This document shows positions 1 through 64,000 of a DNA stretch of 64,000 bases, piece after piece. Position numbers and translations under genes: made by a program. How positions within the stretch are numbered: the stretch's first letter is position 1; each line of letters opens with the position of its first letter. Source of the DNA: Patescibacteria group bacterium (GTDB lineage Bacteria > Patescibacteriota > Minisyncoccia > Phycocordibacterales > JACOZG01). The notes beneath the pieces are model-generated. The model was given only the letters and a program-made list of their open reading frames with translations, ran no database searches and had not been told where the DNA came from. The stretch is taken from positions 81,321-145,320 of the forward strand of contig JBBTQW010000002.1 of the NCBI GenBank assembly GCA_038065495.1. Direction: 5' to 3'.

Positions 1-206
1 CGTTTAATGATTTGCGCAGTACTAACGAATCGCTTCTGTCTGTCAAAACTAACGAAACAATGAAAGTGTTGACTGTTGTCGCTTTTATTTTTCTCCCACT
101 CAACTTAGTCGCACAGATCTATGGCGAGAGCAAGACCACATTTGTGCTCATGATTATCTTGCTAATTACTGGCATCTGGACGGCTAAATCCAAAAAATGG
201 CTCTAA
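1..206 (+). CDS. C-terminal fragment of a CorA-family divalent-cation transporter (5' end lies outside the window); canonical G-M-N loop replaced by G-E-S
   Basis: Frame is open to the window edge. Translation ...VLTVVAFIFLPLNLVAQIYGESK...ILLITGIWTAKSKKWL matches the CorA TM1 / YGMN loop / TM2 / basic KKWL tail architecture. Confidence 0.5.
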   Translation, partial: FNDLRSTNESLLSVKTNETMKVLTVVAFIFLPLNLVAQIYGESKTTFVLMIILLITGIWTAKSKKWL

Positions 207-1306
207 CTCTATTTAACACGCTTACCAAGCAAAAAGAAATTTTCACGCCCAGTTCACCAGAACTGGTGACTATCTACGCCTGTGGTCCCACGCCTTATGA
301 TTACGCCCACATTGGCAATCTTAGAACTTACGTTTTCAACGACACGTTAAGACGCGTTTTAGCTTTCAATAATTATCAGGTTAAGCAAGTGATGAACATT
401 ACCGATGTTGATGACAAGACTATAAAAGCTAGTCAAGCACAAAATATCTCACTGAAAAATTTTACGCAAAAATTTGAAGATTTATTCTGGCTAGATCTCT
501 CAAAATTAAATATTCTCAAGCCAAATATTACACCACACGCAACTGATTATATCCAGCAGATGATCAGCTTAATCGAGACTCTAATAGCCAAAAAAGCGGC
601 CTATACTGCCCCAGATGGGGTCTATTTTGCTCTAGGACAAGCGGAAAAGTACAGGCAGTTATCTGGTCGTCCCAAGCCCGAAACGGCCTCCCAGAGCGAA
701 GATTTCGCTTTATGGAAATTCTGGAAAGAGGAGGATGGCGAGGTGGCTTGGGATGCACCCTTTGGCCGTGGTCGGCCGGGTTGGCATCTAGAATGTTCCG
801 CGATGATTGAGAGCGAGATTGGCGAAACAGTAGATATCCACACTGGCGGCGTTGATCTCATTTTCCCGCATCATGAGAACGAATTAGCGCAGAGCGAAAG
901 TGCTCATGCTGGCGCGCCACTCGCCCGTTATTGGCTCCACGGCGGCTTTGTGAACGTGAGTGATGAGAAAATGAGTAAAAGCTTAAATAATTTTATTACA
1001 CTCAAGAGTTTAGAAGAAAAAAATATCACTCCCCTCGCCTATCGTTACTGGTTACTGCAAGCCAAGTATCGCACGACAGTAAACTTTACTTGGGAAGCTG
1101 TCCAAGCCGCGCAAACTGGTTATGAAAGGTTGATGAAAAAAGTGAAAAGCTTGCCAGAGGGTGATGAAGTAAATCAGGAACTGAAACAGCAATTTCTGGA
1201 CGCAATCAACGATGATTTAAATACAGCAAAAGCGCTGACTATTTTACCTGACAATCAGAAAACTTGGCGCGAGTTTGATAAAGTTTTGGGGTTGGGTTTG
1301 ATTTAA
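197..1306 (+). CDS. cysS: cysteinyl-tRNA synthetase (class I; short form, 369 aa)
   Basis: N-terminus YACGPTPYDYAHIGNLRTYVFNDTLRR (HIGH-type motif) and KMSKSLNN motif; aligns with the CysRS catalytic core. Confidence 0.85.
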   Translation: MALTLFNTLTKQKEIFTPSSPELVTIYACGPTPYDYAHIGNLRTYVFNDTLRRVLAFNNYQVKQVMNITDVDDKTIKASQAQNISLKNFTQKFEDLFWLDLSKLNILKPNITPHATDYIQQMISLIETLIAKKAAYTAPDGVYFALGQAEKYRQLSGRPKPETASQSEDFALWKFWKEEDGEVAWDAPFGRGRPGWHLECSAMIESEIGETVDIHTGGVDLIFPHHENELAQSESAHAGAPLARYWLHGGFVNVSDEKMSKSLNNFITLKSLEEKNITPLAYRYWLLQAKYRTTVNFTWEAVQAAQTGYERLMKKVKSLPEGDEVNQELKQQFLDAINDDLNTAKALTILPDNQKTWREFDKVLGLGLI

Positions 1307-1310
1307 GAAA

Positions 1311-1352
1311 GAAAAAGCCCCGCACCTGCCAAGTAAGCAGGTCGGGGCTTTA
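1311..1352. terminator. bidirectional intrinsic terminator between convergent cysS and pyrH
   Basis: Inverted repeat gccccgcacctgc ... gcaggtcggggc, flanked by an A-run on one side and TTT on the other. Confidence 0.6.
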
Positions 1353-1379
1353 GTTTGAAACCAACAAGACGAGAAACGA

Positions 1380-2150
1380 TTACACACAGGTGTGGACACG
1401 AAGTTCGCCAACAGGATCAGTGTGGATGATCGTACCGATTTCTCCATGCCAGGCCAGAGCCAGAGCATTGACATCATACCCTTGATCACAAACTCTGATA
1501 TCAATCGCCCGGCGTAAGCACAGCTCCACGGCACCCAGATCCATCACCCCCAGCCCCCTTTCGATCATCTCCGCGTGGGAGAGACTGGGAAAAAACTCCG
1601 GCATTGATCGATCCGTAGTCACCTGGGGTTTCTTGGGATCAGAGCTAAAAACTCCTCTCACGTTGGTGGCCTTGATGAGGAGATCAGCATCAATGTCGAC
1701 GGCCAGTTGAGCCGCAGCTGTGTCGGTGCTAACCCCTCCGACACCGGTCCCACCACCAAGAATGGCGATAGAGTACCCAGGCGACTGAGTGACCCACAGA
1801 TCCAATAGGCTTTGGTAATTGAGAACCAGCGCACTTGTGGCCTCAAAGCGAGAGAAAACTAAGGCTTCTCTGCCTTGTTCTTTCAAAGAGTCAGCCAACA
1901 CTTTAGCGTTGGCCAAACTCCCCATCATACCGGCGATGTCGGCCACTTCTTGGCTAATGCCAATATCTTTGGCCTCTCGGCCGCGGATAAAGTTACCGCC
2001 ACCGATTACCACCGCAATTCTCATTCCTCTCTCAACATTACAAAGCCTGGAGATCTGCAAGACCAGACTGCCGATCTTGCTGCGATCCAATGGTCTCACA
2101 CCACTGCCCATAGCCTCACCAGAGACTTTCACTACAACGTGCTTGCTCAT
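1380..2150 (-). CDS. pyrH: uridylate (UMP) kinase
   Basis: MSKHVVVKVSGEAM..., GGGNFIRG motif. Start placed at the internal ATG, which has an AAAGGAG RBS 7 nt upstream; the longer ORF-track start is probably spurious. Confidence 0.85.
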   Translation of the reverse strand: MSKHVVVKVSGEAMGSGVRPLDRSKIGSLVLQISRLCNVERGMRIAVVIGGGNFIRGREAKDIGISQEVADIAGMMGSLANAKVLADSLKEQGREALVFSRFEATSALVLNYQSLLDLWVTQSPGYSIAILGGGTGVGGVSTDTAAAQLAVDIDADLLIKATNVRGVFSSDPKKPQVTTDRSMPEFFPSLSHAEMIERGLGVMDLGAVELCLRRAIDIRVCDQGYDVNALALAWHGEIGTIIHTDPVGELRVHTCV

Positions 2151-2298
2151 CTGCTTAACTCCTTTCCGAGTCAAAAAGGTTACAAAATTGCCAAAGAACG
2201 AGCCTCCAAAAGATAACCCTAGCATATCCCCAACTTATTCCCAAATTGGCCGGGGAACCGCTTGTGCTAGATTTTTCCCATAATGCTAGAATAGCCAC

Positions 2299-3660
2299 AT
2301 GGCTGTAACTACCAAATCTTGGACGCAGACCGGTGTGCGCTTGCCGCCGCAGGATCTCTTTGCCGAACAAGCCGTGCTGGGCTCACTAATGCTCAAGCCG
2401 GATGGCCTGCACGAGATTGATGGCTTACTCGAGCCGATGGACTTTTATGCAGAAAAACACAGACGGATTTATCGCGTGATGTGGGAACTGGGAGAGAAGC
2501 ACGAACCGATTGATCTGGTCTCGGTGACCAGCGCGCTCAAGACTAATAAAGACTTAGAACAAATCGGCGGCTCTAATTATCTCACCGAATTGGCCAGCGC
2601 TGTGCCCTCGGCCGCGAACATTAAATATTATGCGGAAATAATTAAGCAGAAGTCAGCGCGCAGAAAGCTGATTAACTCGGCTGAACAGATTACGGAATTG
2701 GGTTATGACGAACACGAAGAATTAGACAACGTCTTTGACCGCGCGCAACATGCTATTTTAAACATCGGGCACTTCTCCAAGAAAGCGTTTGTACATCTTA
2801 AGGATACATTGAGCGAAGCTTGGGAACGCTTTGATAAACTGCAAAAATCTGATGGCGAAATGCGCGGCGTGCCAACTGGCTTCCGCGATTTGGATAATAA
2901 ACTCTCTGGCTTGCAGAACTCTGATCTGATTATCTTGGCGGCGCGGCCATCGATTGGTAAAACATCGCTGGCGCTGGATATTGCACGCAACGCGGCCTGC
3001 TTGCACGGTAAATCGGTTGGCATCTTCTCACTCGAAATGAGCTCGCAACAGTTAGTCGACAGAATGCTCGCGGCGGAGAGTCGTGTAGACTCGTGGCAAT
3101 TGCGCACTGGTAAAATTAAACATGATGATGACTTTACTAGATTAAGAGATGCAATAGACAGACTAGCCACAGCGAAAATTTTTATTGACGACGAAGCTTC
3201 TAATAACATTAGCAAAATGAAATCCGTGGCAAGAAAGCTCAAGGCCGAGAAAGGTCTAGACTTGATTGTGGTAGATTATCTCCAACTGATGATCCCGCGG
3301 AAAGATAGTGACTCGCTGGTGCAACAAGTCACCGAAATTTCCCGCTCGCTCAAGGGCCTGGCCCGCGAACTAGAAGTGCCGGTGCTGGCGCTCTCACAGC
3401 TTAATCGTAATGTGGAACAGCGCGGCGGCAAGCCAAAATTGTCTGACTTGCGTGATTCCGGCTCGATTGAGCAAGACGCCGACGTGGTGATGTTTATCCA
3501 TCGTGAGGATAAGATGAACGAAAATTCGGAGAAGAAAAATATCGCGGACATTATTATCGCCAAGCATCGCAATGGCCCAACGGGTGAGATCCAGCTCTAC
3601 TTCGACGATGCGCGTGTGAGCTTCCACACTTTAGAAAAGACCGACTTTGGTGGCTTCTAA
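2299..3660 (+). CDS. dnaB: replicative DNA helicase DnaB
   Basis: DnaB N-terminal domain (LPPQDLFAEQAVLGSLML), Walker A ARPSIGKTS, RecA-like C-terminal domain. Confidence 0.9.
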   Translation: MAVTTKSWTQTGVRLPPQDLFAEQAVLGSLMLKPDGLHEIDGLLEPMDFYAEKHRRIYRVMWELGEKHEPIDLVSVTSALKTNKDLEQIGGSNYLTELASAVPSAANIKYYAEIIKQKSARRKLINSAEQITELGYDEHEELDNVFDRAQHAILNIGHFSKKAFVHLKDTLSEAWERFDKLQKSDGEMRGVPTGFRDLDNKLSGLQNSDLIILAARPSIGKTSLALDIARNAACLHGKSVGIFSLEMSSQQLVDRMLAAESRVDSWQLRTGKIKHDDDFTRLRDAIDRLATAKIFIDDEASNNISKMKSVARKLKAEKGLDLIVVDYLQLMIPRKDSDSLVQQVTEISRSLKGLARELEVPVLALSQLNRNVEQRGGKPKLSDLRDSGSIEQDADVVMFIHREDKMNENSEKKNIADIIIAKHRNGPTGEIQLYFDDARVSFHTLEKTDFGGF

Positions 3661-3666
3661 AAAAAC

Positions 3667-4299
3667 ATGCCAGACAACTTGATGCAAGAATTGACTGATA
3701 GCTTCCAACGCTTCCCCGGGATCGGCCCACGGCAAGCTAAGCGTTTTGTTTATTATCTGCTCCACGCCTCCAACGGCACAGCCAACAGATTATTAGAACA
3801 AATTGCCAAACTGCGCCAAGGCGCGGCGCGCTGTAGCGAGTGTCAGAGATTCTATTTTTTAACTAATAACAAAACTAGTCAGATAATTTGTGACATTTGT
3901 CGTGACGAAAATCGTGATGCTAATTTGCTGATGCTAGTCGAAAAAGATATAGATTTAGAAAATGTGCTGAAAACTGGCACATATAATGGCCAGTTTTTTG
4001 TGCTTAGCGGTTTAATCAAAATCTTAGACAAACAACCGGTGGAAAGTATCAACGGTTTAGAACTATTAAACCGAGTGAGAAAATTAGCACCAAATAGCGA
4101 GATAATCGCGGCTTTATCAGCGAATCAAGAAGGCGACCACACAGTTGATTTTCTCAAAAAATATCTAGAAGAAATAATAGCCAGAAATCAGCTCAAGTTC
4201 AGCACTCTTGGCCGTGGTCTCTCCACCGGTGTGGAAGTGGAATATTCTGATGCCGACACGCTCAAGAATGCGCTCAAGAATCGTGAGGCAAGAAGTTAG
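3667..4299 (+). CDS. recR: recombination protein RecR
   Basis: FPGIGPRQAKRFVYYLL HhH motif, C4 zinc finger (CSECQRF...CDICRD), Toprim-like C-terminal domain. Confidence 0.85.
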   Translation: MPDNLMQELTDSFQRFPGIGPRQAKRFVYYLLHASNGTANRLLEQIAKLRQGAARCSECQRFYFLTNNKTSQIICDICRDENRDANLLMLVEKDIDLENVLKTGTYNGQFFVLSGLIKILDKQPVESINGLELLNRVRKLAPNSEIIAALSANQEGDHTVDFLKKYLEEIIARNQLKFSTLGRGLSTGVEVEYSDADTLKNALKNREARS

Positions 4300-4304
4300 T
4301 ATTT

Positions 4305-4634
4305 TTATTTAATACTCAAGATTTCTACTTCCGTGTAAGGCTGCCGGTGTCCCCTTTTCACACGATAACGAGTTTTGTTCTTGTACTTAAAGACGAGCAA
4401 TTTGTCGTGACGATCATCAGCCACGCGCTTGGCGGTCACCTTAACGCCGGCAAGAGCTGGCGTGCCGAGCTTGGTCTCTTTACCATCGCTAGTGAGCAAA
4501 ACCTCGTCGAAAATAACCTCGCTACCCTCTGACTTAACATCAGTTTTAGCCAGTTTTTCCACCTTCAGCTTATCGCCCGGAGCGACCAAATACTGCTTGC
4601 CGCCGGTCTTGATTACCGCAAATTTCATAGTCAT
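4305..4634 (-). CDS. rplU: 50S ribosomal protein L21
   Basis: MKFAVIKTGGKQYLVAPGDKLKVEKL is the typical L21 N-terminus. The true start may be the third codon (ATG at 4628). Confidence 0.85.
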   Translation of the reverse strand: MTMKFAVIKTGGKQYLVAPGDKLKVEKLAKTDVKSEGSEVIFDEVLLTSDGKETKLGTPALAGVKVTAKRVADDRHDKLLVFKYKNKTRYRVKRGHRQPYTEVEILSIK

Positions 4635-4691
4635 AGTGGGGATAGTTTAGCAGATTTGACTTTGGCCGTCAATATAATAAGCTAAAGGTTC

Positions 4692-5765
4692 ATGATCATC
4701 AAAGTTTACAATAAAAAGTTCGAAACTTGGGCTTATCTGGTGATAGATAGTTTAAAATTAGGTCCAGGCAAGGGCGGCATCCGCATGACGCCAAGCGTGA
4801 CCGAAGAAGAAGTCTCGCGTCTCGCCCGGGCGATGACGCTTAAGAACGCGCTGGCTAATATCCCCTTTGGTGGTGCTAAGTCTGGTATCACTTTTGATCC
4901 AAAAATTCACACCAGCAAAGAAAAAAAAGAAATTGTGGAATGGTTCGCGCAAGAACTAAAACCCCTACTCGTTCACAGTTACATCGCCGGACCGGACATC
5001 AACATGACGGAAAAGGAGATGCAATGGTTTGTGGAAGCAGTAAAGAATAACCGCGCGGCAACAGGTAAGCCGAAAAAATTAGGTGGTTTACCGCACGAGC
5101 TGGGCAGTACTGGCTACGGCGTGGCCCAAGCGGCTAAACTAGCACTAGAGTTTAAAAAAATCCCGATCAAGCAAGCTAGCATTGCAATCGAAGGTTATGG
5201 CAATGTGGGTGTTTTTGCTCATCAATTCCTGCAAGAGATGGGCGCGAAGGTGGTCGCCGTATCTGACTCACGTGGCGCAATTTATCTCGAAACTGGTTTG
5301 GATTATAAAAAGTTAGTGAAAATTAAAAAGCAAACTGGTTCTGTCGTTAATTACGCTAATCTTGATAAAAATAGCAGAAAGTTAAGCAATTCAGCCATCT
5401 TTACTCTACCGGTGAGCGTGTTGATTCCGGCGGCCTTGCCAGACGTGATTAATGCCAAAAATATTGACGAAGTAAAAGCAAAAATAATTGTGGAAGGCGC
5501 CAATATCCCAATGCGCGAAGAATTTGAGAAAATTCTGCATCAGCGCGGCGTGCTAATTATCCCCGATATTATTGCGAACGCCGGTGGCGTGATCTCCTCT
5601 TATGCCGAACACAAAAACTTTACGGCAGAAAAAATGTTCAAATTAGTAGCAGAAAAAATTTCTGCCAGCACTCGCGCGCTCTTGCGAGCACTAGCTAAAT
5701 CTAAGAAAACGCCACGCGAGATTGCTTGGCAATTAGCAGAGAAAAAGCTAGGCTCCAAACTCTAA
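4692..5765 (+). CDS. Glu/Leu/Phe/Val dehydrogenase-family protein (leucine/valine dehydrogenase-like)
   Basis: LGPGKGGIRMTPSVTEEEVSRLARAMTLKNA...GGAKSGI matches the LeuDH/PheDH catalytic lysine region; Rossmann motif GYGNVG. Confidence 0.7.
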   Translation: MIIKVYNKKFETWAYLVIDSLKLGPGKGGIRMTPSVTEEEVSRLARAMTLKNALANIPFGGAKSGITFDPKIHTSKEKKEIVEWFAQELKPLLVHSYIAGPDINMTEKEMQWFVEAVKNNRAATGKPKKLGGLPHELGSTGYGVAQAAKLALEFKKIPIKQASIAIEGYGNVGVFAHQFLQEMGAKVVAVSDSRGAIYLETGLDYKKLVKIKKQTGSVVNYANLDKNSRKLSNSAIFTLPVSVLIPAALPDVINAKNIDEVKAKIIVEGANIPMREEFEKILHQRGVLIIPDIIANAGGVISSYAEHKNFTAEKMFKLVAEKISASTRALLRALAKSKKTPREIAWQLAEKKLGSKL

Positions 5766-6073
5766 TCCCCGCCCGCCAACCGCTGTTGCATTGCCTCCAG
5801 CGCGCCGAGAGCTGTCTTGCCGGTGCGCTTTTCTTGTTCTAGAAGTTCTTGTTTTACCCGCTCACCACCCCGATTGTAACCACCCGTTCGGCCAGCAGAA
5901 CGCACTACCCTGTGGCACGGGATATGTGGATCGTGATTACGCGCCATAATGCGCCCCACCGCACGCCAAGCCCGTGGTGAGCCAGCTGCCTCCGCCACTT
6001 CGCGATAATTCATTACTTTGCCAGGCTTGATCGCCTTAACGACTTGATGCACTTTTCTGACAAATTCACTCAT
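5762..6073 (-). CDS. methylated-DNA-protein-cysteine methyltransferase DNA-binding domain protein (Ogt C-domain only, 103 aa)
   Basis: Active-site motif PCHRVV and winged-helix context (YREVAEAAGSPRAWRAVG). Confidence 0.75.
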   Translation of the reverse strand: MSEFVRKVHQVVKAIKPGKVMNYREVAEAAGSPRAWRAVGRIMARNHDPHIPCHRVVRSAGRTGGYNRGGERVKQELLEQEKRTGKTALGALEAMQQRLAGGD

Positions 6074-7115
6074 TTTCCAAATCTGGCTTGTCTAAAACTA
6101 ATGTCTCCATGCTGGAAGTCTCGCCCGTCACCCGTGCCACATCTTTATCAATCTTTTTCAGCTCTTTATACGCCGAATTATAGTGACTAACCGTTGTCCC
6201 CAAGCTTGTGCCAAGTTTGCCGAAATATTGCTCATAAGCCGCGATGTGCTTGCCCAAGTCTTCCACTCTGTCCCGAATCACCTTCGCTGATTCTTCTATT
6301 TGCAACGCCTTCAAGCCCTGCAGAACTGTCTGCAAGTAAGCCAAGAAAGATGTGGGCGAGACAATAATCACGTGTTTATCTTTGAATGCATACTCAATTA
6401 GATCTCTAGTATTTATTTTCACCGAACCAACTTGCGCGACTAATAAGTCATAATAAATCGCCTCGTGGGGAATAAACATGAAGGCGAAGTCCATCGTGCC
6501 CTCGCTCGGTTTGACATATTTACTCGTCTCATCAATTCTGTTCTTCAAATCAGACTTAAATAATTTCTCTAGGCGCTCCCGCTCCACCGGATCGCGTTCT
6601 TCGGCTAGTCTATTATAATTCTCGAGCGAAAATTTTGAGTCAATGGGAATAATTTTCTCTTTTACAAAAACCACCGCATCCACAATCGTGCCGTCTTTGA
6701 ACGGATATTGCATCTGGTAAGAACCAGTTGGTAAAACATTTTTCAGCAAAGTTTCGAGATAATATTCGCCAAGAATACCGCGCTGTTTGGGATTTTTCAA
6801 AATATCTTGCAAGCTCTGGAGTTGATCCGCGAAATTTTCCACGCGCTTCTGGCCTTCACCCACCTTCACCAGCTCGCTCGTGATATCGCGAATCATTTTA
6901 TTAGACTCGCTAGACTGACTCTGGAGCGAAGTGTGGAGAAACTTGCTCGACTCGGTGAGCTTGCTATCCAGCACGCGCGTGAGCTCATTGAGCTGATTCT
7001 GGAGCAAGATTAGCGCTTGATTATCCCCCGCCGGCTTCGGCTTATTCTGCGCCAAGAACCAAGCGATTCCGCCACCCACGAGCAAAGCAATAATTACATA
7101 CAAAATTGTCGCCAT
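6066..7115 (-). CDS. rmuC: DNA recombination protein RmuC
   Basis: N-terminal TM helix and coiled-coil region; C-terminal block GILGEYYLETLLKNVLP...QMQY...DAVVF...IPIDSKF aligns with the RmuC family. Confidence 0.6.
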   Translation of the reverse strand: MATILYVIIALLVGGGIAWFLAQNKPKPAGDNQALILLQNQLNELTRVLDSKLTESSKFLHTSLQSQSSESNKMIRDITSELVKVGEGQKRVENFADQLQSLQDILKNPKQRGILGEYYLETLLKNVLPTGSYQMQYPFKDGTIVDAVVFVKEKIIPIDSKFSLENYNRLAEERDPVERERLEKLFKSDLKNRIDETSKYVKPSEGTMDFAFMFIPHEAIYYDLLVAQVGSVKINTRDLIEYAFKDKHVIIVSPTSFLAYLQTVLQGLKALQIEESAKVIRDRVEDLGKHIAAYEQYFGKLGTSLGTTVSHYNSAYKELKKIDKDVARVTGETSSMETLVLDKPDLENE

Positions 7116-7170
7116 ATTTCGCTAGTTTAGCATGAATCCCGCTTTGGCGGGAAGATTTTTCAGGCAAAGA

Positions 7171-7204
7171 AAAAGCCCCGCACCGATTGGATCGGATTGG
7201 GGCC
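7171..7204 (-). terminator. intrinsic terminator downstream of the 7227..7808 gene
   Basis: On the minus strand: hairpin gccccaatccgat/atcggtgcggggc (with an internal loop) followed by TTTTT. Confidence 0.5.
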
Positions 7205-7226
7205 CTGAAGTCACAAAGTAGACTGC

Positions 7227-7808
7227 CTACTCGACTTTGGGAGAACTTTTTTGGAGTTTTTTCTTAACGTCTTGCCTGATCCGTTCTTCTTCCTTATTGA
7301 CAAACTCCTCCAAAGAGAATGCCACCGGAAGCTTGTAGATGGTGATACGCGTCTCCAACAAGGGCTTGCGGACGGAAACTACATATCTTAGGCTGGACAG
7401 TTGCTGTTGCGATGCTAAACACAGCAGGGCTTGTTCGACCGTCTCTCCGCCTGTCCACTCTCTGAACCAACTTGATGGTCGGAAAAGAGAAAAGTTTACG
7501 CGCTCAAGTATGCTTGGTAATAACTTGCGGAGAATAAACCCATCTTTACCAATGCAGAAAAACTGTTGTGAACCATAAGAAGAGGGAGCGTACGCCATAT
7601 ACTCAAGATCAAAGTTAATATACCCTGTCGAGCGCAGGACATCGAGGTCTAACCGTTCTACCCTGATCTTAAGGTACTTGAGATCCTTTGGATTGATCTC
7701 CCCCAGCCATTTTCGCAAAAATGGAAACTCCGCGATGTATTCTTCGTTTGCAACTTGTAAAGGACTCTTCGACATTTGAAGCTCCTTGTGGCACCGCCAC
7801 ATTTTCAA
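7227..7808 (-). CDS. hypothetical protein (about 180-193 aa, no recognisable domain)
   Basis: Long ORF between rmuC and obg with its own downstream terminator. The start may be the internal MSKSPLQ methionine. Confidence 0.45.
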   Translation of the reverse strand: MKMWRCHKELQMSKSPLQVANEEYIAEFPFLRKWLGEINPKDLKYLKIRVERLDLDVLRSTGYINFDLEYMAYAPSSYGSQQFFCIGKDGFILRKLLPSILERVNFSLFRPSSWFREWTGGETVEQALLCLASQQQLSSLRYVVSVRKPLLETRITIYKLPVAFSLEEFVNKEEERIRQDVKKKLQKSSPKVE

Positions 7809-7922
7809 GATAAAGCACCGCCTTACCTTGGGGAACTATCCACGAGTAATACCCGCGGATTCTCGCCCAAAAACACATCGTTTTCAGGTCTAAACTAAGC
7901 CTAGCATACTAACTATCTTGTG

Positions 7923-8891
7923 TCAAGCCCCCTTCTCTTTTCCTATTTTATTCAAAACTTTCTTCACTTGTTCTAGACTATCCAGATCAAAAACGGAAAT
8001 CGCCATCGCTTTGACTTTCAACTTCGCTAATTTGGCGAGTTTAGCTTTCACTTCAGTTTTCTCTAATAAATCAGTTTTATTTAAAAATACATGCTCCTGC
8101 TTTTTTATTAATTCCGGATTATATTGTTTTAATTCTTGTCTAATTATTTTATAATCCCGCGCCACGTCATCAGATTCGCCAGAAATAATGTGGAAAATCG
8201 TTTTCGTGCGTTCAATGTGTCGCAAAAACTTAATGCCCAATCCCCGACCCTCGCTCGCGCCCTCAATCAAGCCCGGCAAGTCAGCGAGAATCAAACCGTA
8301 ATAAGCGCCCAAGTGCGGCTCGAGCGTAGTGAACTGATAATTTGCAATTTTGCTCTTCGCATTTGTTAATTCATTAAGCAAACTCGATTTGCCAGCATTC
8401 GGTAAACCAACTAGGCCAATGTCAGCGATTAGTTTTAATTCTAATCTTAGTTCAAATTCCTCGCCCGGCAAACCAGGCTGGAACTGTTTCGGCGAAGTAT
8501 TGATAGAAGAACGGAAGAGAAAGTTCCCCTTCCCACCCAAGCCACCCTTCGCTACCAAGACTTTCTCACCAATCTTGACCAACTCTTGGTCGAAGCCGGT
8601 CGTAAGATTGTGGATCACCGTGCCCACCGGCATCTTGAGCAGAATATCCTTGCCCGTGTGGCCATCGCGATATTGTCTCTGCCCGTTCTCGCCGTTCTCG
8701 GCCTTCTTCTGCTTCTCGAAGCGGAACTGCGCCAATGCACCGATATCGCTAACCGCCTCGGCAAACACGCTCCCGCCCAAGCCGCCACTACCACCAGTCG
8801 GTCCTAGCGCCAGCTTATTGCGTTCAAAAGCGACCGAGCCACGCCCGCCGTGTCCGCCGGCTACTCTAATCTTGATATCGTCAACTAACAT
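7923..8891 (-). CDS. obg: GTPase Obg/CgtA (short form, 322 aa)
   Basis: Gly-rich Obg fold (GGHGGRGSVAFERNK...GGSGGLGGSV) and G domain (GLPNAGKSSLLN, DLPGLIEGASEGRGLG). Confidence 0.85.
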   Translation of the reverse strand: MLVDDIKIRVAGGHGGRGSVAFERNKLALGPTGGSGGLGGSVFAEAVSDIGALAQFRFEKQKKAENGENGQRQYRDGHTGKDILLKMPVGTVIHNLTTGFDQELVKIGEKVLVAKGGLGGKGNFLFRSSINTSPKQFQPGLPGEEFELRLELKLIADIGLVGLPNAGKSSLLNELTNAKSKIANYQFTTLEPHLGAYYGLILADLPGLIEGASEGRGLGIKFLRHIERTKTIFHIISGESDDVARDYKIIRQELKQYNPELIKKQEHVFLNKTDLLEKTEVKAKLAKLAKLKVKAMAISVFDLDSLEQVKKVLNKIGKEKGA

Positions 8892-9002
8892 TGTAACCAG
8901 AGCATACTGGAAGTGGTGCTGTAAGTAAACAGGCCCTTCTTCGTCTAAACTAGAGTATGTTCAGAACAATTAAGAAATTATTATTAATCTTTAGTCACAA
9001 CT

Positions 9003-9155
9003 ATGCTCACGAATATCGCCATCGTTTTAGTAGTTCTCTGGGTGCTCGGTTTCTTTGGTTTCCATATTATCGGTTGGTTTATTCACCTCTTACTAGTCGT
9101 CGCGATTATCCTCTTTCTGCTCCGTATCATTAGAGGCGAGAATCCGTTGAAGTAG
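9003..9155 (+). CDS. lmo0937-family small membrane protein (50 aa)
   Basis: Not in the ORF track (under 60 aa). ATG..TAG ORF translating to MLTNIAIVLVVLWVLGFFGFHIIGWFIHLLLVVAIILFLLRIIRGENPLK, the typical two-TM pattern of this family. Confidence 0.5.
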   Translation: MLTNIAIVLVVLWVLGFFGFHIIGWFIHLLLVVAIILFLLRIIRGENPLK

Positions 9156-9208
9156 ATAGAAAAAAAATAGATTTTGTCATTTTAACCCAAAAATGATAGA
9201 ATGCCTGT

Positions 9209-9418
9209 ATGAATTTTGAAGAATTTTTACAAAAAGTAGCCCCAAAAGTTGGTCCTAATGGGGCATTTAGTCTAGCTAGGGACGCGCGTATAACCGCTTT
9301 GGAAAAAATATTAAGTAGTAAACTAAATATCCAAAAAGAAGAAATTGATAAGTCTGTGGACGAAGAATTAGAGAAGTTAGCTACAAATATTCTTAAAATG
9401 CCGCCACTGCCTAATTAG
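9209..9418 (+). CDS. hypothetical protein (69 aa), AT-rich
   Basis: ORF in an AT-rich segment next to tRNA-Glu; no recognisable motif. Confidence 0.35.
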   Translation: MNFEEFLQKVAPKVGPNGAFSLARDARITALEKILSSKLNIQKEEIDKSVDEELEKLATNILKMPPLPN

Positions 9419-9422
9419 AATC

Positions 9423-9989
9423 ATGAGTAAAAAGATTGATTACTACGAGGATTTCCTGAGAGTTATAGGCGAGCGAGATAGGATTATAAGAGAAAATAAA
9501 AACAAACAACTAGTTTTTAGTTTAATAGCTTCGATTATCTCAATTCTAGCTCTTGCGTTTTTTTCGACTAGCTCTGGTGTATCTCTTTTCTTAAGCCCCG
9601 TATTTAAAAGCGAGGATCCCGCCACTCAGGAATTAGCAACAAAAGTAGACCGACTGCAAATCGATATTACCAACATTAAGAAATTATTTAACAACACCAA
9701 CGTTCCCTCTTTTAATTATCTAAATTCCAAACTCGTATCGATTGAACAAAAAAATGAGTACTTATACAACACCATCTTAGAAAACCCAGATAACGCCATT
9801 ACACCAATCATACTCAGAAAGGAGCAGAACAATTTAGACCAAAAAATTGAAGACTTAAGAAATCGTGTTGATACAACTAACAGTTGGCTTTTTGGAATAA
9901 TTGCGACTCTTGTCGTGGCAATAATTCTATTTCTTGGAAAACAAATTTTGACGTATTTTTCTAAGGAAAAAAACTCTATCAGAGAGTAG
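9423..9989 (+). CDS. hypothetical membrane-anchored coiled-coil protein (188 aa), AT-rich
   Basis: One TM helix (LVFSLIASIISILALAFF); sits 4 nt after the previous ORF, suggesting an operon. Confidence 0.4.
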   Translation: MSKKIDYYEDFLRVIGERDRIIRENKNKQLVFSLIASIISILALAFFSTSSGVSLFLSPVFKSEDPATQELATKVDRLQIDITNIKKLFNNTNVPSFNYLNSKLVSIEQKNEYLYNTILENPDNAITPIILRKEQNNLDQKIEDLRNRVDTTNSWLFGIIATLVVAIILFLGKQILTYFSKEKNSIRE

Positions 9990-10008
9990 TCCCAGAATAT
10001 TCAGTTTT

Positions 10009-10080
10009 GTGACCCTACAGGGAGTCGAACCCTGCTTCTAGCCTTGAGAAGGCTATGTCCTAGCCGATAGACGATAGGGC
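10009..10080 (-). tRNA. tRNA-Glu (anticodon CUC)
   Basis: Reverse complement folds as GGCCCTA/TAGGGTC acceptor, GTC/GAC D-stem, anticodon arm TAGCC-TTCTCAA-GGCTA, T-arm CAGGG-TTCGACT-CCCTG, discriminator A. CCA is not encoded. Confidence 0.8.
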
Positions 10081-10117
10081 CCCGATTTTGTTAAACGAAG
10101 TTTCTACAAAATCGAGG

Positions 10118-10154
10118 GTCCGCGATCCTCGACTTTAGTCGGGATCGGGACCAA
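10118..10154. repeat. left arm of a two-block inverted repeat flanking the GIY-YIG gene
   Basis: gcgatcctcga ... tcgggatcggga. Its reverse complement recurs at 10421-10458 (12/12 block plus a 9/11 block). Confidence 0.6.
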
Positions 10155-10166
10155 GTACCCATATTA

Positions 10167-10406
10167 TTACTTTTTTAGTAATCTTTCAATCGCCGCACGA
10201 CTTTTCCACTTTTTAATCTGGTATTCACGACCTTGAGCCAAAGATCTGTTTTGGTAGGTTTCCGAGTAAATAAGCTGACAAGGTAAATTATTTTTTGTTG
10301 ATTTTACTTTCCCATTCTGATGCTCAGTTAATCTTTGTTCTAAATTACCAGTGCTTCCAGTGTAATATGATCCATTACTCAGTTTTAGAATGTAAGTGGA
10401 ATACAT
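10167..10406 (-). CDS. GIY-YIG nuclease-domain protein (about 80 aa)
   Basis: MYSTYILKLSNGSYYTGSTGNLEQRLTEHQ is the GIY-YIG motif. Start chosen at the ATG with an AAGGAAAG RBS. Confidence 0.75.
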   Translation of the reverse strand: MYSTYILKLSNGSYYTGSTGNLEQRLTEHQNGKVKSTKNNLPCQLIYSETYQNRSLAQGREYQIKKWKSRAAIERLLKK

Positions 10407-10418
10407 TTTTATCTTTCC

Positions 10419-10460
10419 TTTCCCGATCCCGATTCTTCGAATCGTGGATCGAGGATCCAC
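10419..10460. repeat. right arm of the inverted repeat flanking GIY-YIG; also contains the local palindrome cgtggatcGAGgatccacg
   Basis: tcccgatcccga (reverse complement of tcgggatcggga) and ggatcgaggatcc. An adjacent second hairpin gacgttaa...ttaacgtc overlaps the murF stop codon. Confidence 0.6.
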
Positions 10461-10475
10461 GACGTTAATGTTTAA

Positions 10476-11765
10476 TTAACGTCGGGACCAGTTTTCGTCT
10501 TGCCTGACAAGTAATTTACTTTTCTCTTCTGGTTGCGCCATAATCTCCTCCACCACGCGCTCCATGCGCAGTGATTGCGAACCTTTTACGAGAATCACAT
10601 CAGCTGGCGCAATAAAGTTCTGCAGAAACTCGCCAGCCTGGCGCGAATCATCGAAGTGATAAACATTTTTCTTGCCCATTTTTTTCTTCATCGCTTCTTC
10701 CACGGCAAATTTCATCCGGAGTCCGACAGTCACCAACACGTCCGAGACGCGCGAAGCCAGAATCCCCACTTTCCGGTGCTCATCTATCGTATATTTGCCA
10801 AGTTCGAGCATATCACCCAACACTGCGATCTTCCGGCCAGTAATTTGCAAGCTGTTGAGAGTCTGGAGCGCCGCTTCTATTGCCGCCGGCGAAGCATTGT
10901 ACGTATCGTCAATAATTAGCGTTTCTTTAATTCCAGCTAGCAAGCGCATCCGGCCAGGCGGTGTGGTGAGGGTTTTGAGCGCTTCGCTCGCGCTCGCTAG
11001 ACTCATCCCCTGCGCCACGGCCGCGGCGGCAGCCGCAAGCAGCGCGTAGAGCTGGTGCTCTCCGAGCACGCCGTGGAGCTCAAACTTAACGCTCTCGCCG
11101 GCATAAGTAATCTGCACACTCAAGCCAACTGGCTGATTTTCATAAATAATTTGCACATCAGACGCCAGCAAATCAGAACCCGTTTGGAAGCCGTAGCTTA
11201 ACTTTCTCGCCTTCAAGCCATCAGCTAAATCGCGAATTTTTTCGTCGTCATGATTATAAATGACCAAACCCGATTCACTTACCGCTTGCGCGAGCAACCA
11301 CTTTTCTCGCGTCACCTCTTCGGCGGATTTAAAAAACTCCACATGCACTGGCACTTCCGGCAAACGGGTAATCACAGCCACGTCCAGCTTGAGCCAGCTC
11401 ACCAAGCGCGCCACATCGCCCGGGTGCTGAATGCCCACTTCTAACACCAATAATTCCGGATAATTAGTTCTAAACAGAATTAAACCCAAACCTTCGATAA
11501 TATTCTTCAACCACAAAACTAGATTCCACCAAGCGTTATCGCAATTTAAGATAGTGAGCGGCAAACCAATCTCGTGATTAAAGCTCTTCTGACTCGCTCT
11601 CAATCTAAATTTACCAGAGAGGACAGTCGCAATCGCATCTTTTGTACCCGTCTTGCCCACACTGCCAGTGATGGCAATGATTTTGGGCTGGTACTTTTTT
11701 AAGACCAATCTCGCCTCCCAGCGGAGAATCGTCGTGATGAGAAATCTAGCGGTCTGGCGGAACAT
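10476..11765 (-). CDS. murF: UDP-N-acetylmuramoyl-tripeptide--D-alanyl-D-alanine ligase
   Basis: KIIAITGSVGKTGTKD P-loop and Mur ligase middle and C domains; sits in the dcw cluster. Confidence 0.85.
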   Translation of the reverse strand: MFRQTARFLITTILRWEARLVLKKYQPKIIAITGSVGKTGTKDAIATVLSGKFRLRASQKSFNHEIGLPLTILNCDNAWWNLVLWLKNIIEGLGLILFRTNYPELLVLEVGIQHPGDVARLVSWLKLDVAVITRLPEVPVHVEFFKSAEEVTREKWLLAQAVSESGLVIYNHDDEKIRDLADGLKARKLSYGFQTGSDLLASDVQIIYENQPVGLSVQITYAGESVKFELHGVLGEHQLYALLAAAAAAVAQGMSLASASEALKTLTTPPGRMRLLAGIKETLIIDDTYNASPAAIEAALQTLNSLQITGRKIAVLGDMLELGKYTIDEHRKVGILASRVSDVLVTVGLRMKFAVEEAMKKKMGKKNVYHFDDSRQAGEFLQNFIAPADVILVKGSQSLRMERVVEEIMAQPEEKSKLLVRQDENWSRR

Positions 11766-13464
11766 TGTAGTAGTTTAGCAAAAATTTCGTGAGCTTCATA
11801 AAGGGCTCGGTGAGCGTGGCCGAGGCGTAAGGCGCGCCTTGCGGATGGAGTTGGTAGAGAAAAACGAGAAATCTAGGATTAGAAGCCGGGAAATAGCCAA
11901 AGAATGAGTGGAGAAAATAATCTGGATCATAGCTATTTGCCCCCGGACGAACCTGTTGGGCTGTTCCCGTCTTGGCCGCCACGCTGTAGCGTTCGTTCTT
12001 GTGCTGACCACCAAGTAGCGCTGTATCTACAACAGTCACGAGCATTTGAGTAATAGTTTTGCTAGTTTCAGGTTTAAGCACTTGCCGGATTATTTCTGGC
12101 TTGATGACTTGTGTGAGTTTAGAATTATTGCGGCTGATCTCGGTGACCACATGCGGCTTCACCAGCACACCGCCATTACCGAGCACGGCGAGCGCTCGAG
12201 CCATCGTAATGGGCGTAACGGCCAAACCTTGGCCGAAAGCAGCCGTAGCGTACTCAATATCTCGCGTGCTATTTAAATTAGTAATCAAATTATTAACTTC
12301 GCCGGGCAGATCTATGTTAGTTTTCTCAGCCAAGCCATACTTGAACATATACTCACTAAACTTGATGCGGCCAAGCTTTTGCATCGCAAACACCGCGCCG
12401 GTATTAAGCGACTGATTAAGCACTTCTTGCATCGAGACTGTTCCCCTGCTTTTGAAATCAAAGTTGTTGATCGTTTTGTTGTTCAGCATCAGCGTGCCAG
12501 CGTCAAAATATGTCGTGCTGGGTTTAACCACGCCCGCGTCCAGCGCCGCCGCCATGGTGAGGGGTTTAAAGATTGAGCCCATCTCGTAAACTCTCTCTAC
12601 CAGTGGATTGGCGAGAATATTGAGATTATCTTTTTTACCACCAGGGTCAAAGTCTGGTAATGCCGCCATGGCGAGCACAGCGCCCGTGTGCGGGTCCAGA
12701 ATAATCCCACCGACCGTCTCCGACTGCCATTTGCTCTTGATCAGCGCCAGTTCTTGCTCCAGAGTTTCTTGCACTGTTGACTCAATACTCGTCACAATAT
12801 CCGCCTCGCTGGTATTGACCGCCTTGCCCCAGAGCGATCCGCCAAAATCAGATAAGACTTCTGACAAAAAGCTGACAAAAGTTTTATCTGATTCACGTTT
12901 TAGCAGACTCTCATACTGCTTTTCCAAACCATAACTGCCCACACCTTCGTAATTTAAGAAGCCCAGGGCATGTGCTGCCGTAGCACCAGCGGGATAAAAC
13001 CGCCAGCGTGTTTTGTACAAGTTTACACCTGATAATTTTAGACTTTTTATTTTGTCAGCTGTGGCTTGATCTAATCTCGTCGCAATTTCCTCATACGGAT
13101 CAGTGCTCTTGCTGGCTTTGGCGATGAAACTCTCGTGATCTAGTTCTGGCAAGATATTAACTAGCTTGCTGTAAATATTTTCTAAATCTGGACTCGCGCT
13201 AGAAATTAGCGTGGGATTAAGCGCGAGGATAAAACCGTCACGCATAGTGGCGGCAGAAACAAGTTGCGCATTTTGTTGCTTAAAGAAAATTGTACCACGA
13301 TCACTAAGTTGCCCCGCCGGACGCTGATATTGCCTATCAGCTTTATCAGCATAAAAGTTATTCTTGATTAGTTGCAAAAAAAAGAGCCGGCTCACTAGAA
13401 CCAGAATCATAATGAAAATTATCAGCGACAAGAGCCGTACTCGACCAGTAAAATTAACAGACAT
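11746..13464 (-). CDS. ftsI: peptidoglycan D,D-transpeptidase FtsI (class B PBP)
   Basis: N-terminal TM helix, SxxK (SIFKP), SxN and KTGTA motifs; dcw cluster position. Confidence 0.85.
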   Translation of the reverse strand: MSVNFTGRVRLLSLIIFIMILVLVSRLFFLQLIKNNFYADKADRQYQRPAGQLSDRGTIFFKQQNAQLVSAATMRDGFILALNPTLISSASPDLENIYSKLVNILPELDHESFIAKASKSTDPYEEIATRLDQATADKIKSLKLSGVNLYKTRWRFYPAGATAAHALGFLNYEGVGSYGLEKQYESLLKRESDKTFVSFLSEVLSDFGGSLWGKAVNTSEADIVTSIESTVQETLEQELALIKSKWQSETVGGIILDPHTGAVLAMAALPDFDPGGKKDNLNILANPLVERVYEMGSIFKPLTMAAALDAGVVKPSTTYFDAGTLMLNNKTINNFDFKSRGTVSMQEVLNQSLNTGAVFAMQKLGRIKFSEYMFKYGLAEKTNIDLPGEVNNLITNLNSTRDIEYATAAFGQGLAVTPITMARALAVLGNGGVLVKPHVVTEISRNNSKLTQVIKPEIIRQVLKPETSKTITQMLVTVVDTALLGGQHKNERYSVAAKTGTAQQVRPGANSYDPDYFLHSFFGYFPASNPRFLVFLYQLHPQGAPYASATLTEPFMKLTKFLLNYYNVPPDR

Positions 13465-13496
13465 GGCTCCAGATTAGCAAATTACTCTAGCGCAGA

Positions 13497-13826
13497 CTAG
13501 GGTAACGCAACTTTCGTGTTCAATGCCACCACACCACCAGCGAGTGGCCGGGCGAAAATGACGCTCCCAGCAGCATCGTGGAAGCCGAGCGCATAAGCTC
13601 TGTCGAGCGTTACGCCACCAGATAGAGCCAAATATTCTGTTTCTAATGAGACAACGGCGCTCTGGCGTGTGGCCAAGTCGTCCAGCGCGCGCTGACGGCC
13701 CACGAGGTTGAAGACTACGCTATTGACGAGGCAAATATAGAGCACAAAGAGGGCTACCACGCCGCTGGCGAGTTGCTTAAAGAGTCGCTCTTGTTGATAA
13801 ATTTTATTAATATTTCCCGCTGTCAT
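13497..13826 (-). CDS. ftsL: cell division protein FtsL-like
   Basis: 109-aa single-TM protein between rsmH and ftsI. Confidence 0.6.
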   Translation of the reverse strand: MTAGNINKIYQQERLFKQLASGVVALFVLYICLVNSVVFNLVGRQRALDDLATRQSAVVSLETEYLALSGGVTLDRAYALGFHDAAGSVIFARPLAGGVVALNTKVALP

Positions 13827-13830
13827 CTTT

Positions 13831-14733
13831 TTATATTTTTTTAATAATCCTTAATTGCGCACTGCGTGATCTGGGATTTTGTAATGTTTCAGCTCTAGCT
13901 GGTTTAACTGCATGTTTAGTGAGAATCTCGCCACTATTTTCCTCTGCTTTAGCTTTGTAGAAGTCTTTGACAATCTTGGCCTCCAAACTGTGGAAACTGA
14001 TCACGGCCAATCGGCCGTTCTTCTCGTCTAGCTTTTGCCACACTGCATCTAATCCAGCTTTCAGCGCGCCCAGTTCGTCGTTTACAACAATCCGCAAAGC
14101 TTGGAAAGTTTTAGTCGCAAAGTGTAACTTTCTCGCCTTACTCCGGTACCAAGCTGGTACGGCATTCCTGATTATTTCCAGCAAGTCAGCCACTGTTTCG
14201 ATTTTTTTATTTTGCCTCTGCGCTACAATTTCTCTGGCAATTCTTTTAGCAAAGCGTTCTTCGCCATAAGCGTAGATCACGTCAGATAAAGTCTCTTCTC
14301 GCCAGTGATTCACAACCTCACTAGCCGTTAATTCAGGATTTTCACTAAAGCTCATCAGCAATTTCTCGTCTAATTTCTGAAACGAGAATCCCCGGCCCGA
14401 TTCTTCCAATTGCTGCGAACTCAAACCGAGATCAAATAACGCCGCATCTAACTTATTAATTCCCGCTTGTTCTAGTAATTCTGCTAAATTTCTAAAATTG
14501 CTATTTAACAAAATTATTTTTGCGCCGGTGTTTGCTTTTTCGAGATTAATTTTTGCTTCGGCAATAGCGTTCTTATCAGCATCAATGCCAACTACTGTTC
14601 CTGTTTTGCCAACTTGTTTCGCTAGTTCCACAGCATGTCCAGCGCGGTTTAGAGTAGCATCAAGTACTGTCTCACCAGCTTGAAGATTCAAACCTGTCAA
14701 AACTTCTTGTAAAAGAACTGGATCGTGTTTCAT
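13831..14733 (-). CDS. rsmH: 16S rRNA (cytosine1402-N4)-methyltransferase RsmH/MraW
   Basis: MKHDPVLLQEVL N-terminus and SAM-binding fold; follows mraZ. Confidence 0.9.
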   Translation of the reverse strand: MKHDPVLLQEVLTGLNLQAGETVLDATLNRAGHAVELAKQVGKTGTVVGIDADKNAIAEAKINLEKANTGAKIILLNSNFRNLAELLEQAGINKLDAALFDLGLSSQQLEESGRGFSFQKLDEKLLMSFSENPELTASEVVNHWREETLSDVIYAYGEERFAKRIAREIVAQRQNKKIETVADLLEIIRNAVPAWYRSKARKLHFATKTFQALRIVVNDELGALKAGLDAVWQKLDEKNGRLAVISFHSLEAKIVKDFYKAKAEENSGEILTKHAVKPARAETLQNPRSRSAQLRIIKKI

Positions 14734-14757
14734 CAGAATTAGTTTCAGAAAAACAGT

Positions 14758-15192
14758 TTAGAACACTCCAATCTCGCCTAACTTTTCTGCCAGGGCATCG
14801 GCTTGCTTCTCCACGTTCTGTTTGTAAGCTTGCCAACGCTCTTCGTCCCAGATTTCCAAGCGAGAGTGCACACCAGCGATCACCGTTTTGGTCTGCAAGC
14901 CCGCGAATTGCCGCAAGTAATCAGGCAAGAGGATGCGACCCATGCTATCCACTTCGCACTCCGCCGCGCCACCGAGCATAAACCGGTTGAAGCTTCTGGT
15001 ATCTGCTCGCAACATGGATAAGCTAGCCAGCTTTTCCGAGATCCTCTTCCACTCCTTGAGCGTGTAGACAAAGAGACAATTATCCAAGCCTGGCGTAATC
15101 ACCACCTGACGACCCACCTCCTTGCGCCATTTGGCGGGTATTGCCAGGCGCTTTTTGTCGTCAATCGTGTGTTTGTGTTCGCCAATCAGCAT
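14758..15192 (-). CDS. mraZ: transcriptional regulator MraZ
   Basis: MLIGEHKHTIDDKKRLAIPAKWR matches the duplicated MraZ motif. Start placed at the internal Met. Confidence 0.85.
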   Translation of the reverse strand: MLIGEHKHTIDDKKRLAIPAKWRKEVGRQVVITPGLDNCLFVYTLKEWKRISEKLASLSMLRADTRSFNRFMLGGAAECEVDSMGRILLPDYLRQFAGLQTKTVIAGVHSRLEIWDEERWQAYKQNVEKQADALAEKLGEIGVF

Positions 15193-15226
15193 ATTTCGAT
15201 TTCCCACTTCTCCCCACTTACCTACT

Positions 15227-15255
15227 ATTCTATCCCACCCATCACCATTTACCAA
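15227..15255 (-). promoter_or_regulatory. candidate sigma70 promoter of the dcw operon (TTGGTA-N17-TAGAAT on the minus strand)
   Basis: Hexamers read directly on the minus strand about 30 nt upstream of the mraZ start. Confidence 0.3.
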
Positions 15256-15295
15256 CCCGAGTTATCCACAGTTCCCCAGTACTGTTTTTTAGACA

Positions 15296-15325
15296 AGAAA
15301 AAACCACTACTCTAGTGGTTTTTCG
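15296..15325. terminator. bidirectional intrinsic terminator after the HlyD-like gene
   Basis: aaaaaccacta-ctc-tagtggttttt: 7-bp stem flanked by an A-run and a T-run. Confidence 0.6.
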
Positions 15326-15344
15326 AGAAATTATTTTAAAAATT

Positions 15345-16883
15345 TTACGGCAACACGATCTCGTCTCCCAAATTTAAGCCACTCACAATCTCCACTTGGC
15401 CGTCAGAAGCGCGCAAACCGGTCGTCACTTTTACTTCTTCATTTTCGCCATTAGCATTCTGACGCGTCACCATCGCCTCGGCACCAACAAACTTGATTGC
15501 TCGCGTGGGCACGGCCAGCACTTGCGCTCGCTGGCCAGTTACCAGCTCAATATTGGCCGTCATGCCGGAGCGGATTCGGGCGTCACTTTCGGCAAAAGTG
15601 AGAGTAATTTTGTAAGTCGGTACACCCTCCAAGATCGTCTCCGCCGGATCAATCGCGGTGACAGTGGCCTCAAACTTGGCCGCATCGCCGTAAGCGTCGA
15701 GTAGCACAGTCGCCTTGTCACTCAATTTCACTTTCGCAATATCAACTTCTGGCACATTAGCTTCCACAATCAGTTGACCATCAGTAATCAAGCCCACCAG
15801 CGCCGTGCCGGCGGTGGCAAATTCGCCCACGCGCGCTTCTTGTTTCGTTACAATGCCAGAGAACGGCGCGCGGATCGCGTAATCAGCGAGCTTGGCTTGC
15901 GCGTTTTGCAAACTATTTTTCTTCTCGTTCACCACTACCGCTTGCGACTCGAGGCTGAAATTATTAGTGCTACTGTTTAATCTCTCCTGACTAATCGTGC
16001 TGGTAATCGCTCCGAGCTCGGCCACGTAGCTATTGATCGTCTGCAATTGTGTGCCTAGCCGCGCCCATTGCTCGGCGACTAGATCTGCCTGTAGCGATGT
16101 CCAATCGCCAGAAACTGATTTATCGTGGAAATATTGCACGAGATCTCGTCCCAATTTGATCAACTCACTCAACTGCTTGAGCACTTGGTGAGTATCAGTG
16201 ATTATTTTTTCGTCTAGAACAGTGTCGGTGACATTAGCCTGATCGCGTTGCTGATAAAGCGCAAACAACTTAGCGTAATTATTTTTTAGAATATTATATT
16301 GTTGCTTGGCCGTGCTTGGCACCGAGCGAAATTTGGTCTCATAACTGCTAACCACCGTGGCGTAATAAGTGAGATTATCACCGCCGATGGTAGAACTAGT
16401 GAAGTCGCTATCGAAAAAAGTGTGATTGACCGAATCCAGAATATCGCCCGCCTCGCCAAAGACGCGCACCAGCACGCTCAAGCCATCCTGCCGCGCTTTG
16501 TCTAGTTTGTTGGTGACGAACTGACCAGTGCTGGGGTGCTCCAGCTTAGCAAGATCAACTTGCGCTGTCTCCAGTGCTGCCTGGGCGTCATTGACCGCCT
16601 GGACGGCGTCGCGGCTATCTAGCCGCGCCAGCACGCTGCCAGCTGGCACTTGCTCGCCCACCGCGCGCTCAACAGCCACAATAAAACCGCTTTGCTTAAA
16701 CGCGAGATCAGCTTTTTGGTTCGCCTTCACTTTGCCAATCACGCTCACGCGCTCTAATAAATCAGTTTTGGCAACTGTAAAAGCGCCAGCATCGCTGTTA
16801 GTATTGCGAGTGAAGAAAAAAATTGCCAGTAAAATAATTACAACAACAGCAATCCCCGTCCAGAGTAATTTTTTATTTTTCAT
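15345..16883 (-). CDS. HlyD/membrane-fusion-family periplasmic adaptor protein
   Basis: N-terminal TM helix, long coiled-coil, beta-barrel/lipoyl-like C-terminal region typical of efflux or type I secretion adaptors. Confidence 0.65.
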   Translation of the reverse strand: MKNKKLLWTGIAVVVIILLAIFFFTRNTNSDAGAFTVAKTDLLERVSVIGKVKANQKADLAFKQSGFIVAVERAVGEQVPAGSVLARLDSRDAVQAVNDAQAALETAQVDLAKLEHPSTGQFVTNKLDKARQDGLSVLVRVFGEAGDILDSVNHTFFDSDFTSSTIGGDNLTYYATVVSSYETKFRSVPSTAKQQYNILKNNYAKLFALYQQRDQANVTDTVLDEKIITDTHQVLKQLSELIKLGRDLVQYFHDKSVSGDWTSLQADLVAEQWARLGTQLQTINSYVAELGAITSTISQERLNSSTNNFSLESQAVVVNEKKNSLQNAQAKLADYAIRAPFSGIVTKQEARVGEFATAGTALVGLITDGQLIVEANVPEVDIAKVKLSDKATVLLDAYGDAAKFEATVTAIDPAETILEGVPTYKITLTFAESDARIRSGMTANIELVTGQRAQVLAVPTRAIKFVGAEAMVTRQNANGENEEVKVTTGLRASDGQVEIVSGLNLGDEIVLP

Positions 16884-18348
16884 TTTTTGGTTTTAGCGTG
16901 GGGAAGAAAATTACTTCTTTGATATTACTCGTGTCAGTAAAAAGCATTGCGAGACGATCAATACCGATGCCAATGCCACCATTAGGCGGCATTCCGTATT
17001 CCATGGCCTCAAGATAATCCTGATCGCTTGGCGAAATTTCACCTTCACCGCCTTCTCTTTTTTGATCTTGCTCGCGATAACGTTCTGCCTGCTCCACGGG
17101 GTCGTTTAATTCGCTAAAGGCATTGACCATTTCTAGACCCACGATAACTAACTGGAAACGGTCAATAAAACGCGGGTCATCTGCTTTGCGCTTAGCAAAT
17201 GGATTGAACCCCACGGGGTAGTCAATGATAAATGTCGGCTGGAGAAGCTTTGGTCGGCAAACTTTTTTGTAAATATTGTCCATAATTTTCTCTGTCGCTT
17301 CGCTCGGTTCCACCGCCACGCCAAGCTGGGATGCCTTCAATTCAAGCTCGCGACGAGTTGCATTGGCCGGATCAGGGATCAGCGCGTAACGTTTGAGCAG
17401 GTCAAAAAAGCCAACAACACTAAATTTTGGAGCAAAATTAATTTTCTCATTGTTGTACTCTAGAGTGTCTGTGCCAAAAATTGCTTTTACCAAATACTTG
17501 AATAGCTTTTCCACAAACTCACGCTGACTGGTCGCGTCGGCATAAGCCTCTTGCGACTCCAACATCGTAAACTCCGGATTGTGTGTGGTATCAATACCTT
17601 CGTTGCGAAAGATCCGGCCAATCTCATAGACTCGATTGAGACCTCCCACCAACAGCTTTTTGAGATAAAGCTCTTGAGCAATCCGCAGATTAAAGTCCGT
17701 GTCGAGAGCTTCGTGATGGGTCACAAAAGGCCGGGCCGTGGCTCCACCAGCCAGAGCTTGGAGAATTGGTGTTTCTACTTCCAAATACCCGTGTTGATTA
17801 AAAAATTTCCTGATCGCAGTAATTAGCCGCGATCGTGTTTCCAATTTGGTTCTAACTGGAGGCGACATCATTATATCCAGATAACGCCGCCGGAATCGCT
17901 CTTCCACATCTTGCAAACCGTGCCATTTATCCGGCAAGGGTCGCAAACTCTTGCCGAGTAGACGCCAAGTTTTTACGGCTAAACTCTTCTCTTCTCTTTT
18001 TGTGATAAACAAACTGCCGCTGGCTTCGATAAAATCGCCAACATCTATAACGTCACGAAAAAGTTCAAATAATTTTGCGTCCATTTCGTCACTTTTCGCC
18101 ACTAACTGCAATTTTTCCGTGCCGTCATCTAAATCGAGAAATAAAATAGAACCTTGACCACGGATTGCCCGTACGCGCCCGGCCACTGTCAGCGCTTTTT
18201 TGCGTTTGCTAAGTTTTGTAAAATCAGATAAAACCTGCGTGAGAGAAAAATCTTGCTGTGCGCTCACCGGATAAGCCTCGGCGCCATGCTCGCGCCAGAG
18301 CGCTAATTTGCGCAAACGCTCGGTCCGCAATTCTGCTAGCGATGCCAT
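16873..18348 (-). CDS. lysS: lysyl-tRNA synthetase (class II)
   Basis: OB-fold N-domain; class II motifs FRNEGIDTTHNPEFTMLE and GIGIDRLAMLF. Confidence 0.9.
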   Translation of the reverse strand: MASLAELRTERLRKLALWREHGAEAYPVSAQQDFSLTQVLSDFTKLSKRKKALTVAGRVRAIRGQGSILFLDLDDGTEKLQLVAKSDEMDAKLFELFRDVIDVGDFIEASGSLFITKREEKSLAVKTWRLLGKSLRPLPDKWHGLQDVEERFRRRYLDIMMSPPVRTKLETRSRLITAIRKFFNQHGYLEVETPILQALAGGATARPFVTHHEALDTDFNLRIAQELYLKKLLVGGLNRVYEIGRIFRNEGIDTTHNPEFTMLESQEAYADATSQREFVEKLFKYLVKAIFGTDTLEYNNEKINFAPKFSVVGFFDLLKRYALIPDPANATRRELELKASQLGVAVEPSEATEKIMDNIYKKVCRPKLLQPTFIIDYPVGFNPFAKRKADDPRFIDRFQLVIVGLEMVNAFSELNDPVEQAERYREQDQKREGGEGEISPSDQDYLEAMEYGMPPNGGIGIGIDRLAMLFTDTSNIKEVIFFPTLKPKNEK

Positions 18349-18369
18349 TTTGTTTTTAAAAAAATTAAA

Positions 18370-18837
18370 CTAGTCTATGCTAACCACTTTGTAACTCACT
18401 TTGCCTTTTGGTGTCTGCACCAGCGCTTCTTCCCCCTTTTTCTTGCCCAGCAGAGCCAAACCCAGCGGCGACTGGCCGGAAATCTTGCCGCTCGCCACGT
18501 CTGCCTCCTCCGAGCCCACAATCGTCAGTTTACTCTTCTTGCTGTCACTCTGCTTTTCTACCGTCAGAGTTGAGCCAATTTCCACCTCTGCACTGTGGTG
18601 TAGCGCCATGATCTGGGAAGTCTTGAGCAAATTCTCCAGCTGGCTAATCCGATCCTCAATTTCCGCCTGTTCTTCACGCGCCGCGTGATACTCTGCATTT
18701 TCTGATAAATCGCCCAGAGACTTGGCAAACTCCAACCGTTCTGCCACCTCCTTGCGCCGCGTCATCTTGAGCTCGCTTAGTTCGGCTTCCAGCTCCGCAA
18801 ATTTCTCTTTACTCAAGTAGTCTGTATTCATAGGCAT
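18370..18837 (-). CDS. greA: transcription elongation factor GreA
   Basis: Coiled-coil N-domain (LGDLSENAEYHAAREEQ) and FKBP-like C-domain. Start placed at the internal Met. Confidence 0.8.
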   Translation of the reverse strand: MPMNTDYLSKEKFAELEAELSELKMTRRKEVAERLEFAKSLGDLSENAEYHAAREEQAEIEDRISQLENLLKTSQIMALHHSAEVEIGSTLTVEKQSDSKKSKLTIVGSEEADVASGKISGQSPLGLALLGKKKGEEALVQTPKGKVSYKVVSID

Positions 18838-18954
18838 GTTATTGGTTATAAACAGTCCGACTATTCTAAACCAAAAAGCTTTTTTAAGCAAGAAAAAAGC
18901 CTCGTGCTCGCCTATTTAGATAGACGAACCGAGGCTCTGGATCAAGATTTCACG

Positions 18955-19179
18955 CTACTTCTGCCCAGCTCGCGACTCAGCTTCGGCAATGGATTCTGCC
19001 CGATTCCGCCAAAGAAACCGAGTACGATTCAAATCACTAACACGAGTGACGTGACCAGGGCAATCCTCATTACCACACAGTGGCCCCGCCAGCATATCTC
19101 CCTCGTTCTCTCGTATTTGCGATCCATCCCATAAAGCCCAACAATTATCGCACTCATAAGTACCAATGTACGCCGACAT
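18955..19179 (-). CDS. small Cys-rich (zinc-ribbon-like) hypothetical protein, 74 aa
   Basis: CDNC ... CGNEDC cysteine pairs; ORF only, no known family recognised. Confidence 0.35.
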   Translation of the reverse strand: MSAYIGTYECDNCWALWDGSQIRENEGDMLAGPLCGNEDCPGHVTRVSDLNRTRFLWRNRAESIAEAESRAGQK

Positions 19180-19271
19180 ACTTAAACCTCCAATTTTTTG
19201 AGAAAAGTTTAGAAGAAAAAAGAGCCTCTGGAATCAACTATACACCGAATTGCTTATTTGTAAAATAATTT

Positions 19272-20921
19272 CTAACTCTTAAAATATTCTGGCGCATTGG
19301 TGCGCATCCAGTCAAAGACTTGCCGCATCACGTAAGTGGCGCCAATGAGGTTAGTATGCGAACCTTTTTCCATCACAATTGTAAACGCGTAGCGCGGATT
19401 ATCGTAGGGGAAAAAGCCCGCTACCCACGAGTTCACAAACTGCTTGCTGGCGCCCAGCTCGGCGGTACCAGTTTTACCCGCCACAGCTAGATCAGTCATG
19501 TTCAAGCCAACAGCCGTCCCCTCGCGCACAGATAAGCGCATGCCCTCGCGCACAATCTGGAGATTATCATTATCAAGCCCGGGAATCGTTTCCCACATTG
19601 GCGAGGCGCCAGGCTCGGTAGCTGTGAGCGTGGGTGTGACAAGATGTCCACCGTTGGCAATCGCCGCAATCGCCCGCACGATCTGTAGCGGCGTGACTTG
19701 GAAGCCATATTGACCGATAACCGTGTGATAAGTATTGCCGAGCAACCAATCGGCGCCGTCAAAGTTCTCACGCTTCCACTCCGGCGTGGGCACCGCGCCG
19801 GCCGCTTCGCCAGCGAACTGACTGCCGGTCTTCTCGCCCAAACCAAACAAGTGCGCATATTGATCAATTTTCGCGATGCCCAAACCTTTTTGATCAGCGT
19901 ACCCGCCGCCAATCGCATAAAAATAGACATCAGACGAAACAGCAATTGCGTGACGCAGATCGACCCAGCCATGCGCCTTCCAGTCTTTAAAGACAGTTGG
20001 CTTATCGGGAAAGTACGGATTAGGAATGCTAATCTGCCCAGTGCTCTCAATTTGCTTGTCGGGCGAGATCAATTTTTCTGTCAGCGCCGCTGTGGCCATA
20101 ATCGGTTTGATGATCGAGCCAGGCGTGTACAAACCAGCCACCGCGCGGTTTAAGAACGGATGACGTTCATCTGTTATAAAAGAATTTATTTTAGTTTTAT
20201 CAACGCCAGCGACAAGAATATTCTGATCATATTCTGGATTATTGACCAGCGCGATAATCTCGCCAGTGCTCACGTCCAGCATCACACCGGAGCCAGCCAC
20301 AAACTTGCCGTCACTGACCAGGCTATCAATTGCATGATAAAACGCGCTCTGGAGCCGAGCGTCTACAGCAAGCGTGAGATTCTCACCGGCCACTGGCGGC
20401 TCGAGTAAATAATCCGAATGCGGTTTACCCGCCACGTCCACTTCTTCAATTTTAATTCCAGGCGTGCCACGGAGTAGCAAGTTAAAAATCTTTTCCGCGC
20501 CATCACGGCCGATCAGTTCATCAGCGTCAAAGTTTTCTTCTTTTACTTCTGACTCTTTTGGCTTGCTAATGTAGCCAACCAAGTGCGCAAAACCGGGTTG
20601 AGTGATGTAACGCCGACCGTGATCGTTCCAAGCTAGTTCTGTACCCAATCGATCCGTAATAATTCCTCGATCTGCGAAAATATCTAATCTTCTTAGTGTG
20701 TTGTTCGCACTGCGCGTCGCTAATTCTTCGCCATTTACAATCTGCAACTGCAAAGTCCGGCCAAAAAAGATCAAAACTACCAGCAACAAACTGGCTGTGA
20801 GCCAAGAGAAAGCACGCCGACCAATCGGCCGCTCGATCTGCCCTTCAAATTGTTGTTTATCGAAAGAAGGTAAATTGCTGGCATCGAGCAAAACTTCTTC
20901 TGGATCTAAATATTTCTTCAC
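19272..20921 (-). CDS. mrdA: peptidoglycan D,D-transpeptidase MrdA (PBP2)
   Basis: N-terminal TM helix, SxxK (SIIKP), SSD, KTGTAE motifs; directly follows mreBCD. Confidence 0.85.
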   Translation of the reverse strand: MKKYLDPEEVLLDASNLPSFDKQQFEGQIERPIGRRAFSWLTASLLLVVLIFFGRTLQLQIVNGEELATRSANNTLRRLDIFADRGIITDRLGTELAWNDHGRRYITQPGFAHLVGYISKPKESEVKEENFDADELIGRDGAEKIFNLLLRGTPGIKIEEVDVAGKPHSDYLLEPPVAGENLTLAVDARLQSAFYHAIDSLVSDGKFVAGSGVMLDVSTGEIIALVNNPEYDQNILVAGVDKTKINSFITDERHPFLNRAVAGLYTPGSIIKPIMATAALTEKLISPDKQIESTGQISIPNPYFPDKPTVFKDWKAHGWVDLRHAIAVSSDVYFYAIGGGYADQKGLGIAKIDQYAHLFGLGEKTGSQFAGEAAGAVPTPEWKRENFDGADWLLGNTYHTVIGQYGFQVTPLQIVRAIAAIANGGHLVTPTLTATEPGASPMWETIPGLDNDNLQIVREGMRLSVREGTAVGLNMTDLAVAGKTGTAELGASKQFVNSWVAGFFPYDNPRYAFTIVMEKGSHTNLIGATYVMRQVFDWMRTNAPEYFKS

Positions 20922-20923
20922 AG

Positions 20924-21193
20924 TTAGATTCTAACATTTTGATGCAACTCGCGCGCCAGCAAGAGCAAGATCACAGCAAAAATTGTCACCGGAAGTGTGA
21001 GCCGTAGCGGCCCAGCCAAACGCGCGCTGTAAGTGAGATCAAAAAGTAGAGCAATAAATAATAGCGCGTAAAAATCCGGATAAAATAAAATTAAGCCAAA
21101 AATGGCGAGCACGATCAACCACCACGGCAGCCACCACACGCCCAAGAGCAAAACTAAACTAATTATTATCTTGTTTCTGTAAGATAGAGACAT
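20924..21193 (-). CDS. mreD: rod shape-determining protein MreD-like
   Basis: 89-aa polytopic membrane protein between mreC and pbp2. Confidence 0.55.
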   Translation of the reverse strand: MSLSYRNKIIISLVLLLGVWWLPWWLIVLAIFGLILFYPDFYALLFIALLFDLTYSARLAGPLRLTLPVTIFAVILLLLARELHQNVRI

Positions 21194-22001
21194 ATTTGAG
21201 ACTATTTGCGTCTAGTGGTGCTCGGAGATAGAGCGTTTGCTCAGTTTTATTGGCTTCACTCTCCACTGCGCCAACTATTGCGACTAACCAATCCTGGCTA
21301 GCGCTCGGCACAATTGCTCGCTCGCCCACCGCCACGCTCAAGCCGCGCGGCACGGTAGCGATAAAATTGCCGCCACCACGACCAAGCAGTGTAACTGGCA
21401 CGCGCGCCTCGCCCAAGAGCGCTGGGGTAGTAAGACCAGCGAGCGTGAGTAATCTAACGCGACTGGTCGCACCGGTAACCTGCACAACAGCGCCAAGCCA
21501 GACGTGATCAAGCGTGGTGATCCAGTCATTAATTTTTATTTCCGGCTGACTATTGGCACTCCCCAGATCAAGTGTCAGCACATCAAACGGACCCGAATGC
21601 TCTGCACCCAAAGAGCGAGCGATTAATTGTGTTGATTTATTTTGTTCAAGAATTTTACCAGCACTGGCCCGCAAGCTTTCGTTATCTTTCTGCAATTGCT
21701 CACTCTGTGTGGCCAATAAATTAGCGCTGGCTAGTTTGAGTTGCAAATCTTGATTCTCTAAAATTAGTTTATTTTTATCAGCAAAAGCGACCGTAAAACC
21801 TTGCCAGATACTGGCAACATTCGTACCGATATTCCAGAAAGGTCGAGCGACACTTGTAGCCACGCCAGCGCCCAGCTGATGAATCCCCGCACCAGCAAAA
21901 ACTAAAACCACCAAGACAGCTATTAAGCCCAGAGTCAGCTTGAGCGACTTTTCACGCCGGCCATTATCCTGGCGTCTATTTGGGAGGGAGCTCATTGTCA
22001 T
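21159..22001 (-). CDS. mreC: rod shape-determining protein MreC
   Basis: N-terminal TM helix and coiled-coil, beta-rich C-terminal domain; follows mreB. Confidence 0.7.
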   Translation of the reverse strand: MTMSSLPNRRQDNGRREKSLKLTLGLIAVLVVLVFAGAGIHQLGAGVATSVARPFWNIGTNVASIWQGFTVAFADKNKLILENQDLQLKLASANLLATQSEQLQKDNESLRASAGKILEQNKSTQLIARSLGAEHSGPFDVLTLDLGSANSQPEIKINDWITTLDHVWLGAVVQVTGATSRVRLLTLAGLTTPALLGEARVPVTLLGRGGGNFIATVPRGLSVAVGERAIVPSASQDWLVAIVGAVESEANKTEQTLYLRAPLDANSLKYVSILQKQDNN

Positions 22002-23028
22002 CAGTAATTAAAATATCGCGGAAATGGTCAAGATCTTCCAAGATCACGCCCGTACCGCGCACCACAGACGTAAGTGGATCATCCGTGAGATGAATCGGAA
22101 TTTTTAGTTCACTAGCCAGCAACTCCGGCAAACCTTGGATCAGCGAGCCGCCACCTGTGACCACAATCCCCTTGTGCATAATGTCAGAAACAACTTCCGG
22201 CGGCGTCGCTTCCAGCACTTCCTTCACCGCATCAACCAGCAGAGAAATAGAATCACTAATCGCCTCGCGAATATCGGCATCAGTAATCACTACCTCTTTG
22301 GGCAAACCAGTCACCAAGTCACGCCCACGAATCGTCGCATCTTGGGTCTCGCGCCGCTTCTGCACCGAGCCAATCGCAATCTTCACTTCTTCGGCCGTCT
22401 TCTCGCCCAGCAAAATTTTAAATTCATCACGCACATAAGCCACAATATCTTGATTCAATCTATTACCCGCGATCCTCAAATTTTTCGCCTGCACAATCCC
22501 ACCCAAGCTAATCACCGCAATGTCCGTTGTACCACCGCCAATGTCTACAATCATATTGCCCACCGGATCATGCACCGGCAAGCGGATCCCGACCGCTGCG
22601 GCCATCGGCTCCTCCACAATGTGCACGACGCCGGCACCAGCATTCTTGGCCGCATCACGCACAGCTCTAATCTCCACATTAGTGATCCCCGACGGCACAC
22701 CAATCACCACTCTTGGCCGGAGAAACTTCTTAGTCGAATCTTGGGCGACCTGACGCAAGAAATAAGCGAGCATCTCTTCGGCCACTTCAAAGTTCGAAAT
22801 CACGCCATCCACCAGGGGCTTGACTACCGTAATGTGCGTGGGCGTGCGGCCAACCATCTGCTTGGCGTCATTACCGATCGCCACCACGCGGCCGGTTTTC
22901 TCGTTAAGCGCCACCACCGATGGCTCGTTGATTACGATCCCGCGCTCTTTCACATACACCAGCGTATTGGCTGTGCCCAGATCGATGCCAATGTCATTAG
23001 AAAATAATTTATAAAAGCGCTTAAGCAT
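21976..23028 (-). CDS. mreB: rod shape-determining protein MreB (actin homologue)
   Basis: IGIDLGTANTLVYV, DIGGGTTD and GGGSL motifs of the MreB/HSP70 actin fold. Confidence 0.9.
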   Translation of the reverse strand: MLKRFYKLFSNDIGIDLGTANTLVYVKERGIVINEPSVVALNEKTGRVVAIGNDAKQMVGRTPTHITVVKPLVDGVISNFEVAEEMLAYFLRQVAQDSTKKFLRPRVVIGVPSGITNVEIRAVRDAAKNAGAGVVHIVEEPMAAAVGIRLPVHDPVGNMIVDIGGGTTDIAVISLGGIVQAKNLRIAGNRLNQDIVAYVRDEFKILLGEKTAEEVKIAIGSVQKRRETQDATIRGRDLVTGLPKEVVITDADIREAISDSISLLVDAVKEVLEATPPEVVSDIMHKGIVVTGGGSLIQGLPELLASELKIPIHLTDDPLTSVVRGTGVILEDLDHFRDILITDDNELPPK

Positions 23029-23036
23029 TATTTAAT

Positions 23037-24290
23037 TTATTTTGCCAAAAATCTAATTAATTCTGTTTCGTCAATATTAGTTACTTCTCCAGTCTGCCGA
23101 TTTTTAAATTCTAATTTACCAGCCTCTAATGTTTTACTGCTGACTACAATCCGATTTGGCAAGCCAATCAAGTCCGCATCCGCAAATTTCTCTCCCGCCG
23201 GTGCGTCGCGATCATCGAACAAAACTTCAATCTTATTCTGCACTAATTTTTGATACAGTTTCTCACTAGCTTGTTTAACTTCGTCACTTTTGCCAGCCAG
23301 CGAAATTAAGTGAACCGAGAAAGGCGCGACACCTTCTGGCCAAACTAAGCCATTCTCGTCGCTCAAGACTTCGGCAATTGTGGCGAGCAAGCGACTTGGG
23401 CCCAGACCATAACTGCCCATCCAGACCGGCTGTTCTTTCCCTTCGGCGTCAAGAAAATTTAGTTTCAGTGGCTCAGAAAATCTGGTCCCGAGCGAGAAAA
23501 TATTGCCGACCTCGATTGCCTTGTGCGGCACTAAATCCTCTTTTTTTAAACCTAATTCTTCTAGCACTTCTGGCGTCGCCACCTCGATATTCACGGCCAG
23601 CTTCTCATCAGCTGATAAGTAAATCGTGTCTTCGCCGGCTTCAGAAAGTGTCTGGAACTCGTGACTATACTTCGAGAAAGCGCCGCCAGAAGCGAAAGTT
23701 AAGTAAGTTCTGTCACCCAAGCCAACTTGTTTAAAAATATTCTGATAAACGAGCAAAACTTGCTGATAAAATTCTTCCTGCTCTGTTTGCGTGGCATGAA
23801 AAGAATATAAATCTTTCATCAAGAATTCTCGACCGCGCATCAAGCCCGATTTTGCTCGTGTTTCGTTTCTAAACTTAGTCTGGATCTGATAAATCGCTCT
23901 GGGTAAGTCGCGATAAGATTTAATGTGATCGCGTAATAAATTAGTCAGTGGCTCTTCGTGGGTAAAGCCTAAACCAAGTTCACTCTCGTTTTTTAATTTA
24001 GTTTTGAACCACACGTCCACTTCCTGATCATTCCAACGACCACTCGCCTGCCAGATTTCTGGATTCTGCAAGGCCGATAAATTTACTTCCACCGCACCTA
24101 ATTTATTCATCTCACTTCTAATCAGTCTGTTTATCTTTTCTAGCGTCTTTAAGCCCAGCGGCAAGTAACTATAAACTCCGGCCAATTCTTTGTGCACAAA
24201 GCCGGCTCTAATCAGTAACTGCGCGTTTTTGCTAACCTCATCCTTCGGCGCCTCGCGACGCGTTTTCGTAAAGAGTTGTGATTGTTTCAT
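23037..24290 (-). CDS. proS: prolyl-tRNA synthetase (417 aa, lacks the bacterial INS editing domain)
   Basis: Class II core MKQSQLFTKTRREAPKDEVSKNAQLLIRAGF... plus a C-terminal anticodon-binding domain. Confidence 0.85.
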   Translation of the reverse strand: MKQSQLFTKTRREAPKDEVSKNAQLLIRAGFVHKELAGVYSYLPLGLKTLEKINRLIRSEMNKLGAVEVNLSALQNPEIWQASGRWNDQEVDVWFKTKLKNESELGLGFTHEEPLTNLLRDHIKSYRDLPRAIYQIQTKFRNETRAKSGLMRGREFLMKDLYSFHATQTEQEEFYQQVLLVYQNIFKQVGLGDRTYLTFASGGAFSKYSHEFQTLSEAGEDTIYLSADEKLAVNIEVATPEVLEELGLKKEDLVPHKAIEVGNIFSLGTRFSEPLKLNFLDAEGKEQPVWMGSYGLGPSRLLATIAEVLSDENGLVWPEGVAPFSVHLISLAGKSDEVKQASEKLYQKLVQNKIEVLFDDRDAPAGEKFADADLIGLPNRIVVSSKTLEAGKLEFKNRQTGEVTNIDETELIRFLAK

Positions 24291-24310
24291 GGTGAGGCTA
24301 GTTTAACGCA

Positions 24311-24347
24311 AAAAAAGAGCCCCCGCAAACACTTGCAAAAGGGGCTC
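24311..24347 (-). terminator. intrinsic terminator on the minus strand, downstream of the 24436..24663 ORF
   Basis: gagcccc...ggggctc stem; the plus-strand A-run (24311-24316) gives a T-run after the hairpin on the minus strand. Confidence 0.6.
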
Positions 24348-24435
24348 AAGAAAATCTATTAAGCCGGCGAGCAACAAAAAGGGCCCGCCACACACGTGAC
24401 GAGCCCAGCATCGCCTTCACCAACCCTGGCTTAGG

Positions 24436-24663
24436 CTAGCAGAAACACTCGGGAGTTGTTTTTTCTTTGGGAACTGCAAAACCAAACACAATCTGTTCGC
24501 CGGGGCGAGAAGCTCTTTTCTTAGCTTTGGCTTGCTTCTGTTGCGCTTCCCGACGTTTATGGACTGACTGAAACAAGATGTTGACGATCCTCACTTCAGC
24601 ATCGCCGACAGTGGTTGTGTTCGATCTCCCGAAAGAACTATTTGTTGGCTTTGTTTTCTTCAT
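24436..24663 (-). CDS. hypothetical basic small protein (about 75 aa)
   Basis: ORF between rseP and the terminator; GAAAGGA RBS-like sequence upstream of the internal ATG; no recognised family. Confidence 0.35.
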   Translation of the reverse strand: MKKTKPTNSSFGRSNTTTVGDAEVRIVNILFQSVHKRREAQQKQAKAKKRASRPGEQIVFGFAVPKEKTTPECFC

Positions 24664-24701
24664 AACCAACCATCCTTTCTGATTAGAACTATATCACAAA
24701 G

Positions 24702-25808
24702 CTATTTTAATAGCAAGCGCGCAATATCGCCGTAAGTGACCACCGCCATCAAGAGCAAGAGCAAACCAAAGCCAACCAGATTTAGAGTGTTAGCAACTTG
24801 CGGCTTGATCGCCGAGCCTTTGATTTTTTCTATTAACAAAAACAACAATCTGCCGCCATCGAGCGCCGGGAAGGGCAACAAATTTAGCACGGCTAAATTT
24901 ATAGATATAAAAGCCGTGAACGAAAGCAAGTAAACCCAACCGAGACTGGCCGCATCGCCGACTAAGCCAGCCAAGCCCACCGGCCCGGTGATATTCTCCA
25001 GCACTGGTTGGCCAGCAAAAGCTTGTTTAATTAAATCAAATAAACCAACGACAGTAGCGATAGTGATGTCAGAAGTTAGCACTGCGCCACGAGCAAAGGC
25101 CGGGAACAAGCCAAGTTTAGAAGTAATCACTTCTTCCAAACCAATGCCAATGATGGCCCGTGATTCTGAATTAGTTGGATCAATTTGTGGTTGAACAGTA
25201 ATTTTCTGTTCAGTTCCGGCTCGTTTAATCACTAAATCTAGATTTTGCGCCGGATGTGCGGCCATAAAGTCAGCCACAGTTTTTGGCTCTAGTTGCTCTG
25301 GCTGTTTTTGTAAACTGTCAGTTAAGCTCACAATTTCGTCACCAAGCTTGAGGCCAGACTTTTCTGCTGGGGAATCAGTTTTGACTGTTGTAATTAGTAA
25401 GCGCGACTCGCCAGTCAAGCCCGCTGGTGCCTCACTACTCGCCACTGGCAAGCCGGACATCAGGCCAATGCTCAAGAAGAGCCAAGCCAGAATCAAATTG
25501 CAAACCACGCCAGCGACAAGAACTAAAGCCTGCTGATATCTTGGTCTATTTATCAAACTCCGCGAGGCGTCAAAACCGGTGAGCGCTTCTTCGTCTGGAT
25601 TCTCGCCAAAAATTTTCACGAACCCACCAAATGGTAACCAGTTTAAAGAATAAGTAGTTTCCCCACGCTTAAAACCGAAAACGCGCGGTGGGAAGCCGAG
25701 GCCAAACTCGTCCACACGCACACCACACTTCTTGGCCACGATAAAATGCCCAAACTCGTGCGAGAGAATCAGCACGGCGAGAACAATAATAAAAATAATT
25801 ACAGACAC
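24702..25808 (-). CDS. rseP: RIP zinc metalloprotease RseP (site-2 protease)
   Basis: HEFGHF zinc motif in TM1, PDZ domain, LDGG motif. Confidence 0.85.
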   Translation of the reverse strand: MSVIIFIIVLAVLILSHEFGHFIVAKKCGVRVDEFGLGFPPRVFGFKRGETTYSLNWLPFGGFVKIFGENPDEEALTGFDASRSLINRPRYQQALVLVAGVVCNLILAWLFLSIGLMSGLPVASSEAPAGLTGESRLLITTVKTDSPAEKSGLKLGDEIVSLTDSLQKQPEQLEPKTVADFMAAHPAQNLDLVIKRAGTEQKITVQPQIDPTNSESRAIIGIGLEEVITSKLGLFPAFARGAVLTSDITIATVVGLFDLIKQAFAGQPVLENITGPVGLAGLVGDAASLGWVYLLSFTAFISINLAVLNLLPFPALDGGRLLFLLIEKIKGSAIKPQVANTLNLVGFGLLLLLMAVVTYGDIARLLLK

Positions 25809-25826
25809 AAAATATTTTTTACTAAA

Positions 25827-26378
25827 CTAACTCCCAATTTCCGTCTCTTTGCGCGCTTTCATTTCGTCTATTTTTGCACTTTCTGCATCCACAATTTTCT
25901 GCAATTCTTCTTTCAACCTAAACTTATCGTCTTCGCTAATTTCTTTATTCTTTTCTTTTTCTTGAATCTCATTCCAAGTTTTTTCCCGTTCTTTCCGGAG
26001 CGAGATTTTTGCTTCTTCAGATTTTTCGTGAGCGAGTTTAAGTAAAATCTTGCGTTTATCAGCCGTTAATTCTGGGAAAATCACACGGATCGCCGTGCCG
26101 TCTGTGGTGACAGACACGCCAAGATTTGCAACTTGAATAGCCTGCTCCACGCCTCTGACTTGCGACTGATCCCACAAGCCAATCTTGAGCGTCCGCACAT
26201 CCTCCACGCCAATCGCGCCCACGCTCTTGAGCGGGACCCGCGCGCCGTAGCTCTCCACTTGCACGCTATCCAAGAGCGCTGGCGTGGCTCGACCCGTCCG
26301 AATGCTCGCAAACTCCCGCCCGAGCCAATCCTCGATCTCGGTAATCTTATTTTTTAAACTAGCAAAGTTGTAACTCAT
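25827..26378 (-). CDS. frr: ribosome recycling factor
   Basis: Full-length match to the Frr pattern (…ASIRTGRATPALLDSVQVESYG…). Confidence 0.9.
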   Translation of the reverse strand: MSYNFASLKNKITEIEDWLGREFASIRTGRATPALLDSVQVESYGARVPLKSVGAIGVEDVRTLKIGLWDQSQVRGVEQAIQVANLGVSVTTDGTAIRVIFPELTADKRKILLKLAHEKSEEAKISLRKEREKTWNEIQEKEKNKEISEDDKFRLKEELQKIVDAESAKIDEMKARKETEIGS

Positions 26379-26406
26379 AAAAATTATTCTACCAGATTTT
26401 TAGACA

Positions 26407-26436
26407 AGAAAAAAGGCGCACCGCTAGGGATGCGCC
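26407..26436 (-). terminator. intrinsic terminator on the minus strand after the 26474..26977 transcription unit
   Basis: ggcgca-ccgctaggga-tgcgcc hairpin; the plus-strand A-run gives a T-run after the hairpin on the minus strand. Confidence 0.6.
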
Positions 26437-26473
26437 TTGGAGATTTTGCGAAAACCTGCCTAAAAACATTGCC

Positions 26474-26977
26474 CTACGAGCCCCACCGAGAGTGACGACT
26501 GTTACGTACCTCCCAGGAATTCCGGCACATTTGCCGAGGATATGAACCCATCTTCGCAAACTTGTCTGCCAACTCCTGGAAAGTGCCCTTCTCCCGTGCT
26601 GAGACCCAAGAATGTATCCGAGGTGGGCAACTTATTTTAACTGGCCGAACCCATCCGTGCCTGCCCCGGTTATGACCCCACAGCCATCGATACCCTTTAT
26701 AAGATATCTTGAGCTTAGAAACAAAGTGTTGTTCGGGACTGTATCGCACCTCAGGAAGAGACGATCCGGTGGCCACAACACGAATACCGCCACCAAACAA
26801 AACGACTCGCCAATGTAATTCGTCGATCAATGTCCATGCTGGAGCAGAAGTATACTTAATTTGTTTGGGGAAGAACATAGGTAGTTCAACTTCCTTTTCT
26901 GCGCGAACCTGATCAATGGCGATCAAGCTTTGTTTGATAACCTGAATTACAAATTCAGGAAGGACGATAGTAGTCAT
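26474..26977 (-). CDS. hypothetical protein. The N-terminal ~95 aa look protein-like; the C-terminal ~70 aa (W/R/H-rich, GC-rich DNA) look non-coding, so the 3' part may instead be a structured RNA.
   Basis: ATG preceded by an AAAGGTGG RBS and a consensus promoter. Only one frame is open, but the 3' half has aberrant composition (…YRWLWGHNRGRHGWVRPVKISCPPRIHSW…). Confidence 0.4.
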   Translation of the reverse strand: MTTIVLPEFVIQVIKQSLIAIDQVRAEKEVELPMFFPKQIKYTSAPAWTLIDELHWRVVLFGGGIRVVATGSSLPEVRYSPEQHFVSKLKISYKGYRWLWGHNRGRHGWVRPVKISCPPRIHSWVSAREKGTFQELADKFAKMGSYPRQMCRNSWEVRNSRHSRWGS

Positions 26978-27082
26978 AACGACCACCTTTCTTCCGTACT
27001 GATAACACGGACAATTCGATGCGCAAATAACGCACCAACTCTTAACTAAATTGTGAAAGAACGCCTCTCACTTCCAACCCCC

Positions 27083-27110
27083 ATTATAGCAAATGGGTAG
27101 AAATTGTCAA
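27083..27110 (-). promoter_or_regulatory. near-consensus sigma70 promoter (TTGACA-N16-TATAAT on the minus strand) driving the 26474..26977 unit with a ~100-nt leader
   Basis: Reverse complement reads ccccTTGACAatttctacccatttgcTATAATggggg. Confidence 0.6.
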
Positions 27111-27130
27111 GGGGTAAAAAGTGCTTATTC

Positions 27131-27856
27131 TTAGCCCTGCTTTAGCACCGGCAAAATGAGCGCAATGTGTTGCAGAACTAATCTAGAAGCGCCAGATGGA
27201 TGTGATAAGTGCTCGCGGCCAGCGCGGATTTCGGCTAGAGCGAAGATTAATTGCTCACTCGCCTCTTGTGGTTTGAGTATTTTTGCTAAAGCTTGCTCGA
27301 GATTATTTAAAAAATCCAAACTCACGCCTTTGTGATTATCTTCGTTATCGTCTAGTAATTTTTCGAGATATTTTAATCTCACTTCTGGATTATTTTTGAT
27401 AAAATCTAATATTTCTGTTTGCTCTATTTTTTCTTCTGTTTTATTTTCAGTTTTTTCCGGCAAAATTAACTTTTCTAAGCGAGATAAAAGCGTAGGCAAG
27501 AGCAAGCCAGAATTACTTGTCCCCAAGATGAAAACTGTGCCGAGTGGCGGTTCTTCGAGGATTTTCAATAAAACATTCTGCGCTTCGGGCGTGATGCTCT
27601 CGAACCAGATCAGAATAAACTTTTTATTTTCTACATCACTCGCTCGCCCACCACGTTCGCGAATCTCGCGCGCTTCGTTGATGCCAATAATGCCAAAAGT
27701 CCAATTCTCTATTTTATTTTTTTCCTCGTTGAGTAGCAGAGAATCAGGCAAGCCAGACCAAACTTCTGTCGTGCTAGTGACGAGATAAGCGTGATGCTTA
27801 AAATCAGTTTTTGGAGATGATACTCTTTTTGTAGACATTGAGATGCTCCAGCGCAA
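27131..27856 (-). CDS. holB: DNA polymerase III delta-prime (HolB)-like clamp-loader subunit, short form
   Basis: HAYLVTS..., the ILEEPP sensor-motif region and AAA+ lid. The start may be the internal MSTKRV methionine. Confidence 0.6.
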   Translation of the reverse strand: MRWSISMSTKRVSSPKTDFKHHAYLVTSTTEVWSGLPDSLLLNEEKNKIENWTFGIIGINEAREIRERGGRASDVENKKFILIWFESITPEAQNVLLKILEEPPLGTVFILGTSNSGLLLPTLLSRLEKLILPEKTENKTEEKIEQTEILDFIKNNPEVRLKYLEKLLDDNEDNHKGVSLDFLNNLEQALAKILKPQEASEQLIFALAEIRAGREHLSHPSGASRLVLQHIALILPVLKQG

Positions 27857-28817
27857 TGCCGGTGCCGTTGACGACGCAGTAGAGCGGATCGGTGGCCACG
27901 CGCGCTTTTACTCCAGTGCGCCGGTAAACCAGTTCTGCGAGGTTAGATAACTGCGCCGAGCCGCCGGTCATAATCACGCCGTGGTCGATGATGTCACTAG
28001 CCAGCTCGGGTGGAGTGTCTTGGAAGACGCTCTTGATTGCTTTCACAATTTCGCGTAATTCATTATCAATCGCTTTTACAATCTCATTCGTTTTTACTTC
28101 CGCTGATCTGGGTAGACCGGTGAGGAAGTCGCGGCCTTTGATGGTATAAGATTCTTCGTTCTCAATCGGCACGGCGGAACCAATTTTGATCTTCACTTCT
28201 TCCGCCGTTTTATCACCAATCGCGAGATTGAAAGTTTTTTTGATGTAATCCGTAATCGCCTGATCTATCTTATTGCCCGCGTACTTTACAGACGTAGAAG
28301 CCACGATGCCGCCCAAACTAATTACCGCCACATCGGTAGTACCACCGCCAATATCGCAAACCATATGACCTCTTGGCTCATAGATCGGAATGCCCGCGCC
28401 GATAGCGGCCAAAATTGGCTCTTTAACGACGTAAGCATTCTTCGCGCCCGCTTTGAGTGCTGCTTCTATAACAGCTCGCCGTTCCGTACTCGTCACACCG
28501 GCGGGGACAGAGATCATCACGTCTGGTTTGAAGAAGTTAAACTTGCCGATTGCTTTATTGATATAGTAACGCAACATTACTTCTGTCACTCGGTAATCCG
28601 CAATTACGCCGTCCTTCATCGGCCGATAGGCGGTAATATTATCCGGCGTTTTGCCGATCATCTCTTTGGCCTCAAGACCAACGGCTAAGACTTTATTATC
28701 AAGTTCTGAAACGGCAACAACCGACGGCTCGTTTAAGACAATTCCTCGTCCGGGGACGAAGACGAGCGTATTGGCTGTGCCAAGATCAATGCCCAATTTT
28801 TTGACCCAAAAGCTCAT
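27804..28817 (-). CDS. mreB: second MreB/Mbl-family actin homologue (paralog)
   Basis: LGIDLGTANTLVFV, DIGGGTTD and MTGGSA motifs; clearly distinct from the 21976..23028 copy. Confidence 0.85.
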   Translation of the reverse strand: MSFWVKKLGIDLGTANTLVFVPGRGIVLNEPSVVAVSELDNKVLAVGLEAKEMIGKTPDNITAYRPMKDGVIADYRVTEVMLRYYINKAIGKFNFFKPDVMISVPAGVTSTERRAVIEAALKAGAKNAYVVKEPILAAIGAGIPIYEPRGHMVCDIGGGTTDVAVISLGGIVASTSVKYAGNKIDQAITDYIKKTFNLAIGDKTAEEVKIKIGSAVPIENEESYTIKGRDFLTGLPRSAEVKTNEIVKAIDNELREIVKAIKSVFQDTPPELASDIIDHGVIMTGGSAQLSNLAELVYRRTGVKARVATDPLYCVVNGTGIALEHLNVYKKSIISKN

Positions 28818-28866
28818 GCCTGACAGTGTATGGCTTTTTCGCCCTTTTTACAATATAGTGAGGCTC

Positions 28867-30792
28867 ATGAAAATCGTCACAGTCATCCCCATTTCTCGAG
28901 GTATTTTTCGCGAATATCTCACTTATTTTACAGCGCAAGAAGTGGAAGCTGGCGACTTGGCAAAAATTGTGGTGAGAAACAAGGCAACTAGTGCTTTGAT
29001 CATCAAAACCGAATCACTAAGTAATTCTGCTTCCACAAAAAGCGAGCTAAGATCAGCCGAGTTTAAATTAAAAAAACTGGGTCTAGTTATTACTAAACAG
29101 TTTCTGGATAAGCAAGTAATTAACGCGGCACAAGAAACCGCTGATTATTACGCGAGTAGTCTGGGTGTGGTGCTAAAAAGTTTACTGCCGCAAGCTTTGC
29201 TCACGAATAACAAAACCCGCAAAAATAATAAAAAGACAGAAACAGAATTAGCTAAATCAGAAACAGGGAAAGCAGAGATCAAGACAGAAAAGTTAGCTTT
29301 GCAAGATAGCGACTTGGAAAGATTAACTTATTACAAAAGTCTGATCCGCGAGGAATTTGCCAAAAAGTGTTCGGTCCTGATCTGCTTTGCCAGCTTGGCA
29401 GAACTGATGAATGCGAAAAATATTCTCGAAAAAGGCATCAGCGCTTACACTGTAATTTTACACAGTCAGTTGAGTCCAAAAGTTTTCCTTGAGACTTGGC
29501 ACGAGGCTGTTACAAATAAACATCCAGTTTTGATCTTAACTACCGTTTCTGGCTTAACTCTGCCCCGCAACGATTTATCGACAATAATTCTAGAACGGGA
29601 AAGTGCGGCGGCTTATCGCGGTTTCGCCCGGCCATTTATTGATTATAGATACTTTGCCGAAAAGCTCGCGCAAGCGAAAAGTTTAAAATTAATTTTGGGT
29701 GATATTTTATTGCGACCAGAGACTGGTTATAGATTAGAAAATCGAGAAATTATGCCAGTGCAAGCGCCACGCGCGCGGCTGGCCAGCTTGAACGAAACAA
29801 AATTATTGAATGTGGCTGGCAGTGATATTTTGACCACAGAAGTAAAAAGTTTAATTGCTGAAACTAATCACAGCCACGAGAAAATTTTCTTGCTGGCGAA
29901 CAGACGCGGCTTAGCGCCACTGATTGTGTGCGACGACTGCGGCCAAGCCATGCTCTGCGGCAACTGCGGCGCGCCGGTAGTGCTCCATCAGGCAGAAAAA
30001 GCTCAACAAGGCATCAAAGAGACCACTATTTTCCGCTGTCACCAGTGCGGCGAGACTAGAACGTCAGAAGAAAAGTGCAAACACTGCCAGAGTTGGCGCT
30101 TGCGGGCGCTAGGTACAGGAATTGAGAAAGTGGCCGCAGAATTGAAGACACTAGCGCCACACCGCGCGATCTTCCAGCTCGATAGCGATCATATTAAGAC
30201 CTACAAACAAGCGAGTGACTTAATGACTAAATTTTATCAGAGCCAGAATGGCATACTGTTGGGGACAGAAATGGCGCTAAATTATTTAGCAGAAGCCGAA
30301 AAAGTAGCGCACAGTGTGGTAGTAACCGTTGACGCAATGCTCGCGCTACCAGACTTCCGCATTAGCGAGCGCGTCTTTACGCTCATCTCGCGCCTGCGTG
30401 CACTAACGAGCAAAACGCTCTTGATCCAGACCAGGCAGGAACAAAATGAAACACTAGCGCAAGCCGAGCGCGGCAATTTATTAGAATTTTACCGGAGCGA
30501 AATTGCTCTGCGTGAGAAATTAGTTTATCCGCCATTCTCGCTACTCATCAAGATCACACGCGAGGCAACGACAACCGAAAATCGTCAGATTTTTAAGCTC
30601 TTAGCGCAACGTTTAGAAAAATACGAGCCAGCGGTTTATCCGGCTCTGCACCAGCCCGGCAAGCACATCTCGCGTTTAAATTTATTACTCAAGTTAAAAA
30701 CAAGCAACTGGCCGGATGCTGAACTTGCGAACAAATTAAAAGCCTTGCCGCCAGACTTTGTTATCCATGTTGACCCAGAATCAGTTTTGTGA
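28867..30792 (+). CDS. priA: primosomal protein N' (PriA)-like; Cys-rich zinc-binding region retained, helicase Walker A and B motifs apparently absent
   Basis: N-terminal 3'-DNA-binding-domain pattern (MKIVTVIPISRGIFREYLTYF...GDLAKIVVRNK) and CDDCGQAMLCGNCGAP...CHQCGE...CKHCQ zinc fingers. Start set at the ATG after a GTGAGG RBS, because the ORF-track start overlaps mreB. Confidence 0.6.
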   Translation: MKIVTVIPISRGIFREYLTYFTAQEVEAGDLAKIVVRNKATSALIIKTESLSNSASTKSELRSAEFKLKKLGLVITKQFLDKQVINAAQETADYYASSLGVVLKSLLPQALLTNNKTRKNNKKTETELAKSETGKAEIKTEKLALQDSDLERLTYYKSLIREEFAKKCSVLICFASLAELMNAKNILEKGISAYTVILHSQLSPKVFLETWHEAVTNKHPVLILTTVSGLTLPRNDLSTIILERESAAAYRGFARPFIDYRYFAEKLAQAKSLKLILGDILLRPETGYRLENREIMPVQAPRARLASLNETKLLNVAGSDILTTEVKSLIAETNHSHEKIFLLANRRGLAPLIVCDDCGQAMLCGNCGAPVVLHQAEKAQQGIKETTIFRCHQCGETRTSEEKCKHCQSWRLRALGTGIEKVAAELKTLAPHRAIFQLDSDHIKTYKQASDLMTKFYQSQNGILLGTEMALNYLAEAEKVAHSVVVTVDAMLALPDFRISERVFTLISRLRALTSKTLLIQTRQEQNETLAQAERGNLLEFYRSEIALREKLVYPPFSLLIKITREATTTENRQIFKLLAQRLEKYEPAVYPALHQPGKHISRLNLLLKLKTSNWPDAELANKLKALPPDFVIHVDPESVL

Positions 30793-30821
30793 GATAATTA
30801 CGAAATAAAAATAAAGAAATT

Positions 30822-31340
30822 ATGCAAAAGATAGTCCAAAAAGATGCGGCAGTTTTGAGACAAATTGCTAAAGCGGTTACTAGACCAGAATTCAATTCGC
30901 CAGCGCTCAAGACGCTCTTGCGTGACATGAGCGCGAGTCTAGCACAGGAACCGGACGGCATCGCTCTCGCTGCGCCCCAGATCGGCGTGAGTAAGCGCGT
31001 CTTCATCGTCTCTCACAAAATTTCTGGCGAGAATAATGAGAAGACAGAAGTAAGGCCAGATCTCGTCTTCATCAATCCGGTGATTACTAAACTGTCAAAA
31101 AAGAAGAAGTTGCTCGAAGAAGGTTGTTTATCTGTCCGGCCAATCTATGGCGAAGTCGCCAGAGCTGAGAAAGCGAGCGTAGAAGCTTATGATGAAACCG
31201 GTCAGAAATTTACACGTCACGGTTCTGGCTTGCTCGCGCAGATTTTTCAACACGAAATCGATCACTTGAACGGGATTCTGTTTATTGATAAAGCTGAAAA
31301 CTTGCACGAAATCTTGCCAGAGGAACTAGAAAACAGCTAA
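30822..31340 (+). CDS. def: peptide deformylase
   Basis: GIALAAPQIG, EGCLS and QHEIDHLNG motifs. Confidence 0.9.
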   Translation: MQKIVQKDAAVLRQIAKAVTRPEFNSPALKTLLRDMSASLAQEPDGIALAAPQIGVSKRVFIVSHKISGENNEKTEVRPDLVFINPVITKLSKKKKLLEEGCLSVRPIYGEVARAEKASVEAYDETGQKFTRHGSGLLAQIFQHEIDHLNGILFIDKAENLHEILPEELENS

Positions 31341-31355
31341 AAATAAAAATCTAAA

Positions 31356-32207
31356 ATGCTTAATTTTGCTTTCTTCGGCACAGATGAATTCGCGGTTGGA
31401 GTTCTAGAACAGTTGAAAAATAAAAATTTCCTGCCGAGTTTGATCATCACCACGCCAGATAAACCCAAAGGCCGGAAATTAGTGCTCACTCCCCCACCAG
31501 TCAAGATCTGGGCGGAAAATAATAAAATAAAATATTTACAACCAGAAAAATTAAAAGAGTTTAAATTAGAAAATAATTCAGAAAATAGTTTTGAAATTTT
31601 TGTCGTCGCTTCTTATGGCAAAATAATTCCCAAAAATATTCTAGATTTGCCAACGTTTGGCACGCTCAATCTTCATCCTTCACTGCTCCCGAAATATCGC
31701 GGACCCACGCCAATCCAAACGGCAATCTTAAATTCTGACAAAGAACCAGAAACTGGCATAAGCGTGATGCTCGTAGATGAAGAAGTCGATCACGGACCAG
31801 TGCTAGTAGCTGCTAGCTGTGAGCTTGGAGCGATGAGCTTTCTGAAACTTAGAGAAAAATTAGCCAAGCTCGGCGCGGACTTGCTTGCCGAGGTGATGCC
31901 AAAATGGACTGCCGGAGAAATAGAAGCGCAAGCACAAGATCACGCGCAAGCGACTTTCACAAAAAAGATAAATAAATCAGCTGGCGAAATAATTCTAGAC
32001 GAAAAAAATAGTGAAATAAACTACCGAAAATTTCTCGCCTACACGCCATGGCCGGGCATTTACTTCTTCGACCAGCAAAACAAGCGCGTGAAAATTACAG
32101 CTGCGAGTTTAGAAAACAATGTTTTTGTAATAAAAAAGGTCGTCCCGGAGGGACGACCTGAGATGCGTTGGGAGGATTGGGAGCGAGGATTAGCTAGAAA
32201 CTACTGA
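31356..32207 (+). CDS. fmt: methionyl-tRNA formyltransferase
   Basis: Formyltransferase N-domain (FFGTDEFAV, SLLPKYRG) and C-terminal tRNA-binding domain; follows def. Confidence 0.85.
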   Translation: MLNFAFFGTDEFAVGVLEQLKNKNFLPSLIITTPDKPKGRKLVLTPPPVKIWAENNKIKYLQPEKLKEFKLENNSENSFEIFVVASYGKIIPKNILDLPTFGTLNLHPSLLPKYRGPTPIQTAILNSDKEPETGISVMLVDEEVDHGPVLVAASCELGAMSFLKLREKLAKLGADLLAEVMPKWTAGEIEAQAQDHAQATFTKKINKSAGEIILDEKNSEINYRKFLAYTPWPGIYFFDQQNKRVKITAASLENNVFVIKKVVPEGRPEMRWEDWERGLARNY

Positions 32208-32951
32208 ACGGGAACGCAAGTGCCCGAGGAGGCGGTCGCGATCCGTCCAATCGACGCAGAGCCTGCAGTCGCCCGAGGCATAGAGCACGAACGGCACACG
32301 GCCATCTGAGTAACGGGAACCGGCACAGAGAGTCCAGTTCTCGATGTCTAAATGCCTACCCGTCTCCCAGTGATAGAAGAGTTCCAGCAAGAGCCGCTCC
32401 AGCAGAGTCATGCCCAAATGGTCACGCGACTGAAGGTCATCAGCCGAGAGATTTTTATTCTCCTCATCGGCCTCCACTCGATCGCGGATCCAGATGGCGT
32501 AGTTCTGGGTGGGCTCACGGTCATTGTGGACAATTGCTCCGTTGAGATCCTCCGTCCAGCGCCAACTGGGGAAACTCTTGGCACAGATGCCGAAAACTTG
32601 ATTGCAATCCAAGCCCTTCAGCACCACCACGAGCCGGTAGAAACCCGCTCGCCTCAATGGCACTCGGAGCTTCTTGAACTCCGCCCGCAAAGTGCTCGAC
32701 TTGATGCCGAAGACGAGACGATAGAAGTTCTGCCAGCGCTCGAGCCACTTGTCCCGCGCCAGAATAGCCTTGACCGGCGCACTGGGATCAGATCTCGACT
32801 CCAGCTTCAGCCAGCAAGTCTCCTTGCGGAGAAACTTCTTGCCTTCGGCGAGCCACAGTTCGCCATCCTCGCCCGCCAATCTCTCTTCCAATTCCGCTCT
32901 CAGTCCCTGCACCGCAGAGAGTGGGAGCCTGCCGAGCATGTGCTTAGACAT
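32190..32951 (-). CDS. hypothetical protein (about 254 aa), GC-rich relative to flanks; no recognised domain
   Basis: Start set at the ATG with an AAGGAAGGAG RBS 6 nt upstream. The 3' end overlaps the convergent fmt by 18 bp. Composition is visibly GC-richer than its neighbours. Confidence 0.5.
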   Translation of the reverse strand: MSKHMLGRLPLSAVQGLRAELEERLAGEDGELWLAEGKKFLRKETCWLKLESRSDPSAPVKAILARDKWLERWQNFYRLVFGIKSSTLRAEFKKLRVPLRRAGFYRLVVVLKGLDCNQVFGICAKSFPSWRWTEDLNGAIVHNDREPTQNYAIWIRDRVEADEENKNLSADDLQSRDHLGMTLLERLLLELFYHWETGRHLDIENWTLCAGSRYSDGRVPFVLYASGDCRLCVDWTDRDRLLGHLRSRSVVSS

Positions 32952-33067
32952 GGTCAGCTCCTTCCTTGTGAAAGGTCTAATCTCGGTCACTGCCGAGCCA
33001 GTTGTCCCGCAACACGCGAGGACCTCAACCCCCATTATACACCCAAGCGCTCCATTTTGTCAATCCC

Positions 33068-33721
33068 CTACTTAATTTCCACTTTTTCGATTTTCACATC
33101 TTCTAATGGATGCGCGTTTTCGTTCACTTTCACCTGTTCGATTTTATCGACAACTTCCATGCCGGCAATTACTCGCCCGAAGGGCGTGTGCTTGCCGTCC
33201 AGCCAGTCCGTGGCTGGCGCGGTGATGATGAAGAACTGCGAGCCGTTCGTATCTGGCCCGGCGTTCGCCATCGCGAGAATCCCACGCACTAATTTAGTAT
33301 CGTTACCGGCAAACTCATCGGCAAACTTGTAGCCCGGATCGCCCGTGCCGTGAATGGCAAAATTACTTGGTTGAGACTTAGTGAGTGGATCGCCACCTTG
33401 GATCATAAAAGTCTTAATAACTCTGTGGAATAAAGTGCCGTCATAAAAGTTACGTTTAGTTAACTTTAAGAAATTTTCAACCGTCTTGGGTGCTTTGTCG
33501 GCAAAAAGCTCAAGCGTAATATCGCCCAGATTGGTGTGGAGAATAACTTGTGGATTTGTGTTCATGTTAGTTTTAGTATCTTTAATTTTTTCTATTTTTT
33601 CTTGCTGTTCGGGTCTTTTGGGATCAGTGTGGCTTTTTTTATAGTTATAATTGTTGTACCAATTCCAAGCAAAGACCACGACAACAGCCAGAACAATTAC
33701 ACCCAAAATTTTGTTATTCAT
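33068..33721 (-). CDS. ppiB: cyclophilin-type peptidyl-prolyl cis-trans isomerase, membrane-anchored
   Basis: N-terminal TM helix; HRVIKTFMIQGGDP and following cyclophilin motifs. Confidence 0.85.
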   Translation of the reverse strand: MNNKILGVIVLAVVVVFAWNWYNNYNYKKSHTDPKRPEQQEKIEKIKDTKTNMNTNPQVILHTNLGDITLELFADKAPKTVENFLKLTKRNFYDGTLFHRVIKTFMIQGGDPLTKSQPSNFAIHGTGDPGYKFADEFAGNDTKLVRGILAMANAGPDTNGSQFFIITAPATDWLDGKHTPFGRVIAGMEVVDKIEQVKVNENAHPLEDVKIEKVEIK

Positions 33722-33742
33722 AATTTTTTATAATTTTATTTC

Positions 33743-34123
33743 TTACTGTCTCTTCCACGGATTAATACTTCTTAACATGTTCTTGATTCTCCGCCCACCG
33801 CGGCGCAAGAGTGTGTGACGTTTGCCATGCCAACGTTTGATCTCGCTAATTATCTCGTCCTGCATTTCGTCAATCGCCGCGTACAGGTCGTCCTTATTAG
33901 CACTCGCGTGGAGACTCCGACCACTGAGTAGAATGGTTATTTCGGCCTTGAAAAAGTCGCCATTCTTATGATGTTGTGTGGTTTTGGCCAAGTTTACCTC
34001 CGCCCGGGCAATTGCTCGCTCAGACTCCGTAATAAACTTCTCGACGTGGGCCAATTTCTCATGCAAATAAGCCTCCAGCGCGTCTGTGAGCTCGAGGCCA
34101 GTCGTTTTGATATTTATATTCAT
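33743..34123 (-). CDS. hpf: ribosome hibernation promoting factor (HPF/RaiA family)
   Basis: MNINIKTTGLELTDALEAYLHEKL... matches the S30AE/HPF family. Confidence 0.8.
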   Translation of the reverse strand: MNINIKTTGLELTDALEAYLHEKLAHVEKFITESERAIARAEVNLAKTTQHHKNGDFFKAEITILLSGRSLHASANKDDLYAAIDEMQDEIISEIKRWHGKRHTLLRRGGRRIKNMLRSINPWKRQ

Positions 34124-34611
34124 AAAGTTAGTATAACAAAAACCAGCGCTATCAGTAAAATTTGCAAAAACGGACCCAAGATCATTCTCTTATTTAGGCG
34201 CCAATCAGTGTGAATCCAAACATGGAACTTCTGCAACAATTTGAGTACTGGCCACTCTAATTTAAAATAAGCAAATTGCAGAAAGTCTGGCAAAACAGCA
34301 CCGATTAAGCCCCAAATCACCGCACTATTTAACTGCCAAGCTAAAAAATTAACAGCGAAAAGTAAAACTAGCAAGCCGAGCAATAAATCTAAAAATATTT
34401 TCGCGAGATCAAAAACGAAATCGCGATTAATGGCCATGCGCGGATCAAGCGGATTCTCCGGATCAAACTTGTGTGTCCGTAACGGATAATCCCAATGCGG
34501 GACTGCATCGAGCAAAAAGTGTGATAAAAAGCCGGAGAGAAAGGCTAGCGCCGGGTTGCTAATAACTTGCCCAAGTGCCGCGCCAGTAATAAGATGTGTG
34601 GCTAGAACCAT
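34120..34611 (-). CDS. membrane-bound metal-dependent hydrolase (DUF457/YdjM-like)
   Basis: Polytopic protein with an H-x3-D-x3-H motif (SHFLLDAVPH). Confidence 0.5.
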   Translation of the reverse strand: MVLATHLITGAALGQVISNPALAFLSGFLSHFLLDAVPHWDYPLRTHKFDPENPLDPRMAINRDFVFDLAKIFLDLLLGLLVLLFAVNFLAWQLNSAVIWGLIGAVLPDFLQFAYFKLEWPVLKLLQKFHVWIHTDWRLNKRMILGPFLQILLIALVFVILTL

Positions 34612-34629
34612 GTTTTTGTTTTTAAAAAA

Positions 34630-35910
34630 TTATTTAAACTCCTGTTGACCAACTGGATTACAAACCGGGCAAGATTCTGACAAAACATGTGTCTCGCCGA
34701 AAGCGAGCAAAGCCTGACGAAATGGCAAAATGGAAATAAAATATCTAAAATCAGCTAGCCGACGAAATATCCAGCCCAAGTAGCCATAGAGCGTGAGGGA
34801 GCCAAGCACTGTCGCCGCCCAGTCCGGGCCAACGGGAATGGACGAAAACGGCACCTCCGGCCGATAAACCCGCACCGCCTGACCAAGTGCAAGCGCTTGG
34901 AAAGCCCGAGCCACGTGGGCGCCATCACGCGCCGCGGTGCTGGCCAGGCCACTGTACTTGGTGGCCGCGCAATCACCAACCACAAACACGTTTGGGATAC
35001 TACTGGTGCCATCCAGGGCAAGCATGGGCCGGAGCGCACCATCCACCAGCACGCGGCTTTTTTTATCAAAGCGTAAACCCGGGACACCAGCCAGCAAACT
35101 GTGAGTTTTGACACCAGCTGTCCAGATGATTGTCTTAGATCTAATCGTCATATCGCCAAGCTCAATACTGTTTACTTCTTCTCGCTTCAAGACTCTGTTT
35201 AAGAACACATTTACACCCAAGCCGTGCAAACGGGCTTTTACTCTCTCCGAAACTGGGGCTGGCAAAGCCGGCAACAATCTGGGTGCGGCTTCGATTAGAT
35301 CTACAGTCACGAGCGCCGGCTCCAAACCGTGCTTCTCGGCCAATCGCCGGCCATAGATCGCTAGCTCACCAGCCAGCTCCACGCCCGAGGCTCCACCGCC
35401 AACCACCACCAAGTGCGCGCCGCAGACTTTGTCATCGCCCGTCGCTGTGCCGGCCGCGCAACTCTGGAATAGCTCATGCAAATGTGATTTTAACTTTAAT
35501 GCTTCGGCAATAGATTTGAAACCAAACGAGAACTCCGGCAAGCCGCTGATACCAAAGTAACTCGTCTCACTGCCCAGCGCAATGACTAAATAATCAAAAC
35601 TGTAACGCGAACCGGATTGGCCGGTTAATATTTTCCCAGCTAAATCTATTTTATTAATCCGGTCGCCAATTATTTCTATTTTTTCTTTCTGTTTATTTTT
35701 CTGATCGCGATAAGGCGCAAAAATTTGTTCCAATGGCACGCACACTTCCAGCGGCGAGCGGCCGGTGACCACACGATACAGCGCCGCGTGATACTCAAAG
35801 TGCGGTTTGTCGCTAATTAGTTTTATCTCAAACTCTGGCAGATTTAACTTGGCTAAATTTAAGGCTGTACTCACACCGCCAAAACCGCCACCGAGAATCA
35901 CAATTTTCAT
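34630..35910 (-). CDS. ndh: type II NADH dehydrogenase (NDH-2; FAD/NAD(P)-binding oxidoreductase)
   Basis: MKIVILGGGFGGV and VVVGGGASGVELAGEL dinucleotide-binding motifs. The upstream in-frame extension in the ORF track is considered spurious. Confidence 0.8.
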   Translation of the reverse strand: MKIVILGGGFGGVSTALNLAKLNLPEFEIKLISDKPHFEYHAALYRVVTGRSPLEVCVPLEQIFAPYRDQKNKQKEKIEIIGDRINKIDLAGKILTGQSGSRYSFDYLVIALGSETSYFGISGLPEFSFGFKSIAEALKLKSHLHELFQSCAAGTATGDDKVCGAHLVVVGGGASGVELAGELAIYGRRLAEKHGLEPALVTVDLIEAAPRLLPALPAPVSERVKARLHGLGVNVFLNRVLKREEVNSIELGDMTIRSKTIIWTAGVKTHSLLAGVPGLRFDKKSRVLVDGALRPMLALDGTSSIPNVFVVGDCAATKYSGLASTAARDGAHVARAFQALALGQAVRVYRPEVPFSSIPVGPDWAATVLGSLTLYGYLGWIFRRLADFRYFISILPFRQALLAFGETHVLSESCPVCNPVGQQEFK

Positions 35911-35989
35911 TACATCTATTTTAGCATAACAAAAGCCGTCTGCAGAAATATTTTTATGAGAAATACTGCGAGACGGCTTATTGCACCCT

Positions 35990-36190
35990 TTAACCGCGCT
36001 GTCCATAAAGTCTCCTCCATGCTTCGCTAAATTTTCCACTCGCTGTGTTGTAGAGTTCTTGCCATTTGGTTTTATCCAACGGCAGTTTACTCACAACATG
36101 CGTAAGGCCATAGGCCCGACGCATAAACGTTTCTTCCACATCATCCAGATCTGCTAGTCTCACAACTTGCACAAACTTGGCTTCGTCCAT
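35990..36190 (-). CDS. small hypothetical protein (66 aa) with a perfect Shine-Dalgarno sequence
   Basis: AAAGGAGGTGA lies 7-8 nt upstream of the ATG; protein-like composition. Confidence 0.5.
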   Translation of the reverse strand: MDEAKFVQVVRLADLDDVEETFMRRAYGLTHVVSKLPLDKTKWQELYNTASGKFSEAWRRLYGQRG

Positions 36191-36285
36191 TTTTCATCAC
36201 CTCCTTTCGGTGTTCAAGAAAAGTTCAAGAGACTAATTTTAGTCTAGCAAATTTAAACTATTCTAGCCAGCCAAAATCGATTTAC

Positions 36286-37149
36286 TTATTTGCGAGCGAC
36301 AAGCACAGATTGAGGATTAAAAACATCTCGTCTATCAGGAAAACCTAAAAATCGAGACTTCGTAACAGTAAATCCAGCTTCTTTTAAAATTTCGTTCCAA
36401 TCCTCAAGGGTTCGATAAGCAAAGGGCACAGGCATGGCTGTCCTCATACTAAATACTCGATTGGCAATCCAATCATTTACACCCACAACCTTGTGGCGTT
36501 CTACTGGATTTAATTTCATGAAATCTTCATACTGATTTTGCCCTAATTCTGGCGGTAAGATTTGAGAATAAGCATCTTCGAGAATGATCAACGTTGCGCC
36601 AGCATTTAGAACTTCATGCAAAGACTGCAAATATCTTTTTTGCTGATCATACTCCATATGATGCAAGACCCAAGTAATAGTGACGATGCCTGGTTTTTCT
36701 TTCGCCACAAAAGATAAAAAATCATTTTCTTGAACTACTTCGAATCTGGCCCCCTCTTTCTTTAGATTTTCCCATTCGGGATTCTGCTTAATATCGATAC
36801 CAACAATTTCACTGTTTGTACCACGATTGATTAAAAGTTTGATTAAAGTGCCAAGACCGCAACCCAAATCGAGAACTTTTCCACCATTCGGCACTTCAGA
36901 GACGATGTATTCAGAAAAATATTCGGGCACTAGCTCGCCAAAAAAGTGTTCCAGCTCAATTTTTCTCAATTCGTCTTTGTGTCTTTCAATAAAAACAGGC
37001 AAATCAAGTTTAGTAATATTTTCCAGAAATTCGCTAATTAACAACTGCGAGAAACCCAAACTGGTCATTGATTCATGTAAATTTCTTACGATAAAATCGC
37101 GCAACTTAGCGTCAGATAAAACGTCTCTGAGCAAATCATGATATTCCAT
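36286..37149 (-). CDS. class I SAM-dependent methyltransferase
   Basis: Motif I VLDLGCGLGT, acidic post-I and motif II regions. Confidence 0.7.
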   Translation of the reverse strand: MEYHDLLRDVLSDAKLRDFIVRNLHESMTSLGFSQLLISEFLENITKLDLPVFIERHKDELRKIELEHFFGELVPEYFSEYIVSEVPNGGKVLDLGCGLGTLIKLLINRGTNSEIVGIDIKQNPEWENLKKEGARFEVVQENDFLSFVAKEKPGIVTITWVLHHMEYDQQKRYLQSLHEVLNAGATLIILEDAYSQILPPELGQNQYEDFMKLNPVERHKVVGVNDWIANRVFSMRTAMPVPFAYRTLEDWNEILKEAGFTVTKSRFLGFPDRRDVFNPQSVLVARK

Positions 37150-37157
37150 AAGAGCAA

Positions 37158-38219
37158 CTATTTTCCTTCGGCAAACTTTTCAACAATCAGTCTCGCCTCT
37201 TGGTCAGTAGATTGTCGAAGTGGATGTTTGAAAAAGTAAGAACTCCACTCTTGATAACCAGAAAGCGAGCGATCTAGAGCCAACTTCATTGCTCTAATTG
37301 CGTCCACCATTACTCCGGCACTGTTCGGACTGTCTTCAACGCTTAACTTAGTTTCTATCTCAAACGGCACATCGCCAAATTGTCGCCCTCTAATATTAAT
37401 GTAAGCAATTTTATTGTCTTTAAGGTGTGGCACATAATCAACGTTACCAAGCTTGATCGCACCAATCTTTCCATGCCAAGCAACGGATTCTGTTTTTGAC
37501 TCGCGCTTAAACTGACACCGTTCCCCAGTCATCATGTTTTCGAAATCCGTGTTACCACCAATATCAAGCTGATAAGTATCGTCAACAGATTGTCCACGAT
37601 CAAGCACAAGTTGGGTCAAGGCGCGATGAACAATAGTCGCTCCTACTTGGCTCTTGATATCGTCTCCAGCACAAGGGATACCTGCTTCGGCAAAACGTTT
37701 CGACCACTTTTCATCGCTAGACACAAATACGGGAATCGCATTGATAAAAGCAATTTTATGTTCTAACGCTTTCTCCGCCCAGAAGTGAGTAGCCTTGATC
37801 GATCCGACTGGCAAATAACTTACCAATATCTCTGCGCCACTTTCCTTCAAAATAGAATCCACATCATTGGGTTGGCTTACAAGCGGAAACTTATCTTGCA
37901 TGTGAGTTGCAATACCATCAAGAATCGGTCCTGCAAATACCCTTACTCCCGTATTTGGAACCTCAGAAAATTTTGTAGTGCAATTTGGTTCAGCAAAAAT
38001 TGCTTCGCCGATATCTTTGCCAACCTTGTTGGCGTTAACATCAAAAGCAGCAACTATTTTGATATCTCTAATTAAGTAACCACCAAAATTATTTTTCATT
38101 AGTCCCACAACTGGCTCAGATTTTTCGTCCACATTTTTATAGTATTCAAGTCCCTGAATGAGAGAGCTTGCGCAGTTACCTAAACCAACGATAGCTACTT
38201 TTATTTTTTGATCTTTCAT
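37158..38219 (-). CDS. ino1: myo-inositol-1-phosphate synthase (archaeal/actinobacterial short type)
   Basis: KVAIVGLGNCASSLIQGLEYY N-terminal NAD-binding motif and overall length match the MIPS family. Confidence 0.65.
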   Translation of the reverse strand: MKDQKIKVAIVGLGNCASSLIQGLEYYKNVDEKSEPVVGLMKNNFGGYLIRDIKIVAAFDVNANKVGKDIGEAIFAEPNCTTKFSEVPNTGVRVFAGPILDGIATHMQDKFPLVSQPNDVDSILKESGAEILVSYLPVGSIKATHFWAEKALEHKIAFINAIPVFVSSDEKWSKRFAEAGIPCAGDDIKSQVGATIVHRALTQLVLDRGQSVDDTYQLDIGGNTDFENMMTGERCQFKRESKTESVAWHGKIGAIKLGNVDYVPHLKDNKIAYINIRGRQFGDVPFEIETKLSVEDSPNSAGVMVDAIRAMKLALDRSLSGYQEWSSYFFKHPLRQSTDQEARLIVEKFAEGK

Positions 38220-38266
38220 TATTTTTATAATAACAAAAAAAACTGCTTCACTAAAATATTCTAGCT

Positions 38267-39472
38267 TTAATCAACAAACGTGAGCGCGTGACCAGTTTTA
38301 TTACCCCGCCCCGTGCGGCCAATGCGATGGACATAATCCTCATAAGTCGCGGGCAAATCATAGTTGATCACGTGACTGACATTATCAATATCTAGACCAC
38401 GCGCGGCTACATCTGTCGCCACTAAGATCTGACTGTGATTACCATCAAACTGGCTTAGCGCGCGCTGACGCTTAGACTGATTCTTGTTACCGTGAATCGC
38501 TTCGGCTTTGAAGCCACGTTTAATTAAATCTTGCGAGAGCCGCTCCACGCCATGTTTCGTCCGGCCGAAAATTAAAACTTTGCTGAAATGCGACTGGATG
38601 AGTAAATTATGCAAGACTTCGATTTTCTCTTCGCCCCGCTTCACACGCACCACGTCTTGATCAATATTCTTGGAAGTATCACCGGTTTTGACAGAAATCG
38701 TGACCGGCTCTTTGAGAAATTCGCGAATCAGTTTATCTAATTCTGGCTTGATAGTAGCTGAGAATAATAGAGTCTGCCGTTTGGCCGCCATCTGCGACAT
38801 AATAAACCGCATGTCATTAACAAAGCCCATGTCGAGCATTCTGTCTGCCTCATCCAAAACAATAGTGCCGAAAGTTGGCAGTTTCATCACGCCGCGCTCC
38901 ACCAAATCTTTTAACCGGCCCGGTGTGCCGATCACAAAGTTGTGTGGCCGGCGGAGATTAGCGATTTGCTGACCAATCGACGCGCCGCCAACAGTACAAA
39001 CCGAGAAAACGCGCAAAGCACCACGGAAAGCAGCAAATTCTTCGTTAATCTGAATTGCTAATTCCCGCGTGGGCACTACGATCAAGACCCGTTCGCTAGA
39101 ATTAACCAGCACTTTGTTGAGAAGTGGAATCAAGAAAGCCGCTGTCTTGCCGGTTCCCGTATTGGCAATCCCCACCACATCCGAGCCGGCGAGAATAACC
39201 GGGATCGCCTGATCTTGGATTGGTGTCGTTGCTGTGTAACCTTTTGTTAGAATATTGCGTTTAAGTTCCGGACTAATCGCAAAATCAGTAAATTTATGTT
39301 TAGAAGCATAAGCCTTCATCTCCGCCACTGGTTCGGCCTTGCGGATAAACCGCGCTGGATTGATTGCCGGCCCACCCCGGAACCCGCCCCGACCACCACT
39401 TGGCCGGCGAGAATAACCGCCAGGCGGGCGGCTACGACCTCTATAACTACCGTGATTATTACGCTGATACAT
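38267..39472 (-). CDS. DEAD-box ATP-dependent RNA helicase with an RGG-rich N-terminal tail
   Basis: Q-motif, GTGKTAAF, PTRELA, DEAD, SAT and HRIGRTGR motifs. Confidence 0.9.
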   Translation of the reverse strand: MYQRNNHGSYRGRSRPPGGYSRRPSGGRGGFRGGPAINPARFIRKAEPVAEMKAYASKHKFTDFAISPELKRNILTKGYTATTPIQDQAIPVILAGSDVVGIANTGTGKTAAFLIPLLNKVLVNSSERVLIVVPTRELAIQINEEFAAFRGALRVFSVCTVGGASIGQQIANLRRPHNFVIGTPGRLKDLVERGVMKLPTFGTIVLDEADRMLDMGFVNDMRFIMSQMAAKRQTLLFSATIKPELDKLIREFLKEPVTISVKTGDTSKNIDQDVVRVKRGEEKIEVLHNLLIQSHFSKVLIFGRTKHGVERLSQDLIKRGFKAEAIHGNKNQSKRQRALSQFDGNHSQILVATDVAARGLDIDNVSHVINYDLPATYEDYVHRIGRTGRGNKTGHALTFVD

Positions 39473-39513
39473 ACTTAACTTCAGTATATATTAGTCTAGA
39501 TTAGATGTCAAGG

Positions 39514-40488
39514 TTAGAGTCCGCGATAGACGATAGCCGAGATATCAGCGATCACTTGTTGCAATTGCCCAAAGTCCTGCCCCTTGGTCATTACACAGAG
39601 CAAATAAGGCCTGGTGGGATAATAAACAACGCCACAGTCGTGGAGCTCACGAGAGATTACTTGTCCGAGAGCGTCGGTGCTGGTATGTTCGCCAAATTTA
39701 TGAGCCACCACTATATCTGCCGGTACACCGGCCACTAGACCATGCTTGAAGGTAGTGAGGGAAAGGAGCTGGAGAGCATACTCCGATAGACCCCGTGGCA
39801 GATAAGTAGAACTAAAGAGTGTCCGGATAATTTGAGAGAAAACCTGTGGTGACATGTAATCAACCGTATCAGCTGTTGGTGGCGGTGGGATCTTGAGGCC
39901 TTTAAAGACTTCGGCCAAAGCTTGTTTATGCTGATCAAACAGAAGCCCGAGGGCCACATTATCGGAGTCGACGATCATTGCTTCAATCAATTGTTTGATA
40001 GTATAGCGACCGTCTGCTAAAACATGACTGGGTGGATAATGCTGACCAAAATCAGTTTTGTTTTTATAATACAATTCCTCTGTCAGGATATCTGGATTAG
40101 TGCTGGCCGCCTTGAGATACCAGAGCATCACCGCCACCTTAAGCATACTCGATGGGCCATAGAGCCACGTCTCATTTACCCCAGTCCACCGGCCAAAGTT
40201 GAGGTCACGAAAATAAACGGAAATTGATTCGGCCTTACCCTCTCTGGTGGCCTTGTGCACAAACTGCTCGATTTGGCTCTTGAGTGCCGCATACTCCGGC
40301 GACTCACGTGGTATGTCAACGAGCAAAAGAGGTCGGATAAAATGATATTGGCTAGAATCCTCCCGTATCTGTACTAGCGGATTAGGTTGGTGCGAGACAT
40401 ACCAGACACGGAGAAACCAGCCAAGCACAGTACCAACTATCAAAGTAGTCAGAGCAACTTGCCACCAAACTAGACGCTTAAACATCAA
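39514..40488 (-). CDS. class A beta-lactamase-fold serine hydrolase (PBP/beta-lactamase-like), membrane-anchored
   Basis: SMLK (SxxK), SDN loop (DSDNVA) and a KFG triad variant; N-terminal TM helix. Confidence 0.6.
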   Translation of the reverse strand: MMFKRLVWWQVALTTLIVGTVLGWFLRVWYVSHQPNPLVQIREDSSQYHFIRPLLLVDIPRESPEYAALKSQIEQFVHKATREGKAESISVYFRDLNFGRWTGVNETWLYGPSSMLKVAVMLWYLKAASTNPDILTEELYYKNKTDFGQHYPPSHVLADGRYTIKQLIEAMIVDSDNVALGLLFDQHKQALAEVFKGLKIPPPPTADTVDYMSPQVFSQIIRTLFSSTYLPRGLSEYALQLLSLTTFKHGLVAGVPADIVVAHKFGEHTSTDALGQVISRELHDCGVVYYPTRPYLLCVMTKGQDFGQLQQVIADISAIVYRGL

Positions 40489-40515
40489 GCCTAGTTTAAC
40501 AAAAAATCACTCTGC

Positions 40516-40543
40516 TTGACAATTTAACTCACTCGACTATACT
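40516..40543 (+). promoter_or_regulatory. near-consensus sigma70 promoter (TTGACA-N16-TATACT) with no downstream ORF
   Basis: Hexamers read directly from the sequence; predicted TSS near 40550. Confidence 0.5.
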
Positions 40544-40549
40544 TATAGT

Positions 40550-40722
40550 GTAAGTTCATTGGGCATGTGAGAATGATCGTTGATAGATAGAGTTATCTTC
40601 TAGTTTTCCAATCAGTTCAGCTGTTTACCCATAAACCATAACTCTCTCTTCTCTTCGACTTCATTTCCCTCTCATCCCCAATCCACTTACACCCCCTCGT
40701 CGCTTCGGCACGAGGGTTTTTT
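40550..40722 (+). ncRNA. candidate small RNA (about 170 nt), pyrimidine-rich 3' half with CCUC/CUCU motifs
   Basis: Bounded by the promoter above and a UUCG-loop intrinsic terminator; no ORF longer than a few codons; lies between two minus-strand genes. Confidence 0.4.
40694..40722 (+). terminator. intrinsic terminator (ccctcgt-c-gc-UUCG-gc-acgaggg + TTTTTT)
   Basis: Plus-strand hairpin with a T6 tail. It cannot serve the adjacent minus-strand gene, which ends at 40731. Confidence 0.6.
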
Positions 40723-40730
40723 CATGTTAA

Positions 40731-41309
40731 TTAACGACTTTCTCCTTCGAAGTCTTGGGCCACTTCGCCAAATTTCAAAGTCACGGGATCAAGCTTGAGC
40801 CAGACACTCTCGCCGACCGAAGGCGCCACTGTCATCGGCTCATCTGGTTTACGCACAGCGTAATTGACCACAATCACATTGTCTCTCAGCGTTTCTCGCA
40901 CTGTTACACCCTCATCAAGATTGACCGACTGCGGCGCAATCCGATCGCCCAAAAAGTAAGAATCAGAACCAACGTGGCCATTGACTGTATCCAGCACGGC
41001 TACGACGTAGAAAAATGTTCCGCTGCCGCCGCCAGTTTGAGTGACCAAGAACACCAAATCTTCTCGGCCATCATTATCCAAGTCGTGTTTAAGTTCGTGA
41101 CCAAAATAGCGGGTAGTAATTTTTGCTCCGGGGATCGAGGCCAGTGCGACTTCCGCCACGCCATCCACCAGCGTAACTGGTGTATTCTCGACTTTAAACG
41201 TTGCGTTGCGCGCATCGAAATTTGCAGAGTTCTCTGACCAGCTAAAACAAATAGCGATAGCAACAACAATGCTAACTACAATAATTAGATAGACGATACT
41301 CTTTTTCAC
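40731..41309 (-). CDS. hypothetical membrane-anchored exported protein (192 aa)
   Basis: N-terminal TM/signal anchor and a DLDNDGREDLVF calcium-binding-like motif; no family recognised. Confidence 0.45.
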   Translation of the reverse strand: MKKSIVYLIIVVSIVVAIAICFSWSENSANFDARNATFKVENTPVTLVDGVAEVALASIPGAKITTRYFGHELKHDLDNDGREDLVFLVTQTGGGSGTFFYVVAVLDTVNGHVGSDSYFLGDRIAPQSVNLDEGVTVRETLRDNVIVVNYAVRKPDEPMTVAPSVGESVWLKLDPVTLKFGEVAQDFEGESR

Positions 41310-41381
41310 GTATCCTGAATTATATCTAAATTAAAACTTTTTTGTAATGCCACTGTTGCGCCGGCGTCTTAGCTAGAGAAG

Positions 41382-41564
41382 ATGACTGATATTATCCATG
41401 CCGATATCTTCTTCTTTGTGGCAACGCTCGCGCTCATCGCCATTAGCGTTCTCGTAGCGATTGCCCTGACTTATTTGATTATCTTACTCCGCCGTCTCAA
41501 CCAGACTAGCAAAGATGCCGCCAATATTGTGTCGCGAATCAAGAAGTTTTTTAAAAAGCGTTAG
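41382..41564 (+). CDS. small membrane protein (60 aa)
   Basis: Single TM helix (FFFVATLALIAISVLVAIALTYLIILL) with a basic C-terminal tail. Confidence 0.4.
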   Translation: MTDIIHADIFFFVATLALIAISVLVAIALTYLIILLRRLNQTSKDAANIVSRIKKFFKKR

Positions 41565-41602
41565 AAATTATTAAGAAATAAGACAAAAATAAAAAGAAAA
41601 AT

Positions 41603-41782
41603 ATGAAGAAAAAACCAGAGAAAAAACCAGAGAAAAAACAAAATTATGAGGCGATCACTCACGCCATTGCTGATAAGTACCACGTGCTCAAGCAGGCCAG
41701 CCTGGATGATATTCTCGTCTTTGCCCGCGATCTCAATCACGCTTGGCAGAAGTTGGAGAAAAGCGCCGGCAAGAAGATATAA
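41603..41782 (+). CDS. small basic hypothetical protein (59 aa; MKKKPEKKPEKKQ... N-terminus)
   Basis: ATG..TAA ORF just below the 60-aa track cutoff; tandem 12-bp repeat gaaaaaaccaga x2 encodes the KKPE repeat. Confidence 0.35.
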   Translation: MKKKPEKKPEKKQNYEAITHAIADKYHVLKQASLDDILVFARDLNHAWQKLEKSAGKKI

Positions 41783-41794
41783 CAAGATATAACT

Positions 41795-41941
41795 ATGCCT
41801 GATACAAAATCAAAAGATATTGACGCCGACAACGCTAGCCGAGAGGCCGCTGAGGCCGAGGAGCGAGCCAATGACGCCCACGAAGCCGCTGCCAAAGAGC
41901 ATGAGGAAAAAGCCGCCGAACACGAAGAGAGGAGCAATTAG
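41795..41941 (+). CDS. small acidic low-complexity protein (48 aa)
   Basis: ATG..TAG ORF; E/A-rich (AAEAEERANDAHEAAAKEHEEKAAEHEE). Confidence 0.3.
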   Translation: MPDTKSKDIDADNASREAAEAEERANDAHEAAAKEHEEKAAEHEERSN

Positions 41942-41948
41942 AATTAAC

Positions 41949-42023
41949 TGGCTCCCTGGGTAGGATTCGAACCTACGACCAATCGCTTAACAGGCGACTG
42001 CGCTACCGCTGCGCCACCAGGGA
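41949..42023 (-). tRNA. tRNA-Asn (anticodon GUU), CCA encoded
   Basis: Reverse complement folds as TCCCTGG/CCAGGGA acceptor, GCGC D-stem, GTCGC-CTGTTAA-GCGAT anticodon arm, GTAGG-TTCGAAT-CCTAC T-arm, G discriminator, CCA. Confidence 0.85.
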
Positions 42024-42042
42024 ATAAAAGGAATCGGAAATA

Positions 42043-43074
42043 CTATAACACAACTCCCCCGCCCAAGCATCTCTCGCCAGCGTAGAGTACTAAAGATTGA
42101 CCAGAAGCTAGCGCGCCCGGAGAAACCAAGAAGGTGACCTTATTTTTGTTAATTTTACAATCCAAAAGTTCTCCGCGATGCCTAATCCGCGCCTGATAGA
42201 TCTCACCAGTTTCTGGTCTCGCTAACCAATTAGTATCGACTAGATTAATTATATTATTTTCTAAAACTGGTGGCTGGTCTGACACAATTAAAATATTCCG
42301 CTTCAAATCTTTCCGCACAATATAACCGTGATGACGCTCGCCGATCGTGTAGAACCACACGCCGTCGTGCTGGCCCACCACTTTCTCTTTCCCAGCAACA
42401 ATTTTCACCACTTTACCGGTTTTAGTTTTAATATATTTCTGCAGAAACTTTTTCACATCCAATTTGCCAATAAAACACAAACCCTGACTATCTTTCTTCG
42501 CAAAATTTGGTAGCTTAAACTTTTTCGCTAATTTTCTCACTTCAGTTTTCTGATAATTCCCAACCGGAAACAAGCACTTCTCTAACTGTTCGGGTTTTAA
42601 AGTCCACAAGAAATAGCTCTGATCTTTATTCTTGTCTCTACCCATCGCGAGCGAGAAAATATTTTTATTTCTAACAACTTGCGCATAATGTCCAGTCGCG
42701 ACAAAGTCCGCGCCGTTCTTGATGGCCCAATCGTAAAAAGCGCCGAATTTCACACTTCTATTACATTCAATGTCCGGATTCGGCGTGCGGCCAGCTTTAT
42801 ATTCTCGAATCATATATTTCACCACTTGCTTCTCATATTCTTCGCTCAGATCTATCGTAACAAGTGGAATATCCAAGACTGCCGCCACGCGCATGGCCTC
42901 GCGTCTATCTTCTCTCCAAGTACACTTAAAACCTTCCGGCTCCCAGACTTTGATAAACACGCCGGTCACGCTGTAACCAGCTTGCTTGAGTAGCGCCGCC
43001 GAGACCGAGCTATCCACGCCACCGGACATGCCCACAAAGACTCGTTTATTTCGCTCTCCTTTCTTATTCATCAT
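42043..43074 (-). CDS. mnmA: tRNA-specific 2-thiouridylase MnmA
   Basis: PP-loop VGMSGGVDSSVSA, NPDIECN motif and C-terminal beta-barrel. Confidence 0.85.
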   Translation of the reverse strand: MMNKKGERNKRVFVGMSGGVDSSVSAALLKQAGYSVTGVFIKVWEPEGFKCTWREDRREAMRVAAVLDIPLVTIDLSEEYEKQVVKYMIREYKAGRTPNPDIECNRSVKFGAFYDWAIKNGADFVATGHYAQVVRNKNIFSLAMGRDKNKDQSYFLWTLKPEQLEKCLFPVGNYQKTEVRKLAKKFKLPNFAKKDSQGLCFIGKLDVKKFLQKYIKTKTGKVVKIVAGKEKVVGQHDGVWFYTIGERHHGYIVRKDLKRNILIVSDQPPVLENNIINLVDTNWLARPETGEIYQARIRHRGELLDCKINKNKVTFLVSPGALASGQSLVLYAGERCLGGGVVL

Positions 43075-43091
43075 AATTAAGCTAACATATC

Positions 43092-43817
43092 TTGATGTTA
43101 ATAGTAATCAGCTTGGCGACAGCTATCTTTACTCTACTTGGTGGCTTATTCGCGCTCAAGTTCCGCGATAAACTGCACTTGATTCTCGGCTTCTCGGCCG
43201 GCGCACTCATCGGCGTGGCTTTCTTCGACTTGTTACCCGAAGCTCTCGAGCTTGGCGAGAATTATTTCTCTACTTCGCAAATCACTAGTCTAATCGCGCT
43301 GGGCTTTCTAGTTTATCTAATCTTAGACAGATTAATCTTGCCCCACAGTCATCATCACGATGAACATTGTGAGAACGAGAGTCACCGTGGCCGGTTCGCT
43401 GCCGGCTCGCTCTCCTTCCACAGCTTGCTCGACGGCATCGCGATCGGTCTCGCCTTCCAAGTTTCTAGCGCGGTTGGTTTAATCGTGACTCTCGCAGTGC
43501 TAACTCACAAGTTTCTCGACGGCATCAGCATCGTTAGTTTAATCCTGAAAGACGGCGGTGAGAAGAAGCTAGCCTTCCAGTGGCTAAGCCTCGCTTCCAT
43601 CGCGCCAGTGGTTGGCATCATCTCCACCCTGTTCTTCACTCTCCCACAATCTGCGCTCGCACTGATCCTCGCATTCTTCGCCGGCTTCTTCTTCTACATT
43701 GGTGCCAGCGACTTGCTCCCCGAGAGTCATCACGCTCACCCCACGCGCTGGACAACTCTTGCTACTATTTTGGGCCTTATCGTGATTTACACGGCGGTTA
43801 GTGTGGCTGGGGTTTAG
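43092..43817 (+). CDS. zupT: ZIP-family zinc transporter
   Basis: HSLLDGIAIG and HKFLDGISI metal-binding TM motifs and a His-rich loop (PHSHHHDEH). Confidence 0.8.
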   Translation: MMLIVISLATAIFTLLGGLFALKFRDKLHLILGFSAGALIGVAFFDLLPEALELGENYFSTSQITSLIALGFLVYLILDRLILPHSHHHDEHCENESHRGRFAAGSLSFHSLLDGIAIGLAFQVSSAVGLIVTLAVLTHKFLDGISIVSLILKDGGEKKLAFQWLSLASIAPVVGIISTLFFTLPQSALALILAFFAGFFFYIGASDLLPESHHAHPTRWTTLATILGLIVIYTAVSVAGV

Positions 43818-43848
43818 GAAATTTTGGGAAAATAAAAAAGCCACCGGA

Positions 43849-44181
43849 TTAGGGTGGCTCGACGAAAAATGCTTCCATCATCGTCGTTTTGATTCTAGAA
43901 GAGAGATCTCCTTCGATGATCTTGGGAATAACCTGACTAATCAAGTTCAAGAGAACTCGTGTATCTATCTCTGTGAACTGTTCAGCAGTCCTTCCGGACG
44001 ACTCAAGATCGACAATCTCAAGCTCTAGTTTTTCGAAAAGTTTTCGCGCCAATTTTTCCTCTTTCTTGTAAACCTTGACCTTGCAGAAGGTAAAGGCAAG
44101 AACGAAGAAAATTTCCACCGTCGGATGATTCATATTCATATTAACTCCAATCTTCAAAGACCGTGAGCGGCACGTTGCCAC
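43849..44181 (-). CDS. hypothetical protein (about 96-110 aa)
   Basis: ORF only; start uncertain (possibly MNMNHPTV). Confidence 0.3.
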   Translation of the reverse strand: MATCRSRSLKIGVNMNMNHPTVEIFFVLAFTFCKVKVYKKEEKLARKLFEKLELEIVDLESSGRTAEQFTEIDTRVLLNLISQVIPKIIEGDLSSRIKTTMMEAFFVEPP

Positions 44182-44305
44182 CTTATCTAGTGATAGACTA
44201 CAAAACTACAACACACTGTCAAGTCTTGACAAAATGTGGTGTAATCACGCCACAGGCGGACAAGTTTTCTGGCAATCCTCCTTCGCCAAGGCTACGGCGG
44301 GATAA

Positions 44306-44351
44306 ATAAAAAAAGCGCCTCGGGTTTGTAGCCCGAAGCGCTTGTGATTTT
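44306..44351. terminator. bidirectional intrinsic terminator (A-run, gcgcctcggg/cccgaagcgc hairpin, T-run)
   Basis: Lies downstream of the minus-strand dockerin-like gene. Confidence 0.55.
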
Positions 44352-44395
44352 TCGTCTAGAACCAATCACTGGGATTAGCTCAGACTAGTTTCTCC

Positions 44396-44767
44396 CTAGT
44401 TGAGTAGCAAAGAAACGAAAGTGGGAATGTCAAGTTCCGAGGCCCAGAGACCGCTGGGCGTTCCCTGACCATAAATCTTGGCAAGGACGAAAGCTTGGAC
44501 ATCCAAGCCGTCGATTGCGCCATCGCAGTTCACATCTCCGGAGAGACATTGCGTCATGGCACGGAACAAGAATTCCGAGCCGTGCCAGACAGTGAGACCG
44601 CCGCCAGTTGAGACGCCAGTTATCGGCTGGCACAACAAATGGAACGCTGGTCCAGCCGAGGTCATTGCGCCGCTGGATAGCACGGCATGACGGATCTCGA
44701 TATCGGCTTGAGCGCTGACCGGAAGCAAGCAAGCAAATACACACAAAACGAACAGAAACCTCTTCAC
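44396..44767 (-). CDS. secreted small protein with a dockerin-type Ca-binding repeat
   Basis: Signal peptide MKRFLFVLCVFACLLPVSAQA; DVNCDGAIDGLDVQAFVLAKI matches the dockerin DxNxDGxxxxxD repeat. Confidence 0.5.
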   Translation of the reverse strand: MKRFLFVLCVFACLLPVSAQADIEIRHAVLSSGAMTSAGPAFHLLCQPITGVSTGGGLTVWHGSEFLFRAMTQCLSGDVNCDGAIDGLDVQAFVLAKIYGQGTPSGLWASELDIPTFVSLLLN

Positions 44768-44825
44768 AATTTTAACCTCTTTTCTTTCTTCGTTTGTTTT
44801 GTTTCTAGTTCTTGAGCAACTCAGA

Positions 44826-45548
44826 TCACGGACCGGTTATGGTCAGACCTTTGCAAGTGAGCCATCCGCTGGAACCATCCAGAGTGACGGTCTCCTGCCC
44901 GGCAGAATCGCAGGCAAAGACTTTGCCACTCCCGGCATTATTCCTTAATCCCGCCAACAGTGTCCCATTGGCAGAAAAAACGTTAACGACACCATTGATT
45001 CCGTCGAGAAAGATCACATCAACATTCGCTCCGTTCTTGATAACCAAAGAGCCCGGAGCAGAAGTTTGACCAAGGACAAGATTATTCGGGACCGTCGCGG
45101 CATAAACCGCATAAGGTACCCAAACAAACTGGATTCTTGGCGAAACCGCATTGCCATCGACAGAGAGCTCCAGATAACGATCACTGCCACCGGCAAACGA
45201 GGCAACCTGGACGGTAAACAGTGTGTTAATCACACCGTTGGTGACAGGCACGCTGGCAATGCTGTCTGGCGTCCCAATCACCGCGCCACCCGTTGGAGCA
45301 TTATAGATCGTAAAGGTCAGATCTGCCGGACCGAGCAAAGCCTGTGTGCCATCCATAAGGAGAGCACTGTAGCTAAACTCGACATCACTCACGCTTCTCC
45401 CGCTATTGTTAACAACAACCGCGAGCTTTGGGTCCTGGACCTGAACAGAGCCAGGGCCAGCAATCGCTCTGCTCTGCAGATGGGGAAGCAAAAAAGCTCC
45501 CGCAACGACACAGGCGAACGCAAACGAACCGAAACATTTTCGAACCAT
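44826..45548 (-). CDS. secreted hypothetical protein (240 aa), GC-rich
   Basis: Signal peptide, beta-rich composition, no recognised domain. Confidence 0.45.
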   Translation of the reverse strand: MVRKCFGSFAFACVVAGAFLLPHLQSRAIAGPGSVQVQDPKLAVVVNNSGRSVSDVEFSYSALLMDGTQALLGPADLTFTIYNAPTGGAVIGTPDSIASVPVTNGVINTLFTVQVASFAGGSDRYLELSVDGNAVSPRIQFVWVPYAVYAATVPNNLVLGQTSAPGSLVIKNGANVDVIFLDGINGVVNVFSANGTLLAGLRNNAGSGKVFACDSAGQETVTLDGSSGWLTCKGLTITGP

Positions 45549-45613
45549 TTTACTTTCCTCTATCTTTCTTTTTTCCCGCTAGAAGCTTGAGCTTCTAGCT
45601 TTTAGTTTACTGT

Positions 45614-46981
45614 TTACTCACCAACCACAGCCGGCCCACCGTGGGCCCTAATGGTCAGAAGTTTGCTTGTGCTGAACGCGTTTCCTTCCGCAGCCGTGTA
45701 ATGGCCATTAACAACCACAATCAGTCCGCCACTAGCAATTCTCGTGACAGCCTCTGATAGATCAAAGTGTGGCCGGAACACGGTGCCTTCGATATTGTTC
45801 ATTGGCTGTGGGTGATTTCTATCCACCAACCGAAACTCCGCAAAAGAACCTTTCATGTAATTGGCAATATCAGCCTCAAACTGATTATTCTCAAACGAGG
45901 TTCCCTTATTGCCAGCGGGCGGATTACAGCCACCATGCGTGTGGATACCCATCACTAGGCCATTAAGTTCCAAAATGATCGGACTGCCAGAGTTGCCACC
46001 GGTAGTGTTCACTCGATACTCATGATTGATCCAAGAGGAGCTAATCGTATTCTCAGCCACATAAGGACCAGTGGCCGTTTGCCGAGTAAAATTGTCCACA
46101 CCGCTATCGCTACCAAAGCCGGTCACTCGGACAATGCCACCAGCGGCCGGTTTCTCTCGCGTTAAGCGAAAACCAATGCCGTACTTCTGCCAAGGCAGAA
46201 GACCATCACTGTTTGGCCCAATCGAGAAAATGGCATAGTCATTACCCGGCACAGCCGTCTCACCTGGGGAACGAACAATTGCACCAGTGAGATCCACTGG
46301 GAACTGGTCGGCCACTGGTGCCGGATTAATCGTTCCGTCGAGGTCGGAAGCTGGGACAGGTCCAAACTCCGCCACGCCAGAAAGATCCAAGACGCCGTTA
46401 CCGTCAGGATCAACGCAATGCCCGGCACTGAAGACAACTTCTCCCACACCCAGGCCACCACGTGAGCCAATGCCAACGGTAAAGCAAGTGCAAGGCCCAA
46501 GGCCAAGTCGCCCGATTCTGCCGTCGTTAGAAGCCACGCGATCGTCAGGGCCACACAAGCTTCTCTCTACTTGCTCCTGACCTCTTAGACCTTCCAGTAC
46601 TTCATCAACAGACACGGAGATACCTTGCTCGCCGGGCGCCACGTGGAGTTCGATCTCCACCGCATCGCCCTTAAAGAAAGCCGACGCATTGGCCCAGAGA
46701 GCAAGCGCCGTGCTGTCCAACTTCTGCTCCTCCAAAGTTTGGAGACTTCGCAGAATAATGTAGCTGCGCTTACCCAAATTTGCTTTGAGATGAACCCGCA
46801 GCCACGGAGCGCCAACAAATTGTACGGTACCCCCCGAAAAGGGTTTGGTAAATTTGTCGGTGTGATTACCGTGAACTTGTGAGTCCAGGGCAACACAGTG
46901 ATGTGTATACCTCGGTCTTGGCTCACCAAAACTTGGTGAGGCCAAAACCAGAACTAACAACAAACTACTCAGTCTCATCAA
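45614..46981 (-). CDS. secreted trypsin-like (S1 family) serine protease with an N-terminal pro-region
   Basis: Signal peptide; catalytic His (SAGHC) and Ser (TTGGNSGSPI) motifs. Confidence 0.65.
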   Translation of the reverse strand: MMRLSSLLLVLVLASPSFGEPRPRYTHHCVALDSQVHGNHTDKFTKPFSGGTVQFVGAPWLRVHLKANLGKRSYIILRSLQTLEEQKLDSTALALWANASAFFKGDAVEIELHVAPGEQGISVSVDEVLEGLRGQEQVERSLCGPDDRVASNDGRIGRLGLGPCTCFTVGIGSRGGLGVGEVVFSAGHCVDPDGNGVLDLSGVAEFGPVPASDLDGTINPAPVADQFPVDLTGAIVRSPGETAVPGNDYAIFSIGPNSDGLLPWQKYGIGFRLTREKPAAGGIVRVTGFGSDSGVDNFTRQTATGPYVAENTISSSWINHEYRVNTTGGNSGSPIILELNGLVMGIHTHGGCNPPAGNKGTSFENNQFEADIANYMKGSFAEFRLVDRNHPQPMNNIEGTVFRPHFDLSEAVTRIASGGLIVVVNGHYTAAEGNAFSTSKLLTIRAHGGPAVVGE

Positions 46982-47144
46982 TACACCTTCTTTCTTTTTC
47001 TTTTTTTCTAGTTGTTTTTTTGCTTACTTTTACTTCTCAAAACTAATTAAGAAGAATGATTGTCAATGACCTGCTCTCACACATAAATGCGAGCAAAAGA
47101 TCAAAGCCAATCTCAAATTACACCAAAAGACCTATTCCGTCAAA

Positions 47145-47696
47145 TTACGGTAGTTCTAGTAGTTTCTTGAAAATCTCGAAGGTCGTGCGCGCGTCGGCGA
47201 GGGCTGTGTGAGCTGACTGATTCTTGACGCCAAAATATTCGCTCAAAGCCCAGAGGGAGAGTTTCTGCAGTTCCGGCCGCGCGTGCAATTTACCAAAAAC
47301 CATCGAAGGCAAGTCCATCTTGTGATAAAACACTCGCGGCATGATCTTCGTCTCTGCGAAAGCATGCTCTAAGAATGACCAGTCGAAGGTCACATTCTGC
47401 GCCACCACAGTTGTATCTTGAATTTTTTCAGCCAGAGTTTTCATCGCTTGTTCGAGCGAAACAGCAAAAAGCCAATCGCCATCGTTGTAACCATTCACCC
47501 GCAAGGCTTCTGGCTCGGCTTGGTTGAGTCTAGTCGGCTTCACCTTCAGTTCTAGCTCATCGACAATCTCCCATTTTGGCCTGGCACTATCATCCAGTGG
47601 CCGGACGACTAAGCAACCTAATTCGATTATTTCATGCTTAGACGGATCCAGTCCGGTCGTTTCTAAGTCTACGAACGCTAATTTAGTTTTCTTCAT
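47145..47696 (-). CDS. DnaQ-like 3'-5' exonuclease (DEDDh family)
   Basis: Exo I FVDLETTGLDP, Exo II and Exo III HTALADA motifs. Confidence 0.8.
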   Translation of the reverse strand: MKKTKLAFVDLETTGLDPSKHEIIELGCLVVRPLDDSARPKWEIVDELELKVKPTRLNQAEPEALRVNGYNDGDWLFAVSLEQAMKTLAEKIQDTTVVAQNVTFDWSFLEHAFAETKIMPRVFYHKMDLPSMVFGKLHARPELQKLSLWALSEYFGVKNQSAHTALADARTTFEIFKKLLELP

Positions 47697-47712
47697 GTTT
47701 TTTATATTTAAT

Positions 47713-48621
47713 TTAGCGCAGGTATTTTACCTTATTTTGTTTGTGTCCAGCAAAGTCCACGGCATAGTGCGTCTCGCCTTTCCGATCGGCCAAGTAGAAC
47801 CAATAATCAGACTTGGTGGGATGGATCGTGGCCTCAATCGCTTTTAGTCCTGGCGCCACAATCGGCCGCTCTGGCAAACCGCGCTTCTGGTAAGTCACCC
47901 GCGCTACATCTACTTGCAACATCATTTTGTCGTCTAGGCGCTTCCACAAGATTCCCGCGATCAGCTGCCGCGTGGCGTAATCATGCGCTTCTTCTTCCAC
48001 AATCGCCGCCATGTTTAAGATATCTTCCCAATCTCGGCCAGACAAAAGTGACTCGCTGTGCAAGCCGGCCGTTTGCCGCAGAAAGTTTTTCCGCAGAGTT
48101 TCTACTAATTTATCCGCACTAATTTCTGATGGAAAAAAGTAAGTATCCGGAAAATTTTCCGCCGGCTTTTCGTTCAATAAAGCTAGCAGATTCTCTGGCT
48201 CTAGTTTTGTTAATTTATTAAGCAAGATTTGCGAAATTTGTTTGGGTGATGAACCTTCGGGAATCGTCACCTTCACCGGATTAAGCACAAACTGGCCACT
48301 CACTAGCCGTCTGGCAATCGTCCAGCTGTTTAGTTTACTCTCAAACCAATAATCACCCGCTTTAATGCCATCATTCCCGCCAGAAATCCTCACTAACAGA
48401 TTAAATAACAAGCCGGTTTTAATCACATTTTTCTCGGCTAAATTTTCCGTAATTTCTGCCAAACTTGCTCCGTCTGGGATTTCTATTTGTTTATTTTTGG
48501 GGAAATTACTCGGCGCTTGGATGAGCCAGACGAAAATGGCTAACAGTGCAATTAAACCAAGCAAAATCACTTGCTTGCGACGAGTGAGTTTAATTTGGCG
48601 AAGGCTAGAAAAACGACGCAT
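47713..48621 (-). CDS. mltG: endolytic murein transglycosylase MltG (YceG-like)
   Basis: N-terminal TM helix and the YceG domain with a RGLPERPI motif. Confidence 0.75.
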   Translation of the reverse strand: MRRFSSLRQIKLTRRKQVILLGLIALLAIFVWLIQAPSNFPKNKQIEIPDGASLAEITENLAEKNVIKTGLLFNLLVRISGGNDGIKAGDYWFESKLNSWTIARRLVSGQFVLNPVKVTIPEGSSPKQISQILLNKLTKLEPENLLALLNEKPAENFPDTYFFPSEISADKLVETLRKNFLRQTAGLHSESLLSGRDWEDILNMAAIVEEEAHDYATRQLIAGILWKRLDDKMMLQVDVARVTYQKRGLPERPIVAPGLKAIEATIHPTKSDYWFYLADRKGETHYAVDFAGHKQNKVKYLR

Positions 48622-48645
48622 GTTGAGCTAAATAAAATCTAAAAA

Positions 48646-49872
48646 TTAAATTGGCAGATTGGCTGGCGGCTCGGCGCGCTTGGACTCGATCTTGCCCAGC
48701 GTTGGCGTCATCGCGGCACTACCTGGGAAGTGGTAAATTGTCGCTAGTTCCTCGGCACTAAGAGTAAACTGCGCGCCCACATAGGGTGGATAAAAGAACG
48801 CACGTTGGCGATAATTATTAAAGAAAACTGCTTTAAACTTCGCCAAGCTATAGCCACGCCAGAAGGCGCTCCACGGATATTTATCGCTGGTGGTAAAAGC
48901 GGTTTTGAAGCCATTTGAGTCTGCCGCATTGTATTGCTTAAAGATCCCGAGCGTACTCACAACCCTGTTTGGATGATACAGCTCCGGCTTGGCCAAGTAG
49001 AGCGCGCGCAGGCCACAATCAAAGCCGGGCTTGGCCAGCGAGCGCTCGATATCCTCCACCACTTTGCGCTCGCCAGGCGAGAGAATGGTTAGGCCCAAAC
49101 TTTCGTCTTCACCGCCTTTTTTGTCGCGTTGCATAATCTTCTCGATTAACGCTTTACCTTCGTCTTTCCATCCCTGTTTGCCCCACCAAGTGCCAGGCTT
49201 GTGGAAGCGGTCTTTGGCCGCTTGCACTGGGATCTGGATCCACAGTTGCTCACCCGGCTTCATCGAGCCAAGATATTCGAGAACAGCCGTAATGGGATCC
49301 GTGCGCCAAGCGTCGCTCTCACTGTCGCTAGAGATTTTATCTAAGCCATAATTAACGTAAGTCTTGATGGGGTAAGCGTCGGCTTTGCTAAGTTTAAACT
49401 CCGCGCCCCAGAGCTTCCAATCACTGCCGGGCAAGTCATACGGCACATTGTGGACGTAATCTTCCACTTCGTGAATTTCGATTTCTGGATATTGCGCGTA
49501 GAACTGCGCTTCGATTAAATTTTTAAAAAACTTTTGGGCCCAAATATAGAAGTGCACTTCGCCACCAATCGAGACTAGCTCGAGCGATGACCAGGCACGA
49601 GCCTGACCCAGAAACCAAATTTTATAAAAATTATCCCCATCCCAGCCTTGATGCAACGCATTAAGCGCCAGCTCCATCGCTTGTGGCGTTTTCATGAGAG
49701 TCTTGGGAATCTTGATCTCAAGCAAGACAAATTCTGTCTCACCAAGATATTTCGCCCGCGTGTAGTAACGCAAGAGCTTCCACGCTGCCACAAATAGTAA
49801 AACCGGCAGACAGTAAAAAACTATCGGTATACTGATGCTAACAACAGACTGAATTAGCGGCTCAAAAGTCAC
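48646..49872 (-). CDS. hypothetical membrane-anchored protein (408 aa), aromatic-rich ectodomain
   Basis: N-terminal TM helix; W/Y/F-rich soluble domain; no family recognised. Confidence 0.45.
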   Translation of the reverse strand: MTFEPLIQSVVSISIPIVFYCLPVLLFVAAWKLLRYYTRAKYLGETEFVLLEIKIPKTLMKTPQAMELALNALHQGWDGDNFYKIWFLGQARAWSSLELVSIGGEVHFYIWAQKFFKNLIEAQFYAQYPEIEIHEVEDYVHNVPYDLPGSDWKLWGAEFKLSKADAYPIKTYVNYGLDKISSDSESDAWRTDPITAVLEYLGSMKPGEQLWIQIPVQAAKDRFHKPGTWWGKQGWKDEGKALIEKIMQRDKKGGEDESLGLTILSPGERKVVEDIERSLAKPGFDCGLRALYLAKPELYHPNRVVSTLGIFKQYNAADSNGFKTAFTTSDKYPWSAFWRGYSLAKFKAVFFNNYRQRAFFYPPYVGAQFTLSAEELATIYHFPGSAAMTPTLGKIESKRAEPPANLPI

Positions 49873-49893
49873 GCACTAATTATAACACAAAAA

Positions 49894-50949
49894 CTATTTT
49901 GGATTCGAGAAGAGACCAGACTTTTTATCTTCTTTAAAGAATTTAGGATTCTTGAGGTTAACTAAGATAGTATTATCTTTGACATAACGCTCTTTCTTCA
50001 CAGCCGCCATCACTTGAGCTTTCGTCATCGCGCCATTTTTGTCGAGAATTTGCTTAATCACGTCGCGAACAATACCCGGCGTGTAGCCCCAATCGCCAAG
50101 CGCATATAATCCCCGCCCAACGAGCACGAATCTCGGATCTTTAATTAATTCATTGTGACTAGTCGCGGCATTAGTTTTGCGACCAAAGGTGGCCGTAATC
50201 TCTTTGGCGACTTCGGTAAAGTGCATTGGAGAACCCTTGCGACGCATGACGAGGAAAGCGTAATCTTTGATCCCTCTTACGCGCACATTTGGCGACTTGG
50301 CCAGGCCCCACTCGCCCACCGGACTCAAACCAATCTCTTTGGAGAGCTTGAGCCAGTTCTTGACCTTCTGCCGAGCCATCTCTGGCGAGACGCGTTTATC
50401 CAAACCACTCATAAAGTGCTCCACAATTTTATCTTCAGAAACTAATTCGTTAGTATCGAGAACTTGGCAGAGATTGCGTAGTGACTGATGCACGCCTTCG
50501 GCGAGGCTCGCATCCACCGTCCAACGATGATGGAAATAATCATCTTCTTTTAGTTTCGCAAAAGCGTCGCCGAGCACAAGCAAGAAGTGCACATTATTCT
50601 GGACCACCTGATCTTTAGAAATATGATCAAGAAACTCCTGCTCGTGCACCAGGCCGCCGTAATCTTCCATCACACCCTTGAGCTGGGCAAAGATTGACTG
50701 AGCAGCTGTATTGGCCTCAGACTTCTTGATCTGCGCAATCGTGGCATTCTCAATCTGCCGCACGCGCTCGCGGGTGATGCCATAGATCTGGCCCACCGCC
50801 TCCAGTGTCATCGTCTCTTTCGTCGCCAAGCCATAACGACGCTTAACTACGTCACGTGGCCGCGCCCCAAGGCTGGCCAAAAGCTCTTTTACCACCTCAA
50901 CTGGCTTGAAGGCCATCACCTCTTTTGTTTCTTTGCTGTTGTTATTCAT
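49894..50949 (-). CDS. sigma-70 region-4-like HTH domain protein fused to an unknown ~280-aa C-terminal domain
   Basis: TLEAVGQIYGITRERVRQIENATIAQIKK is a canonical sigma70 region 4.2 HTH; regions 2 and 3 are not detectable. Confidence 0.55.
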   Translation of the reverse strand: MNNNSKETKEVMAFKPVEVVKELLASLGARPRDVVKRRYGLATKETMTLEAVGQIYGITRERVRQIENATIAQIKKSEANTAAQSIFAQLKGVMEDYGGLVHEQEFLDHISKDQVVQNNVHFLLVLGDAFAKLKEDDYFHHRWTVDASLAEGVHQSLRNLCQVLDTNELVSEDKIVEHFMSGLDKRVSPEMARQKVKNWLKLSKEIGLSPVGEWGLAKSPNVRVRGIKDYAFLVMRRKGSPMHFTEVAKEITATFGRKTNAATSHNELIKDPRFVLVGRGLYALGDWGYTPGIVRDVIKQILDKNGAMTKAQVMAAVKKERYVKDNTILVNLKNPKFFKEDKKSGLFSNPK

Positions 50950-53900
50950 GTTTTTATATTATCATAGATTACAAAATTAAGCAAACGTCCTGGGATATAA
51001 ACTACCTTTTTTACCGTTTTATTGTCAAGCCACTTCTGCACTTTAGGGCTCTGTAGAGCCATATTCTTGGCTATTTCTTCTGTTGCTTCTTGCCCGCCAC
51101 TCAACACGATTTTGTCACGAATTATACCATTGACCTGAATCATAATATTTTGCTCACGTGTTGTAGTTTTTTCTCCAGATTCACTCAGTTCTGGCCACTT
51201 CTCTTGATGAATCGAGGTGTTATGTCCCAACTTTTGCCACAATTCTTCTGCGATGTGCGGCGCAAAGGGTGCGAGAAGCTTAAGAAAAACTTCATAATCT
51301 GTTTTACTCACGCCTTCTTTCTCAAAAGTGTTCAACAAAATCATCAAGCCAGAAATAGCCGTGTTAAATTTGAGACTTTCAATATCTGATGTTATTTTCT
51401 GCACCGAATCAGCTAAATTTTCTGCAGTTTTTTCTGACAGATTATCACTCAATTTCCAGACTCTCTCCAAGAATCTTCTTGGCCCAATTATACTTTCTGT
51501 ATTCCAAGCCACCGCTTGCTCAAATGGACCCATGAACATTTCGTACAATCTCAGCGTATCAGCGCCATAAAGTCCCACAATTTTATCGGGATTAATGATG
51601 GTCTCCGGCTTTGACTTACTCATCTTCACTCCACCTTCAGCGAGAATTAAGCCGTGACTCGTACGCTTCTGATACGGTTCAGAATTTGGCACTAATTTGA
51701 GATCAAATAAAAATTTATGCCAGAATCTAGAATAGAGCAAGTGCAGAGTCGTGTGCTCCATGCCACCGTTGTACCAATCCACGCCGCCAAGACTTGTTCC
51801 AGTTTTGCCTAGCCAATATTGCAATTTTTCTTCACTCGCAAATTCTTGAGCATTTTCTGGATCGCAGTAACGCAGATAATACCAGCTTGAACCCGCCCAG
51901 TTCGGCATCGTGTCAGTTTCTCGCCGCGCTTCGCCGCCACATTTCGGACATTTCACATTCACCCACTCACTCACGCTCGCGAGTGGCGATTCGCCGTCAT
52001 CACGGGGTTGATATTCTTTGACTTCCGGCAAAATCACTGGCAAATCACTTTCTGGCACAGGTTGCCAATCACATTTGCTGCAAAAAATCATCGGAATCGG
52101 CTCACCCCAATAGCGCTGTCGCGAAAAAATCCAATCGCGCAGTTTGTAAGTCGTTTTCGCCGTGCCAAATTTCGCGATTATTTTTTCCCGCGCCTCAACA
52201 GAATCTAAGCCGGAGAATTCGCTGGAATTTATCATTACACCTTCGCTAGCCCAAGCATGTTCGGGTTTAAAGAACCGGTCGAGCCACAGCTCGTATTCTG
52301 AACATTTGATATTTTTGTCTTTCGCCAGTTCGTCCCAAGTTAGCCAAACGACTTCATGAATCTGTTTCTCCTCTTCCGACAACTCTTGCTGTTCTTCGTT
52401 CTCTAACTCAAAAACCAGAGCGTGAAAAACCGCTTTTCGGTTCTCGTTCTTGTGATTAGCAAAGAAATGCGACTCGACTGGACCACCTAAAGTTTTCACA
52501 TACTTCACATTTTTATAGCCGGTTTCTTCGGTAATTTCTCTTTTTGCTGCTTCCACCATATCTTCGTCACCCTCGATCCCACCAGTGATAAATGTCGTCC
52601 AGGGAAATTTTTTCCACTTCAAACACAAAACTTTCTGATTTTTGGGATTAATAATTATCGCCTGAATGGCATTTCTCGCTACCGTTTTCACGCCTTCGCG
52701 CGGCGGATCGTGGGTGTCGATCATTTTGGGCGTCACCACTTCTCTAATCGGTAAATTATGTTTCTGCGCAAAAGCAAAATCCCGCTCATCATGGGCCGGC
52801 ACGCCCATCAGTGCGCCGGTGCCCACATCAGACATTACATATTCTGCTTCCCACACTGGAATCTCCTCCCCCGTGGCCGGATTAGTCACATACTGGCCAG
52901 TAAATTTATCGGTTTTGCCAGCAATGGCCAGATAAGTCGCGCCGAAAATCGTTTCTGGCCGAGTGGTGAAGACTTTGATCACCCCACCCGCACCCTCCCC
53001 CAAGGGGAGGGCTAAGTTTATTTGCTCCAAAACTTTTTTAATGTTATTTAAAACCTCTTCGTTGCTGAAACGAATAAGTTTATAGCCGAGTTGTGCCAAA
53101 TATTTTGTTCTTTCTTCGTCAGATTCCTTTTGATAATCATGAACATCCCCGTCAACTTCTACTACCAACATTTTTTCTAGACAAACAAAATCAACAATAA
53201 ATTTTCCAATAATATGTTGGCGGCGAAAGTGGCAACCTAGTTTATTGTCTCTTAATTCTTGCCACAATTTCTCTTCAGCTTCAGTAGGATTCTGACGCAT
53301 ACCCACCGCTTTTTCTTGTAAAGCGCGGTAGGCGACTGGATCAGCAGTTTGATAGCCAAATTCGCCCCACCCATTCCCTCCCCCAAGGGGAGGGTTCTTT
53401 CTCTCTTCCCCCTCTCCTTTGGGGAGGGGGTCGGGGGTGGGGCTGAATGGAAACTCAATCTCCGCTCCCTCACTTCTCCCAATCCAATTTCTCTGCTGGA
53501 TTTTGATTTTTTCTAAATAGTCTACCGTGTCCAGATCTTTATCCAATCTGTCCGCATACTTCGTAATCGCCAGCATCCATTGCTCTTTCTCTCGTTGTTC
53601 CACTTCCGTACCACAACGCTCACACTTACCATCAACCACTTCTTCATTCGCCAAACCAATTTTATCTTTCGGACACCAGTTAATTAGCGTTTTCTTCTTA
53701 TACGCCAAGCCGTGCTGATAGAACTGCAGAAAGAGCCATTGCGTCCATTTGTAATATTCCGGATCAGTGGTGTTGATCTCGCGTGACCAATCAAATGAGA
53801 AGCCAAGCGCTTTGAGCTGTTTACGAAAGTTATCCGTATTTTCTTGCGTCACCAGTGCCGGCGCTTTGCCCGTTTTGATTGCGTAATTCTCTGTTGGTAG

Positions 53901-54161
53901 ACCGAAAGCGTCCCAGCCCATCGGATAGAGCACGTTCTGACCCATCATCCTCCGCTTTCTCGCCAAGATATCCAGCGCCGTATAACTCCGGATGTGACCG
54001 ACATGCAAGCCATCACCAGACGGAAACGGAAACTCCACCAAACAATAAAACTTATTTTTTTCTCCCGCTTCGCTTTTTTCTTGCGCAGAATAAATACCAG
54101 ACTTCTCCCATTCCGTCTGCCATTTCTGCTCTATTTGATTGTGATCGTAAGCTTCAGCCAC
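50946..54161 (-). CDS. leuS: leucyl-tRNA synthetase carrying an in-frame DUF559 endonuclease-fold insertion (1071 aa)
   Basis: HIGH-type motif (HVGHIRSY), CP1 editing motif TTRPETIFGATY, KMSKS and the anticodon-binding domain are all present. About 160 extra residues lie between NWIGRSEGAEIEF and VFTTRPET. Confidence 0.9.
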   Translation of the reverse strand: MAEAYDHNQIEQKWQTEWEKSGIYSAQEKSEAGEKNKFYCLVEFPFPSGDGLHVGHIRSYTALDILARKRRMMGQNVLYPMGWDAFGLPTENYAIKTGKAPALVTQENTDNFRKQLKALGFSFDWSREINTTDPEYYKWTQWLFLQFYQHGLAYKKKTLINWCPKDKIGLANEEVVDGKCERCGTEVEQREKEQWMLAITKYADRLDKDLDTVDYLEKIKIQQRNWIGRSEGAEIEFPFSPTPDPLPKGEGEERKNPPLGGGNGWGEFGYQTADPVAYRALQEKAVGMRQNPTEAEEKLWQELRDNKLGCHFRRQHIIGKFIVDFVCLEKMLVVEVDGDVHDYQKESDEERTKYLAQLGYKLIRFSNEEVLNNIKKVLEQINLALPLGEGAGGVIKVFTTRPETIFGATYLAIAGKTDKFTGQYVTNPATGEEIPVWEAEYVMSDVGTGALMGVPAHDERDFAFAQKHNLPIREVVTPKMIDTHDPPREGVKTVARNAIQAIIINPKNQKVLCLKWKKFPWTTFITGGIEGDEDMVEAAKREITEETGYKNVKYVKTLGGPVESHFFANHKNENRKAVFHALVFELENEEQQELSEEEKQIHEVVWLTWDELAKDKNIKCSEYELWLDRFFKPEHAWASEGVMINSSEFSGLDSVEAREKIIAKFGTAKTTYKLRDWIFSRQRYWGEPIPMIFCSKCDWQPVPESDLPVILPEVKEYQPRDDGESPLASVSEWVNVKCPKCGGEARRETDTMPNWAGSSWYYLRYCDPENAQEFASEEKLQYWLGKTGTSLGGVDWYNGGMEHTTLHLLYSRFWHKFLFDLKLVPNSEPYQKRTSHGLILAEGGVKMSKSKPETIINPDKIVGLYGADTLRLYEMFMGPFEQAVAWNTESIIGPRRFLERVWKLSDNLSEKTAENLADSVQKITSDIESLKFNTAISGLMILLNTFEKEGVSKTDYEVFLKLLAPFAPHIAEELWQKLGHNTSIHQEKWPELSESGEKTTTREQNIMIQVNGIIRDKIVLSGGQEATEEIAKNMALQSPKVQKWLDNKTVKKVVYIPGRLLNFVIYDNIKT
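52993..53011. repeat. 19-bp near-palindrome ccctcccccaaggggaggg (copy 1), flanking the DUF559 insertion
   Basis: Identical 19-mer at 53376..53394; both copies preceded by ccccaccc. On the coding strand it encodes PLP(K/L)GEG. Confidence 0.8.
53376..53394. repeat. 19-bp near-palindrome ccctcccccaaggggaggg (copy 2)
   Basis: Direct copy of 52993..53011. Because the unit is near-palindromic, the pair also acts as terminal inverted repeats. Confidence 0.8.
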
Positions 54162-54188
54162 GGCAATTTTACTTCACCAGCTAGAAAT

Positions 54189-54749
54189 TTACTGATTCTG
54201 ACTTAACTTCTTAATCCCCAACCAGATTAGAGCAATCAGCGCGACCGCGAGGATGATTAAGCGCAAGTAATCGTTCATGTCACTCCAGTAACGAGTAGAG
54301 CCGACGATGAGCGAGACCACGCCGCCAAAGGAGACACCGAGTGAGACGGCGCCCGACTGCGTGAGCCAGAAGCCCGCGCCGAGCGAGAGCAAACCCAGCA
54401 CGATCAGCACAATGAACACGTTGCGATTATAAACTTTGTGCACTTCATTATATTCTTTCGCACAAGTGAAAGTGACATCGCAGTAGCCCTGCGGTTCAGC
54501 CGGCGTGAGCGTGGCTGGCACAGTTACAGGCCGTGGCTCTTTACTGAAGCTTGCGGGAGCGTTCCAAGCACCACCCACGCCCACACAATCCTTCTCATTA
54601 CTTGGCGAAATGTTGACTTGCTTCTGCGGGCAATAAGTGTCCCACGTTGGCTCCTGATAAACCACCTTGGTCGCAAAGTGGAAGAACAAATTGAGCACAA
54701 TAATCAGCGACAAGATTAGTGCCCATTCCAAAATTTTTGAATGTTTCAT
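54189..54749 (-). CDS. hypothetical membrane protein (186 aa, 3-4 TM helices, Cys-containing extracellular loop)
   Basis: TM helices at the N-terminus and C-terminus; no recognised family. Confidence 0.45.
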   Translation of the reverse strand: MKHSKILEWALILSLIIVLNLFFHFATKVVYQEPTWDTYCPQKQVNISPSNEKDCVGVGGAWNAPASFSKEPRPVTVPATLTPAEPQGYCDVTFTCAKEYNEVHKVYNRNVFIVLIVLGLLSLGAGFWLTQSGAVSLGVSFGGVVSLIVGSTRYWSDMNDYLRLIILAVALIALIWLGIKKLSQNQ

Positions 54750-54785
54750 CTCTAAATCTTAACACGAATCAGAAATAGTTCCGAC

Positions 54786-54815
54786 TTGACAGAATTGGCA
54801 CAGTTTGCTAAGAAT
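54786..54815 (+). promoter_or_regulatory. promoter TTGACA-N17-TAAGAAT upstream of alpha-CTD-like gene 1
   Basis: The 20-mer tttgctaagaatgtaagtgg is repeated (19/20) at 55528 upstream of gene 2. Confidence 0.5.
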
Positions 54816-54911
54816 GTAAGTGGTCAAGGTCTTCGAAATTACAGATTGCAACGCGTGTTGTGATCACCAAAATTGGTTAGAGGAACAAAACAGAAAGGTA
54901 CAGGGTAAAAC

Positions 54912-55448
54912 ATGTCCATGGGAATCTACTCCGATGTGACGGCGAAATACGAAACAACGAATCCAGCCACAATACCGCCACTTGAACTCACCTCGAAAGA
55001 CACCGTGTTTCTAAGTGAGATAGCGGGTAATTGTGAGCCCATCAACGAACACTCGGTGAGGATTCTCGTTCTTGTTGGACGTCGAGTCAGGAAAGAACAC
55101 GAGAGGTTGACTCTCCTTTCGGATCAAAGAAAAAAGTCTCACGAAGCAGAATTGGTTGCATTGAGAGAAACACACGAGGGTAGATTAGAATTGTTGAAGG
55201 TTCAACACGCAGATGAGGTTGGGAATCTCAAAAGGCAGCTATTCAACTCTCACAAGTCCATCTTCGAGATTGAAATCCAATTCACGGCTTCACAAAAACG
55301 CAAGCTGCAGAGAGCTGGCCTCGCTCGTCTCTATGACTTCACCCAGAAAACATGGGACGAAATCAAGCAACTGCTTGGCACGAGAAAGGCTGACCTAATC
55401 GGCCAAGTACTTATCCTTCGTGGCCTTCAGTTCAAGAAATGCCGGTAA
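54912..55448 (+). CDS. protein with a C-terminal RNA polymerase alpha-subunit CTD-like HhH domain (178 aa)
   Basis: C-terminus SQKRKLQRAGLARLYDFTQKTWDEIKQLLGTRKADLIGQVLILRGLQF aligns with the alpha-CTD pattern (L.RAG.....D..Q.T..E...L.G..K.........L...GL.F). Confidence 0.55.
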   Translation: MSMGIYSDVTAKYETTNPATIPPLELTSKDTVFLSEIAGNCEPINEHSVRILVLVGRRVRKEHERLTLLSDQRKKSHEAELVALRETHEGRLELLKVQHADEVGNLKRQLFNSHKSIFEIEIQFTASQKRKLQRAGLARLYDFTQKTWDEIKQLLGTRKADLIGQVLILRGLQFKKCR

Positions 55449-55455
55449 CCAATCA

Positions 55456-55493
55456 ACCACCAGAGCGCAACGCGCTCTGGTGGTCTTTTTATT
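55456..55493 (+). terminator. intrinsic terminator (accaccagagcgc-aac-gcgctctggtggt + T-rich tail)
   Basis: 13-bp perfect stem followed by cttttatttcc. Confidence 0.7.
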
Positions 55494-55510
55494 TCCAAGA
55501 ATTTATCTGC

Positions 55511-55540
55511 TTGACAAAGTTAGCCCAATTTGCTAAGAAT
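55511..55540 (+). promoter_or_regulatory. promoter TTGACA-N17-TAAGAAT upstream of alpha-CTD-like gene 2 (duplicate of 54786..54815)
   Basis: Same hexamers and the same downstream GTAGGTGG motif as copy 1. Confidence 0.5.
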
Positions 55541-55582
55541 GTAGGTGGCAATAGTGCCTTTTGACAGAAAGTAGGTAGACAC

Positions 55583-55846
55583 ATGAAATCTGGGTCCTCA
55601 CTGCAATCGTTATTCATGGTAAAGTGTCTGGTTGACGAACTAATTCTCGACCGACCAATTACTGAATTGGGATTATACCAAAGAGCAGAAAACATTCTGA
55701 GATCAGTCCATATCGACACCATCAGAAAGCTCACCCAAAGCTCTGAACGTGTGTTTCTCTCCTACCGTGGGGCAGGAACAACCTCACTGAAAAGTATCAA
55801 GCGTGAGCTAAACAAACTGGGTCTTTCGTTGCAACAAGAAACCTAA
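55583..55846 (+). CDS. standalone RNA polymerase alpha-CTD-like HhH domain protein (87 aa)
   Basis: ITELGLYQRAENILRSVHIDTIRKLTQSSERVFLSYRGAGTTSLKSIKRELNKLGLSL matches the alpha-CTD consensus (EL.L..RA.N.L....I.T...L....E......G..SL..IK..L...GLSL). Confidence 0.6.
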   Translation: MKSGSSLQSLFMVKCLVDELILDRPITELGLYQRAENILRSVHIDTIRKLTQSSERVFLSYRGAGTTSLKSIKRELNKLGLSLQQET

Positions 55847-55868
55847 GATCAATTAGCTCGATATTCGT

Positions 55869-55900
55869 AACCGGAGCACACGCGCTCCGGTTTTTTATTT
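55869..55900 (+). terminator. intrinsic terminator (aaccggagc-acacgc-gctccggtt + TTTTTTATTTTT)
   Basis: 9-bp stem plus a long T tract. Confidence 0.7.
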
Positions 55901-55961
55901 TTCTAAATTTTGAATTCCAGAACCCGCCTTCGCTAAAGCTACGGACGGGCAAGCATCGCCG

Positions 55962-56951
55962 TCAGATTTTAAACTCAATTACATCTCCGTCACTCACCAC
56001 ATAATCCCGCCCAACCGTACGCCAAGTTTTGCCGGCCAGTAAATCTGGCCAAGTAATCACTTCCGCTTTGATAAACTTTTCTTGGAAGTCGCCATGGATC
56101 GCCGTGCCAGCCTCGGGCGCCGTCCAGCCTTGCTTGATCGTCCAAGCCCGCGTTTCGTCCTCGCCAGTGGTAAAATATGTGGCTAAGCCGAGCAAAGCGT
56201 AACTCTGTTTGATGAGCTCATCCAAGCCGGTGTTGAAAATCGCATCAACTTCCACCCACTTCGCGCCTTGTCCGGCCATCAGATTTTCTAAAGCTTTCGT
56301 ATCCGCTTTGGCGCCAGCCGCTTCGGAATTATTGAAAACATAGAGCATCGGCTTGGCGGTGAGCAAGTGCAAACTCTTGAGCAAGATTTTTTCTTCTTTA
56401 TCTAAACTTAATTCTGACACTAACTTTCCCTGTTTTAAAATTTCTTCAAGTTTTTTCAACAACTTTTCTTCAAGAACTGCCTCTTTATCACCCCGACGCA
56501 CATCTTTCCCAATTGTCATCAAGCGCTTTTCAACTGTTTGCAAATCTGCGAGCGCTAATTCTAAATTGATAGTTTGCACGTCATCCAGTGGAGAGACTTT
56601 ATTATGCACATGGATAATATCTTTATCGTCGAAAATCCGCACCACCTCCGCAATCGCATCCACTTCGCGAATGTGCGAGAGGAATTTATTACCCAAACCC
56701 TCACCACTCGCCGCGCCCTTCACCAAGCCAGCGATGTCTACGAATTCGATCACCGCTGGCACTGTCTTGGCTGACTTGGAAAAATCTGACAATTTCTGTA
56801 ATCTCTCATCTGGCACCGGCACCACGCCCACACTCGGATCGATAGTACAAAATGGATAATTTTCTGCCGGAACAGACTTCTTCGTGAGCGCATTGAAGAG
56901 CGTGGACTTCCCCACATTTGGCAGGCCGACAATGCCGATTGAGAGCTTCAT
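55962..56951 (-). CDS. ychF: ribosome-binding ATPase YchF (Obg-family GTPase, short form)
   Basis: MKLSIGIVGLPNVGKSTLFNALTK G1 motif, DIAGLVKGAASGEGLGNKFL, and a TGS-like C-terminal domain. Confidence 0.85.
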   Translation of the reverse strand: MKLSIGIVGLPNVGKSTLFNALTKKSVPAENYPFCTIDPSVGVVPVPDERLQKLSDFSKSAKTVPAVIEFVDIAGLVKGAASGEGLGNKFLSHIREVDAIAEVVRIFDDKDIIHVHNKVSPLDDVQTINLELALADLQTVEKRLMTIGKDVRRGDKEAVLEEKLLKKLEEILKQGKLVSELSLDKEEKILLKSLHLLTAKPMLYVFNNSEAAGAKADTKALENLMAGQGAKWVEVDAIFNTGLDELIKQSYALLGLATYFTTGEDETRAWTIKQGWTAPEAGTAIHGDFQEKFIKAEVITWPDLLAGKTWRTVGRDYVVSDGDVIEFKI

Positions 56952-56990
56952 GTTGCTAAATATGCCTTATTTCCAGCTAAAGTTCAAGCA

Positions 56991-57034
56991 AAAAAAAATA
57001 AACCCCGTTCGCGATGCTGTGCATCGGAACGGGG
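56991..57034 (-). terminator. intrinsic terminator on the minus strand after the PEP-CTERM gene
   Basis: ccccgttcgcgatgc-tgt-gcatcggaacgggg, a ~14-bp stem; the plus-strand A9 run gives a T-run on the minus strand. Confidence 0.65.
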
Positions 57035-57080
57035 CGGTGTGGTTCAAATCAGTGTCAGATTATGATCAGGTGATTTGAGA

Positions 57081-57794
57081 TTAACAGAAAGATCTGCGCC
57101 GGCGAGGAAACAGAGGGAGTGAACCCAATCCGGCGATTGCCAGCGTCGCTGGTTCCGGCACCGGGCGATAGTCATAAGTGACTTTCGCGGTCAGGTTGAG
57201 AACCGGGTTCTCCACCTCTAGTTGCCACGAATCGGGCACATACGGCCCGAAGTTCGCCGTCTGGAAGATCACGTCCGGCGTGAACATGAAGTCCGCTGTG
57301 CCTGCGCCCAGATACGCCGCAAGCGGCTGAGCAGGATGTGAGACGGTCAATGTGGCATACGAGACGGTGCCAAAGTTGTGACCGTCTGGGCCAGAACTCT
57401 GGAAAACATCGTTATTACCACCATCGCCGTCATCCGGAGTAAGTGGGACCGAGGCTGTGTTCACAATCTTGGTATCGCCACTCGCGAGGCCGGCCGGGCC
57501 AGTCACTGACCACGAGCGAATCAGCTGACCTTGGACAAACAACTGCTGACCATGGTCAAACGGATCGTCGTTATCGGCCTGCAGATCCACCGAGCCATCA
57601 TGGCAAAACTCCACCAGCACACCGACCAGCTCGCGCGTGCCACCCATGTCGTCGAACTTGGGGACACTCACCACCACGCTCGGCTGGAGCGCACTCTCGA
57701 ACGAGTTCGATCCACTCACCATGTACGAATCCGCGCGCGCCGCGCTGGCCGTGAGCAACACGGCGACCATCCCCACCAAACTGGGAACTTTCAT
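57081..57794 (-). CDS. secreted protein with a C-terminal PEP-CTERM sorting signal
   Basis: Signal peptide MKVPSLVGMVAVLLTASAARA; C-terminus PVPEPATLAIAGLGSLPLFPRRRR (PEP motif, TM helix, Arg cluster). AAGGAG RBS before the internal ATG. GC-rich. Confidence 0.6.
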   Translation of the reverse strand: MKVPSLVGMVAVLLTASAARADSYMVSGSNSFESALQPSVVVSVPKFDDMGGTRELVGVLVEFCHDGSVDLQADNDDPFDHGQQLFVQGQLIRSWSVTGPAGLASGDTKIVNTASVPLTPDDGDGGNNDVFQSSGPDGHNFGTVSYATLTVSHPAQPLAAYLGAGTADFMFTPDVIFQTANFGPYVPDSWQLEVENPVLNLTAKVTYDYRPVPEPATLAIAGLGSLPLFPRRRRSFC

Positions 57795-57910
57795 ACTCAA
57801 ACTCCTTCTTGTCGAAGAACAATTTAGCCGCAAACCCTGCAGCCTTGGGAAGTTAGACGAAAATCTAACCAACTTATACCCTAGCAGATTTGCAAAAACT
57901 TGTCAAATAT

Positions 57911-58132
57911 TTAGCTCTGCTTCAGTTTTTCTAGCTCTGCTTGGTGGGTTAGCATCACTTCCATGGCCGCGGCTTGTTGATCTTGGCCAGACTTCACTTT
58001 TTCTTGTATTTCTTCCGCAATTTGCTTAAAAAGGGCGGGATTCTGCTTCACAATATTCATCACTTGACCGGCTTGCTCCTCGCTCACACCGTGAGATTTG
58101 AGCATTTTCTTCAAGATAAAGTCGCCAAACAT
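57911..58132 (-). CDS. small hypothetical protein (73 aa)
   Basis: ORF only; helical, no family recognised. Confidence 0.35.
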   Translation of the reverse strand: MFGDFILKKMLKSHGVSEEQAGQVMNIVKQNPALFKQIAEEIQEKVKSGQDQQAAAMEVMLTHQAELEKLKQS

Positions 58133-58190
58133 AAGTTTCTAATTTAACAAATATATGCTACAGTGGCAAACGAAAAGTTTTAAAATATTT

Positions 58191-58261
58191 GGGCCTATAG
58201 TATAGCGGTAGAACGGTTCCATGGCATGGAACAGGTCCGGGTTCGACTCCCGGTAGGTCCA
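58191..58261 (+). tRNA. tRNA-Ala (anticodon GGC)
   Basis: GGGCCTA/TAGGTCC acceptor with the G3:U70 Ala identity pair, anticodon arm GTTCC-ATGGCAT-GGAAC, T-arm CCGGG-TTCGACT-CCCGG, discriminator A. CCA is not encoded. Confidence 0.8.
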
Positions 58262-58273
58262 CAGAGTTTCCCC

Positions 58274-60013
58274 CTACTTCACCTCTTTCTCGATATCTTC
58301 GATTTCTTTTTTGATATATTTCTCAGCGGTCCGAAGATTCTTGCGGACACGAGTGAGGATGCGCGCTTCTTCGCGAGTCAAGTCGCGCTTCGTTTTAGCT
58401 TTCTCTAGCAAGCTTAACTGCTTCTCCAGATCTTCGCGCAGGAGATCAAAGGCTTGGCCGATTGACTCTTCTGCCTCATGCACTTCGGCTCGCACCTTGC
58501 GCCGCAGGCGATGTAAAGCGCGCTGGCTGTGCTCGAGCAAGAGCGCGAGTAAGACGAATAGCGCCACAAAAGGAATCGCGACCGAGAGAGCGGAAACAGC
58601 TTTATTGCCCAAGCGCCACCAGGCCGGCGGGCGCACGTTCAGCTCAATCGCCGTGCTGGGCAAACTACTCGCGCCGTCATCGCGTAGCACTCGGGCGGTA
58701 ATCGTATAATTGCCGGCCGGCAGTTTCTCTGGCGAAACAAAAGTAAAGCTGCCGAGGTTATCGCTCTTGATGCTGGCAATTTCGGCTGGATTAGCCCCTT
58801 CTTGCACGCTCACAAGCAAGCCGGTATCGGGATAAGTTTGACCTTTGGCCACCAAATTCTGCCCGGCGAGTAGATCGGTTGGGTAATCCGTCCAAGTTGG
58901 CGAGAGTAGCGGTAGAACCGTGACAGAAATCGAAGAGAGTAATGCATTACCAGCGCGATCGAAAGCGCGCGCGGTAATAGTGTGTGTGCCCGGTGGCAAG
59001 GCTGGCGTGCGATAAACTTCACCACGACCGCCACGCCAAACAGGCAGAGTCTCACTACCCGAACGTAATTCGTAATAATCTAAGCCAGAAGTACTATCGC
59101 TCGCGCTTAAGAGTAATTTAACTTTTGGATCCGTGTCGTCGTCCCGGGCGCTCTCGCGAATAAAGAAATTAGTCGGCTTAGTCGTGTCTATTTGCAGGCG
59201 ATAATGACTCGTCTCACTCCACTCGCCGTTACCCAATTTAGCTTGAACGTGGAAATACCACCTGCCGTCACCCAGATCATCCAAAATTTTCTCGCTCACG
59301 GCTGGCTCATAGAGCACGCTCGCCTCGCCACGCGCTGTTTTATTGACCGCTAGGCGCACCGCACTCGCGCCACTTGGCAAATCCCAGCTCAACTTGGCCG
59401 TGCTGGCACGATACCATTTGTCTTGATCTGGATGCGTGCTGGAAGTAATATTTAAACTATTCTGATCATCTTCAGTTTCAGAAATATCCGGAATTATCGG
59501 CTTGGCGATAGTTGGCTCTGTCGCCGCACCGCCAAGTTGCAAGCTGGCACTACCGGCGCTAGTCAAGATATTACTGCCTTGGCCGTCATTGGCGAGCACG
59601 GCTGGTGTGACAAAACTTAATTTGGCCGAGCCCGCACGCTTGGCTCGGAAGTTGATACTCAAAACTCGGCCAGAATTACCGGTAAAACCGGGATTAAGCG
59701 CCACGCCTTCGAAATTTATTGTTCCCGCAGAATTAGAAAAGCTCGGCTCTTGCACCCACAGGCCGACGACCGAGCCGCCCTTGGAGAGCGAAGTGACTTG
59801 CAAGAGATCAGCGGGGAAAGTGACAACGCCAGAAACAGCGTTCATGGCTTGGTCAGGTGTGGAAACGATTATTGTAACAGCAAAATTCTGACCAGCTGAG
59901 AAATTTCCAGTATTTGGACTAAGACTAAGTGACGCCGCGTGCGCAAAACTTGGCGCTAAAAAAAGAACTGAAGCAAAAAAGATTAAAAATATTTTTGAAA
60001 TAGAAAAATGCAT
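58274..60013 (-). CDS. cell-surface protein: signal peptide, cohesin-like N-terminal domain, Ig-like repeats, C-terminal TM anchor and a coiled-coil cytoplasmic tail
   Basis: SLSLSPNTGNFSAGQNFAVTIIVSTPDQAMNAVSGVVTFPADLLQVTSLS...LWVQEPSFSNSAGTINFEGV resembles the cohesin domains of CPR-type surface proteins; TM segment AIPFVALFVLLALLL near the C-terminus. Confidence 0.5.
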   Translation of the reverse strand: MHFSISKIFLIFFASVLFLAPSFAHAASLSLSPNTGNFSAGQNFAVTIIVSTPDQAMNAVSGVVTFPADLLQVTSLSKGGSVVGLWVQEPSFSNSAGTINFEGVALNPGFTGNSGRVLSINFRAKRAGSAKLSFVTPAVLANDGQGSNILTSAGSASLQLGGAATEPTIAKPIIPDISETEDDQNSLNITSSTHPDQDKWYRASTAKLSWDLPSGASAVRLAVNKTARGEASVLYEPAVSEKILDDLGDGRWYFHVQAKLGNGEWSETSHYRLQIDTTKPTNFFIRESARDDDTDPKVKLLLSASDSTSGLDYYELRSGSETLPVWRGGRGEVYRTPALPPGTHTITARAFDRAGNALLSSISVTVLPLLSPTWTDYPTDLLAGQNLVAKGQTYPDTGLLVSVQEGANPAEIASIKSDNLGSFTFVSPEKLPAGNYTITARVLRDDGASSLPSTAIELNVRPPAWWRLGNKAVSALSVAIPFVALFVLLALLLEHSQRALHRLRRKVRAEVHEAEESIGQAFDLLREDLEKQLSLLEKAKTKRDLTREEARILTRVRKNLRTAEKYIKKEIEDIEKEVK

Positions 60014-60015
60014 GT

Positions 60016-60912
60016 CTATTTATTATACTTCAATCGTGCAAACAACCACAAGCTCGCAATAATCCCCGCTACGAAAATTGCGAGCACGCCCAACTTTTTA
60101 CGCAATGAGAAAGTTGAGACTGGTTCTAATTCTAACTCTGGCGCTGTTTGCGGCTTCTCCACCGAGCTAGGAAAATTATTCTGAGAATTATTTTCTGGAT
60201 TTTTGTTCAGATTCATAGTCACCGGGATCTTTACCTCAGGCAAAACATTTTCTGGTTCTGGCTGGTTAATTACCTGCATCTGGGTTGAGAACAATCTCTG
60301 CCTAATTAAATTAAGCAAATTTAACAATAAATTTCTCAGATTTTCAGAAATTGTCGTAATAGCATTCGTGACGCCGTGGCTGATATTGCCAATAAAGCCC
60401 GAGCCACCACTGGAGCCATTCCCCGATCCTGTTCCGGTTTCTGTCTCCGTCCTGGCCGAAGCTGGTCGCCAGTCAGTCTGGACGGAACAATTGTCACAAT
60501 CAAAAGTCACTCGTCCCACACTATTACCAGATGTCCCAGCCGTACCCGCAAAAACACCATTATCACTGATACTGATGCCGCCTAAGTCGAGCCAGCCGAG
60601 GCCCGAGACCCACGCCGCGCCGCTCAAGCTCCCCTCGCTGGTATTGGCCACGCTCTGGCTAGAATTGCTGGGCTGGAAGTTGATCCAACCATATTTGCTA
60701 CTCCAGCCATAACCGGATAAGCCGGAGTCGGTGACTGTGACACCCACATACTCGTCGCTAGTGTTCGTTGGCGCGAGATTGATCCAACCGAGATTCTCAC
60801 CCCAAGCATAAGCGTGGCTGGCGCTGACCGTCCCCACAGTTTCGGAAGCTAAAGCAGGACTCACCAACGCTAGCGCGAGCAAAAAGATCAAACAGACTTT
60901 TTTAAGGCGCAT
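60016..60912 (-). CDS. secreted, membrane-anchored protein with three GW(I/L)(N/D)(L/F) repeats
   Basis: Signal peptide; repeats WGENLGWINL, YGWSSKYGWINF, AAWVSGLGWLDL; Gly/Ser/Thr-rich linker; C-terminal TM helix. Confidence 0.45.
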   Translation of the reverse strand: MRLKKVCLIFLLALALVSPALASETVGTVSASHAYAWGENLGWINLAPTNTSDEYVGVTVTDSGLSGYGWSSKYGWINFQPSNSSQSVANTSEGSLSGAAWVSGLGWLDLGGISISDNGVFAGTAGTSGNSVGRVTFDCDNCSVQTDWRPASARTETETGTGSGNGSSGGSGFIGNISHGVTNAITTISENLRNLLLNLLNLIRQRLFSTQMQVINQPEPENVLPEVKIPVTMNLNKNPENNSQNNFPSSVEKPQTAPELELEPVSTFSLRKKLGVLAIFVAGIIASLWLFARLKYNK

Positions 60913-61333
60913 GTTGTTCTACTTGTTCTGTTTTATTTTCGGCCTCTGCTTGCACCTGCGCGAGGGGCGCTGTTGTCACAATTTTATCCACCGCCGGCCG
61001 ATACAGCACAGCTAGATGGGCTTGCGGGAAAACAATCACCTTATCGCCGTTCTGAGCTGAACGAAAGAAGTCTTGACCGTTCAATTTTTCGCGATCAGAC
61101 ACCGTGGCCACCACCACACCGGTTTCGTCTGGGATAATCATCAGTCGCGCCAGTGATTTAATTATTTTTGTCGTTTCATTTTTCGCTCGGATTTCCGGAT
61201 CAGTCTGGAGCGTGCGATAGCGTTGATAGAGATAAGCCACCGCTACTAAACACAACACAAGTAACGCAACCAGAATCCGCGTCAAAACCGTTTGTCTGGC
61301 ATTAGTTGTTTTACGATTAGTACTAACAGTCAT
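60902..61333 (-). CDS. hypothetical membrane-anchored protein (143 aa)
   Basis: Single N-terminal TM helix (ILVALLVLCLVAVAYL); no recognised domain. Confidence 0.4.
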   Translation of the reverse strand: MTVSTNRKTTNARQTVLTRILVALLVLCLVAVAYLYQRYRTLQTDPEIRAKNETTKIIKSLARLMIIPDETGVVVATVSDREKLNGQDFFRSAQNGDKVIVFPQAHLAVLYRPAVDKIVTTAPLAQVQAEAENKTEQVEQHAP

Positions 61334-61345
61334 GATCTAAAAATA

Positions 61346-63850
61346 TTAAATAGTTTCTGGGACAACAATTTCTTCTGCTTGTTCAGAATTTTCTGGATTT
61401 TCTGACTTTAGTTCTGGTGCTGGTTCTGGTTTAGTAATAACTTCCGGTTCTGGTTCTGGTTCTGGTTCAGATTTAACTTCCGGCGTCACACTGGCAGGAG
61501 TGACTGACTGATTTAGTTTATCAAAATCTTCGGCCTTCAAACATTTTTCCGTGCCATCTGCTCGTTGCAAACACAGCTCTCTAGTGTGAACTTTCTCAAA
61601 ATAACCAACAACTGCCGTTACTCGCGCGCTGACAAAGTCAGTCACGGGCTTTAAACCTGTTTTAACTTTTTCCAGAATATATTCGCGCGCGTTTCGAGGA
61701 CTTTCCGTACTCACCTCATCCAAATTTAGTGTGAGTCCGCGGCTCTCCAGTGTCTCACCCCAACGCGCTTCTTGCTCTTGCACGGCGCGTACCACCAGCG
61801 CCAAGATCGCCCGGTCATCAATACCGCTAATCTGGCCCTCACCATCATGTGTCGCCAAGTGGTCATCAACTTCGGCAGTATCTTCCGCAATAAAACCGTA
61901 ACGCGTCCGACCGTCGCCCTCGTTGTAGACGAAAGAGACCGGCTCCAGACCGGCTAGAGTTTCTAAACCAGCCACTTCTAGCTCGGCGATATCATGCTTT
62001 GTCGCGCGGGTGGAAGACAAGCAAGCATCAGAGGCGCTGTTATACACAACTTGCTTACTAGAGCTCAAGCACAGCGAGCCAGCGCCAGTAGAGCCAGTGA
62101 GACCGTCGAAGCCGACTGTGCCAGTAACCGAGAGCGTGCGCCACGGCGAGGTGGTGGCCACGCCCAAGTTGCTGCCCACTTGGATATTGCCAGTGAGCGT
62201 AATCGCCGGATTGATCAATTTATCCAACTGACAAGCTGAGCAAGAAACCGTGCCAGTGCCATCAATGCTGTAAGTAGTAGTGGAAGCAGTGGTAATGCCA
62301 TTGAGCGAGAGGCCATTACCAGTGATGGTGATGGGAGCAATAGTACTATCGGGAATTAATTGTGCGCCAGAAACGTATGTGGTGCCACCACCAGTGTGAT
62401 AAAGCGGATAAGTACCACGCATCACACCACCTAAGACCTTCAGATCATCGCCGCCACTACCATTGCTAATACCGTGAGGATAAAGAGCTACTTCCAGCGT
62501 AACCCTAGCCGGAGTACCACCACAACCAGGCATATCAAGGGCGCCTTCGGCATTGGCGTCAAAAACTCTAGCTTTGACATAAAGGTTGCCGCAAGCAACC
62601 TCAATACCACTACCAGTGCCACCGCCTTCGCCACCCATAATAGTATCGGCATATAGATTAACATTGCCATCCGTCACAACGGCGTCATACTCTATGGAAG
62701 AAATATCGCGAGTCACGTGAGCAGTAAATTGCGCACCAGAACCAACCACAATCGCACTGGCATTAGGCGAACCGGCAGAGATTGAGCGAATGCGCTCGGC
62801 TGAGACTGTGACGGAGCTGGCGGCATTGGTGATAGAAAAAGGGGCGTGATCATTACTTCCAGCATTGCCCGCATAAATAAACTGACCGTGGCCACCAATA
62901 GTAGAAGTTGCGGCCCCGTTAGTGCCATTTGCACCATCATCAAAGATCGCCGCGCCAGAACCGGTAAAATAGACTACAGCGCCAGGCTCAAAGTAATAAT
63001 TAACGCCAGTCTTGAGCAGATTACTAGTGTCATAAAAACCCGGGCCAACATAAATAGTGCTGGATGCAGTAGCGTCTTGTTTTGCCTTCTGCAACATCGC
63101 ACCGCGCGCGGCGTTGGTGTCGGAAGAAATATAAGTTTTAGTACTAGTCGGTGTTTGTAGAACAATCGAGCCGGCCAGCGTAGTGGTGGCGGTAAAAGTG
63201 TTGACGCCAGAATAAGAATTGGTGGAAGTGGTACTAACATAGTCTAACCCGGCCGTGGCTACGCTCACGAGGCCAGTGGTGGACTTGAGCAAACCAGAGA
63301 AAGAATTGATGGAAACATTGCCGGTAAGGTTGAGCCCGCCGGAGCCGGCTTGCAAGTTGAGTGCGGTGGCGCCAGTGGTATTGCCAAGCGTGATTGTCTT
63401 GGCGCTGGAGCCGGTGCCAAAGTTTAGAGCACTAGCCGCAGCCGAATCAACCGTCAAAGCACCGCTACCAGTAATCGTCCCGCCGTTGACGCTAATATTA
63501 TTGGCAAAAGTGGTGGAGCCATCGTCGCCAAAGGTGACAAAAGCCGTGCCATTATCTTTGATAATAAAGTCGCCCTGGCCTGCGAGATTAAAAATCAAAT
63601 TAGAATCCGTGGCAGTGTCGGCGAGGGTGAAGGTGAGATCACGATTATCAGTGGTAACAATCGCATTGCCACTGGTGGCGTTATAAACTGCCTGCAAGGT
63701 CGAGCTGGCCACCGTACAGTTGGCAGTGGTTGGCGCACATTCGGGATCCAGCGTCTCGCCCGGGTCATAGGGTTGACCATCCCAAGCGGCAAACACCACT
63801 GAAGTGAGCAATAAACTAGTAACGATGACAGCGATGCCTATTTTCTTCAT
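61346..63850 (-). CDS. secreted beta-helical fibre/adhesin-like protein with an internal peptidase-S74 intramolecular-chaperone auto-processing domain and an acidic EP-repeat tail
   Basis: Signal peptide; long G/T/S/N-rich beta-solenoid-like region; ...TKHDIAELEVAGLETLAGLEPVSFVYNEGDGRTRYGFIAEDTAEVDDHL...ISGIDDRAILALVVRAVQEQ matches the S74/endosialidase-chaperone consensus (LKxNIxxL..LxPVxYxxK...GFIAQEVxxVxPE...VxYxxLxxLLIEAIKEL). Confidence 0.55.
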   Translation of the reverse strand: MKKIGIAVIVTSLLLTSVVFAAWDGQPYDPGETLDPECAPTTANCTVASSTLQAVYNATSGNAIVTTDNRDLTFTLADTATDSNLIFNLAGQGDFIIKDNGTAFVTFGDDGSTTFANNISVNGGTITGSGALTVDSAAASALNFGTGSSAKTITLGNTTGATALNLQAGSGGLNLTGNVSINSFSGLLKSTTGLVSVATAGLDYVSTTSTNSYSGVNTFTATTTLAGSIVLQTPTSTKTYISSDTNAARGAMLQKAKQDATASSTIYVGPGFYDTSNLLKTGVNYYFEPGAVVYFTGSGAAIFDDGANGTNGAATSTIGGHGQFIYAGNAGSNDHAPFSITNAASSVTVSAERIRSISAGSPNASAIVVGSGAQFTAHVTRDISSIEYDAVVTDGNVNLYADTIMGGEGGGTGSGIEVACGNLYVKARVFDANAEGALDMPGCGGTPARVTLEVALYPHGISNGSGGDDLKVLGGVMRGTYPLYHTGGGTTYVSGAQLIPDSTIAPITITGNGLSLNGITTASTTTYSIDGTGTVSCSACQLDKLINPAITLTGNIQVGSNLGVATTSPWRTLSVTGTVGFDGLTGSTGAGSLCLSSSKQVVYNSASDACLSSTRATKHDIAELEVAGLETLAGLEPVSFVYNEGDGRTRYGFIAEDTAEVDDHLATHDGEGQISGIDDRAILALVVRAVQEQEARWGETLESRGLTLNLDEVSTESPRNAREYILEKVKTGLKPVTDFVSARVTAVVGYFEKVHTRELCLQRADGTEKCLKAEDFDKLNQSVTPASVTPEVKSEPEPEPEPEVITKPEPAPELKSENPENSEQAEEIVVPETI

Positions 63851-63855
63851 TCACA

Positions 63856-64000
63856 CTAATTATAACCCACTTTTTTCACATCCCAAAGCTCTTTGCCCAC
63901 ATATTTTTCCACTTTTTCTAAGTCAGTTAATAACTTGGTTTCGGCTGCTTTTTCTTCGTGAGCCAAGTCACGAGTCAGCTTAGCTTGATGTAAGATATTT
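63856..64000 (-). CDS. 3' end of a minus-strand gene running off the window (C-terminal 48 aa: ...AKLTRDLAHEEKAAETKLLTDLEKVEKYVGKELWDVKKVGYN)
   Basis: Frame is open to the window edge and ends at TAG (complement of 63856-63858). Not in the ORF track because less than 60 aa lies inside the window. Confidence 0.3.
   Translation of the reverse strand, partial: NILHQAKLTRDLAHEEKAAETKLLTDLEKVEKYVGKELWDVKKVGYN

Follow-up and report, generated by a model that had tools for sequence, protein, structure and literature searches.

Gene content of the zupT-dnaQ interval

The window analysed here, a stretch of 64,000 nucleotides, is part of the genome of a Patescibacterium found in groundwater at Hainich. 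At least four independently assembled contigs were 100% identical to it over 7.9-13.4 kb, and the same protease is recorded on six contigs. The stop codons of zupT and of a dnaQ-like gene converge on an islet of three consecutive minus-strand genes, for which open reading frames of 455, 240 and 123 aa were found, as the original prediction had described. The features of the locus are as follows.

43092-43817, plus strand: zupT (Pfam Zip, 1.6e-25)
43849-44181, minus strand: orphan ORF, 110 aa from GTG, GC 0.43, not secreted
44203-44245, minus strand: 43-nt element with palindrome TGTCAAGTCTTGACA (contains TTGACA), directly upstream of the orphan ORF
44313-44343, minus strand: intrinsic terminator closing the three-gene unit (12-bp stem, 8 GC pairs, T-run)
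44396-44767, minus strand: small secreted protein, 123 aa (MEK7650571.1), with one dockerin-type Ca-binding loop
44501-44536, minus strand: dockerin-type loop DVNCDGAIDGLD, aa 78-89 (pattern D-x-N-x-D-G-x-I-D-x-x-D)
44826-45548, minus strand: shortened fibre/adhesin-like secreted protein, 240 aa (homology, HMMER)
About aa 1-30 of the fibre-like protein, minus strand: signal peptide (sequence reading)
45099-45380, minus strand: conserved beta-sandwich N-domain of the fibre-like protein, about aa 57-150
45549-45613, minus strand: protease-fibre intergenic spacer (hairpin and purine-rich leader)
45614-46981, minus strand: secreted S1B-type serine protease, 455 aa (ORF, Pfam, alignment, model)
45617-45835, minus strand: C-terminal domain of the protease, aa 383-455
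45842-46564, minus strand: trypsin-fold catalytic domain of the protease, about aa 140-380 (H188/D248/S331)
46589-46909, minus strand: beta-sandwich N-domain of the protease, aa 25-131 (AF2 pLDDT 87-98)
46925-46981, minus strand: signal peptide of the protease, aa 1-19 (sequence reading)
46982-47144, minus strand: AT-rich leader from the dnaQ stop to the protease start (GC 0.32)
47145-47696, minus strand: DnaQ-like DEDD/RNase_T exonuclease gene (1.9e-24)

Signal peptides had been proposed for all three proteins, and each N-terminus indeed looks like a putative one, with basic residues in the n-region, then a hydrophobic core, then an AxA-type motif. The putative cleavage motifs, read from the sequence, are VSAQA↓D, AIA↓G and SFG↓E.

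The protease ORF starts with TTG, and an ATG one codon further gives a product of 454 aa. An exact look-up found this 454-aa form on record; look-ups with the 455-aa ORF and with the NCBI-called form gave no match. The NCBI version has 387 aa (MEK7650573.1), and homologs span 95-100% of the long ORF. The proposed trypsin fold was confirmed by several lines of evidence. Pfam PF00089 (Trypsin) scored 24.4 bits against a cut-off of 20.6, with PF13365 (Trypsin_2) slightly under its own (27.2 versus 27.6), and the catalytic triad was invariant in a 23-sequence alignment: H188 (AGHC), D248 (NDYAIF) and S331 (GNSGSP). The AF2 model (pLDDT 85.6, pTM 0.86) had the V8, Esp and Spl proteases as its best Foldseek matches (E = 5.7e-9, TM 0.72 on target). 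The region ahead of the catalytic domain that had been called a pro-region exists, but it is a conserved and well-folded beta-sandwich domain.

The description of the middle product as a 240-aa beta-rich protein also held: its ORF was found and its N-domain is a beta sandwich. Homologs were recovered by a full HMMER search, a word-indexed search with the 240-aa query having returned the query alone. The N-domain is common to 2120 representative proteins, some of them with Peptidase_S74, and homology begins upstream of the start codon of the 176-aa NCBI version (MEK7650572.1). After the N-domain come about 90 aa of repeats of the xTLDGxxG type. Both N-domain and repeat stalk are common to loci L001 and L002 (38-42% identity, E = 1e-18), and the D4-bearing relative P0384 is 32% identical (E = 1e-15). 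With 240 aa, the protein is short next to the fibres of its relatives (about 540-665 aa). It ends in CKGLTITGP followed by the stop codon, which is the exact start of a gp12-D4-like C-terminal domain in the relatives; this tandem beta-tulip domain is not present in the window's middle protein.

For the small protein, a dockerin-type calcium-binding repeat had been claimed. The loop follows the canonical pattern, but it is single, without the two tandem 22-residue F-hand repeats of a type I dockerin, and Pfam Dockerin_1 aligned 15 residues, a single repeat, below threshold (13.9 versus 22.9 bits, E = 0.063). Homologs of the small protein scored 14.6-19.6 bits, and in some relatives its signal peptide is lipobox-like. 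None of the 18 window proteins scanned matched a cohesin domain.

The terminator that closes the unit is strong on the minus strand, where it reads from 44343 to 44313 (folding z = -3.0). Its proposed bidirectionality is no more than plausible because the plus-strand T-run is weaker. The leader at 46982-47144 had been called an AT-rich promoter region; it is AT-rich, but a consensus scan found no sigma-70-like promoter in it. The spacer that separates the protease gene from the fibre gene contains a hairpin with a 9-bp stem (45578-45599, core AAGCTTGAGCTT), as well as a leader that is rich in purines and has a Shine-Dalgarno-like site. A similar AAGCTTGAGCTT palindrome occupies the gap from the M10 protease gene to the fibre gene in relative L095. 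An Rfam scan of 43000-48000 gave no match above threshold.

A fourth ORF of lower GC, absent from the original prediction, also lies inside the interval 43849-47100. This orphan is outside the secreted trio. Others call it from an ATG at 44139 (96 aa), a minus-strand terminator of its own lies at 43860-43838, and its segment is different in every relative. The 43-nt element ahead of it has a 95% identical copy in L095, directly after the dnaQ stop and ahead of the M10 protease gene.

Linkage of proteases and fibres

Linkage between protease and fibre genes is conserved across phyla. A D4-type partner lay in the locus of 34 of the 45 proteases with the C-terminal domain, versus 1 of the 38 without it (Fisher p = 1.4e-12). 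In relatives L095 and L088 a Peptidase_M10 gene (E = 1.9e-24) takes the place of the S1 protease, and the C-terminal end of the M10 protein aligns with the S1-family profile at 387-460 (E = 5e-8). The likeness of the fibre C-terminal domain to D4 is one of fold, drawn from the predicted model of a relative, and PDB sequence and profile searches did not reach gp12. The entry concerned, PDB 3gqh, is the pre-neck appendage (tailspike) gp12 of bacteriophage phi29 with its C-terminal D4 autochaperone. Reportedly gp12 cleaves itself, and the need for a second enzyme is therefore not obvious. In a preprint, D4 is described as an autochaperone that nucleates trimer folding (10.1101/216911).

The reading we favour, and hold to be probable, is that the interval is a three-gene operon, representing one version of a surface-protein cassette that varies within a groundwater clade of Patescibacteria. 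The operon would run from the S1B protease through the shortened fibre/adhesin-like protein to the small calcium-loop protein. By homology the middle gene is a member of a tail-fibre/adhesin-like family, hence the view of the islet as a surface-structure cassette. At full length, its product would be a trimeric surface fibre with a C-terminal domain resembling D4 of phi29 gp12. Gene linkage is the basis on which we infer a relation between protease and fibre: the adjoining protease may be the fibre's dedicated partner, and their recognition may be provided by the common C-terminal domain (about 75 aa), irrespective of the catalytic type of the protease. Most likely the protease would trim or clear the autochaperone or otherwise mature the fibre, and the calcium loop may let the small protein act as a tether or bridge for the assembly.

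The window's own fibre gene is reduced to the N-domain and a short repeat region. As it stops at the autochaperone boundary, its product could be a short "matured" protein beside an intact protease, or the module could be partly decayed. The earlier suggestion that the protease could process the co-encoded proteins gains real support from the linkage across phyla, but the domain with the tightest tie to the protease is the very one that the middle gene of this locus does not have; lacking the pairing domain, this allele may be one to which the mechanism does not apply. More speculatively, we consider it possible, though the less likely outcome, that the cassette represents an undescribed two-component assembly system present in many phyla. 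In such a system, secreted proteases of unrelated catalytic type (S1 serine or M10 zinc) with a common C-terminal domain would partner trimeric D4-autochaperone fibres, and removal of D4 by the protease would stand in for self-cleavage or add to it. The locus of the episymbiotic Patescibacteria would be a swapping hot spot for host attachment, and the window would hold an autochaperone-less version.

The original prediction had pictured a secreted effector or nutrient-scavenging module. On this view, external or host-cell proteins digested by the protease would feed an auxotrophic episymbiont, with accessory or substrate-binding roles for the remaining two products. The protease is intact, secreted and V8-like, of an S1B class to which digestive enzymes of broad action and virulence proteases belong, and a fibre without the protease-linked domain would leave it free for other targets. 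We nevertheless judge this function unlikely, since the tie of this protease subfamily to fibre genes holds across phyla and follows a non-catalytic C-terminal domain, even after the M10 swap, and the homology of the middle gene points to a tail-fibre/adhesin-like surface cassette.

Less probable still is a decaying remnant in which function was lost after truncation of the fibre and the three ORFs are drifting. The shortened fibre without its autochaperone would fit such a history, as would the protease, whose branch is the longest in its clade, and the small protein, which is the most divergent of its family and lacks several cysteines conserved in other members. Against drift, none of the three ORFs is broken, each has a signal peptide and a leader resembling a Shine-Dalgarno site, the triad and every family-invariant residue of the protease are kept, the calcium loop is canonical, and the fibre stop coincides with a domain boundary and is not randomly placed. 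Nor can drift in place give 46% protein identity beside flanks that are 94% identical in DNA.

Allele replacement at the junction

The zupT/dnaQ site is filled in four of five relatives. In the fifth, L090, the stop codons of zupT and dnaQ abut each other and synteny downstream is window-like, so that a relative without the segment exists, as had been envisaged. On its right-hand side the islet is bounded at 47143/47144, where homology to L090 and L095 stops. Two farther zupT relatives, L096 and L098, were left out as not syntenic and uninformative on the junction; the exonuclease adjoining zupT in L096 is unrelated.

Identity across the locus is uneven. The window's zupT is 98, 87 and 83% identical to those of L087, L088 and L100, respectively. 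The small proteins of these three relatives are 84-90% identical among themselves, and the small gene tracks zupT among them. The window's small protein, in contrast, is 43-46% identical to each (46% to L087), although its flanks are 94% identical to L087 in DNA and 96-98% in protein. The 46% of the small protein against the 98% of zupT in L087 argues for allele replacement. The last 12 codons of the small gene are 98% identical in DNA to L087, with 46% identity in the remaining protein, and they lie in a 123-nt block (44309-44431) of 98% identity that also contains the terminator. This block marks a junction, and an allele so out of step with the divergence of its flanks came in by recombinational replacement.

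Cassettes of the same layout occur elsewhere. Loci L001, L002 and L004 are collinear, with a protease followed by a fibre of about 665 aa and a small protein of about 128 aa, and a neighbour-joining tree placed the window's protease as sister to exactly these three. Their genomes have a GC of 0.60-0.61, to which cassette GC is native. One sample, SRR15507657, contains L001 together with L100. When the taxonomic affinity proposed as a check was examined, cassette homologs clustered with high-GC, Planctomycetota-like genomes, and Patescibacteria were absent among the best 80 of at least 566 relatives. A MnmA-based metagenome scan yielded one close locus, which is incomplete.

Composition says little about this origin. 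The islet had been described as clearly GC-richer; its GC is indeed about 5 points up (0.52 versus 0.47), and the three genes reach 0.526-0.546 against 0.472 +/- 0.045 in the 57 other ORFs (z = 1.2-1.6). However, the difference is driven by amino acids. The excess sits at codon positions 1 and 2, GC2 being high (z = 1.7-2.2) because Gly makes up 12% versus 7% and Lys 2% versus 7% in these Gly-rich, Lys/Glu-poor proteins, while the two large genes do not depart from the host mean in GC3 (z = 0.08 and 0.27), and the protease gene uses codons much as the host does. The GC of zupT is 0.519, the islet ranks only second among the GC-richest 2.6-kb stretches of the window, and an offset of +6 to +10 points is likewise seen in the cassettes of L087, L088, L095 and L100. 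We therefore discarded composition as a sign of recent import.

Could the locus be ancestral to Patescibacteria and have been lost in L090, with no lateral transfer at all? Four filled sites and a small gene that tracks zupT among three relatives mean that the cassette is old in the clade, GC3 and codon usage are host-like, and L090 is no clear outgroup, its dnaQ-side genes being about as distant from the window as those of islet-bearing L095. Strictly vertical inheritance is nonetheless very improbable. It is at odds with the 46% identity of the window's allele between flanks at 96-98%, with the alternation of S1 and M10 proteases at one locus, with a protease end that is 99% identical between L088 and L095 whose fibres are 38-40% identical, and with nearest S1 relatives that belong to other phyla. 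The claim of horizontal acquisition accordingly stands on the empty L090 site, the incongruent identities, the protease swap and the other-phylum homologs, and not on composition; conserved presence of the kind expected under vertical descent was found for the site in four of five relatives, but the window's allele is incongruent with it. By these comparisons, the window's allele alone is clearly non-vertical.

A prophage or phage-derived tail-fibre fragment, suggested by domains of phage tail fibres and spikes in the fibre family (Peptidase_S74 in relatives, the gp12-D4-like C-domain), was rejected as next to impossible: none of the four interval ORFs matched a PHROGs or NCBIfam family, nor did one full-length relative, no integrase gene was found in the interval and no phage genes or meaningful direct or att-like repeats around the islet, no tRNA adjoins it (the nearest, at 41949-42023, is one gene off), and dozens of genomes carry the gene pair in ordinary chromosomal contexts.

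Related systems and biological meaning

Patescibacteria live attached to other cells. The surface structures that serve this attachment are, to our knowledge, poorly characterised. A compact, exchangeable cassette of fibre and protease that differs sharply between near-identical genomes would be a plausible determinant of partner specificity, and the islet shows cleanly how one allele can replace another in a streamlined genome. The tight cross-phylum pairing of proteases that have a common non-catalytic domain with fibres that have a phage-type autochaperone leads to a testable hypothesis for the maturation of non-phage fibres, and the common C-terminal domain of the proteases provides a handle for finding such systems.

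Whereas phi29 gp12 is part of a virion, islet-type fibres are chromosomal bacterial proteins with signal peptides. Neither their N-terminal part nor their stalk is related to gp12, a separate protease is encoded next to them where gp12 cleaves itself, and the window's own protein is wholly without the D4 domain. A second likeness is to tail fibres of the S74/endosialidase type: P0247 and P0260 combine a window-type N-domain with a C-terminal Peptidase_S74, giving the same architecture of N-domain, stalk and removable C-terminal assembly domain. Unlike endosialidase-type fibres, the islet protein and its close relatives have no S74 domain. The window's genome also encodes an S74 protein at 61346-63850; kinship between it and the islet fibre was considered and rejected, there being no detectable relation.

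The islet protease is closest by profile (E about 1e-6) and by fold to the staphylococcal proteases V8/SspA, Esp and SplA-E (MEROPS S1B), with which it has the trypsin fold and the His-Asp-Ser order in common, at only 15-19% identity. It differs from them in its additional 110-aa beta-sandwich N-domain and 75-aa C-terminal domain, and in being genetically tied to a fibre gene. The mosaic adhesive trimer fibres of Bdellovibrio (Bd1334, Bd2133; PDB 8oml, 8on4, 8ond) are likewise chromosomal, modular, fibre-like surface proteins. They offer a lead only, since the match (E about 0.02) is marginal, falls on the stalk "GNVGIGTxAPxAKLDVNG" of relative P0384 and not on the window's protein, and comes with different tip and base domains. 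Finally, the small protein has in common with the type I dockerin of clostridial cellulosomes the 12-residue calcium loop and helix in an F-hand pattern (DVNCDGAIDGLDVQAF); it differs in having one repeat rather than two, and its remaining 55 or so residues form a family-specific N-region.

The islet as a delimited unit

Three minus-strand genes encoding secreted proteins lie between zupT and the DnaQ-like exonuclease gene dnaQ, whose stop codons converge.

Features of the zupT/dnaQ interval (window positions)
43092-43817, plus strand: zupT, left flank
43849-44181, minus strand: orphan small ORF, 110 aa (96-aa alternative from 44139), GC 0.43, unrelated to the islet trio
44396-44767, minus strand: small-protein ORF, 123 aa
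44826-45548, minus strand: fibre-like ORF, 240 aa
45614-46981, minus strand: protease ORF, 455 aa
47145-47696, minus strand: DEDD-type exonuclease (dnaQ), right flank

The window lies on a 443-kb contig of a Patescibacteria metagenome-assembled genome, and contig names trace its source to the Hainich groundwater observatory, wells H41 and H51 (for context, see PMC8672522). Four contigs from separate assemblies match the window at 100% over 7.9-13.4 kb around the islet, and the same protease is found on 6 recorded contigs. Because identical contigs were assembled separately, the arrangement is not an assembly artefact, and the islet (proteins MEK7650571-573, the first two with locus tags AAB364_01720 and _01725) stands as a real, delimited unit. 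As originally predicted, all three proteins carry signal peptides, recognizable in the sequence by a basic n-region, a hydrophobic core and an AxA-type site. The proposed terminator is likewise present and strong on the minus strand (44343-44313). The presumed AT-rich promoter region (46982-47144) does have a low GC of 0.32, but a scan of it yielded no consensus promoter. All three islet leaders share a long, purine-rich coding-strand motif ending near CTAGAAA (44784-44813, 45558-45574 and 46987-47016), and a hairpin with the core AAGCTTGAGCTT separates the protease and fibre genes in the window (45578-45599) and in the related locus L095.

The orphan ORF has a Shine-Dalgarno-like site and its own terminator at 43860-43838, and had no match among Pfam, NCBIfam and PHROGs families. 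The gene content of this segment differs in each relative: L087 has a 61-aa ORF, L100 a 68-aa ORF, and L088 a NUDIX gene together with a 163-aa ORF.

The description of the islet as clearly GC-richer held only in part. GC of its genes is 0.526-0.546 versus 0.472 ± 0.045 in 57 other ORFs (z 1.2-1.6), but the two large genes have a GC3 equal to the host mean, codon usage of the protease is host-like, and the 56.5-59.7 kb region of the window exceeds the islet in GC. The excess sits in codon position 2 and reflects proteins rich in Gly and poor in Lys/Glu. As in the window, cassette genes lie 6-10 GC points above their flanks in all 4 cassette-bearing relatives, mostly through codon positions 1 and 2. 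Composition is a weak argument for foreign origin.

A protease genetically linked to a fibre-like protein

The trypsin fold proposed for the protease was confirmed by a Pfam Trypsin match above cut-off and an AF2 model with pLDDT 85.6. H188, D248 and S331 are invariant across 23 homologs, and both fold and profile comparisons match best to the staphylococcal V8, Esp and Spl enzymes. The protein also has a confident β-sandwich N-domain (aa 25-131) and a C-terminal domain of ~75 aa (aa 383-455). Its relatives number in the hundreds (~470 aa, 36-49% identity), at least 566 of them in species-representative genomes; the best 80 of these include many from Planctomycetota and none from Patescibacteria. 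In a neighbour-joining tree, the window protease forms a long branch whose sister is precisely the group of collinear cassettes in L001, L002 and L004.

The three islet genes form a conserved unit. In these three closest loci, which lie in high-GC, Planctomycetota-like genomes, the protease is followed by a ~665-aa and then a ~128-aa protein. The window 240-aa protein is 38-42% identical to the former over its N-terminal part (E 1e-18), and the 123-aa protein is 36-38% identical to the latter (E 1e-22 to 1e-25). These carrier genomes have a GC of 0.60-0.61, and the cassette matches its surroundings in GC there.

The N-domain of the 240-aa protein (residues ~57-150) recurs N-terminally in 2120 representative proteins of varied length, some of which end in a Peptidase_S74 tail-fibre chaperone domain. 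Full-length fibre relatives carry a highly conserved ~150-aa domain, starting with ITGGxDLxExF and ending with LVLVxLQ, always at the extreme C-terminus. A preprint describes D4, the C-terminal domain of phage phi29 gp12, as a tandem β-tulip "autochaperone" required for trimer assembly, and its discoverers reportedly noted D4 homologs in bacterial adhesins (10.1101/216911). The predicted model of a relative suggests that the fibre domain resembles D4 at fold level. In gp12, D4 is said to be subsequently cleaved off (Xiang et al. 2009).

The window protein departs from this architecture: its end, ...CKGLTITGP, aligns with ...CKVLQITGGADL... of the relatives and stops one residue beyond the conserved ITG of the domain boundary. 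It thus comprises only the N-domain and ~90 aa of repeats, while the protease and small protein are intact. The window allele may encode a short surface protein for which the autochaperone has become dispensable, or it may be a partly decayed module. The small protein, originally called dockerin-like, has a canonical 12-residue calcium loop (aa 78-89), but only a single repeat and a sub-threshold Pfam score. Its L002 and L004 counterparts have lipobox-like signal peptides (LAAC and LISC, read from the sequences).

Among 83 loci, a D4-type gene was present in 34 of the 45 whose protease has the C-terminal domain versus 1 of the 38 without it (Fisher p 1.4e-12); in 25 of the 34 it lies within 200 nt of the protease on the same strand. 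Of the 11 domain-bearing loci without such a gene, several are on contigs that break off on the side concerned. L095 and L088 instead encode, upstream of the fibre, a signal-peptide-bearing Peptidase_M10 metalloprotease (E 1.9e-24), the C-terminal 75 residues of which match the S1-family C-terminal domain (profile positions 387-460, E 5e-8). Since these M10 proteases also adjoin D4-type fibres, the linkage indicates that the non-catalytic domain, rather than catalytic type, defines the partnership. Gene linkage bears out the guess of a tie between the protease and the adjacent genes.

Most likely, the full cassette would build a trimeric surface fibre, with the protease docking via its C-terminal domain to cut back or clear away the autochaperone or to mature the fibre in some other way, and the small protein acting as a calcium-dependent tether or bridge. 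Against this model, gp12 is self-cleaving, and the putative D4 link is one of fold, seen in the predicted structure of a relative. The secreted-effector or nutrient-scavenging function first suggested is less likely than a surface-fibre cassette. Every domain has a known fold; our literature search found no description of the cross-phylum protease-fibre pairing, of S1 and M10 proteases exchanged over a common docking-like domain, or of the autochaperone-less allele.

Allele exchange at the zupT/dnaQ junction

Relatives were located via zupT homologs and via a fibre homolog.

Relatives of the junction, with similarity to the window
L090: zupT 73%, dnaQ 85%; junction empty, stop codons adjacent
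L087: zupT 98%, flanking DNA 94%; cassette, full-length fibre
L088: zupT 87%; cassette, full-length fibre
L100: zupT 83%; cassette, full-length fibre
L095: dnaQ 94%; cassette, full-length fibre

Of these relatives, only L090 lacks the segment; its downstream order (YceG, DUF8128, sigma factor, LeuRS) is that of the window. In the genes on the dnaQ side, L090 is about as far from the window as L095 is, so synteny points to neither gain nor loss; gain is favoured by where homologs occur taxonomically.

Small proteins of L087, L088 and L100 share 84-90% mutual identity, approximately as their zupT genes predict, versus 43-46% between each and the window protein. DNA similarity between the window and L087 is 94% up to 43838 and resumes only in a 123-nt block (44309-44431) comprising the terminator and the final 12 small-gene codons, with unalignable DNA on either side. 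At 98%, this block exceeds the housekeeping flanks (94%) and is likely a crossover anchor. Together, these patterns indicate that the window allele did not diverge in situ but took the place of an older one through recombination. The locus is also mosaic, since the protease ends of L088 and L095 are 99% identical versus 38-40% for their fibres. The guess of a foreign origin was correct, supported by homolog taxonomy, the empty L090 site, the S1/M10 alternation and allele replacement. A recombination hot spot with exchangeable alleles describes the locus better than one recent insertion does.

A 43-nt element with the palindrome TGTCAAGTCTTGACA (containing TTGACA) has a single copy in the window (44203-44245), where it separates the islet terminator from the orphan ORF, and recurs at 95% identity in L095 (6575-6617), directly after the dnaQ stop and upstream of the M10 gene. 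It may be a promoter/operator marking a recombination joint. That M10 gene contains a 100-N scaffold gap (L095 7497-7596) with ~50 nt duplicated on both sides, which led gene callers to split it and predict a spurious opposite-strand ORF of 210 aa. Logan sample SRR15507657 holds both the high-GC organism of L001, which has the closest S1 protease and a fibre 68% identical to that of L088, and the cassette-carrying Patescibacteria relative L100, two possible exchange partners.

Other features of the window

A second tail-fibre-like surface protein of the same genome (834 aa; 61346-63850, minus strand) has a Peptidase_S74 (endosialidase chaperone) domain at aa 615-662; no relation to the islet fibre was detectable. 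It sits in the other GC-rich part of the window, adjoining a Big_13 Ig-like protein (58274-60013) and a family-less ORF of GC 0.576 (57081-57872).

Leucyl-tRNA synthetase (50946-54161, minus strand) has 1071 aa versus 752 aa in L090, with extra segments at ~aa 238-386 and 479-633. Precomputed Pfam matches within it to DUF559/MTES_1575 (endonuclease-like) and NUDIX suggest inserted domains or a homing-endonuclease-type insertion.

Follow-up and report, generated by a model that had tools for sequence, protein, structure and literature searches.

How does a nuclease-like domain come to lie, in frame, inside an essential enzyme such as leucyl-tRNA synthetase (LeuS)? A preliminary description of the DNA analyzed here had proposed that leuS was entered in frame by a DUF559 element, either MITE-like or of the homing type, that is bracketed by near-palindromes. 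Our analysis supports that proposal by the patchy occurrence of the insertion, the profile match of its domain, the position of the repeats at its ends and the retention of the nuclease residues. The locus is best read as holding one copy of a widespread cassette, in which C-run/G-run palindromic terminal inverted repeats bound a Vsr-fold DUF559 gene.

The insertion in LeuS and its repeat units

We analyzed the leuS locus of a groundwater Patescibacteria genome within a window of 64 kb, by which we mean the whole stretch of DNA under study (features in Table 1). The LeuS motifs could be located (HVGH at aa 53-56, KMSKS at aa 846-850 and, at the editing site, TTRPET and GTGALMGVPAHDERD), with about 155 extra residues between the strand NWIGRSEGAEIEF and VFTTRPET. 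The loop running from NWIGRS to TTRPET measured 168 aa, against 13-19 aa in most homologues, in agreement with the roughly 160 extra residues first reported. P0204, the nearest homologue with an empty site, has WIGRSDGALIKFDDIEIFTTRPET at the position of the insertion. This site is a permissive surface loop, the beta-ribbon joining the catalytic core of LeuS to its CP1 editing domain. The reading frame of the host is preserved, as had been claimed, and since the cassette has no stop codon and the frame is kept over both junctions, the cassette is translated as part of LeuS. In the structure model (mean pLDDT 84.6) the linkers at aa 241-271 and 384-391 had pLDDT values below 50. The Pro/Gly-rich segments encoded by the repeats are predicted to be disordered linkers, and DUF559 is predicted to fold as a separate domain that leaves the LeuS fold undisturbed.

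Table 1. Positions of the leuS gene, the insertion and its parts within the window.
Feature	Positions	Strand	Remarks
leuS host gene, leucyl-tRNA synthetase	50946..54161	(-)	1071 aa, single uninterrupted ORF, GTG start
Whole in-frame insertion (LeuS aa 238-395)	52977..53450	(-)	loop between EGAEIEF (aa 231-237) and IKVFTTRPET (aa 396-404)
Terminal unit A, upstream end on the coding strand	53405..53442	(-)	CCCCACCCCCGACCCCCTCCCCAAAGGAGAGGGGG; translated PTPDPLPKGEGE; inverted partner of unit B
Extra internal B-type unit	53362..53394	(-)	coding strand CCCTCCCCTTGGGGGAGGGAATGGGTGGGG; other frame, read as NPPLGGGNGWGE
DUF559 module (Vsr-fold, PD-(D/E)XK)	53010..53357	(-)	24-aa conserved leader (GYQTADPxxYxxL...MRxNPT) and Pfam core aa 281-385
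Terminal unit B, downstream end	52979..53011	(-)	coding strand CCCTCCCCTTGGGGGAGGGTGCGGGTGGGG; translated ALPLGEGAGGVI; canonical G-quadruplex motif

The full DUF559 domain that had been recognized from the letters alone was confirmed by the Pfam profile PF04480, which matched aa 281-385 over positions 3-108 of its 109 (E=6.6e-35, 119.7 bits against a cut-off of 20.6). Specifically, D324, E335, D337 and H341, together with E296, W300, R313 and Q315, match all the invariant DUF559 columns. The first four are candidate catalytic residues, for which there are no activity data. This D/E/D/H set was kept in 117 of 121 related DUF559 cores, a near-universal retention that exceeds the expectation for a purely parasitic fixed homing gene and so leaves room for a benefit to the host. 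A search of the PDB matched the insert to 3HRL, an endonuclease-like protein of Neisseria gonorrhoeae (E=7.2e-20 over 89 residues). A superfamily classification that groups DUF559 with Vsr and I-Bth0305I in one PD-(D/E)XK clade (PMC3424549) was the only treatment of DUF559 in the literature that we found. The G+C content of the module is 36.6%, compared with 44.7% for LeuS. DUF559 was the sole domain inside the element in the Pfam scan, which detected no recognized transposase (DDE, HUH, serine/tyrosine) there, and the part of the insertion that is not DUF559 amounts to only about 135 + 36 nt.

Two identical copies of the 19-mer CCCTCCCCCAAGGGGAGGG, each preceded by CCCCACCC, were present at 52993-53011 and 53376-53394 as originally noted, and there were no other exact matches in the window (chance expectation 0.02). 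The direct repeat is in fact longer than this 19-mer, comprising 33 nt in unit B and in the extra B-type unit, with 88% identity between both copies. Unit A is a third copy of the repeat, inverted and more degenerate than these two, and units A and B are inverse complements, a feature of MITEs and transposons with terminal inverted repeats. In the canonical element the terminal units are inverted, with A at the upstream and B at the downstream end, and the two identical direct 19-mers are found here because the LeuS copy holds an extra B unit. Both junctions had been described as encoding the same linker (PLPxGEG). The pair of 19-mers is not its source, since translation of one copy gives LPLGEG and that of the other, in another frame, PPLGGG; the likeness comes from the inverted unit A and the copy at 52979-53011. 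The difference in frame also shows that the repeat is a DNA-level feature and not a protein repeat. The palindromic unit is stop-free in all six frames, and unit A together with the extra B unit forms an 84-nt hairpin of hairpins (RNA fold of -54.1 kcal/mol). Elsewhere in the 64 kb window we found no 33-nt palindromic units and, by tblastn, no second DUF559. Being confined to the LeuS locus within the window, the units provide no evidence of an element multiplying in this genome.

Occurrence in LeuS, in other genes and as solo units

Among the 120 nearest LeuS, about 30 carried DUF559 at the same loop and were scattered over the host tree, the remaining ones having loops of 13-38 aa (mostly 13-19) or other domains. 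Close pairs of filled and empty LeuS reached host identities of 79-84%, and over 406 LeuS pairs the identities of insert and host were uncorrelated (Pearson r=0.11, Spearman -0.05). The insertion had been described as lineage-specific, and its patchiness among the orthologues bears this out; on the sequences compared, the insert is not a feature of the LeuS lineage. The locus has the syntenic order YchF ... LeuS - sigma70-like - DUF8128 in common with its closest relative, L003, and with L005. When the locus was compared with L003, host pS was 0.44-0.52 and DUF559 gave a pS of 0.87 and a pN of 0.19; the DUF559 interior is synonymously saturated yet under purifying selection. In the repeat units pS was 0 over about 20 synonymous sites, unit B being 100% identical over 36 nt and unit A likewise identical, and the extra internal B unit was missing in L003. 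These alignments show a conservation of the repeats at the DNA level far beyond that of the nuclease gene. No clean pair of filled and empty alleles differing by the cassette alone was found among the LeuS compared, nor an unambiguous target-site duplication. The loop sequences of the closest empty sites (P0204 at 72%, and P0200 at 84% to P0173) were unrelated, that of P0200 being of AGCT-type low complexity with no evident scar.

The same repeat-DUF559-repeat module was found in frame in IleS, MetG, MetH, RecG, Lhr, Tgt, IcmF, DegT and others. The Pfam domains split by DUF559 were those of MetH (at two sites), IleS, MetG, RecG, DegT, IcmF-like, cupin, Tgt and IspF. An exhaustive search for DUF559 gave 23,890 cluster representatives, and the domain was internal in 54 of the best 150; in 50 of 80 metagenomic relatives the open frame extended by 80 aa or more to each side of it. 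Cassettes of this kind lie in frame in many housekeeping enzymes of several bacterial phyla, apparently unspliced. Inverted repeats of 25-45 nt flanked DUF559 at 44 of 79 loci, each of them beating 30 out of 30 shuffles, so that the suggested tie between the repeats and the boundaries of DUF559 was upheld. The repeats mark the ends of the element in the relatives as well as here, and those of the Patescibacteria LeuS and Tgt elements are near-identical. No perfect hairpin was found within 200 nt at 35 of 80 DUF559 loci.

The DUF559 tree grouped all 29 Patescibacteria LeuS inserts in one clade, within which elements embedded in Tgt and stand-alone elements were nested. The same-site inserts of Bacteroidota LeuS and IleS were polyphyletic, belonging to several unrelated DUF559 clades (all trees were built by neighbour-joining, without support values). 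Taken at face value, the trees show that the LeuS loop and the equivalent loops of many housekeeping enzymes have been colonized repeatedly by different DUF559 lineages. A phage or plasmid vehicle was rejected, DUF559 relatives being rare in both record sets (3 of 50,697 phage and 40 of 72,556 plasmid records).

The palindromic unit is itself a dispersed multi-copy repeat in several phyla, mostly found without DUF559. Within the window it is confined to the insertion, and in other genomes it is not. This comes partly under a condition that the preliminary description had named as refuting it (a 19-mer common genome-wide and unrelated to the insertion boundaries), although the tie to the boundaries of DUF559 is clear. 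In other genomes only 9 of 139 exact-match units (6.5%) adjoined DUF559, so the units may spread by means of another agent and be merely favoured sites of landing or recombination. Between 20 and 35% of the solo units were located inside long ORFs. One was found at the identical LeuS loop in L059 and others at the equivalent loop of ValS. Inverted doublets were present in L046, L068, L075, L110, L117, L121 and L125, the spacing between the units of A-B doublets being 30-55 nt. Five tandem units in L081 were considered as a CRISPR and rejected, the "spacers" being themselves repeated in what is a 60-nt tandem repeat. A G-quadruplex was also discarded as a universal feature, with the full motif in only 12-18% of the related loci; where it is present its polarity is consistent. 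Nor was an alpha/beta-hydrolase located between two A units (P0136, P0148) supported as cargo, because homologous hydrolase inserts are found at the same site without units (P0137, P0221).

How the cassette may have spread

The reading that we favour, with a probability of roughly 0.6, is that of a selfish DUF559 cassette set between palindromic inverted repeats, translated within its host and spreading by nuclease-triggered recombination, its mobility and nuclease activity being inferred. The host-embedded nuclease would nick or cut DNA at or beside a palindromic unit, or at a cruciform extruded from the unit. The break would be repaired by recombination with a copy bearing the cassette, with the shared repeat units and/or the host flanks providing the homology, and in a homing-like manner the repair would copy or swap the cassette. 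Insertions would survive only where they keep the frame and fall in a tolerant loop of an indispensable gene, which would explain the kept frame and the recurrent sites. The mechanism remains an inference, as neither the nuclease activity nor its target nor a mobility event has been observed.

A classical site-specific homing endonuclease would leave a similar distribution. In that case DUF559 would recognize and cut the conserved DNA of the empty LeuS site (around the codons for EIEF...VFTTRPET) and be copied by repair, the repeats being mere passenger linkers. We regard this as unlikely, although the patchy occupation of one site in dozens of LeuS, the single clade of Patescibacteria inserts and the disagreement between host and insert phylogenies all fit with it. 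Besides, Vsr-fold EDxHD nucleases are proven homing enzymes (PMC3239194; PMC2677866), and DUF559 belongs to the same clade (PMC3424549). However, elements in Tgt and stand-alone ones nest in the LeuS clade with the same repeats, the Bacteroidota inserts occupy one site from several unrelated clades, and the sequence of the empty-site loop is highly variable. The conservation of the repeats at synonymous sites would also be unexpected for passenger linkers, and in place of the NUMOD/HTH-like DNA-binding domain of I-Bth0305I the DUF559 found here has just the 24-aa leader.

The terminal inverted repeats, found at more than half of the loci, would suit a miniature transposon of the cut-and-paste or copy-out type, in which DUF559 acts as a transposase recognizing them and the solo units and doublets are non-autonomous MITE derivatives. 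The A-B doublets do resemble internally deleted elements, several genomes contain multiple dispersed copies of the units, and the element occupies many different loci. To our knowledge, however, strand transfer by a lone PD-(D/E)XK nuclease has not been described; in Tn7, the related TnsA needs TnsB. The ends of eight aligned elements revealed no consistent target-site duplication (a clean empty allele was not available), only a small fraction of the exact-match units adjoins DUF559, and the repeated use of the same host loops is easier to reconcile with selection or homing than with random transposition. We consider this explanation rather improbable.

The purifying selection on DUF559 and the almost constant retention of its catalytic residues could instead indicate a domesticated accessory domain, recruited by LeuS for a cellular role (e.g., translation-linked binding or cleavage of nucleic acids) and inherited vertically with losses. 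Patescibacteria LeuS do tolerate other inserted domains (NUDIX, alpha/beta-hydrolase and NTase) at the DUF559 site and at a second site. Nevertheless, the module is also present in enzymes functionally unlinked to LeuS (MetH, IspF, DegT, Tgt, RecG), host and insert show no co-divergence, the interior has diverged further than the host gene has, with the repeats still identical, and the nearest relatives are without the insert, which makes domestication very hard to sustain. Finally, the insert might be spurious, a chimera formed when the genome was assembled from the metagenome or an error of annotation. This is conceivable for a metagenomic source, in which G/C-rich palindromes can seed misassembly, and can be practically discarded, since the identical 1071-aa LeuS is found on independently assembled contigs of at least two records (335 kb from an NCBI MAG and 191 kb from Hainich groundwater in ENA), the architecture recurs in a syntenic relative from a different well, DUF559 occupies this site in about 30 LeuS originating from many studies, and the frame is preserved through both junctions.

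Relation to known elements

The selfish cassette that we favour shares features with several described systems. Like inteins, it is an in-frame insertion at conserved sites of essential enzymes, inteins often carrying a homing endonuclease, and the preference for host genes is similar (helicases, synthetases, cofactor enzymes). In contrast to inteins, the LeuS insert has neither a Hint domain nor the conserved Cys/Ser/Thr or His-Asn junction residues. An intein was rejected as no Hint or splicing domain was found in the Pfam scan and the junctions were variable in the 29 LeuS inserts, with no HN, and the insert is expected to remain part of mature LeuS. A group I or II intron was likewise rejected, the Rfam search at E<=10 over 52700-53700 giving only hairpin-like miRNA noise and the ORF being continuous.

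The Vsr-like EDxHD homing endonucleases, I-Bth0305I among them, have the same Vsr/PD-(D/E)XK fold and are selfish and sporadic in conserved housekeeping genes. They are encoded in group I introns, at split-intein loci or as free-standing genes, with an N-terminal NUMOD/HTH, and I-Bth0305I prefers pseudo-palindromic targets (PMC3239194; PMC2677866). Here, in contrast, DUF559 is an internal domain of the host protein flanked by inverted repeats, with no intron or intein. There was no detectable sequence similarity between DUF559 and the EDxHD family in the PDB search, which found 3HRL and did not find 3R3P. The ShiLan-type elements, found in methylases of actinophages (PMC11855218), are also in frame, without splicing domains, with homing-like evolution and a predicted loop-out from the host protein; their nuclease is an HNH enzyme, encoded in the insert in a frame other than that of the host. 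They differ from the cassette, in which DUF559 is in the host frame, chromosomal and provided with palindromic terminal repeats, over a very broad range of host genes.

The REP/REPIN-RAYT systems (PMC3733652) resemble it in their short G/C-rich palindromes, found single and as inverted doublets, and in a flanking gene suspected of mobilizing the units. RAYTs, however, are HUH/Y1 transposases of the IS200/IS605 type, whereas the associated gene here is a PD-(D/E)XK DUF559. REPs are extragenic, while 20-35% of the units described here are in frame inside ORFs, and direct reading of the sequence revealed none of the GTAG/CGTC tags of REP families. Rickettsia palindromic elements (RPEs) are roughly 100-150 bp long, A/T-rich, confined to Rickettsia and without an associated nuclease gene. 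By comparison, our units measure about 30 nt, are of C-run/G-run composition, enclose a nuclease ORF and occur in several phyla. RPEs and other in-frame bacterial MITEs have been reviewed (PMC10969869, PMC5896051).

We put forward, as a tentative possibility on which the odds are still somewhat against us, that the units and the DUF559 cassettes they bracket represent an undescribed class of mobile element, present in several phyla and residing within coding sequences as a nuclease-driven counterpart of REP/RAYT. Its stop-free repeats would provide Pro/Gly linkers, its nuclease would reside unspliced in essential enzymes and, as a side effect, the units would seed linkers and possibly domain insertions. 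We found no description of a repeat-DUF559 system in the searchable full-text literature; most subscription journals lay outside this scope and novelty is unproven. If true, selfish nucleases would have, besides introns and inteins, a third way of residing in essential genes, as a tolerated extra domain on disordered linkers, and the very large DUF559 family, whose role is unknown, would have a function and a natural substrate to test. It would also account for the odd Pro/Gly-rich segments ("PxPxLPxGEG") that interrupt many annotated proteins of Bacteroidota, Patescibacteria and other phyla. The pattern may indicate how, in general, conserved enzymes come to acquire extra domains and linkers, and the inserts flag loops that are structurally permissive and hence of use to protein engineers.

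The LeuS analyzed here contains a second insertion, a NUDIX domain, that was absent from the preliminary description. In practice, gene calls can be inflated or split by inserts of this kind; for this LeuS, the NCBI record has a "DUF559 domain-containing protein" of 837 aa.

Host gene and anatomy of the insert

The leucyl-tRNA synthetase (LeuS) of this Patescibacteria group bacterium carries an in-frame cassette that is translated together with its host. The gene keeps the HVGH, KMSKS and editing-site motifs; its Pfam domains are the synthetase core of class I, the editing domain of LeuS, the anticodon-binding domain and two foreign ones, DUF559 and NUDIX. The profile search bears out the DUF559 domain that the preliminary description had proposed. 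An assembly artefact is unlikely, since the same 1071-aa protein is encoded on independently deposited Hainich groundwater contigs (Patescibacteria MAG). In one public annotation (P0121) the gene is called as an 837-aa 'DUF559 domain-containing protein' with its start within the insertion, so that the insert misleads both gene naming and start-site choice.

Features of the leuS region, with positions relative to the window
Feature	Position	Strand	Remarks
Leucyl-tRNA synthetase, 1071 aa, uninterrupted ORF	50946-54161	-	ORF analysis
DUF559 domain	LeuS aa 281-385	-	Pfam E=6.6e-35
NUDIX domain	LeuS aa 497-615; 52317-52673	-	Pfam E=5e-15
Repeat, full length 33 nt, two copies	52979-53011; 53362-53394		
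Third repeat copy, inverted, more degenerate	53405-53442		
G-quadruplex motifs of the units	52982-53001; 53365-53384; 53421-53442	minus for the two B units	motif search
Promoter-like sequence, two copies	54786-54818; 55511-55543	+	
Small ORF, 178 aa	54912-55448	+	no family
Small ORF, 87 aa	55583-55846	+	RNA polymerase alpha C-terminal-domain-like

On the coding strand unit A (CCCCACCCCCGACCCCCTCCCCAAAGGAGAGGGGG) comes first and is separated by a 13-nt spacer from an extra B unit; then follow a conserved leader of 24 aa, the DUF559 core and unit B (CCCTCCCCTTGGGGGAGGGTGCGGGTGGGG). Units A and B are inverse complements of each other, each with its own 8-bp stem. The two identical 19-mers reported before (52993-53011 and 53376-53394) were confirmed, with no third exact match in the 64 kb (chance expectation 0.02), but the actual repeat is longer and has a third, inverted copy. 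The reading frame differs between the two 19-mers (LPLGEG in one, PPLGGG in the other), which makes the repeat a feature of the DNA rather than of the protein. In the closest relative, the syntenic locus L003 of a different Hainich well, the arrangement is simply A-DUF559-B, so the direct repeat reflects an added B unit. No unit contains a stop codon in any of the six frames, and the peptides encoded, rich in Pro, Gly, Ser, Leu, Glu and Arg (PSPKGR, LPQGE, PPLGGG, LPLGEG and others), are the same ones found at the element borders in homologues. Within the window the element is single-copy.

Each unit also has a canonical G-quadruplex motif (G4-A-G3-N3-G3-T-G4), and these are three of only five such loci in the 64 kb. 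When G-quadruplex energies were included in the folding, the quadruplex (-23.7 kcal/mol) was preferred over the hairpin (-18.3 kcal/mol) for the isolated B unit. The polarity of G-runs in related loci is consistent, C-runs upstream and G-runs downstream on the coding strand, with the full motif in only 12-18%.

In an AlphaFold2 model (50 LeuS sequences, mean pLDDT 84.6) disorder is predicted for aa 241-271 and 384-391, which the repeats encode; DUF559 (aa 275-382) forms an alpha/beta domain that folds separately, and the two strands flanking the insert in the core-to-CP1 ribbon are intact. All family-invariant DUF559 residues are present, and D/E/D/H are kept in 117 of 121 related cores.

Distribution and divergence

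We compared the 120 nearest LeuS, all of the Patescibacteria type; the samples of relatives are biased toward top hits and none of the trees has support values. In most of them 13-19 aa separate EGAEIEF from IKVFTTRP; about 30 of the 120 have DUF559 at precisely this point, bordered by the same peptides. They are scattered across the host tree, some with empty-site neighbours at 79-84% identity. The insert, which the preliminary description had taken for an acquired element, is no lineage trait of LeuS. The loop is a hot spot for domain insertion. The nearest empty-site relative of the window LeuS (P0204) is 72% identical, with conserved synteny. Neither a consistent target-site duplication nor a clean empty allele was found.

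Insert and host identities are uncorrelated (Pearson 0.11, Spearman -0.05, 406 pairs). In the codon-level comparison with L003 (p-distances), pS and pN were 0.44 and 0.04 for the N-terminal part of the host, 0.52 and 0.13 for its C-terminal part, and 0.87 (saturated) and 0.19 for the DUF559 interior. Since pS is higher in DUF559 than in the host, the nuclease gene is either older than the host gene or exchanged independently of it, and yet it is under purifying selection. Units A and B, with a pS of 0 over ~20 synonymous sites (pN was not used), are kept constant at the nucleotide level.

The closest protein matches to the insert include stand-alone DUF559 proteins and DUF559 embedded in unrelated enzymes, the latter with the same border peptides. 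An exhaustive search gave 23,890 cluster representatives at E<=1e-3, and the domain was internal in 54 of the best 150. A metagenome scan yielded more than 577 confirmed loci; in 50 of the best 80 the reading frame stays open for 80 aa or more to either side. According to Pfam, DUF559 splits MetH (at two different sites), IleS, MetG, RecG, DegT, Tgt, an IcmF-like mutase and an epimerase-cupin, and is fused to the N-terminus of IspF; motifs identified Lhr helicase, a restriction-modification enzyme and LeuS of Bacteroidota as further hosts. Bacteroidota LeuS have DUF559 at the same loop as the window LeuS. Their domains belong to several unrelated clades, as do the same-site IleS inserts; those of Patescibacteria LeuS form one clade, which also holds solo elements and elements embedded in Tgt, with nearly identical repeats.

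The unit alone was searched in species-representative genomes as an exact 30-nt pattern with 24 bases specified, and at least 120 stretches were found. Represented among the matches listed are Bacteroidota, Ignavibacteria, Deinococcota, Alpha- and Betaproteobacteria and Dormibacterota, frequently with several loci in one genome; of the 139 units just 9 have DUF559 next to them. Several are paired as inverted doublets (A...B) 30-55 nt apart, and a 60-nt tandem array occurs at one locus. Units are rarer in ORFs than random positions, yet 20-35% are in frame within long ORFs. One of these is at the same LeuS loop in the Bacteroidota locus L059, and others directly precede the TTRPET motif of ValS that is equivalent (loci L028 and L051). 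At 44 of 79 DUF559 loci an upstream/downstream inverted repeat beat all 30 shuffles, the common design being a C-run outer arm plus a C-arm/loop/G-arm hairpin. One LeuS homologue (P0143) has a unit in frame inside DUF559 itself (LRKNSFS-PAIPGGEG-ENSKGFHFRRQH) and P0230 has three tandem B units downstream of DUF559; the units evidently multiply by themselves.

Possible mechanism and known systems

The sequences show that inverted terminal units conserved at the DNA level enclose an intact nuclease under purifying selection, that permissive loops in indispensable genes have been occupied repeatedly at the same place, with horizontal incongruence, and that the units have solo and doublet derivatives. 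Most likely, although there are no activity data, the nuclease would nick or cut at or near the unit or its extruded hairpin; recombinational repair may then copy or swap the cassette between unit-bearing or homologous sites, and selection would spare only the in-frame survivors. Rival explanations that were weighed are a classical homing enzyme specific for LeuS, a true TIR transposon, a domesticated domain and an artefact.

The Vsr/DUF559/I-Bth0305I fold clade already includes homing enzymes (PMC3424549, PMC3239194), and there is one recent precedent of in-frame unspliced homing inserts, with a hidden HNH (PMC11855218). The likeness to REP/RAYT (PMC3733652) is that palindromic units flank their own putative mobiliser. 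Intein, intron, RAYT and the standard transposase families were rejected because the element fails the defining tests of each, and we therefore class it as a variant of the homing/MITE kind, outside those families. RPEs are in-frame palindromic repeats, which the units in the window resemble. The searchable literature, the coverage of which is incomplete, yielded no account of DUF559 together with these repeats or of its life in frame, so the novelty of the system is probable and not certain.

Other insertions in LeuS and nearby repeats

The NUDIX domain of the window LeuS has an intact Nudix box (GGIEGDEDMVEAAKREITEETGY) and interrupts the CP1 editing domain close to its C-terminus; no repeats flank it. 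It is common to most of the 120 nearest LeuS. At its site the LeuS of L003 (P0122) has an unrelated segment of ~80 aa, and P0204 has nothing.

Several Patescibacteria LeuS have other domains at the DUF559 loop (window 52977-53450), sometimes with DUF559 and extra repeat units (P0137, P0142, P0145, P0160, P0220-P0226, P0129, P0191, P0227). The occupants are NUDIX (180 aa), an alpha/beta-hydrolase (~197 aa; PF06821/PF12695) and a PF10706 nucleotidyltransferase. P0227 also has HAD-family domains, at a position not located, and its loop has only 25 aa. A second recurrent site lies directly before TMPG(W/Y/F)AGSSWY in Bacteroidota LeuS: L203 has a full DUF559 cassette there, L059 and L064 have solo units, and the single LeuS of L064 carries units at three places.

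Near leuS, two small plus-strand ORFs are each preceded by a copy of a promoter-like sequence (TTGACA, 17 nt, TAAGAAT; common TTTGCTAAGAATGTA), for which the chance expectation is 0.

Follow-up and report, generated by a model that had tools for sequence, protein, structure and literature searches.

Two small genes, one encoding a free-standing alpha-CTD family protein and one an orphan, in a putative strain-variable slot of independent transcription units in a Patescibacteria group bacterium

Do the two adjacent small genes that lie between leuS and ychF in a Patescibacteria group bacterium encode a duplicated pair of free RNA polymerase alpha-CTD proteins, or are they unrelated genes that occupy the same chromosomal site? 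The alpha C-terminal domain (alpha-CTD) is the chief hub of bacterial transcription for UP-element recognition and activator contact, and free copies of it are annotated across many genomes and phages. We know of no free alpha-CTD protein with a tested function, and a search of the literature for such proteins returned nothing relevant. The locus lies in assembly GCA_038065495.1 (contig JBBTQW010000002.1, positions 81,321-145,320 of the forward strand); this whole stretch of 64,000 nt is referred to as the window, and all coordinates are relative to it. As the initial annotation had described, it contains two plus-strand genes of 178 and 87 amino acids (ORF178, 54912-55448; ORF87, 55583-55846), in the vicinity of leuS (50946-54161), the gene for a 186-aa hydrophobic membrane protein (54189-54749) and ychF (55962-56951), all three located on the minus strand by the ORF list and family searches. 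The slot between the membrane-protein gene and ychF shows no foreign composition, its GC content being like that of the neighboring genes. The genuine rpoA is absent from the window, and ORF87 provides the only alpha-CTD match in its six frames.

Judged by its sequence, ORF87 truly belongs to the alpha-CTD family and is not a complete RpoA. The proposed alignment with the RpoA alpha-CTD was borne out both by the Pfam profile PF03118 (35.2 bits, with the cut-off at 23.8; E 1e-8; profile positions 10-66 of 67 covered) and by full-domain alignment to solved alpha-CTDs, including 1z3e_B, 1lb2_B and the B. subtilis chain 3ihq_B, whose residues 5-73 align with residues 18-86 of ORF87 at E 2.9e-7. 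RpoA chains make up about 45 of its 49 PDB sequence matches, and a BLASTP comparison with an approximate E. coli alpha-CTD sequence gave no alignment. The rpoA equivalog models score ORF87 at 36-41 bits versus cut-offs of 228-523. Like ORF178, it has neither the N-terminal domain of alpha, which serves dimerization and assembly, nor the linker; assembly into RNA polymerase is therefore closed to ORF87, which lacks that N-terminal domain. The DNA-contacting 265 determinant is conserved in part: in an hmmalign alignment, and in E. coli residue numbering, R265, N268, G296 and S299, which contact the minor groove and the backbone, have equivalents in R34, N37, G65 and S68, but K298 is replaced by T67. 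K298 is required by E. coli alpha to bind UP elements. Set against the CTDs of E. coli and B. subtilis in this alignment, ORF87 also has a Gly at the position of E261.

These departures from RpoA can be set beside the PF03118 proteins in which the domain occurs outside RNA polymerase, namely proteins with a TPR region and two alpha-CTDs, multi-repeat alpha-CTD proteins, PRK07758 (95 aa), a region of BREX PglW and phage proteins annotated as “RNA polymerase alpha subunit C-terminal.” The best single-domain scores of ORF87 fall within this set (40.8 bits for non-RpoA alpha-CTD repeats vs 33.9 bits for RpoA), 81% of whose members have Thr at the K298 position and whose common G-E-T-S-L motif matches the G-x-T-S-L of ORF87. 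Unlike them, ORF87 consists of one domain in 87 aa and shares at most 44% identity with any, nor is it a member of the NCBIfam family PRK07758 (19.9 bits vs a cut-off of 115). A word-indexed protein search with ORF87 found only ORF87 itself, and an exhaustive HMMER search returned 606 alpha-CTD matches, all at ≤44% identity and with multi-repeat proteins dominating the ranking. ORF87 is a new member of a family kind that is already known but uncharacterized. Its role may be that of a small accessory protein whose alpha-CTD surface binds either A/T-rich DNA or a protein partner.

The picture is different for ORF178, where the initial annotation had recognized a similar C-terminal domain behind an additional N-terminal region. 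The extra region is indeed present: a disordered stretch (residues 1-20) is followed by a conserved N-terminal segment (22-45), and residues 46-113 are modeled as a single long helix of about 68 residues that is probably a dimerizing coiled coil. As for the C-terminal domain, structure prediction yields a four-helix (HhH)2 fold resembling alpha-CTD (the (HhH)2 proper at residues 124-170; modeled as residues 112-178, 55245-55445, plus strand), and the model superposes on a solved alpha-CTD at 2.0 Å over 62 residues. Structure models and fold searches agree on alpha-CTD as the nearest solved fold. The likeness comes from the predicted fold only, however, and the claimed alignment with alpha-CTD was borne out in part only: ORF178 has no NCBIfam or PDB sequence match and, whether searched whole or as the C-terminal domain alone, no Pfam match at E ≤ 1, and a custom alpha-CTD HMM gives it 5.9 bits. 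An hhalign comparison with alpha-CTD aligned 52 colinear columns with a probability of 20% (P 1e-3), the query profile comprising five sequences only; in this register the R265 position is occupied by Ser126 and not by Arg. Next to this position, a QKRKLQ helix (Q128 to Q133) is invariant within the ORF178 family. Searches for distant homologues among 5.8 billion proteins, with a single sequence as well as with a profile, returned the same five clusters only, and no relatives were found in either the GTDB species-representative genomes or IMG/VR. On these searches, ORF178 is a lineage-restricted orphan, which might function as a dimeric nucleic-acid-binding protein. Its dN/dS of 0.13-0.40 against four homologues, together with the finding that all five nucleotide differences between ORF87 and its alleles in two sibling loci (L006 and L008) are synonymous, indicates that both genes are real.

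We next consider the sequences that surround the two genes. The same promoter architecture does precede both, as had been reported: positions 54785-54823 and 55510-55548 form a direct repeat of 39 nt with 85% identity, in which TTGACA and TAAGAAT are separated by a 17-nt spacer, and 19 of 20 bases match over the −10 region, TTTGCTAAGAATGTA(A/G)GTGG. The complete promoter pattern occurs twice in the 64 kb against 0.00 expected. In the first copy, the promoter-like unit of ORF178 (plus strand), the −35 element lies at 54786-54791 and the −10 element at 54809-54815, with TGC at the end of the spacer; in the second, that of ORF87 (plus strand), they lie at 55511-55516 and 55534-55540. At three sibling loci (L001, L002 and L011) the −10 element of the ORF178 promoter reads TAGTTAT instead of TAAGAAT, and the near-identity of the two repeat copies is therefore lineage specific. 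The strong intrinsic terminators ascribed to the two genes were also recovered, each as a hairpin followed by a T run: that of ORF178 (55456-55494, plus strand) has 13 pairs, 9 of them GC, and a 3-nt loop (hairpin at 55456-55484), and that of ORF87 (55869-55902, plus strand) has 9 pairs, 6 of them GC, and a 6-nt loop (hairpin at 55869-55892). Relative to the window, the homologue of the ORF87 terminator in L008 carries compensatory stem changes. Promoters and terminators of both units are predictions from consensus.

Each gene also has a leader element. Upstream of ORF178, a conserved hairpin (54844-54865, plus strand; GATTGCAAC-GCGT-GTTGTGATC, nine pairs including G-U) retains all nine pairs across five loci in an RNAalifold alignment, with one pair altered on both sides and several compatibly altered on one side; the whole leader folded as a single sequence is no better than shuffles (z −0.96). 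Directly past the −10 element of ORF87 lies the motif GTGGCAATAGTGCC (55545-55558, plus strand), which contains a 4-bp GGCA/TGCC hairpin. This motif is common to cassettes with unrelated reading frames, preceding ORFs of 76, 91 and 73 aa in L001, L002 and L003, respectively. It occurs twice in the window versus 0.02 expected; the second copy (44169-44181, minus strand) belongs to a third unit, which lies outside the slot at about 43840-44222 on the minus strand of the window. Separately, a 14-nt perfect inverted repeat has one arm in each ORF (55163-55176 and 55748-55761). The idea that the two mRNAs pair at this site was rejected because each arm persists even where the other gene is missing from the genome; the repeat is probably due to chance.

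Comparison of the slot between sibling loci, all from closely related uncultured genomes, revealed about six distinct versions. The arrangement of the window, ORF178 plus ORF87, recurs in L004, L005, L007 and L012, while L008 and L006 contain ORF87 alone. L002 and L010 combine an ORF176 with a 91-aa gene, and L001 a 76-aa gene with an ORF168; L003 holds a 73-aa gene, an ORF178, a 76-aa gene and a non-coding unit, and L011 a non-coding unit, an ORF180 and one further unit. Across these loci, 14 promoter units have CTTGACA and the terminator/T-run junction in common, and the slot of L008 is exactly that of the window less the stretch separating the two CTTGACA repeats. None of the non-coding-looking units of the slot matches Rfam. 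A scan for the promoter-plus-leader pattern gave no further instance in the GTDB species-representative genomes and two matches in JGI metagenomes, one of which duplicates L002 while the other is a chance match within a gene.

How do these results bear on the possible origins and roles of the pair? According to the initial annotation, ORF178 and ORF87 arose as a tandem duplication of a whole alpha-CTD module, with promoter and terminator, and could act together as decoys against RNA polymerase alpha for UP elements or activators. We consider this unlikely. The two proteins do not behave as paralogues, with a best BLASTP match of E 0.31 over 12 residues and an alpha-CTD HMM score of about 5 bits for ORF178; either gene is found without the other in sibling genomes, with ORF87 standing alone in L008 and L006 and the ORF178 family accompanied by unrelated small genes in L001, L002 and L003; and the shared promoter and terminator design, which had been taken for part of the copied module, identically bounds unrelated units in those genomes. 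The residues point in the same direction, since ORF178 has no R265 equivalent and ORF87 lacks both K298 and E261. A different reading concerns ORF178 itself, whose C-terminal domain could be an (HhH)2 or SAM-like domain of a general type that bears no specific relation to alpha-CTD, maybe kin instead to the thumb of Y-family polymerases or to RAD51 N-terminal domains. ORF178 would then be an adaptor for DNA repair or DNA-structure binding, or an RNA-binding protein, which we regard as possible, if somewhat doubtful.

The units might alternatively be horizontally acquired genes of phage-derived, moron-like or defense/anti-defense type, with ORF87 as a phage-type alpha-CTD that appropriates host transcription. 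In line with this, each gene has its own predicted promoter and terminator and lies between conserved genes, as phage morons do, presence and absence differ among strains, BFVD holds small phage proteins annotated as alpha-CTD, and a PADLOC search gives ORF87 a weak match with the region of BREX PglW that is alpha-CTD-like. However, the suggested resemblance to phage strategies found no counterpart in sequence: tblastn against 50,697 phage records returned nothing, no relative was found in IMG/VR and no PHROG match, and the slot is flanked by the housekeeping genes leuS and ychF, with which it agrees in GC content. The slot also differs from morons in having no prophage context and in arranging its units as an array with one promoter, leader and terminator design, and we judge an origin of this kind decidedly unlikely. 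Hardly credible is a last reading, in which ORF87 is the functionless leftover of a disrupted or duplicated rpoA. Its domain is homologous to the RpoA C-terminus, but ORF87 comes with a promoter, leader, start codon and terminator of its own, no remnant of the alpha N-terminal domain lies nearby, it scores higher on non-RpoA alpha-CTD repeats than on RpoA, and the exclusively synonymous allele differences agree with the initial annotation, which took an rpoA fragment to be unlikely.

Instead, the locus is probably a strain-variable slot of independent units with shared boundaries, holding in the window two unrelated ones, the alpha-CTD family protein ORF87 and the orphan (HhH)2 protein ORF178. 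Between the membrane-protein gene and ychF, the slot would offer room for one to four units that are transcribed independently. Each is predicted to open with a promoter that fits the sigma-70-type consensus (CTTGACA, 17 nt, TA..AT) and to close with a strong intrinsic terminator; in between would lie a short leader, followed by a small gene or a non-coding-looking RNA. The near-identical promoters and similar terminators are probably common cassette boundaries, and recombination between these could add or remove units. In being an array of small, variable and mostly orphan genes at a single chromosomal site, the slot resembles integron cassettes; these are promoterless, however, whereas every slot unit carries its own CTTGACA promoter and terminator. 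Moreover, no integrase is found among the adjacent genes, no attC-like sites were seen, and the slot boundaries are promoter and terminator sequences. ORF87 and ORF178 themselves may be small accessory DNA-binding proteins, which might influence transcription, if they affect it at all. It is tempting to speculate further that the slot is a recombination-driven array of plug-in transcription units that share a strong promoter, a leader with a 5′ hairpin and a terminator, the T run of which, together with the A-tract that comes after it, resembles a UP element, and that ORF87 and a dimeric ORF178 bind the A/T-rich junctions or titrate alpha-CTD partners, thereby tuning the array or UP-dependent promoters. 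Such a chromosomal alpha-CTD decoy system is very unlikely in our view.

Taken together, the present result amounts to a sound annotation whose interpretation has been corrected, and the mechanism remains a proposal. The locus presents small orphan genes of reduced CPR genomes that appear to be packaged as self-contained promoter-leader-terminator units and gained or lost at one site, and it offers a tractable example of accessory-gene turnover in uncultured bacteria. Any role that is demonstrated for a free alpha-CTD would be new biology, for example that of a decoy, an anti-activator or a nucleoid protein.

The two genes under study, ORF178 (54912-55448, 178 aa) and ORF87 (55583-55846, 87 aa), lie on the plus strand and are the sole interruption of a long run of minus-strand genes, with leuS (50946-54161, minus strand) and the gene of a 186-aa hydrophobic (membrane) protein (54189-54749, minus strand) upstream of the pair and ychF (55962-56951, minus strand) downstream. 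A 39-nt plus-strand repeat stands in front of both ORFs (54785-54823 and 55510-55548; 85% identity between the copies), in which a 17-nt spacer with TGC at its end separates TTGACA from TAAGAAT; behind each ORF come a terminator-like GC-rich hairpin and a T run (55456-55484 and 55869-55892, plus strand). The full promoter pattern occurs twice in 64 kb, against 0.00 occurrences expected. The initial annotation had described this DNA accurately, with ORFs, promoter repeats, terminators and neighbours all confirmed. The window comes from an uncultured Patescibacteria (CPR) genome, and proteins identical to its own are listed under the name "hypothetical protein, Patescibacteria group bacterium".

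Several neighbouring genes have features of their own. Precomputed Pfam matches place two inserted domains, DUF559 (endonuclease-like) and NUDIX, in the 1071-aa leuS product; the leucyl-tRNA synthetase of a sibling genome has 1013 aa and no NUDIX match listed. The gene adjoining leuS, in L002 (a sibling-genome locus; L numbers denote such loci) as in the window (49894-50949, minus strand), encodes a 351-aa protein with sigma-70 region 4 (residues 23-76) and HARE-HTH (residues 227-287) and without other sigma regions. The product of 57081-57872 (minus strand), 263 aa long, has a C-terminal motif weakly resembling PEP-CTERM (19.4 bits; cut-off, 20.7); this region has a higher GC content (0.57-0.60), and the gene is replaced or diverged (237-241 aa) in relatives.

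We compared the site between the membrane-protein gene and ychF, here called the slot, on contigs encoding homologues. ORF178 and ORF87 occupy it together in the window, L004, L005, L007, and L012, while ORF87 stands alone in L008 and L006. ORF178 homologues have other company elsewhere: ORF176 with a 91-aa zinc-ribbon-like protein (L002 and L010), ORF168 with a 76-aa orphan (L001), ORF178 between a 73-aa orphan and the 76-aa orphan of L001, followed by an ORF-less unit (L003), and ORF180 between an ORF-less unit and the start of a further unit (L011). ORF178 and ORF87 are real, independently bounded, strain-variable genes, and both are probably accessory, because each is dispensable in some relatives. 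The ORF-less units (L003 3014-3141 and L011 69-190) have a promoter and a terminator and no plausible ORF; their RNAs are predicted to form a closed multi-branch body plus terminator (fold z of -4.4 and -4.7, terminator hairpin included), have no match in Rfam, and may be novel small RNAs.

Listing CTTGACA across the slots returned 14 promoter-like units that have their -35 in common and, some 17 nt beyond it, a TA-rich -10; the internal ones all lie about 20 nt past a terminator T run. The units of ORF87 and of the 76-aa, 91-aa, and 73-aa proteins share the leader GT(A/G)G(G/C)TGGCAATA(G/A)TGCC and diverge only downstream of it; this motif has two copies in the window against 0.02 expected. 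ORF178 units share another leader, in which a 9-bp hairpin that includes G-U pairs (window 54844-54865) is conserved across five loci, its pairing preserved despite one double change and several compatible changes on one side. This hairpin may affect mRNA stability, have a regulatory role or be an operator-like inverted repeat. Elsewhere in the window, at about 44222-43840 (minus strand), is a third unit built to this plan: after a terminator come TTGACA-16-TAGTCT, the leader GTGGCAACGTGCC, an orphan ORF (about 96 aa, no Pfam match), and a distal terminator carrying a TTTTTTATTTTCCCAAAATTT junction. A perfect 14-nt inverted repeat, GAGAGAAACACACG / CGTGTGTTTCTCTC, with one arm in ORF178 (55163-55176) and the other in ORF87 (55748-55761), is probably a chance occurrence because each arm is kept in genomes without the other gene.

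The initial annotation had read the 19/20 identity over the -10 region of the two promoters as the mark of a duplicated alpha-CTD module (alpha-CTD, the C-terminal domain of the RNA polymerase alpha subunit, RpoA). This reading fails on the slot contents, as ORF87 occurs alone in L008 and L006, ORF178 homologues accompany other genes in L001 to L003, and the repeats flank unrelated units. The -10 of ORF178 resembles the ORF87 type only in the window lineage (L001, L002, and L011 have TAGTTAT), so that the identity is a local mosaic. Perfect TTGACA promoters with a TAnnnT -10 also precede other window genes, so the resemblance between units partly reflects the consensus promoter of the organism. 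Judged by sequence, the promoter repeats seem rather to be the boundaries of cassettes, each made of promoter, leader, gene or ORF-less stretch, and terminator. Deleting from the window what lies between the two CTTGACA repeats gives L008, where the sequence flanking promoter 1 upstream runs directly into the promoter 2 spacer, as would be expected from recombination between these repeats; the common promoter and terminator sequences would then serve as the recombination boundaries of the slot.

Both proteins had been proposed to be alpha-CTD proteins, which holds for ORF87. It passes the curated PF03118 (RNA_pol_A_CTD) threshold (35.2 versus 23.8 bits), matches eight rpoA models of NCBIfam with only its last 65 residues, and aligns over residues 18-86 with the crystallised B. 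subtilis alpha-CTD (E = 2.9e-7), about 45 of its 49 matching PDB sequences being RpoA chains. It is not RpoA, since the N-terminal domain is missing and a six-frame search of the window shows no further alpha-CTD signal. The five nucleotide differences between the window allele and those of L006 and L008 are all synonymous, indicating a real gene. An alignment to an alpha-CTD HMM that also included the alpha-CTDs of E. coli and B. subtilis matches R34, N37, G65, and S68 to E. coli R265, N268, G296, and S299; at the K298 and E261 positions ORF87 has Thr67 and Gly30. In an exhaustive HMMER search, no other sequence exceeded 44% identity to ORF87; the non-RpoA set recovered consisted of proteins combining TPR with two alpha-CTDs and of multi-repeat proteins, whose repeats have Thr at the K298 position in 81% of cases and reach a best single-domain score of 40.8 bits, against 33.9 for RpoA. 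ORF87 is a new, divergent, single-domain member among the uncharacterised free alpha-CTD proteins.

ORF178, by comparison, is a fold-level look-alike. It has no sequence match in Pfam, NCBIfam, PHROG, PADLOC, or PDB, and its similarity to ORF87 is not significant (BLASTP E = 0.31). Searching 5.8 billion proteins by sequence and family profile yielded only five clusters (52-99% identity), and Pfam finds no domain in any of them. Purifying selection acts on the family (dN/dS 0.13-0.40), which evolves about three times faster than ychF at the protein level (dN 0.12 versus 0.038, window versus L002). Despite this higher divergence, its dS in the same comparison, a noisy estimate, is below that of the adjacent ychF (0.31 versus 0.68), which hints at a more recent inter-lineage exchange of the cassette. 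For an alignment of five sequences, AlphaFold2 gives a model (pLDDT 73) with a disordered N-terminus followed by a short helix, a long one (46-113), and four short helices at the C-terminus; a separate model of the last 67 residues is confident (pLDDT 88.7). Foldseek returned no match at E <= 1e-3. In a viral structure library, small phage proteins with an alpha-CTD annotation rank first, though with weak scores. Sequence profiles do not establish a link to alpha-CTD: the alpha-CTD HMM gives only about 5 bits, hhalign a probability of 20% (with an alignment colinear across the domain), and in this register Ser takes the R265 position, alongside an invariant QKRKLQ helix. We therefore leave the modelled (HhH)2 domain outside the alpha-CTD family and call it alpha-CTD-like in fold; ORF178 represents an orphan family whose fold is related.

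It is tempting to speculate, as the initial annotation did, that free alpha-CTD proteins act as decoys competing with RNA polymerase alpha. The only hint in this direction comes from the T-run/A-tract junctions that precede the internal promoters and, in our reading, resemble UP elements. Because ORF87 has lost K298 and E261, it seems unlikely to reproduce alpha's UP-element and sigma contacts exactly. ORF87 would be incapable of joining RNA polymerase and may instead bind A/T-rich minor-groove DNA or a protein partner via the retained alpha-CTD surface, while ORF178 may dimerise through its long helix and bind nucleic acid with its C-terminal domain, by way of the basic first helix and the hairpins. 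Neither searches nor composition point to an origin from phage or other foreign DNA: PHROG and a tblastn search of 50,697 phage records returned no match, IMG/VR contained no relative, the sole defence-database match was the alpha-CTD-like part of BREX PglW, and the GC content of the slot equals that of its neighbours.

PF03118 outside RpoA is already catalogued in TPR-linked pairs, multi-repeat proteins, PRK07758 (a 95-aa NCBIfam family), the PglW region, and phage proteins, and our literature search found no paper testing the function of any free alpha-CTD protein. The slot array resembles phage morons in its self-contained promoter-gene-terminator units but is chromosomal and without phage context, and it differs from integron cassettes in that each unit brings its own promoter. 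Taken together, the main value of these results lies in a corrected picture of a variable small-gene slot, in which ORF87 offers a clean candidate for learning what free alpha-CTD proteins do.
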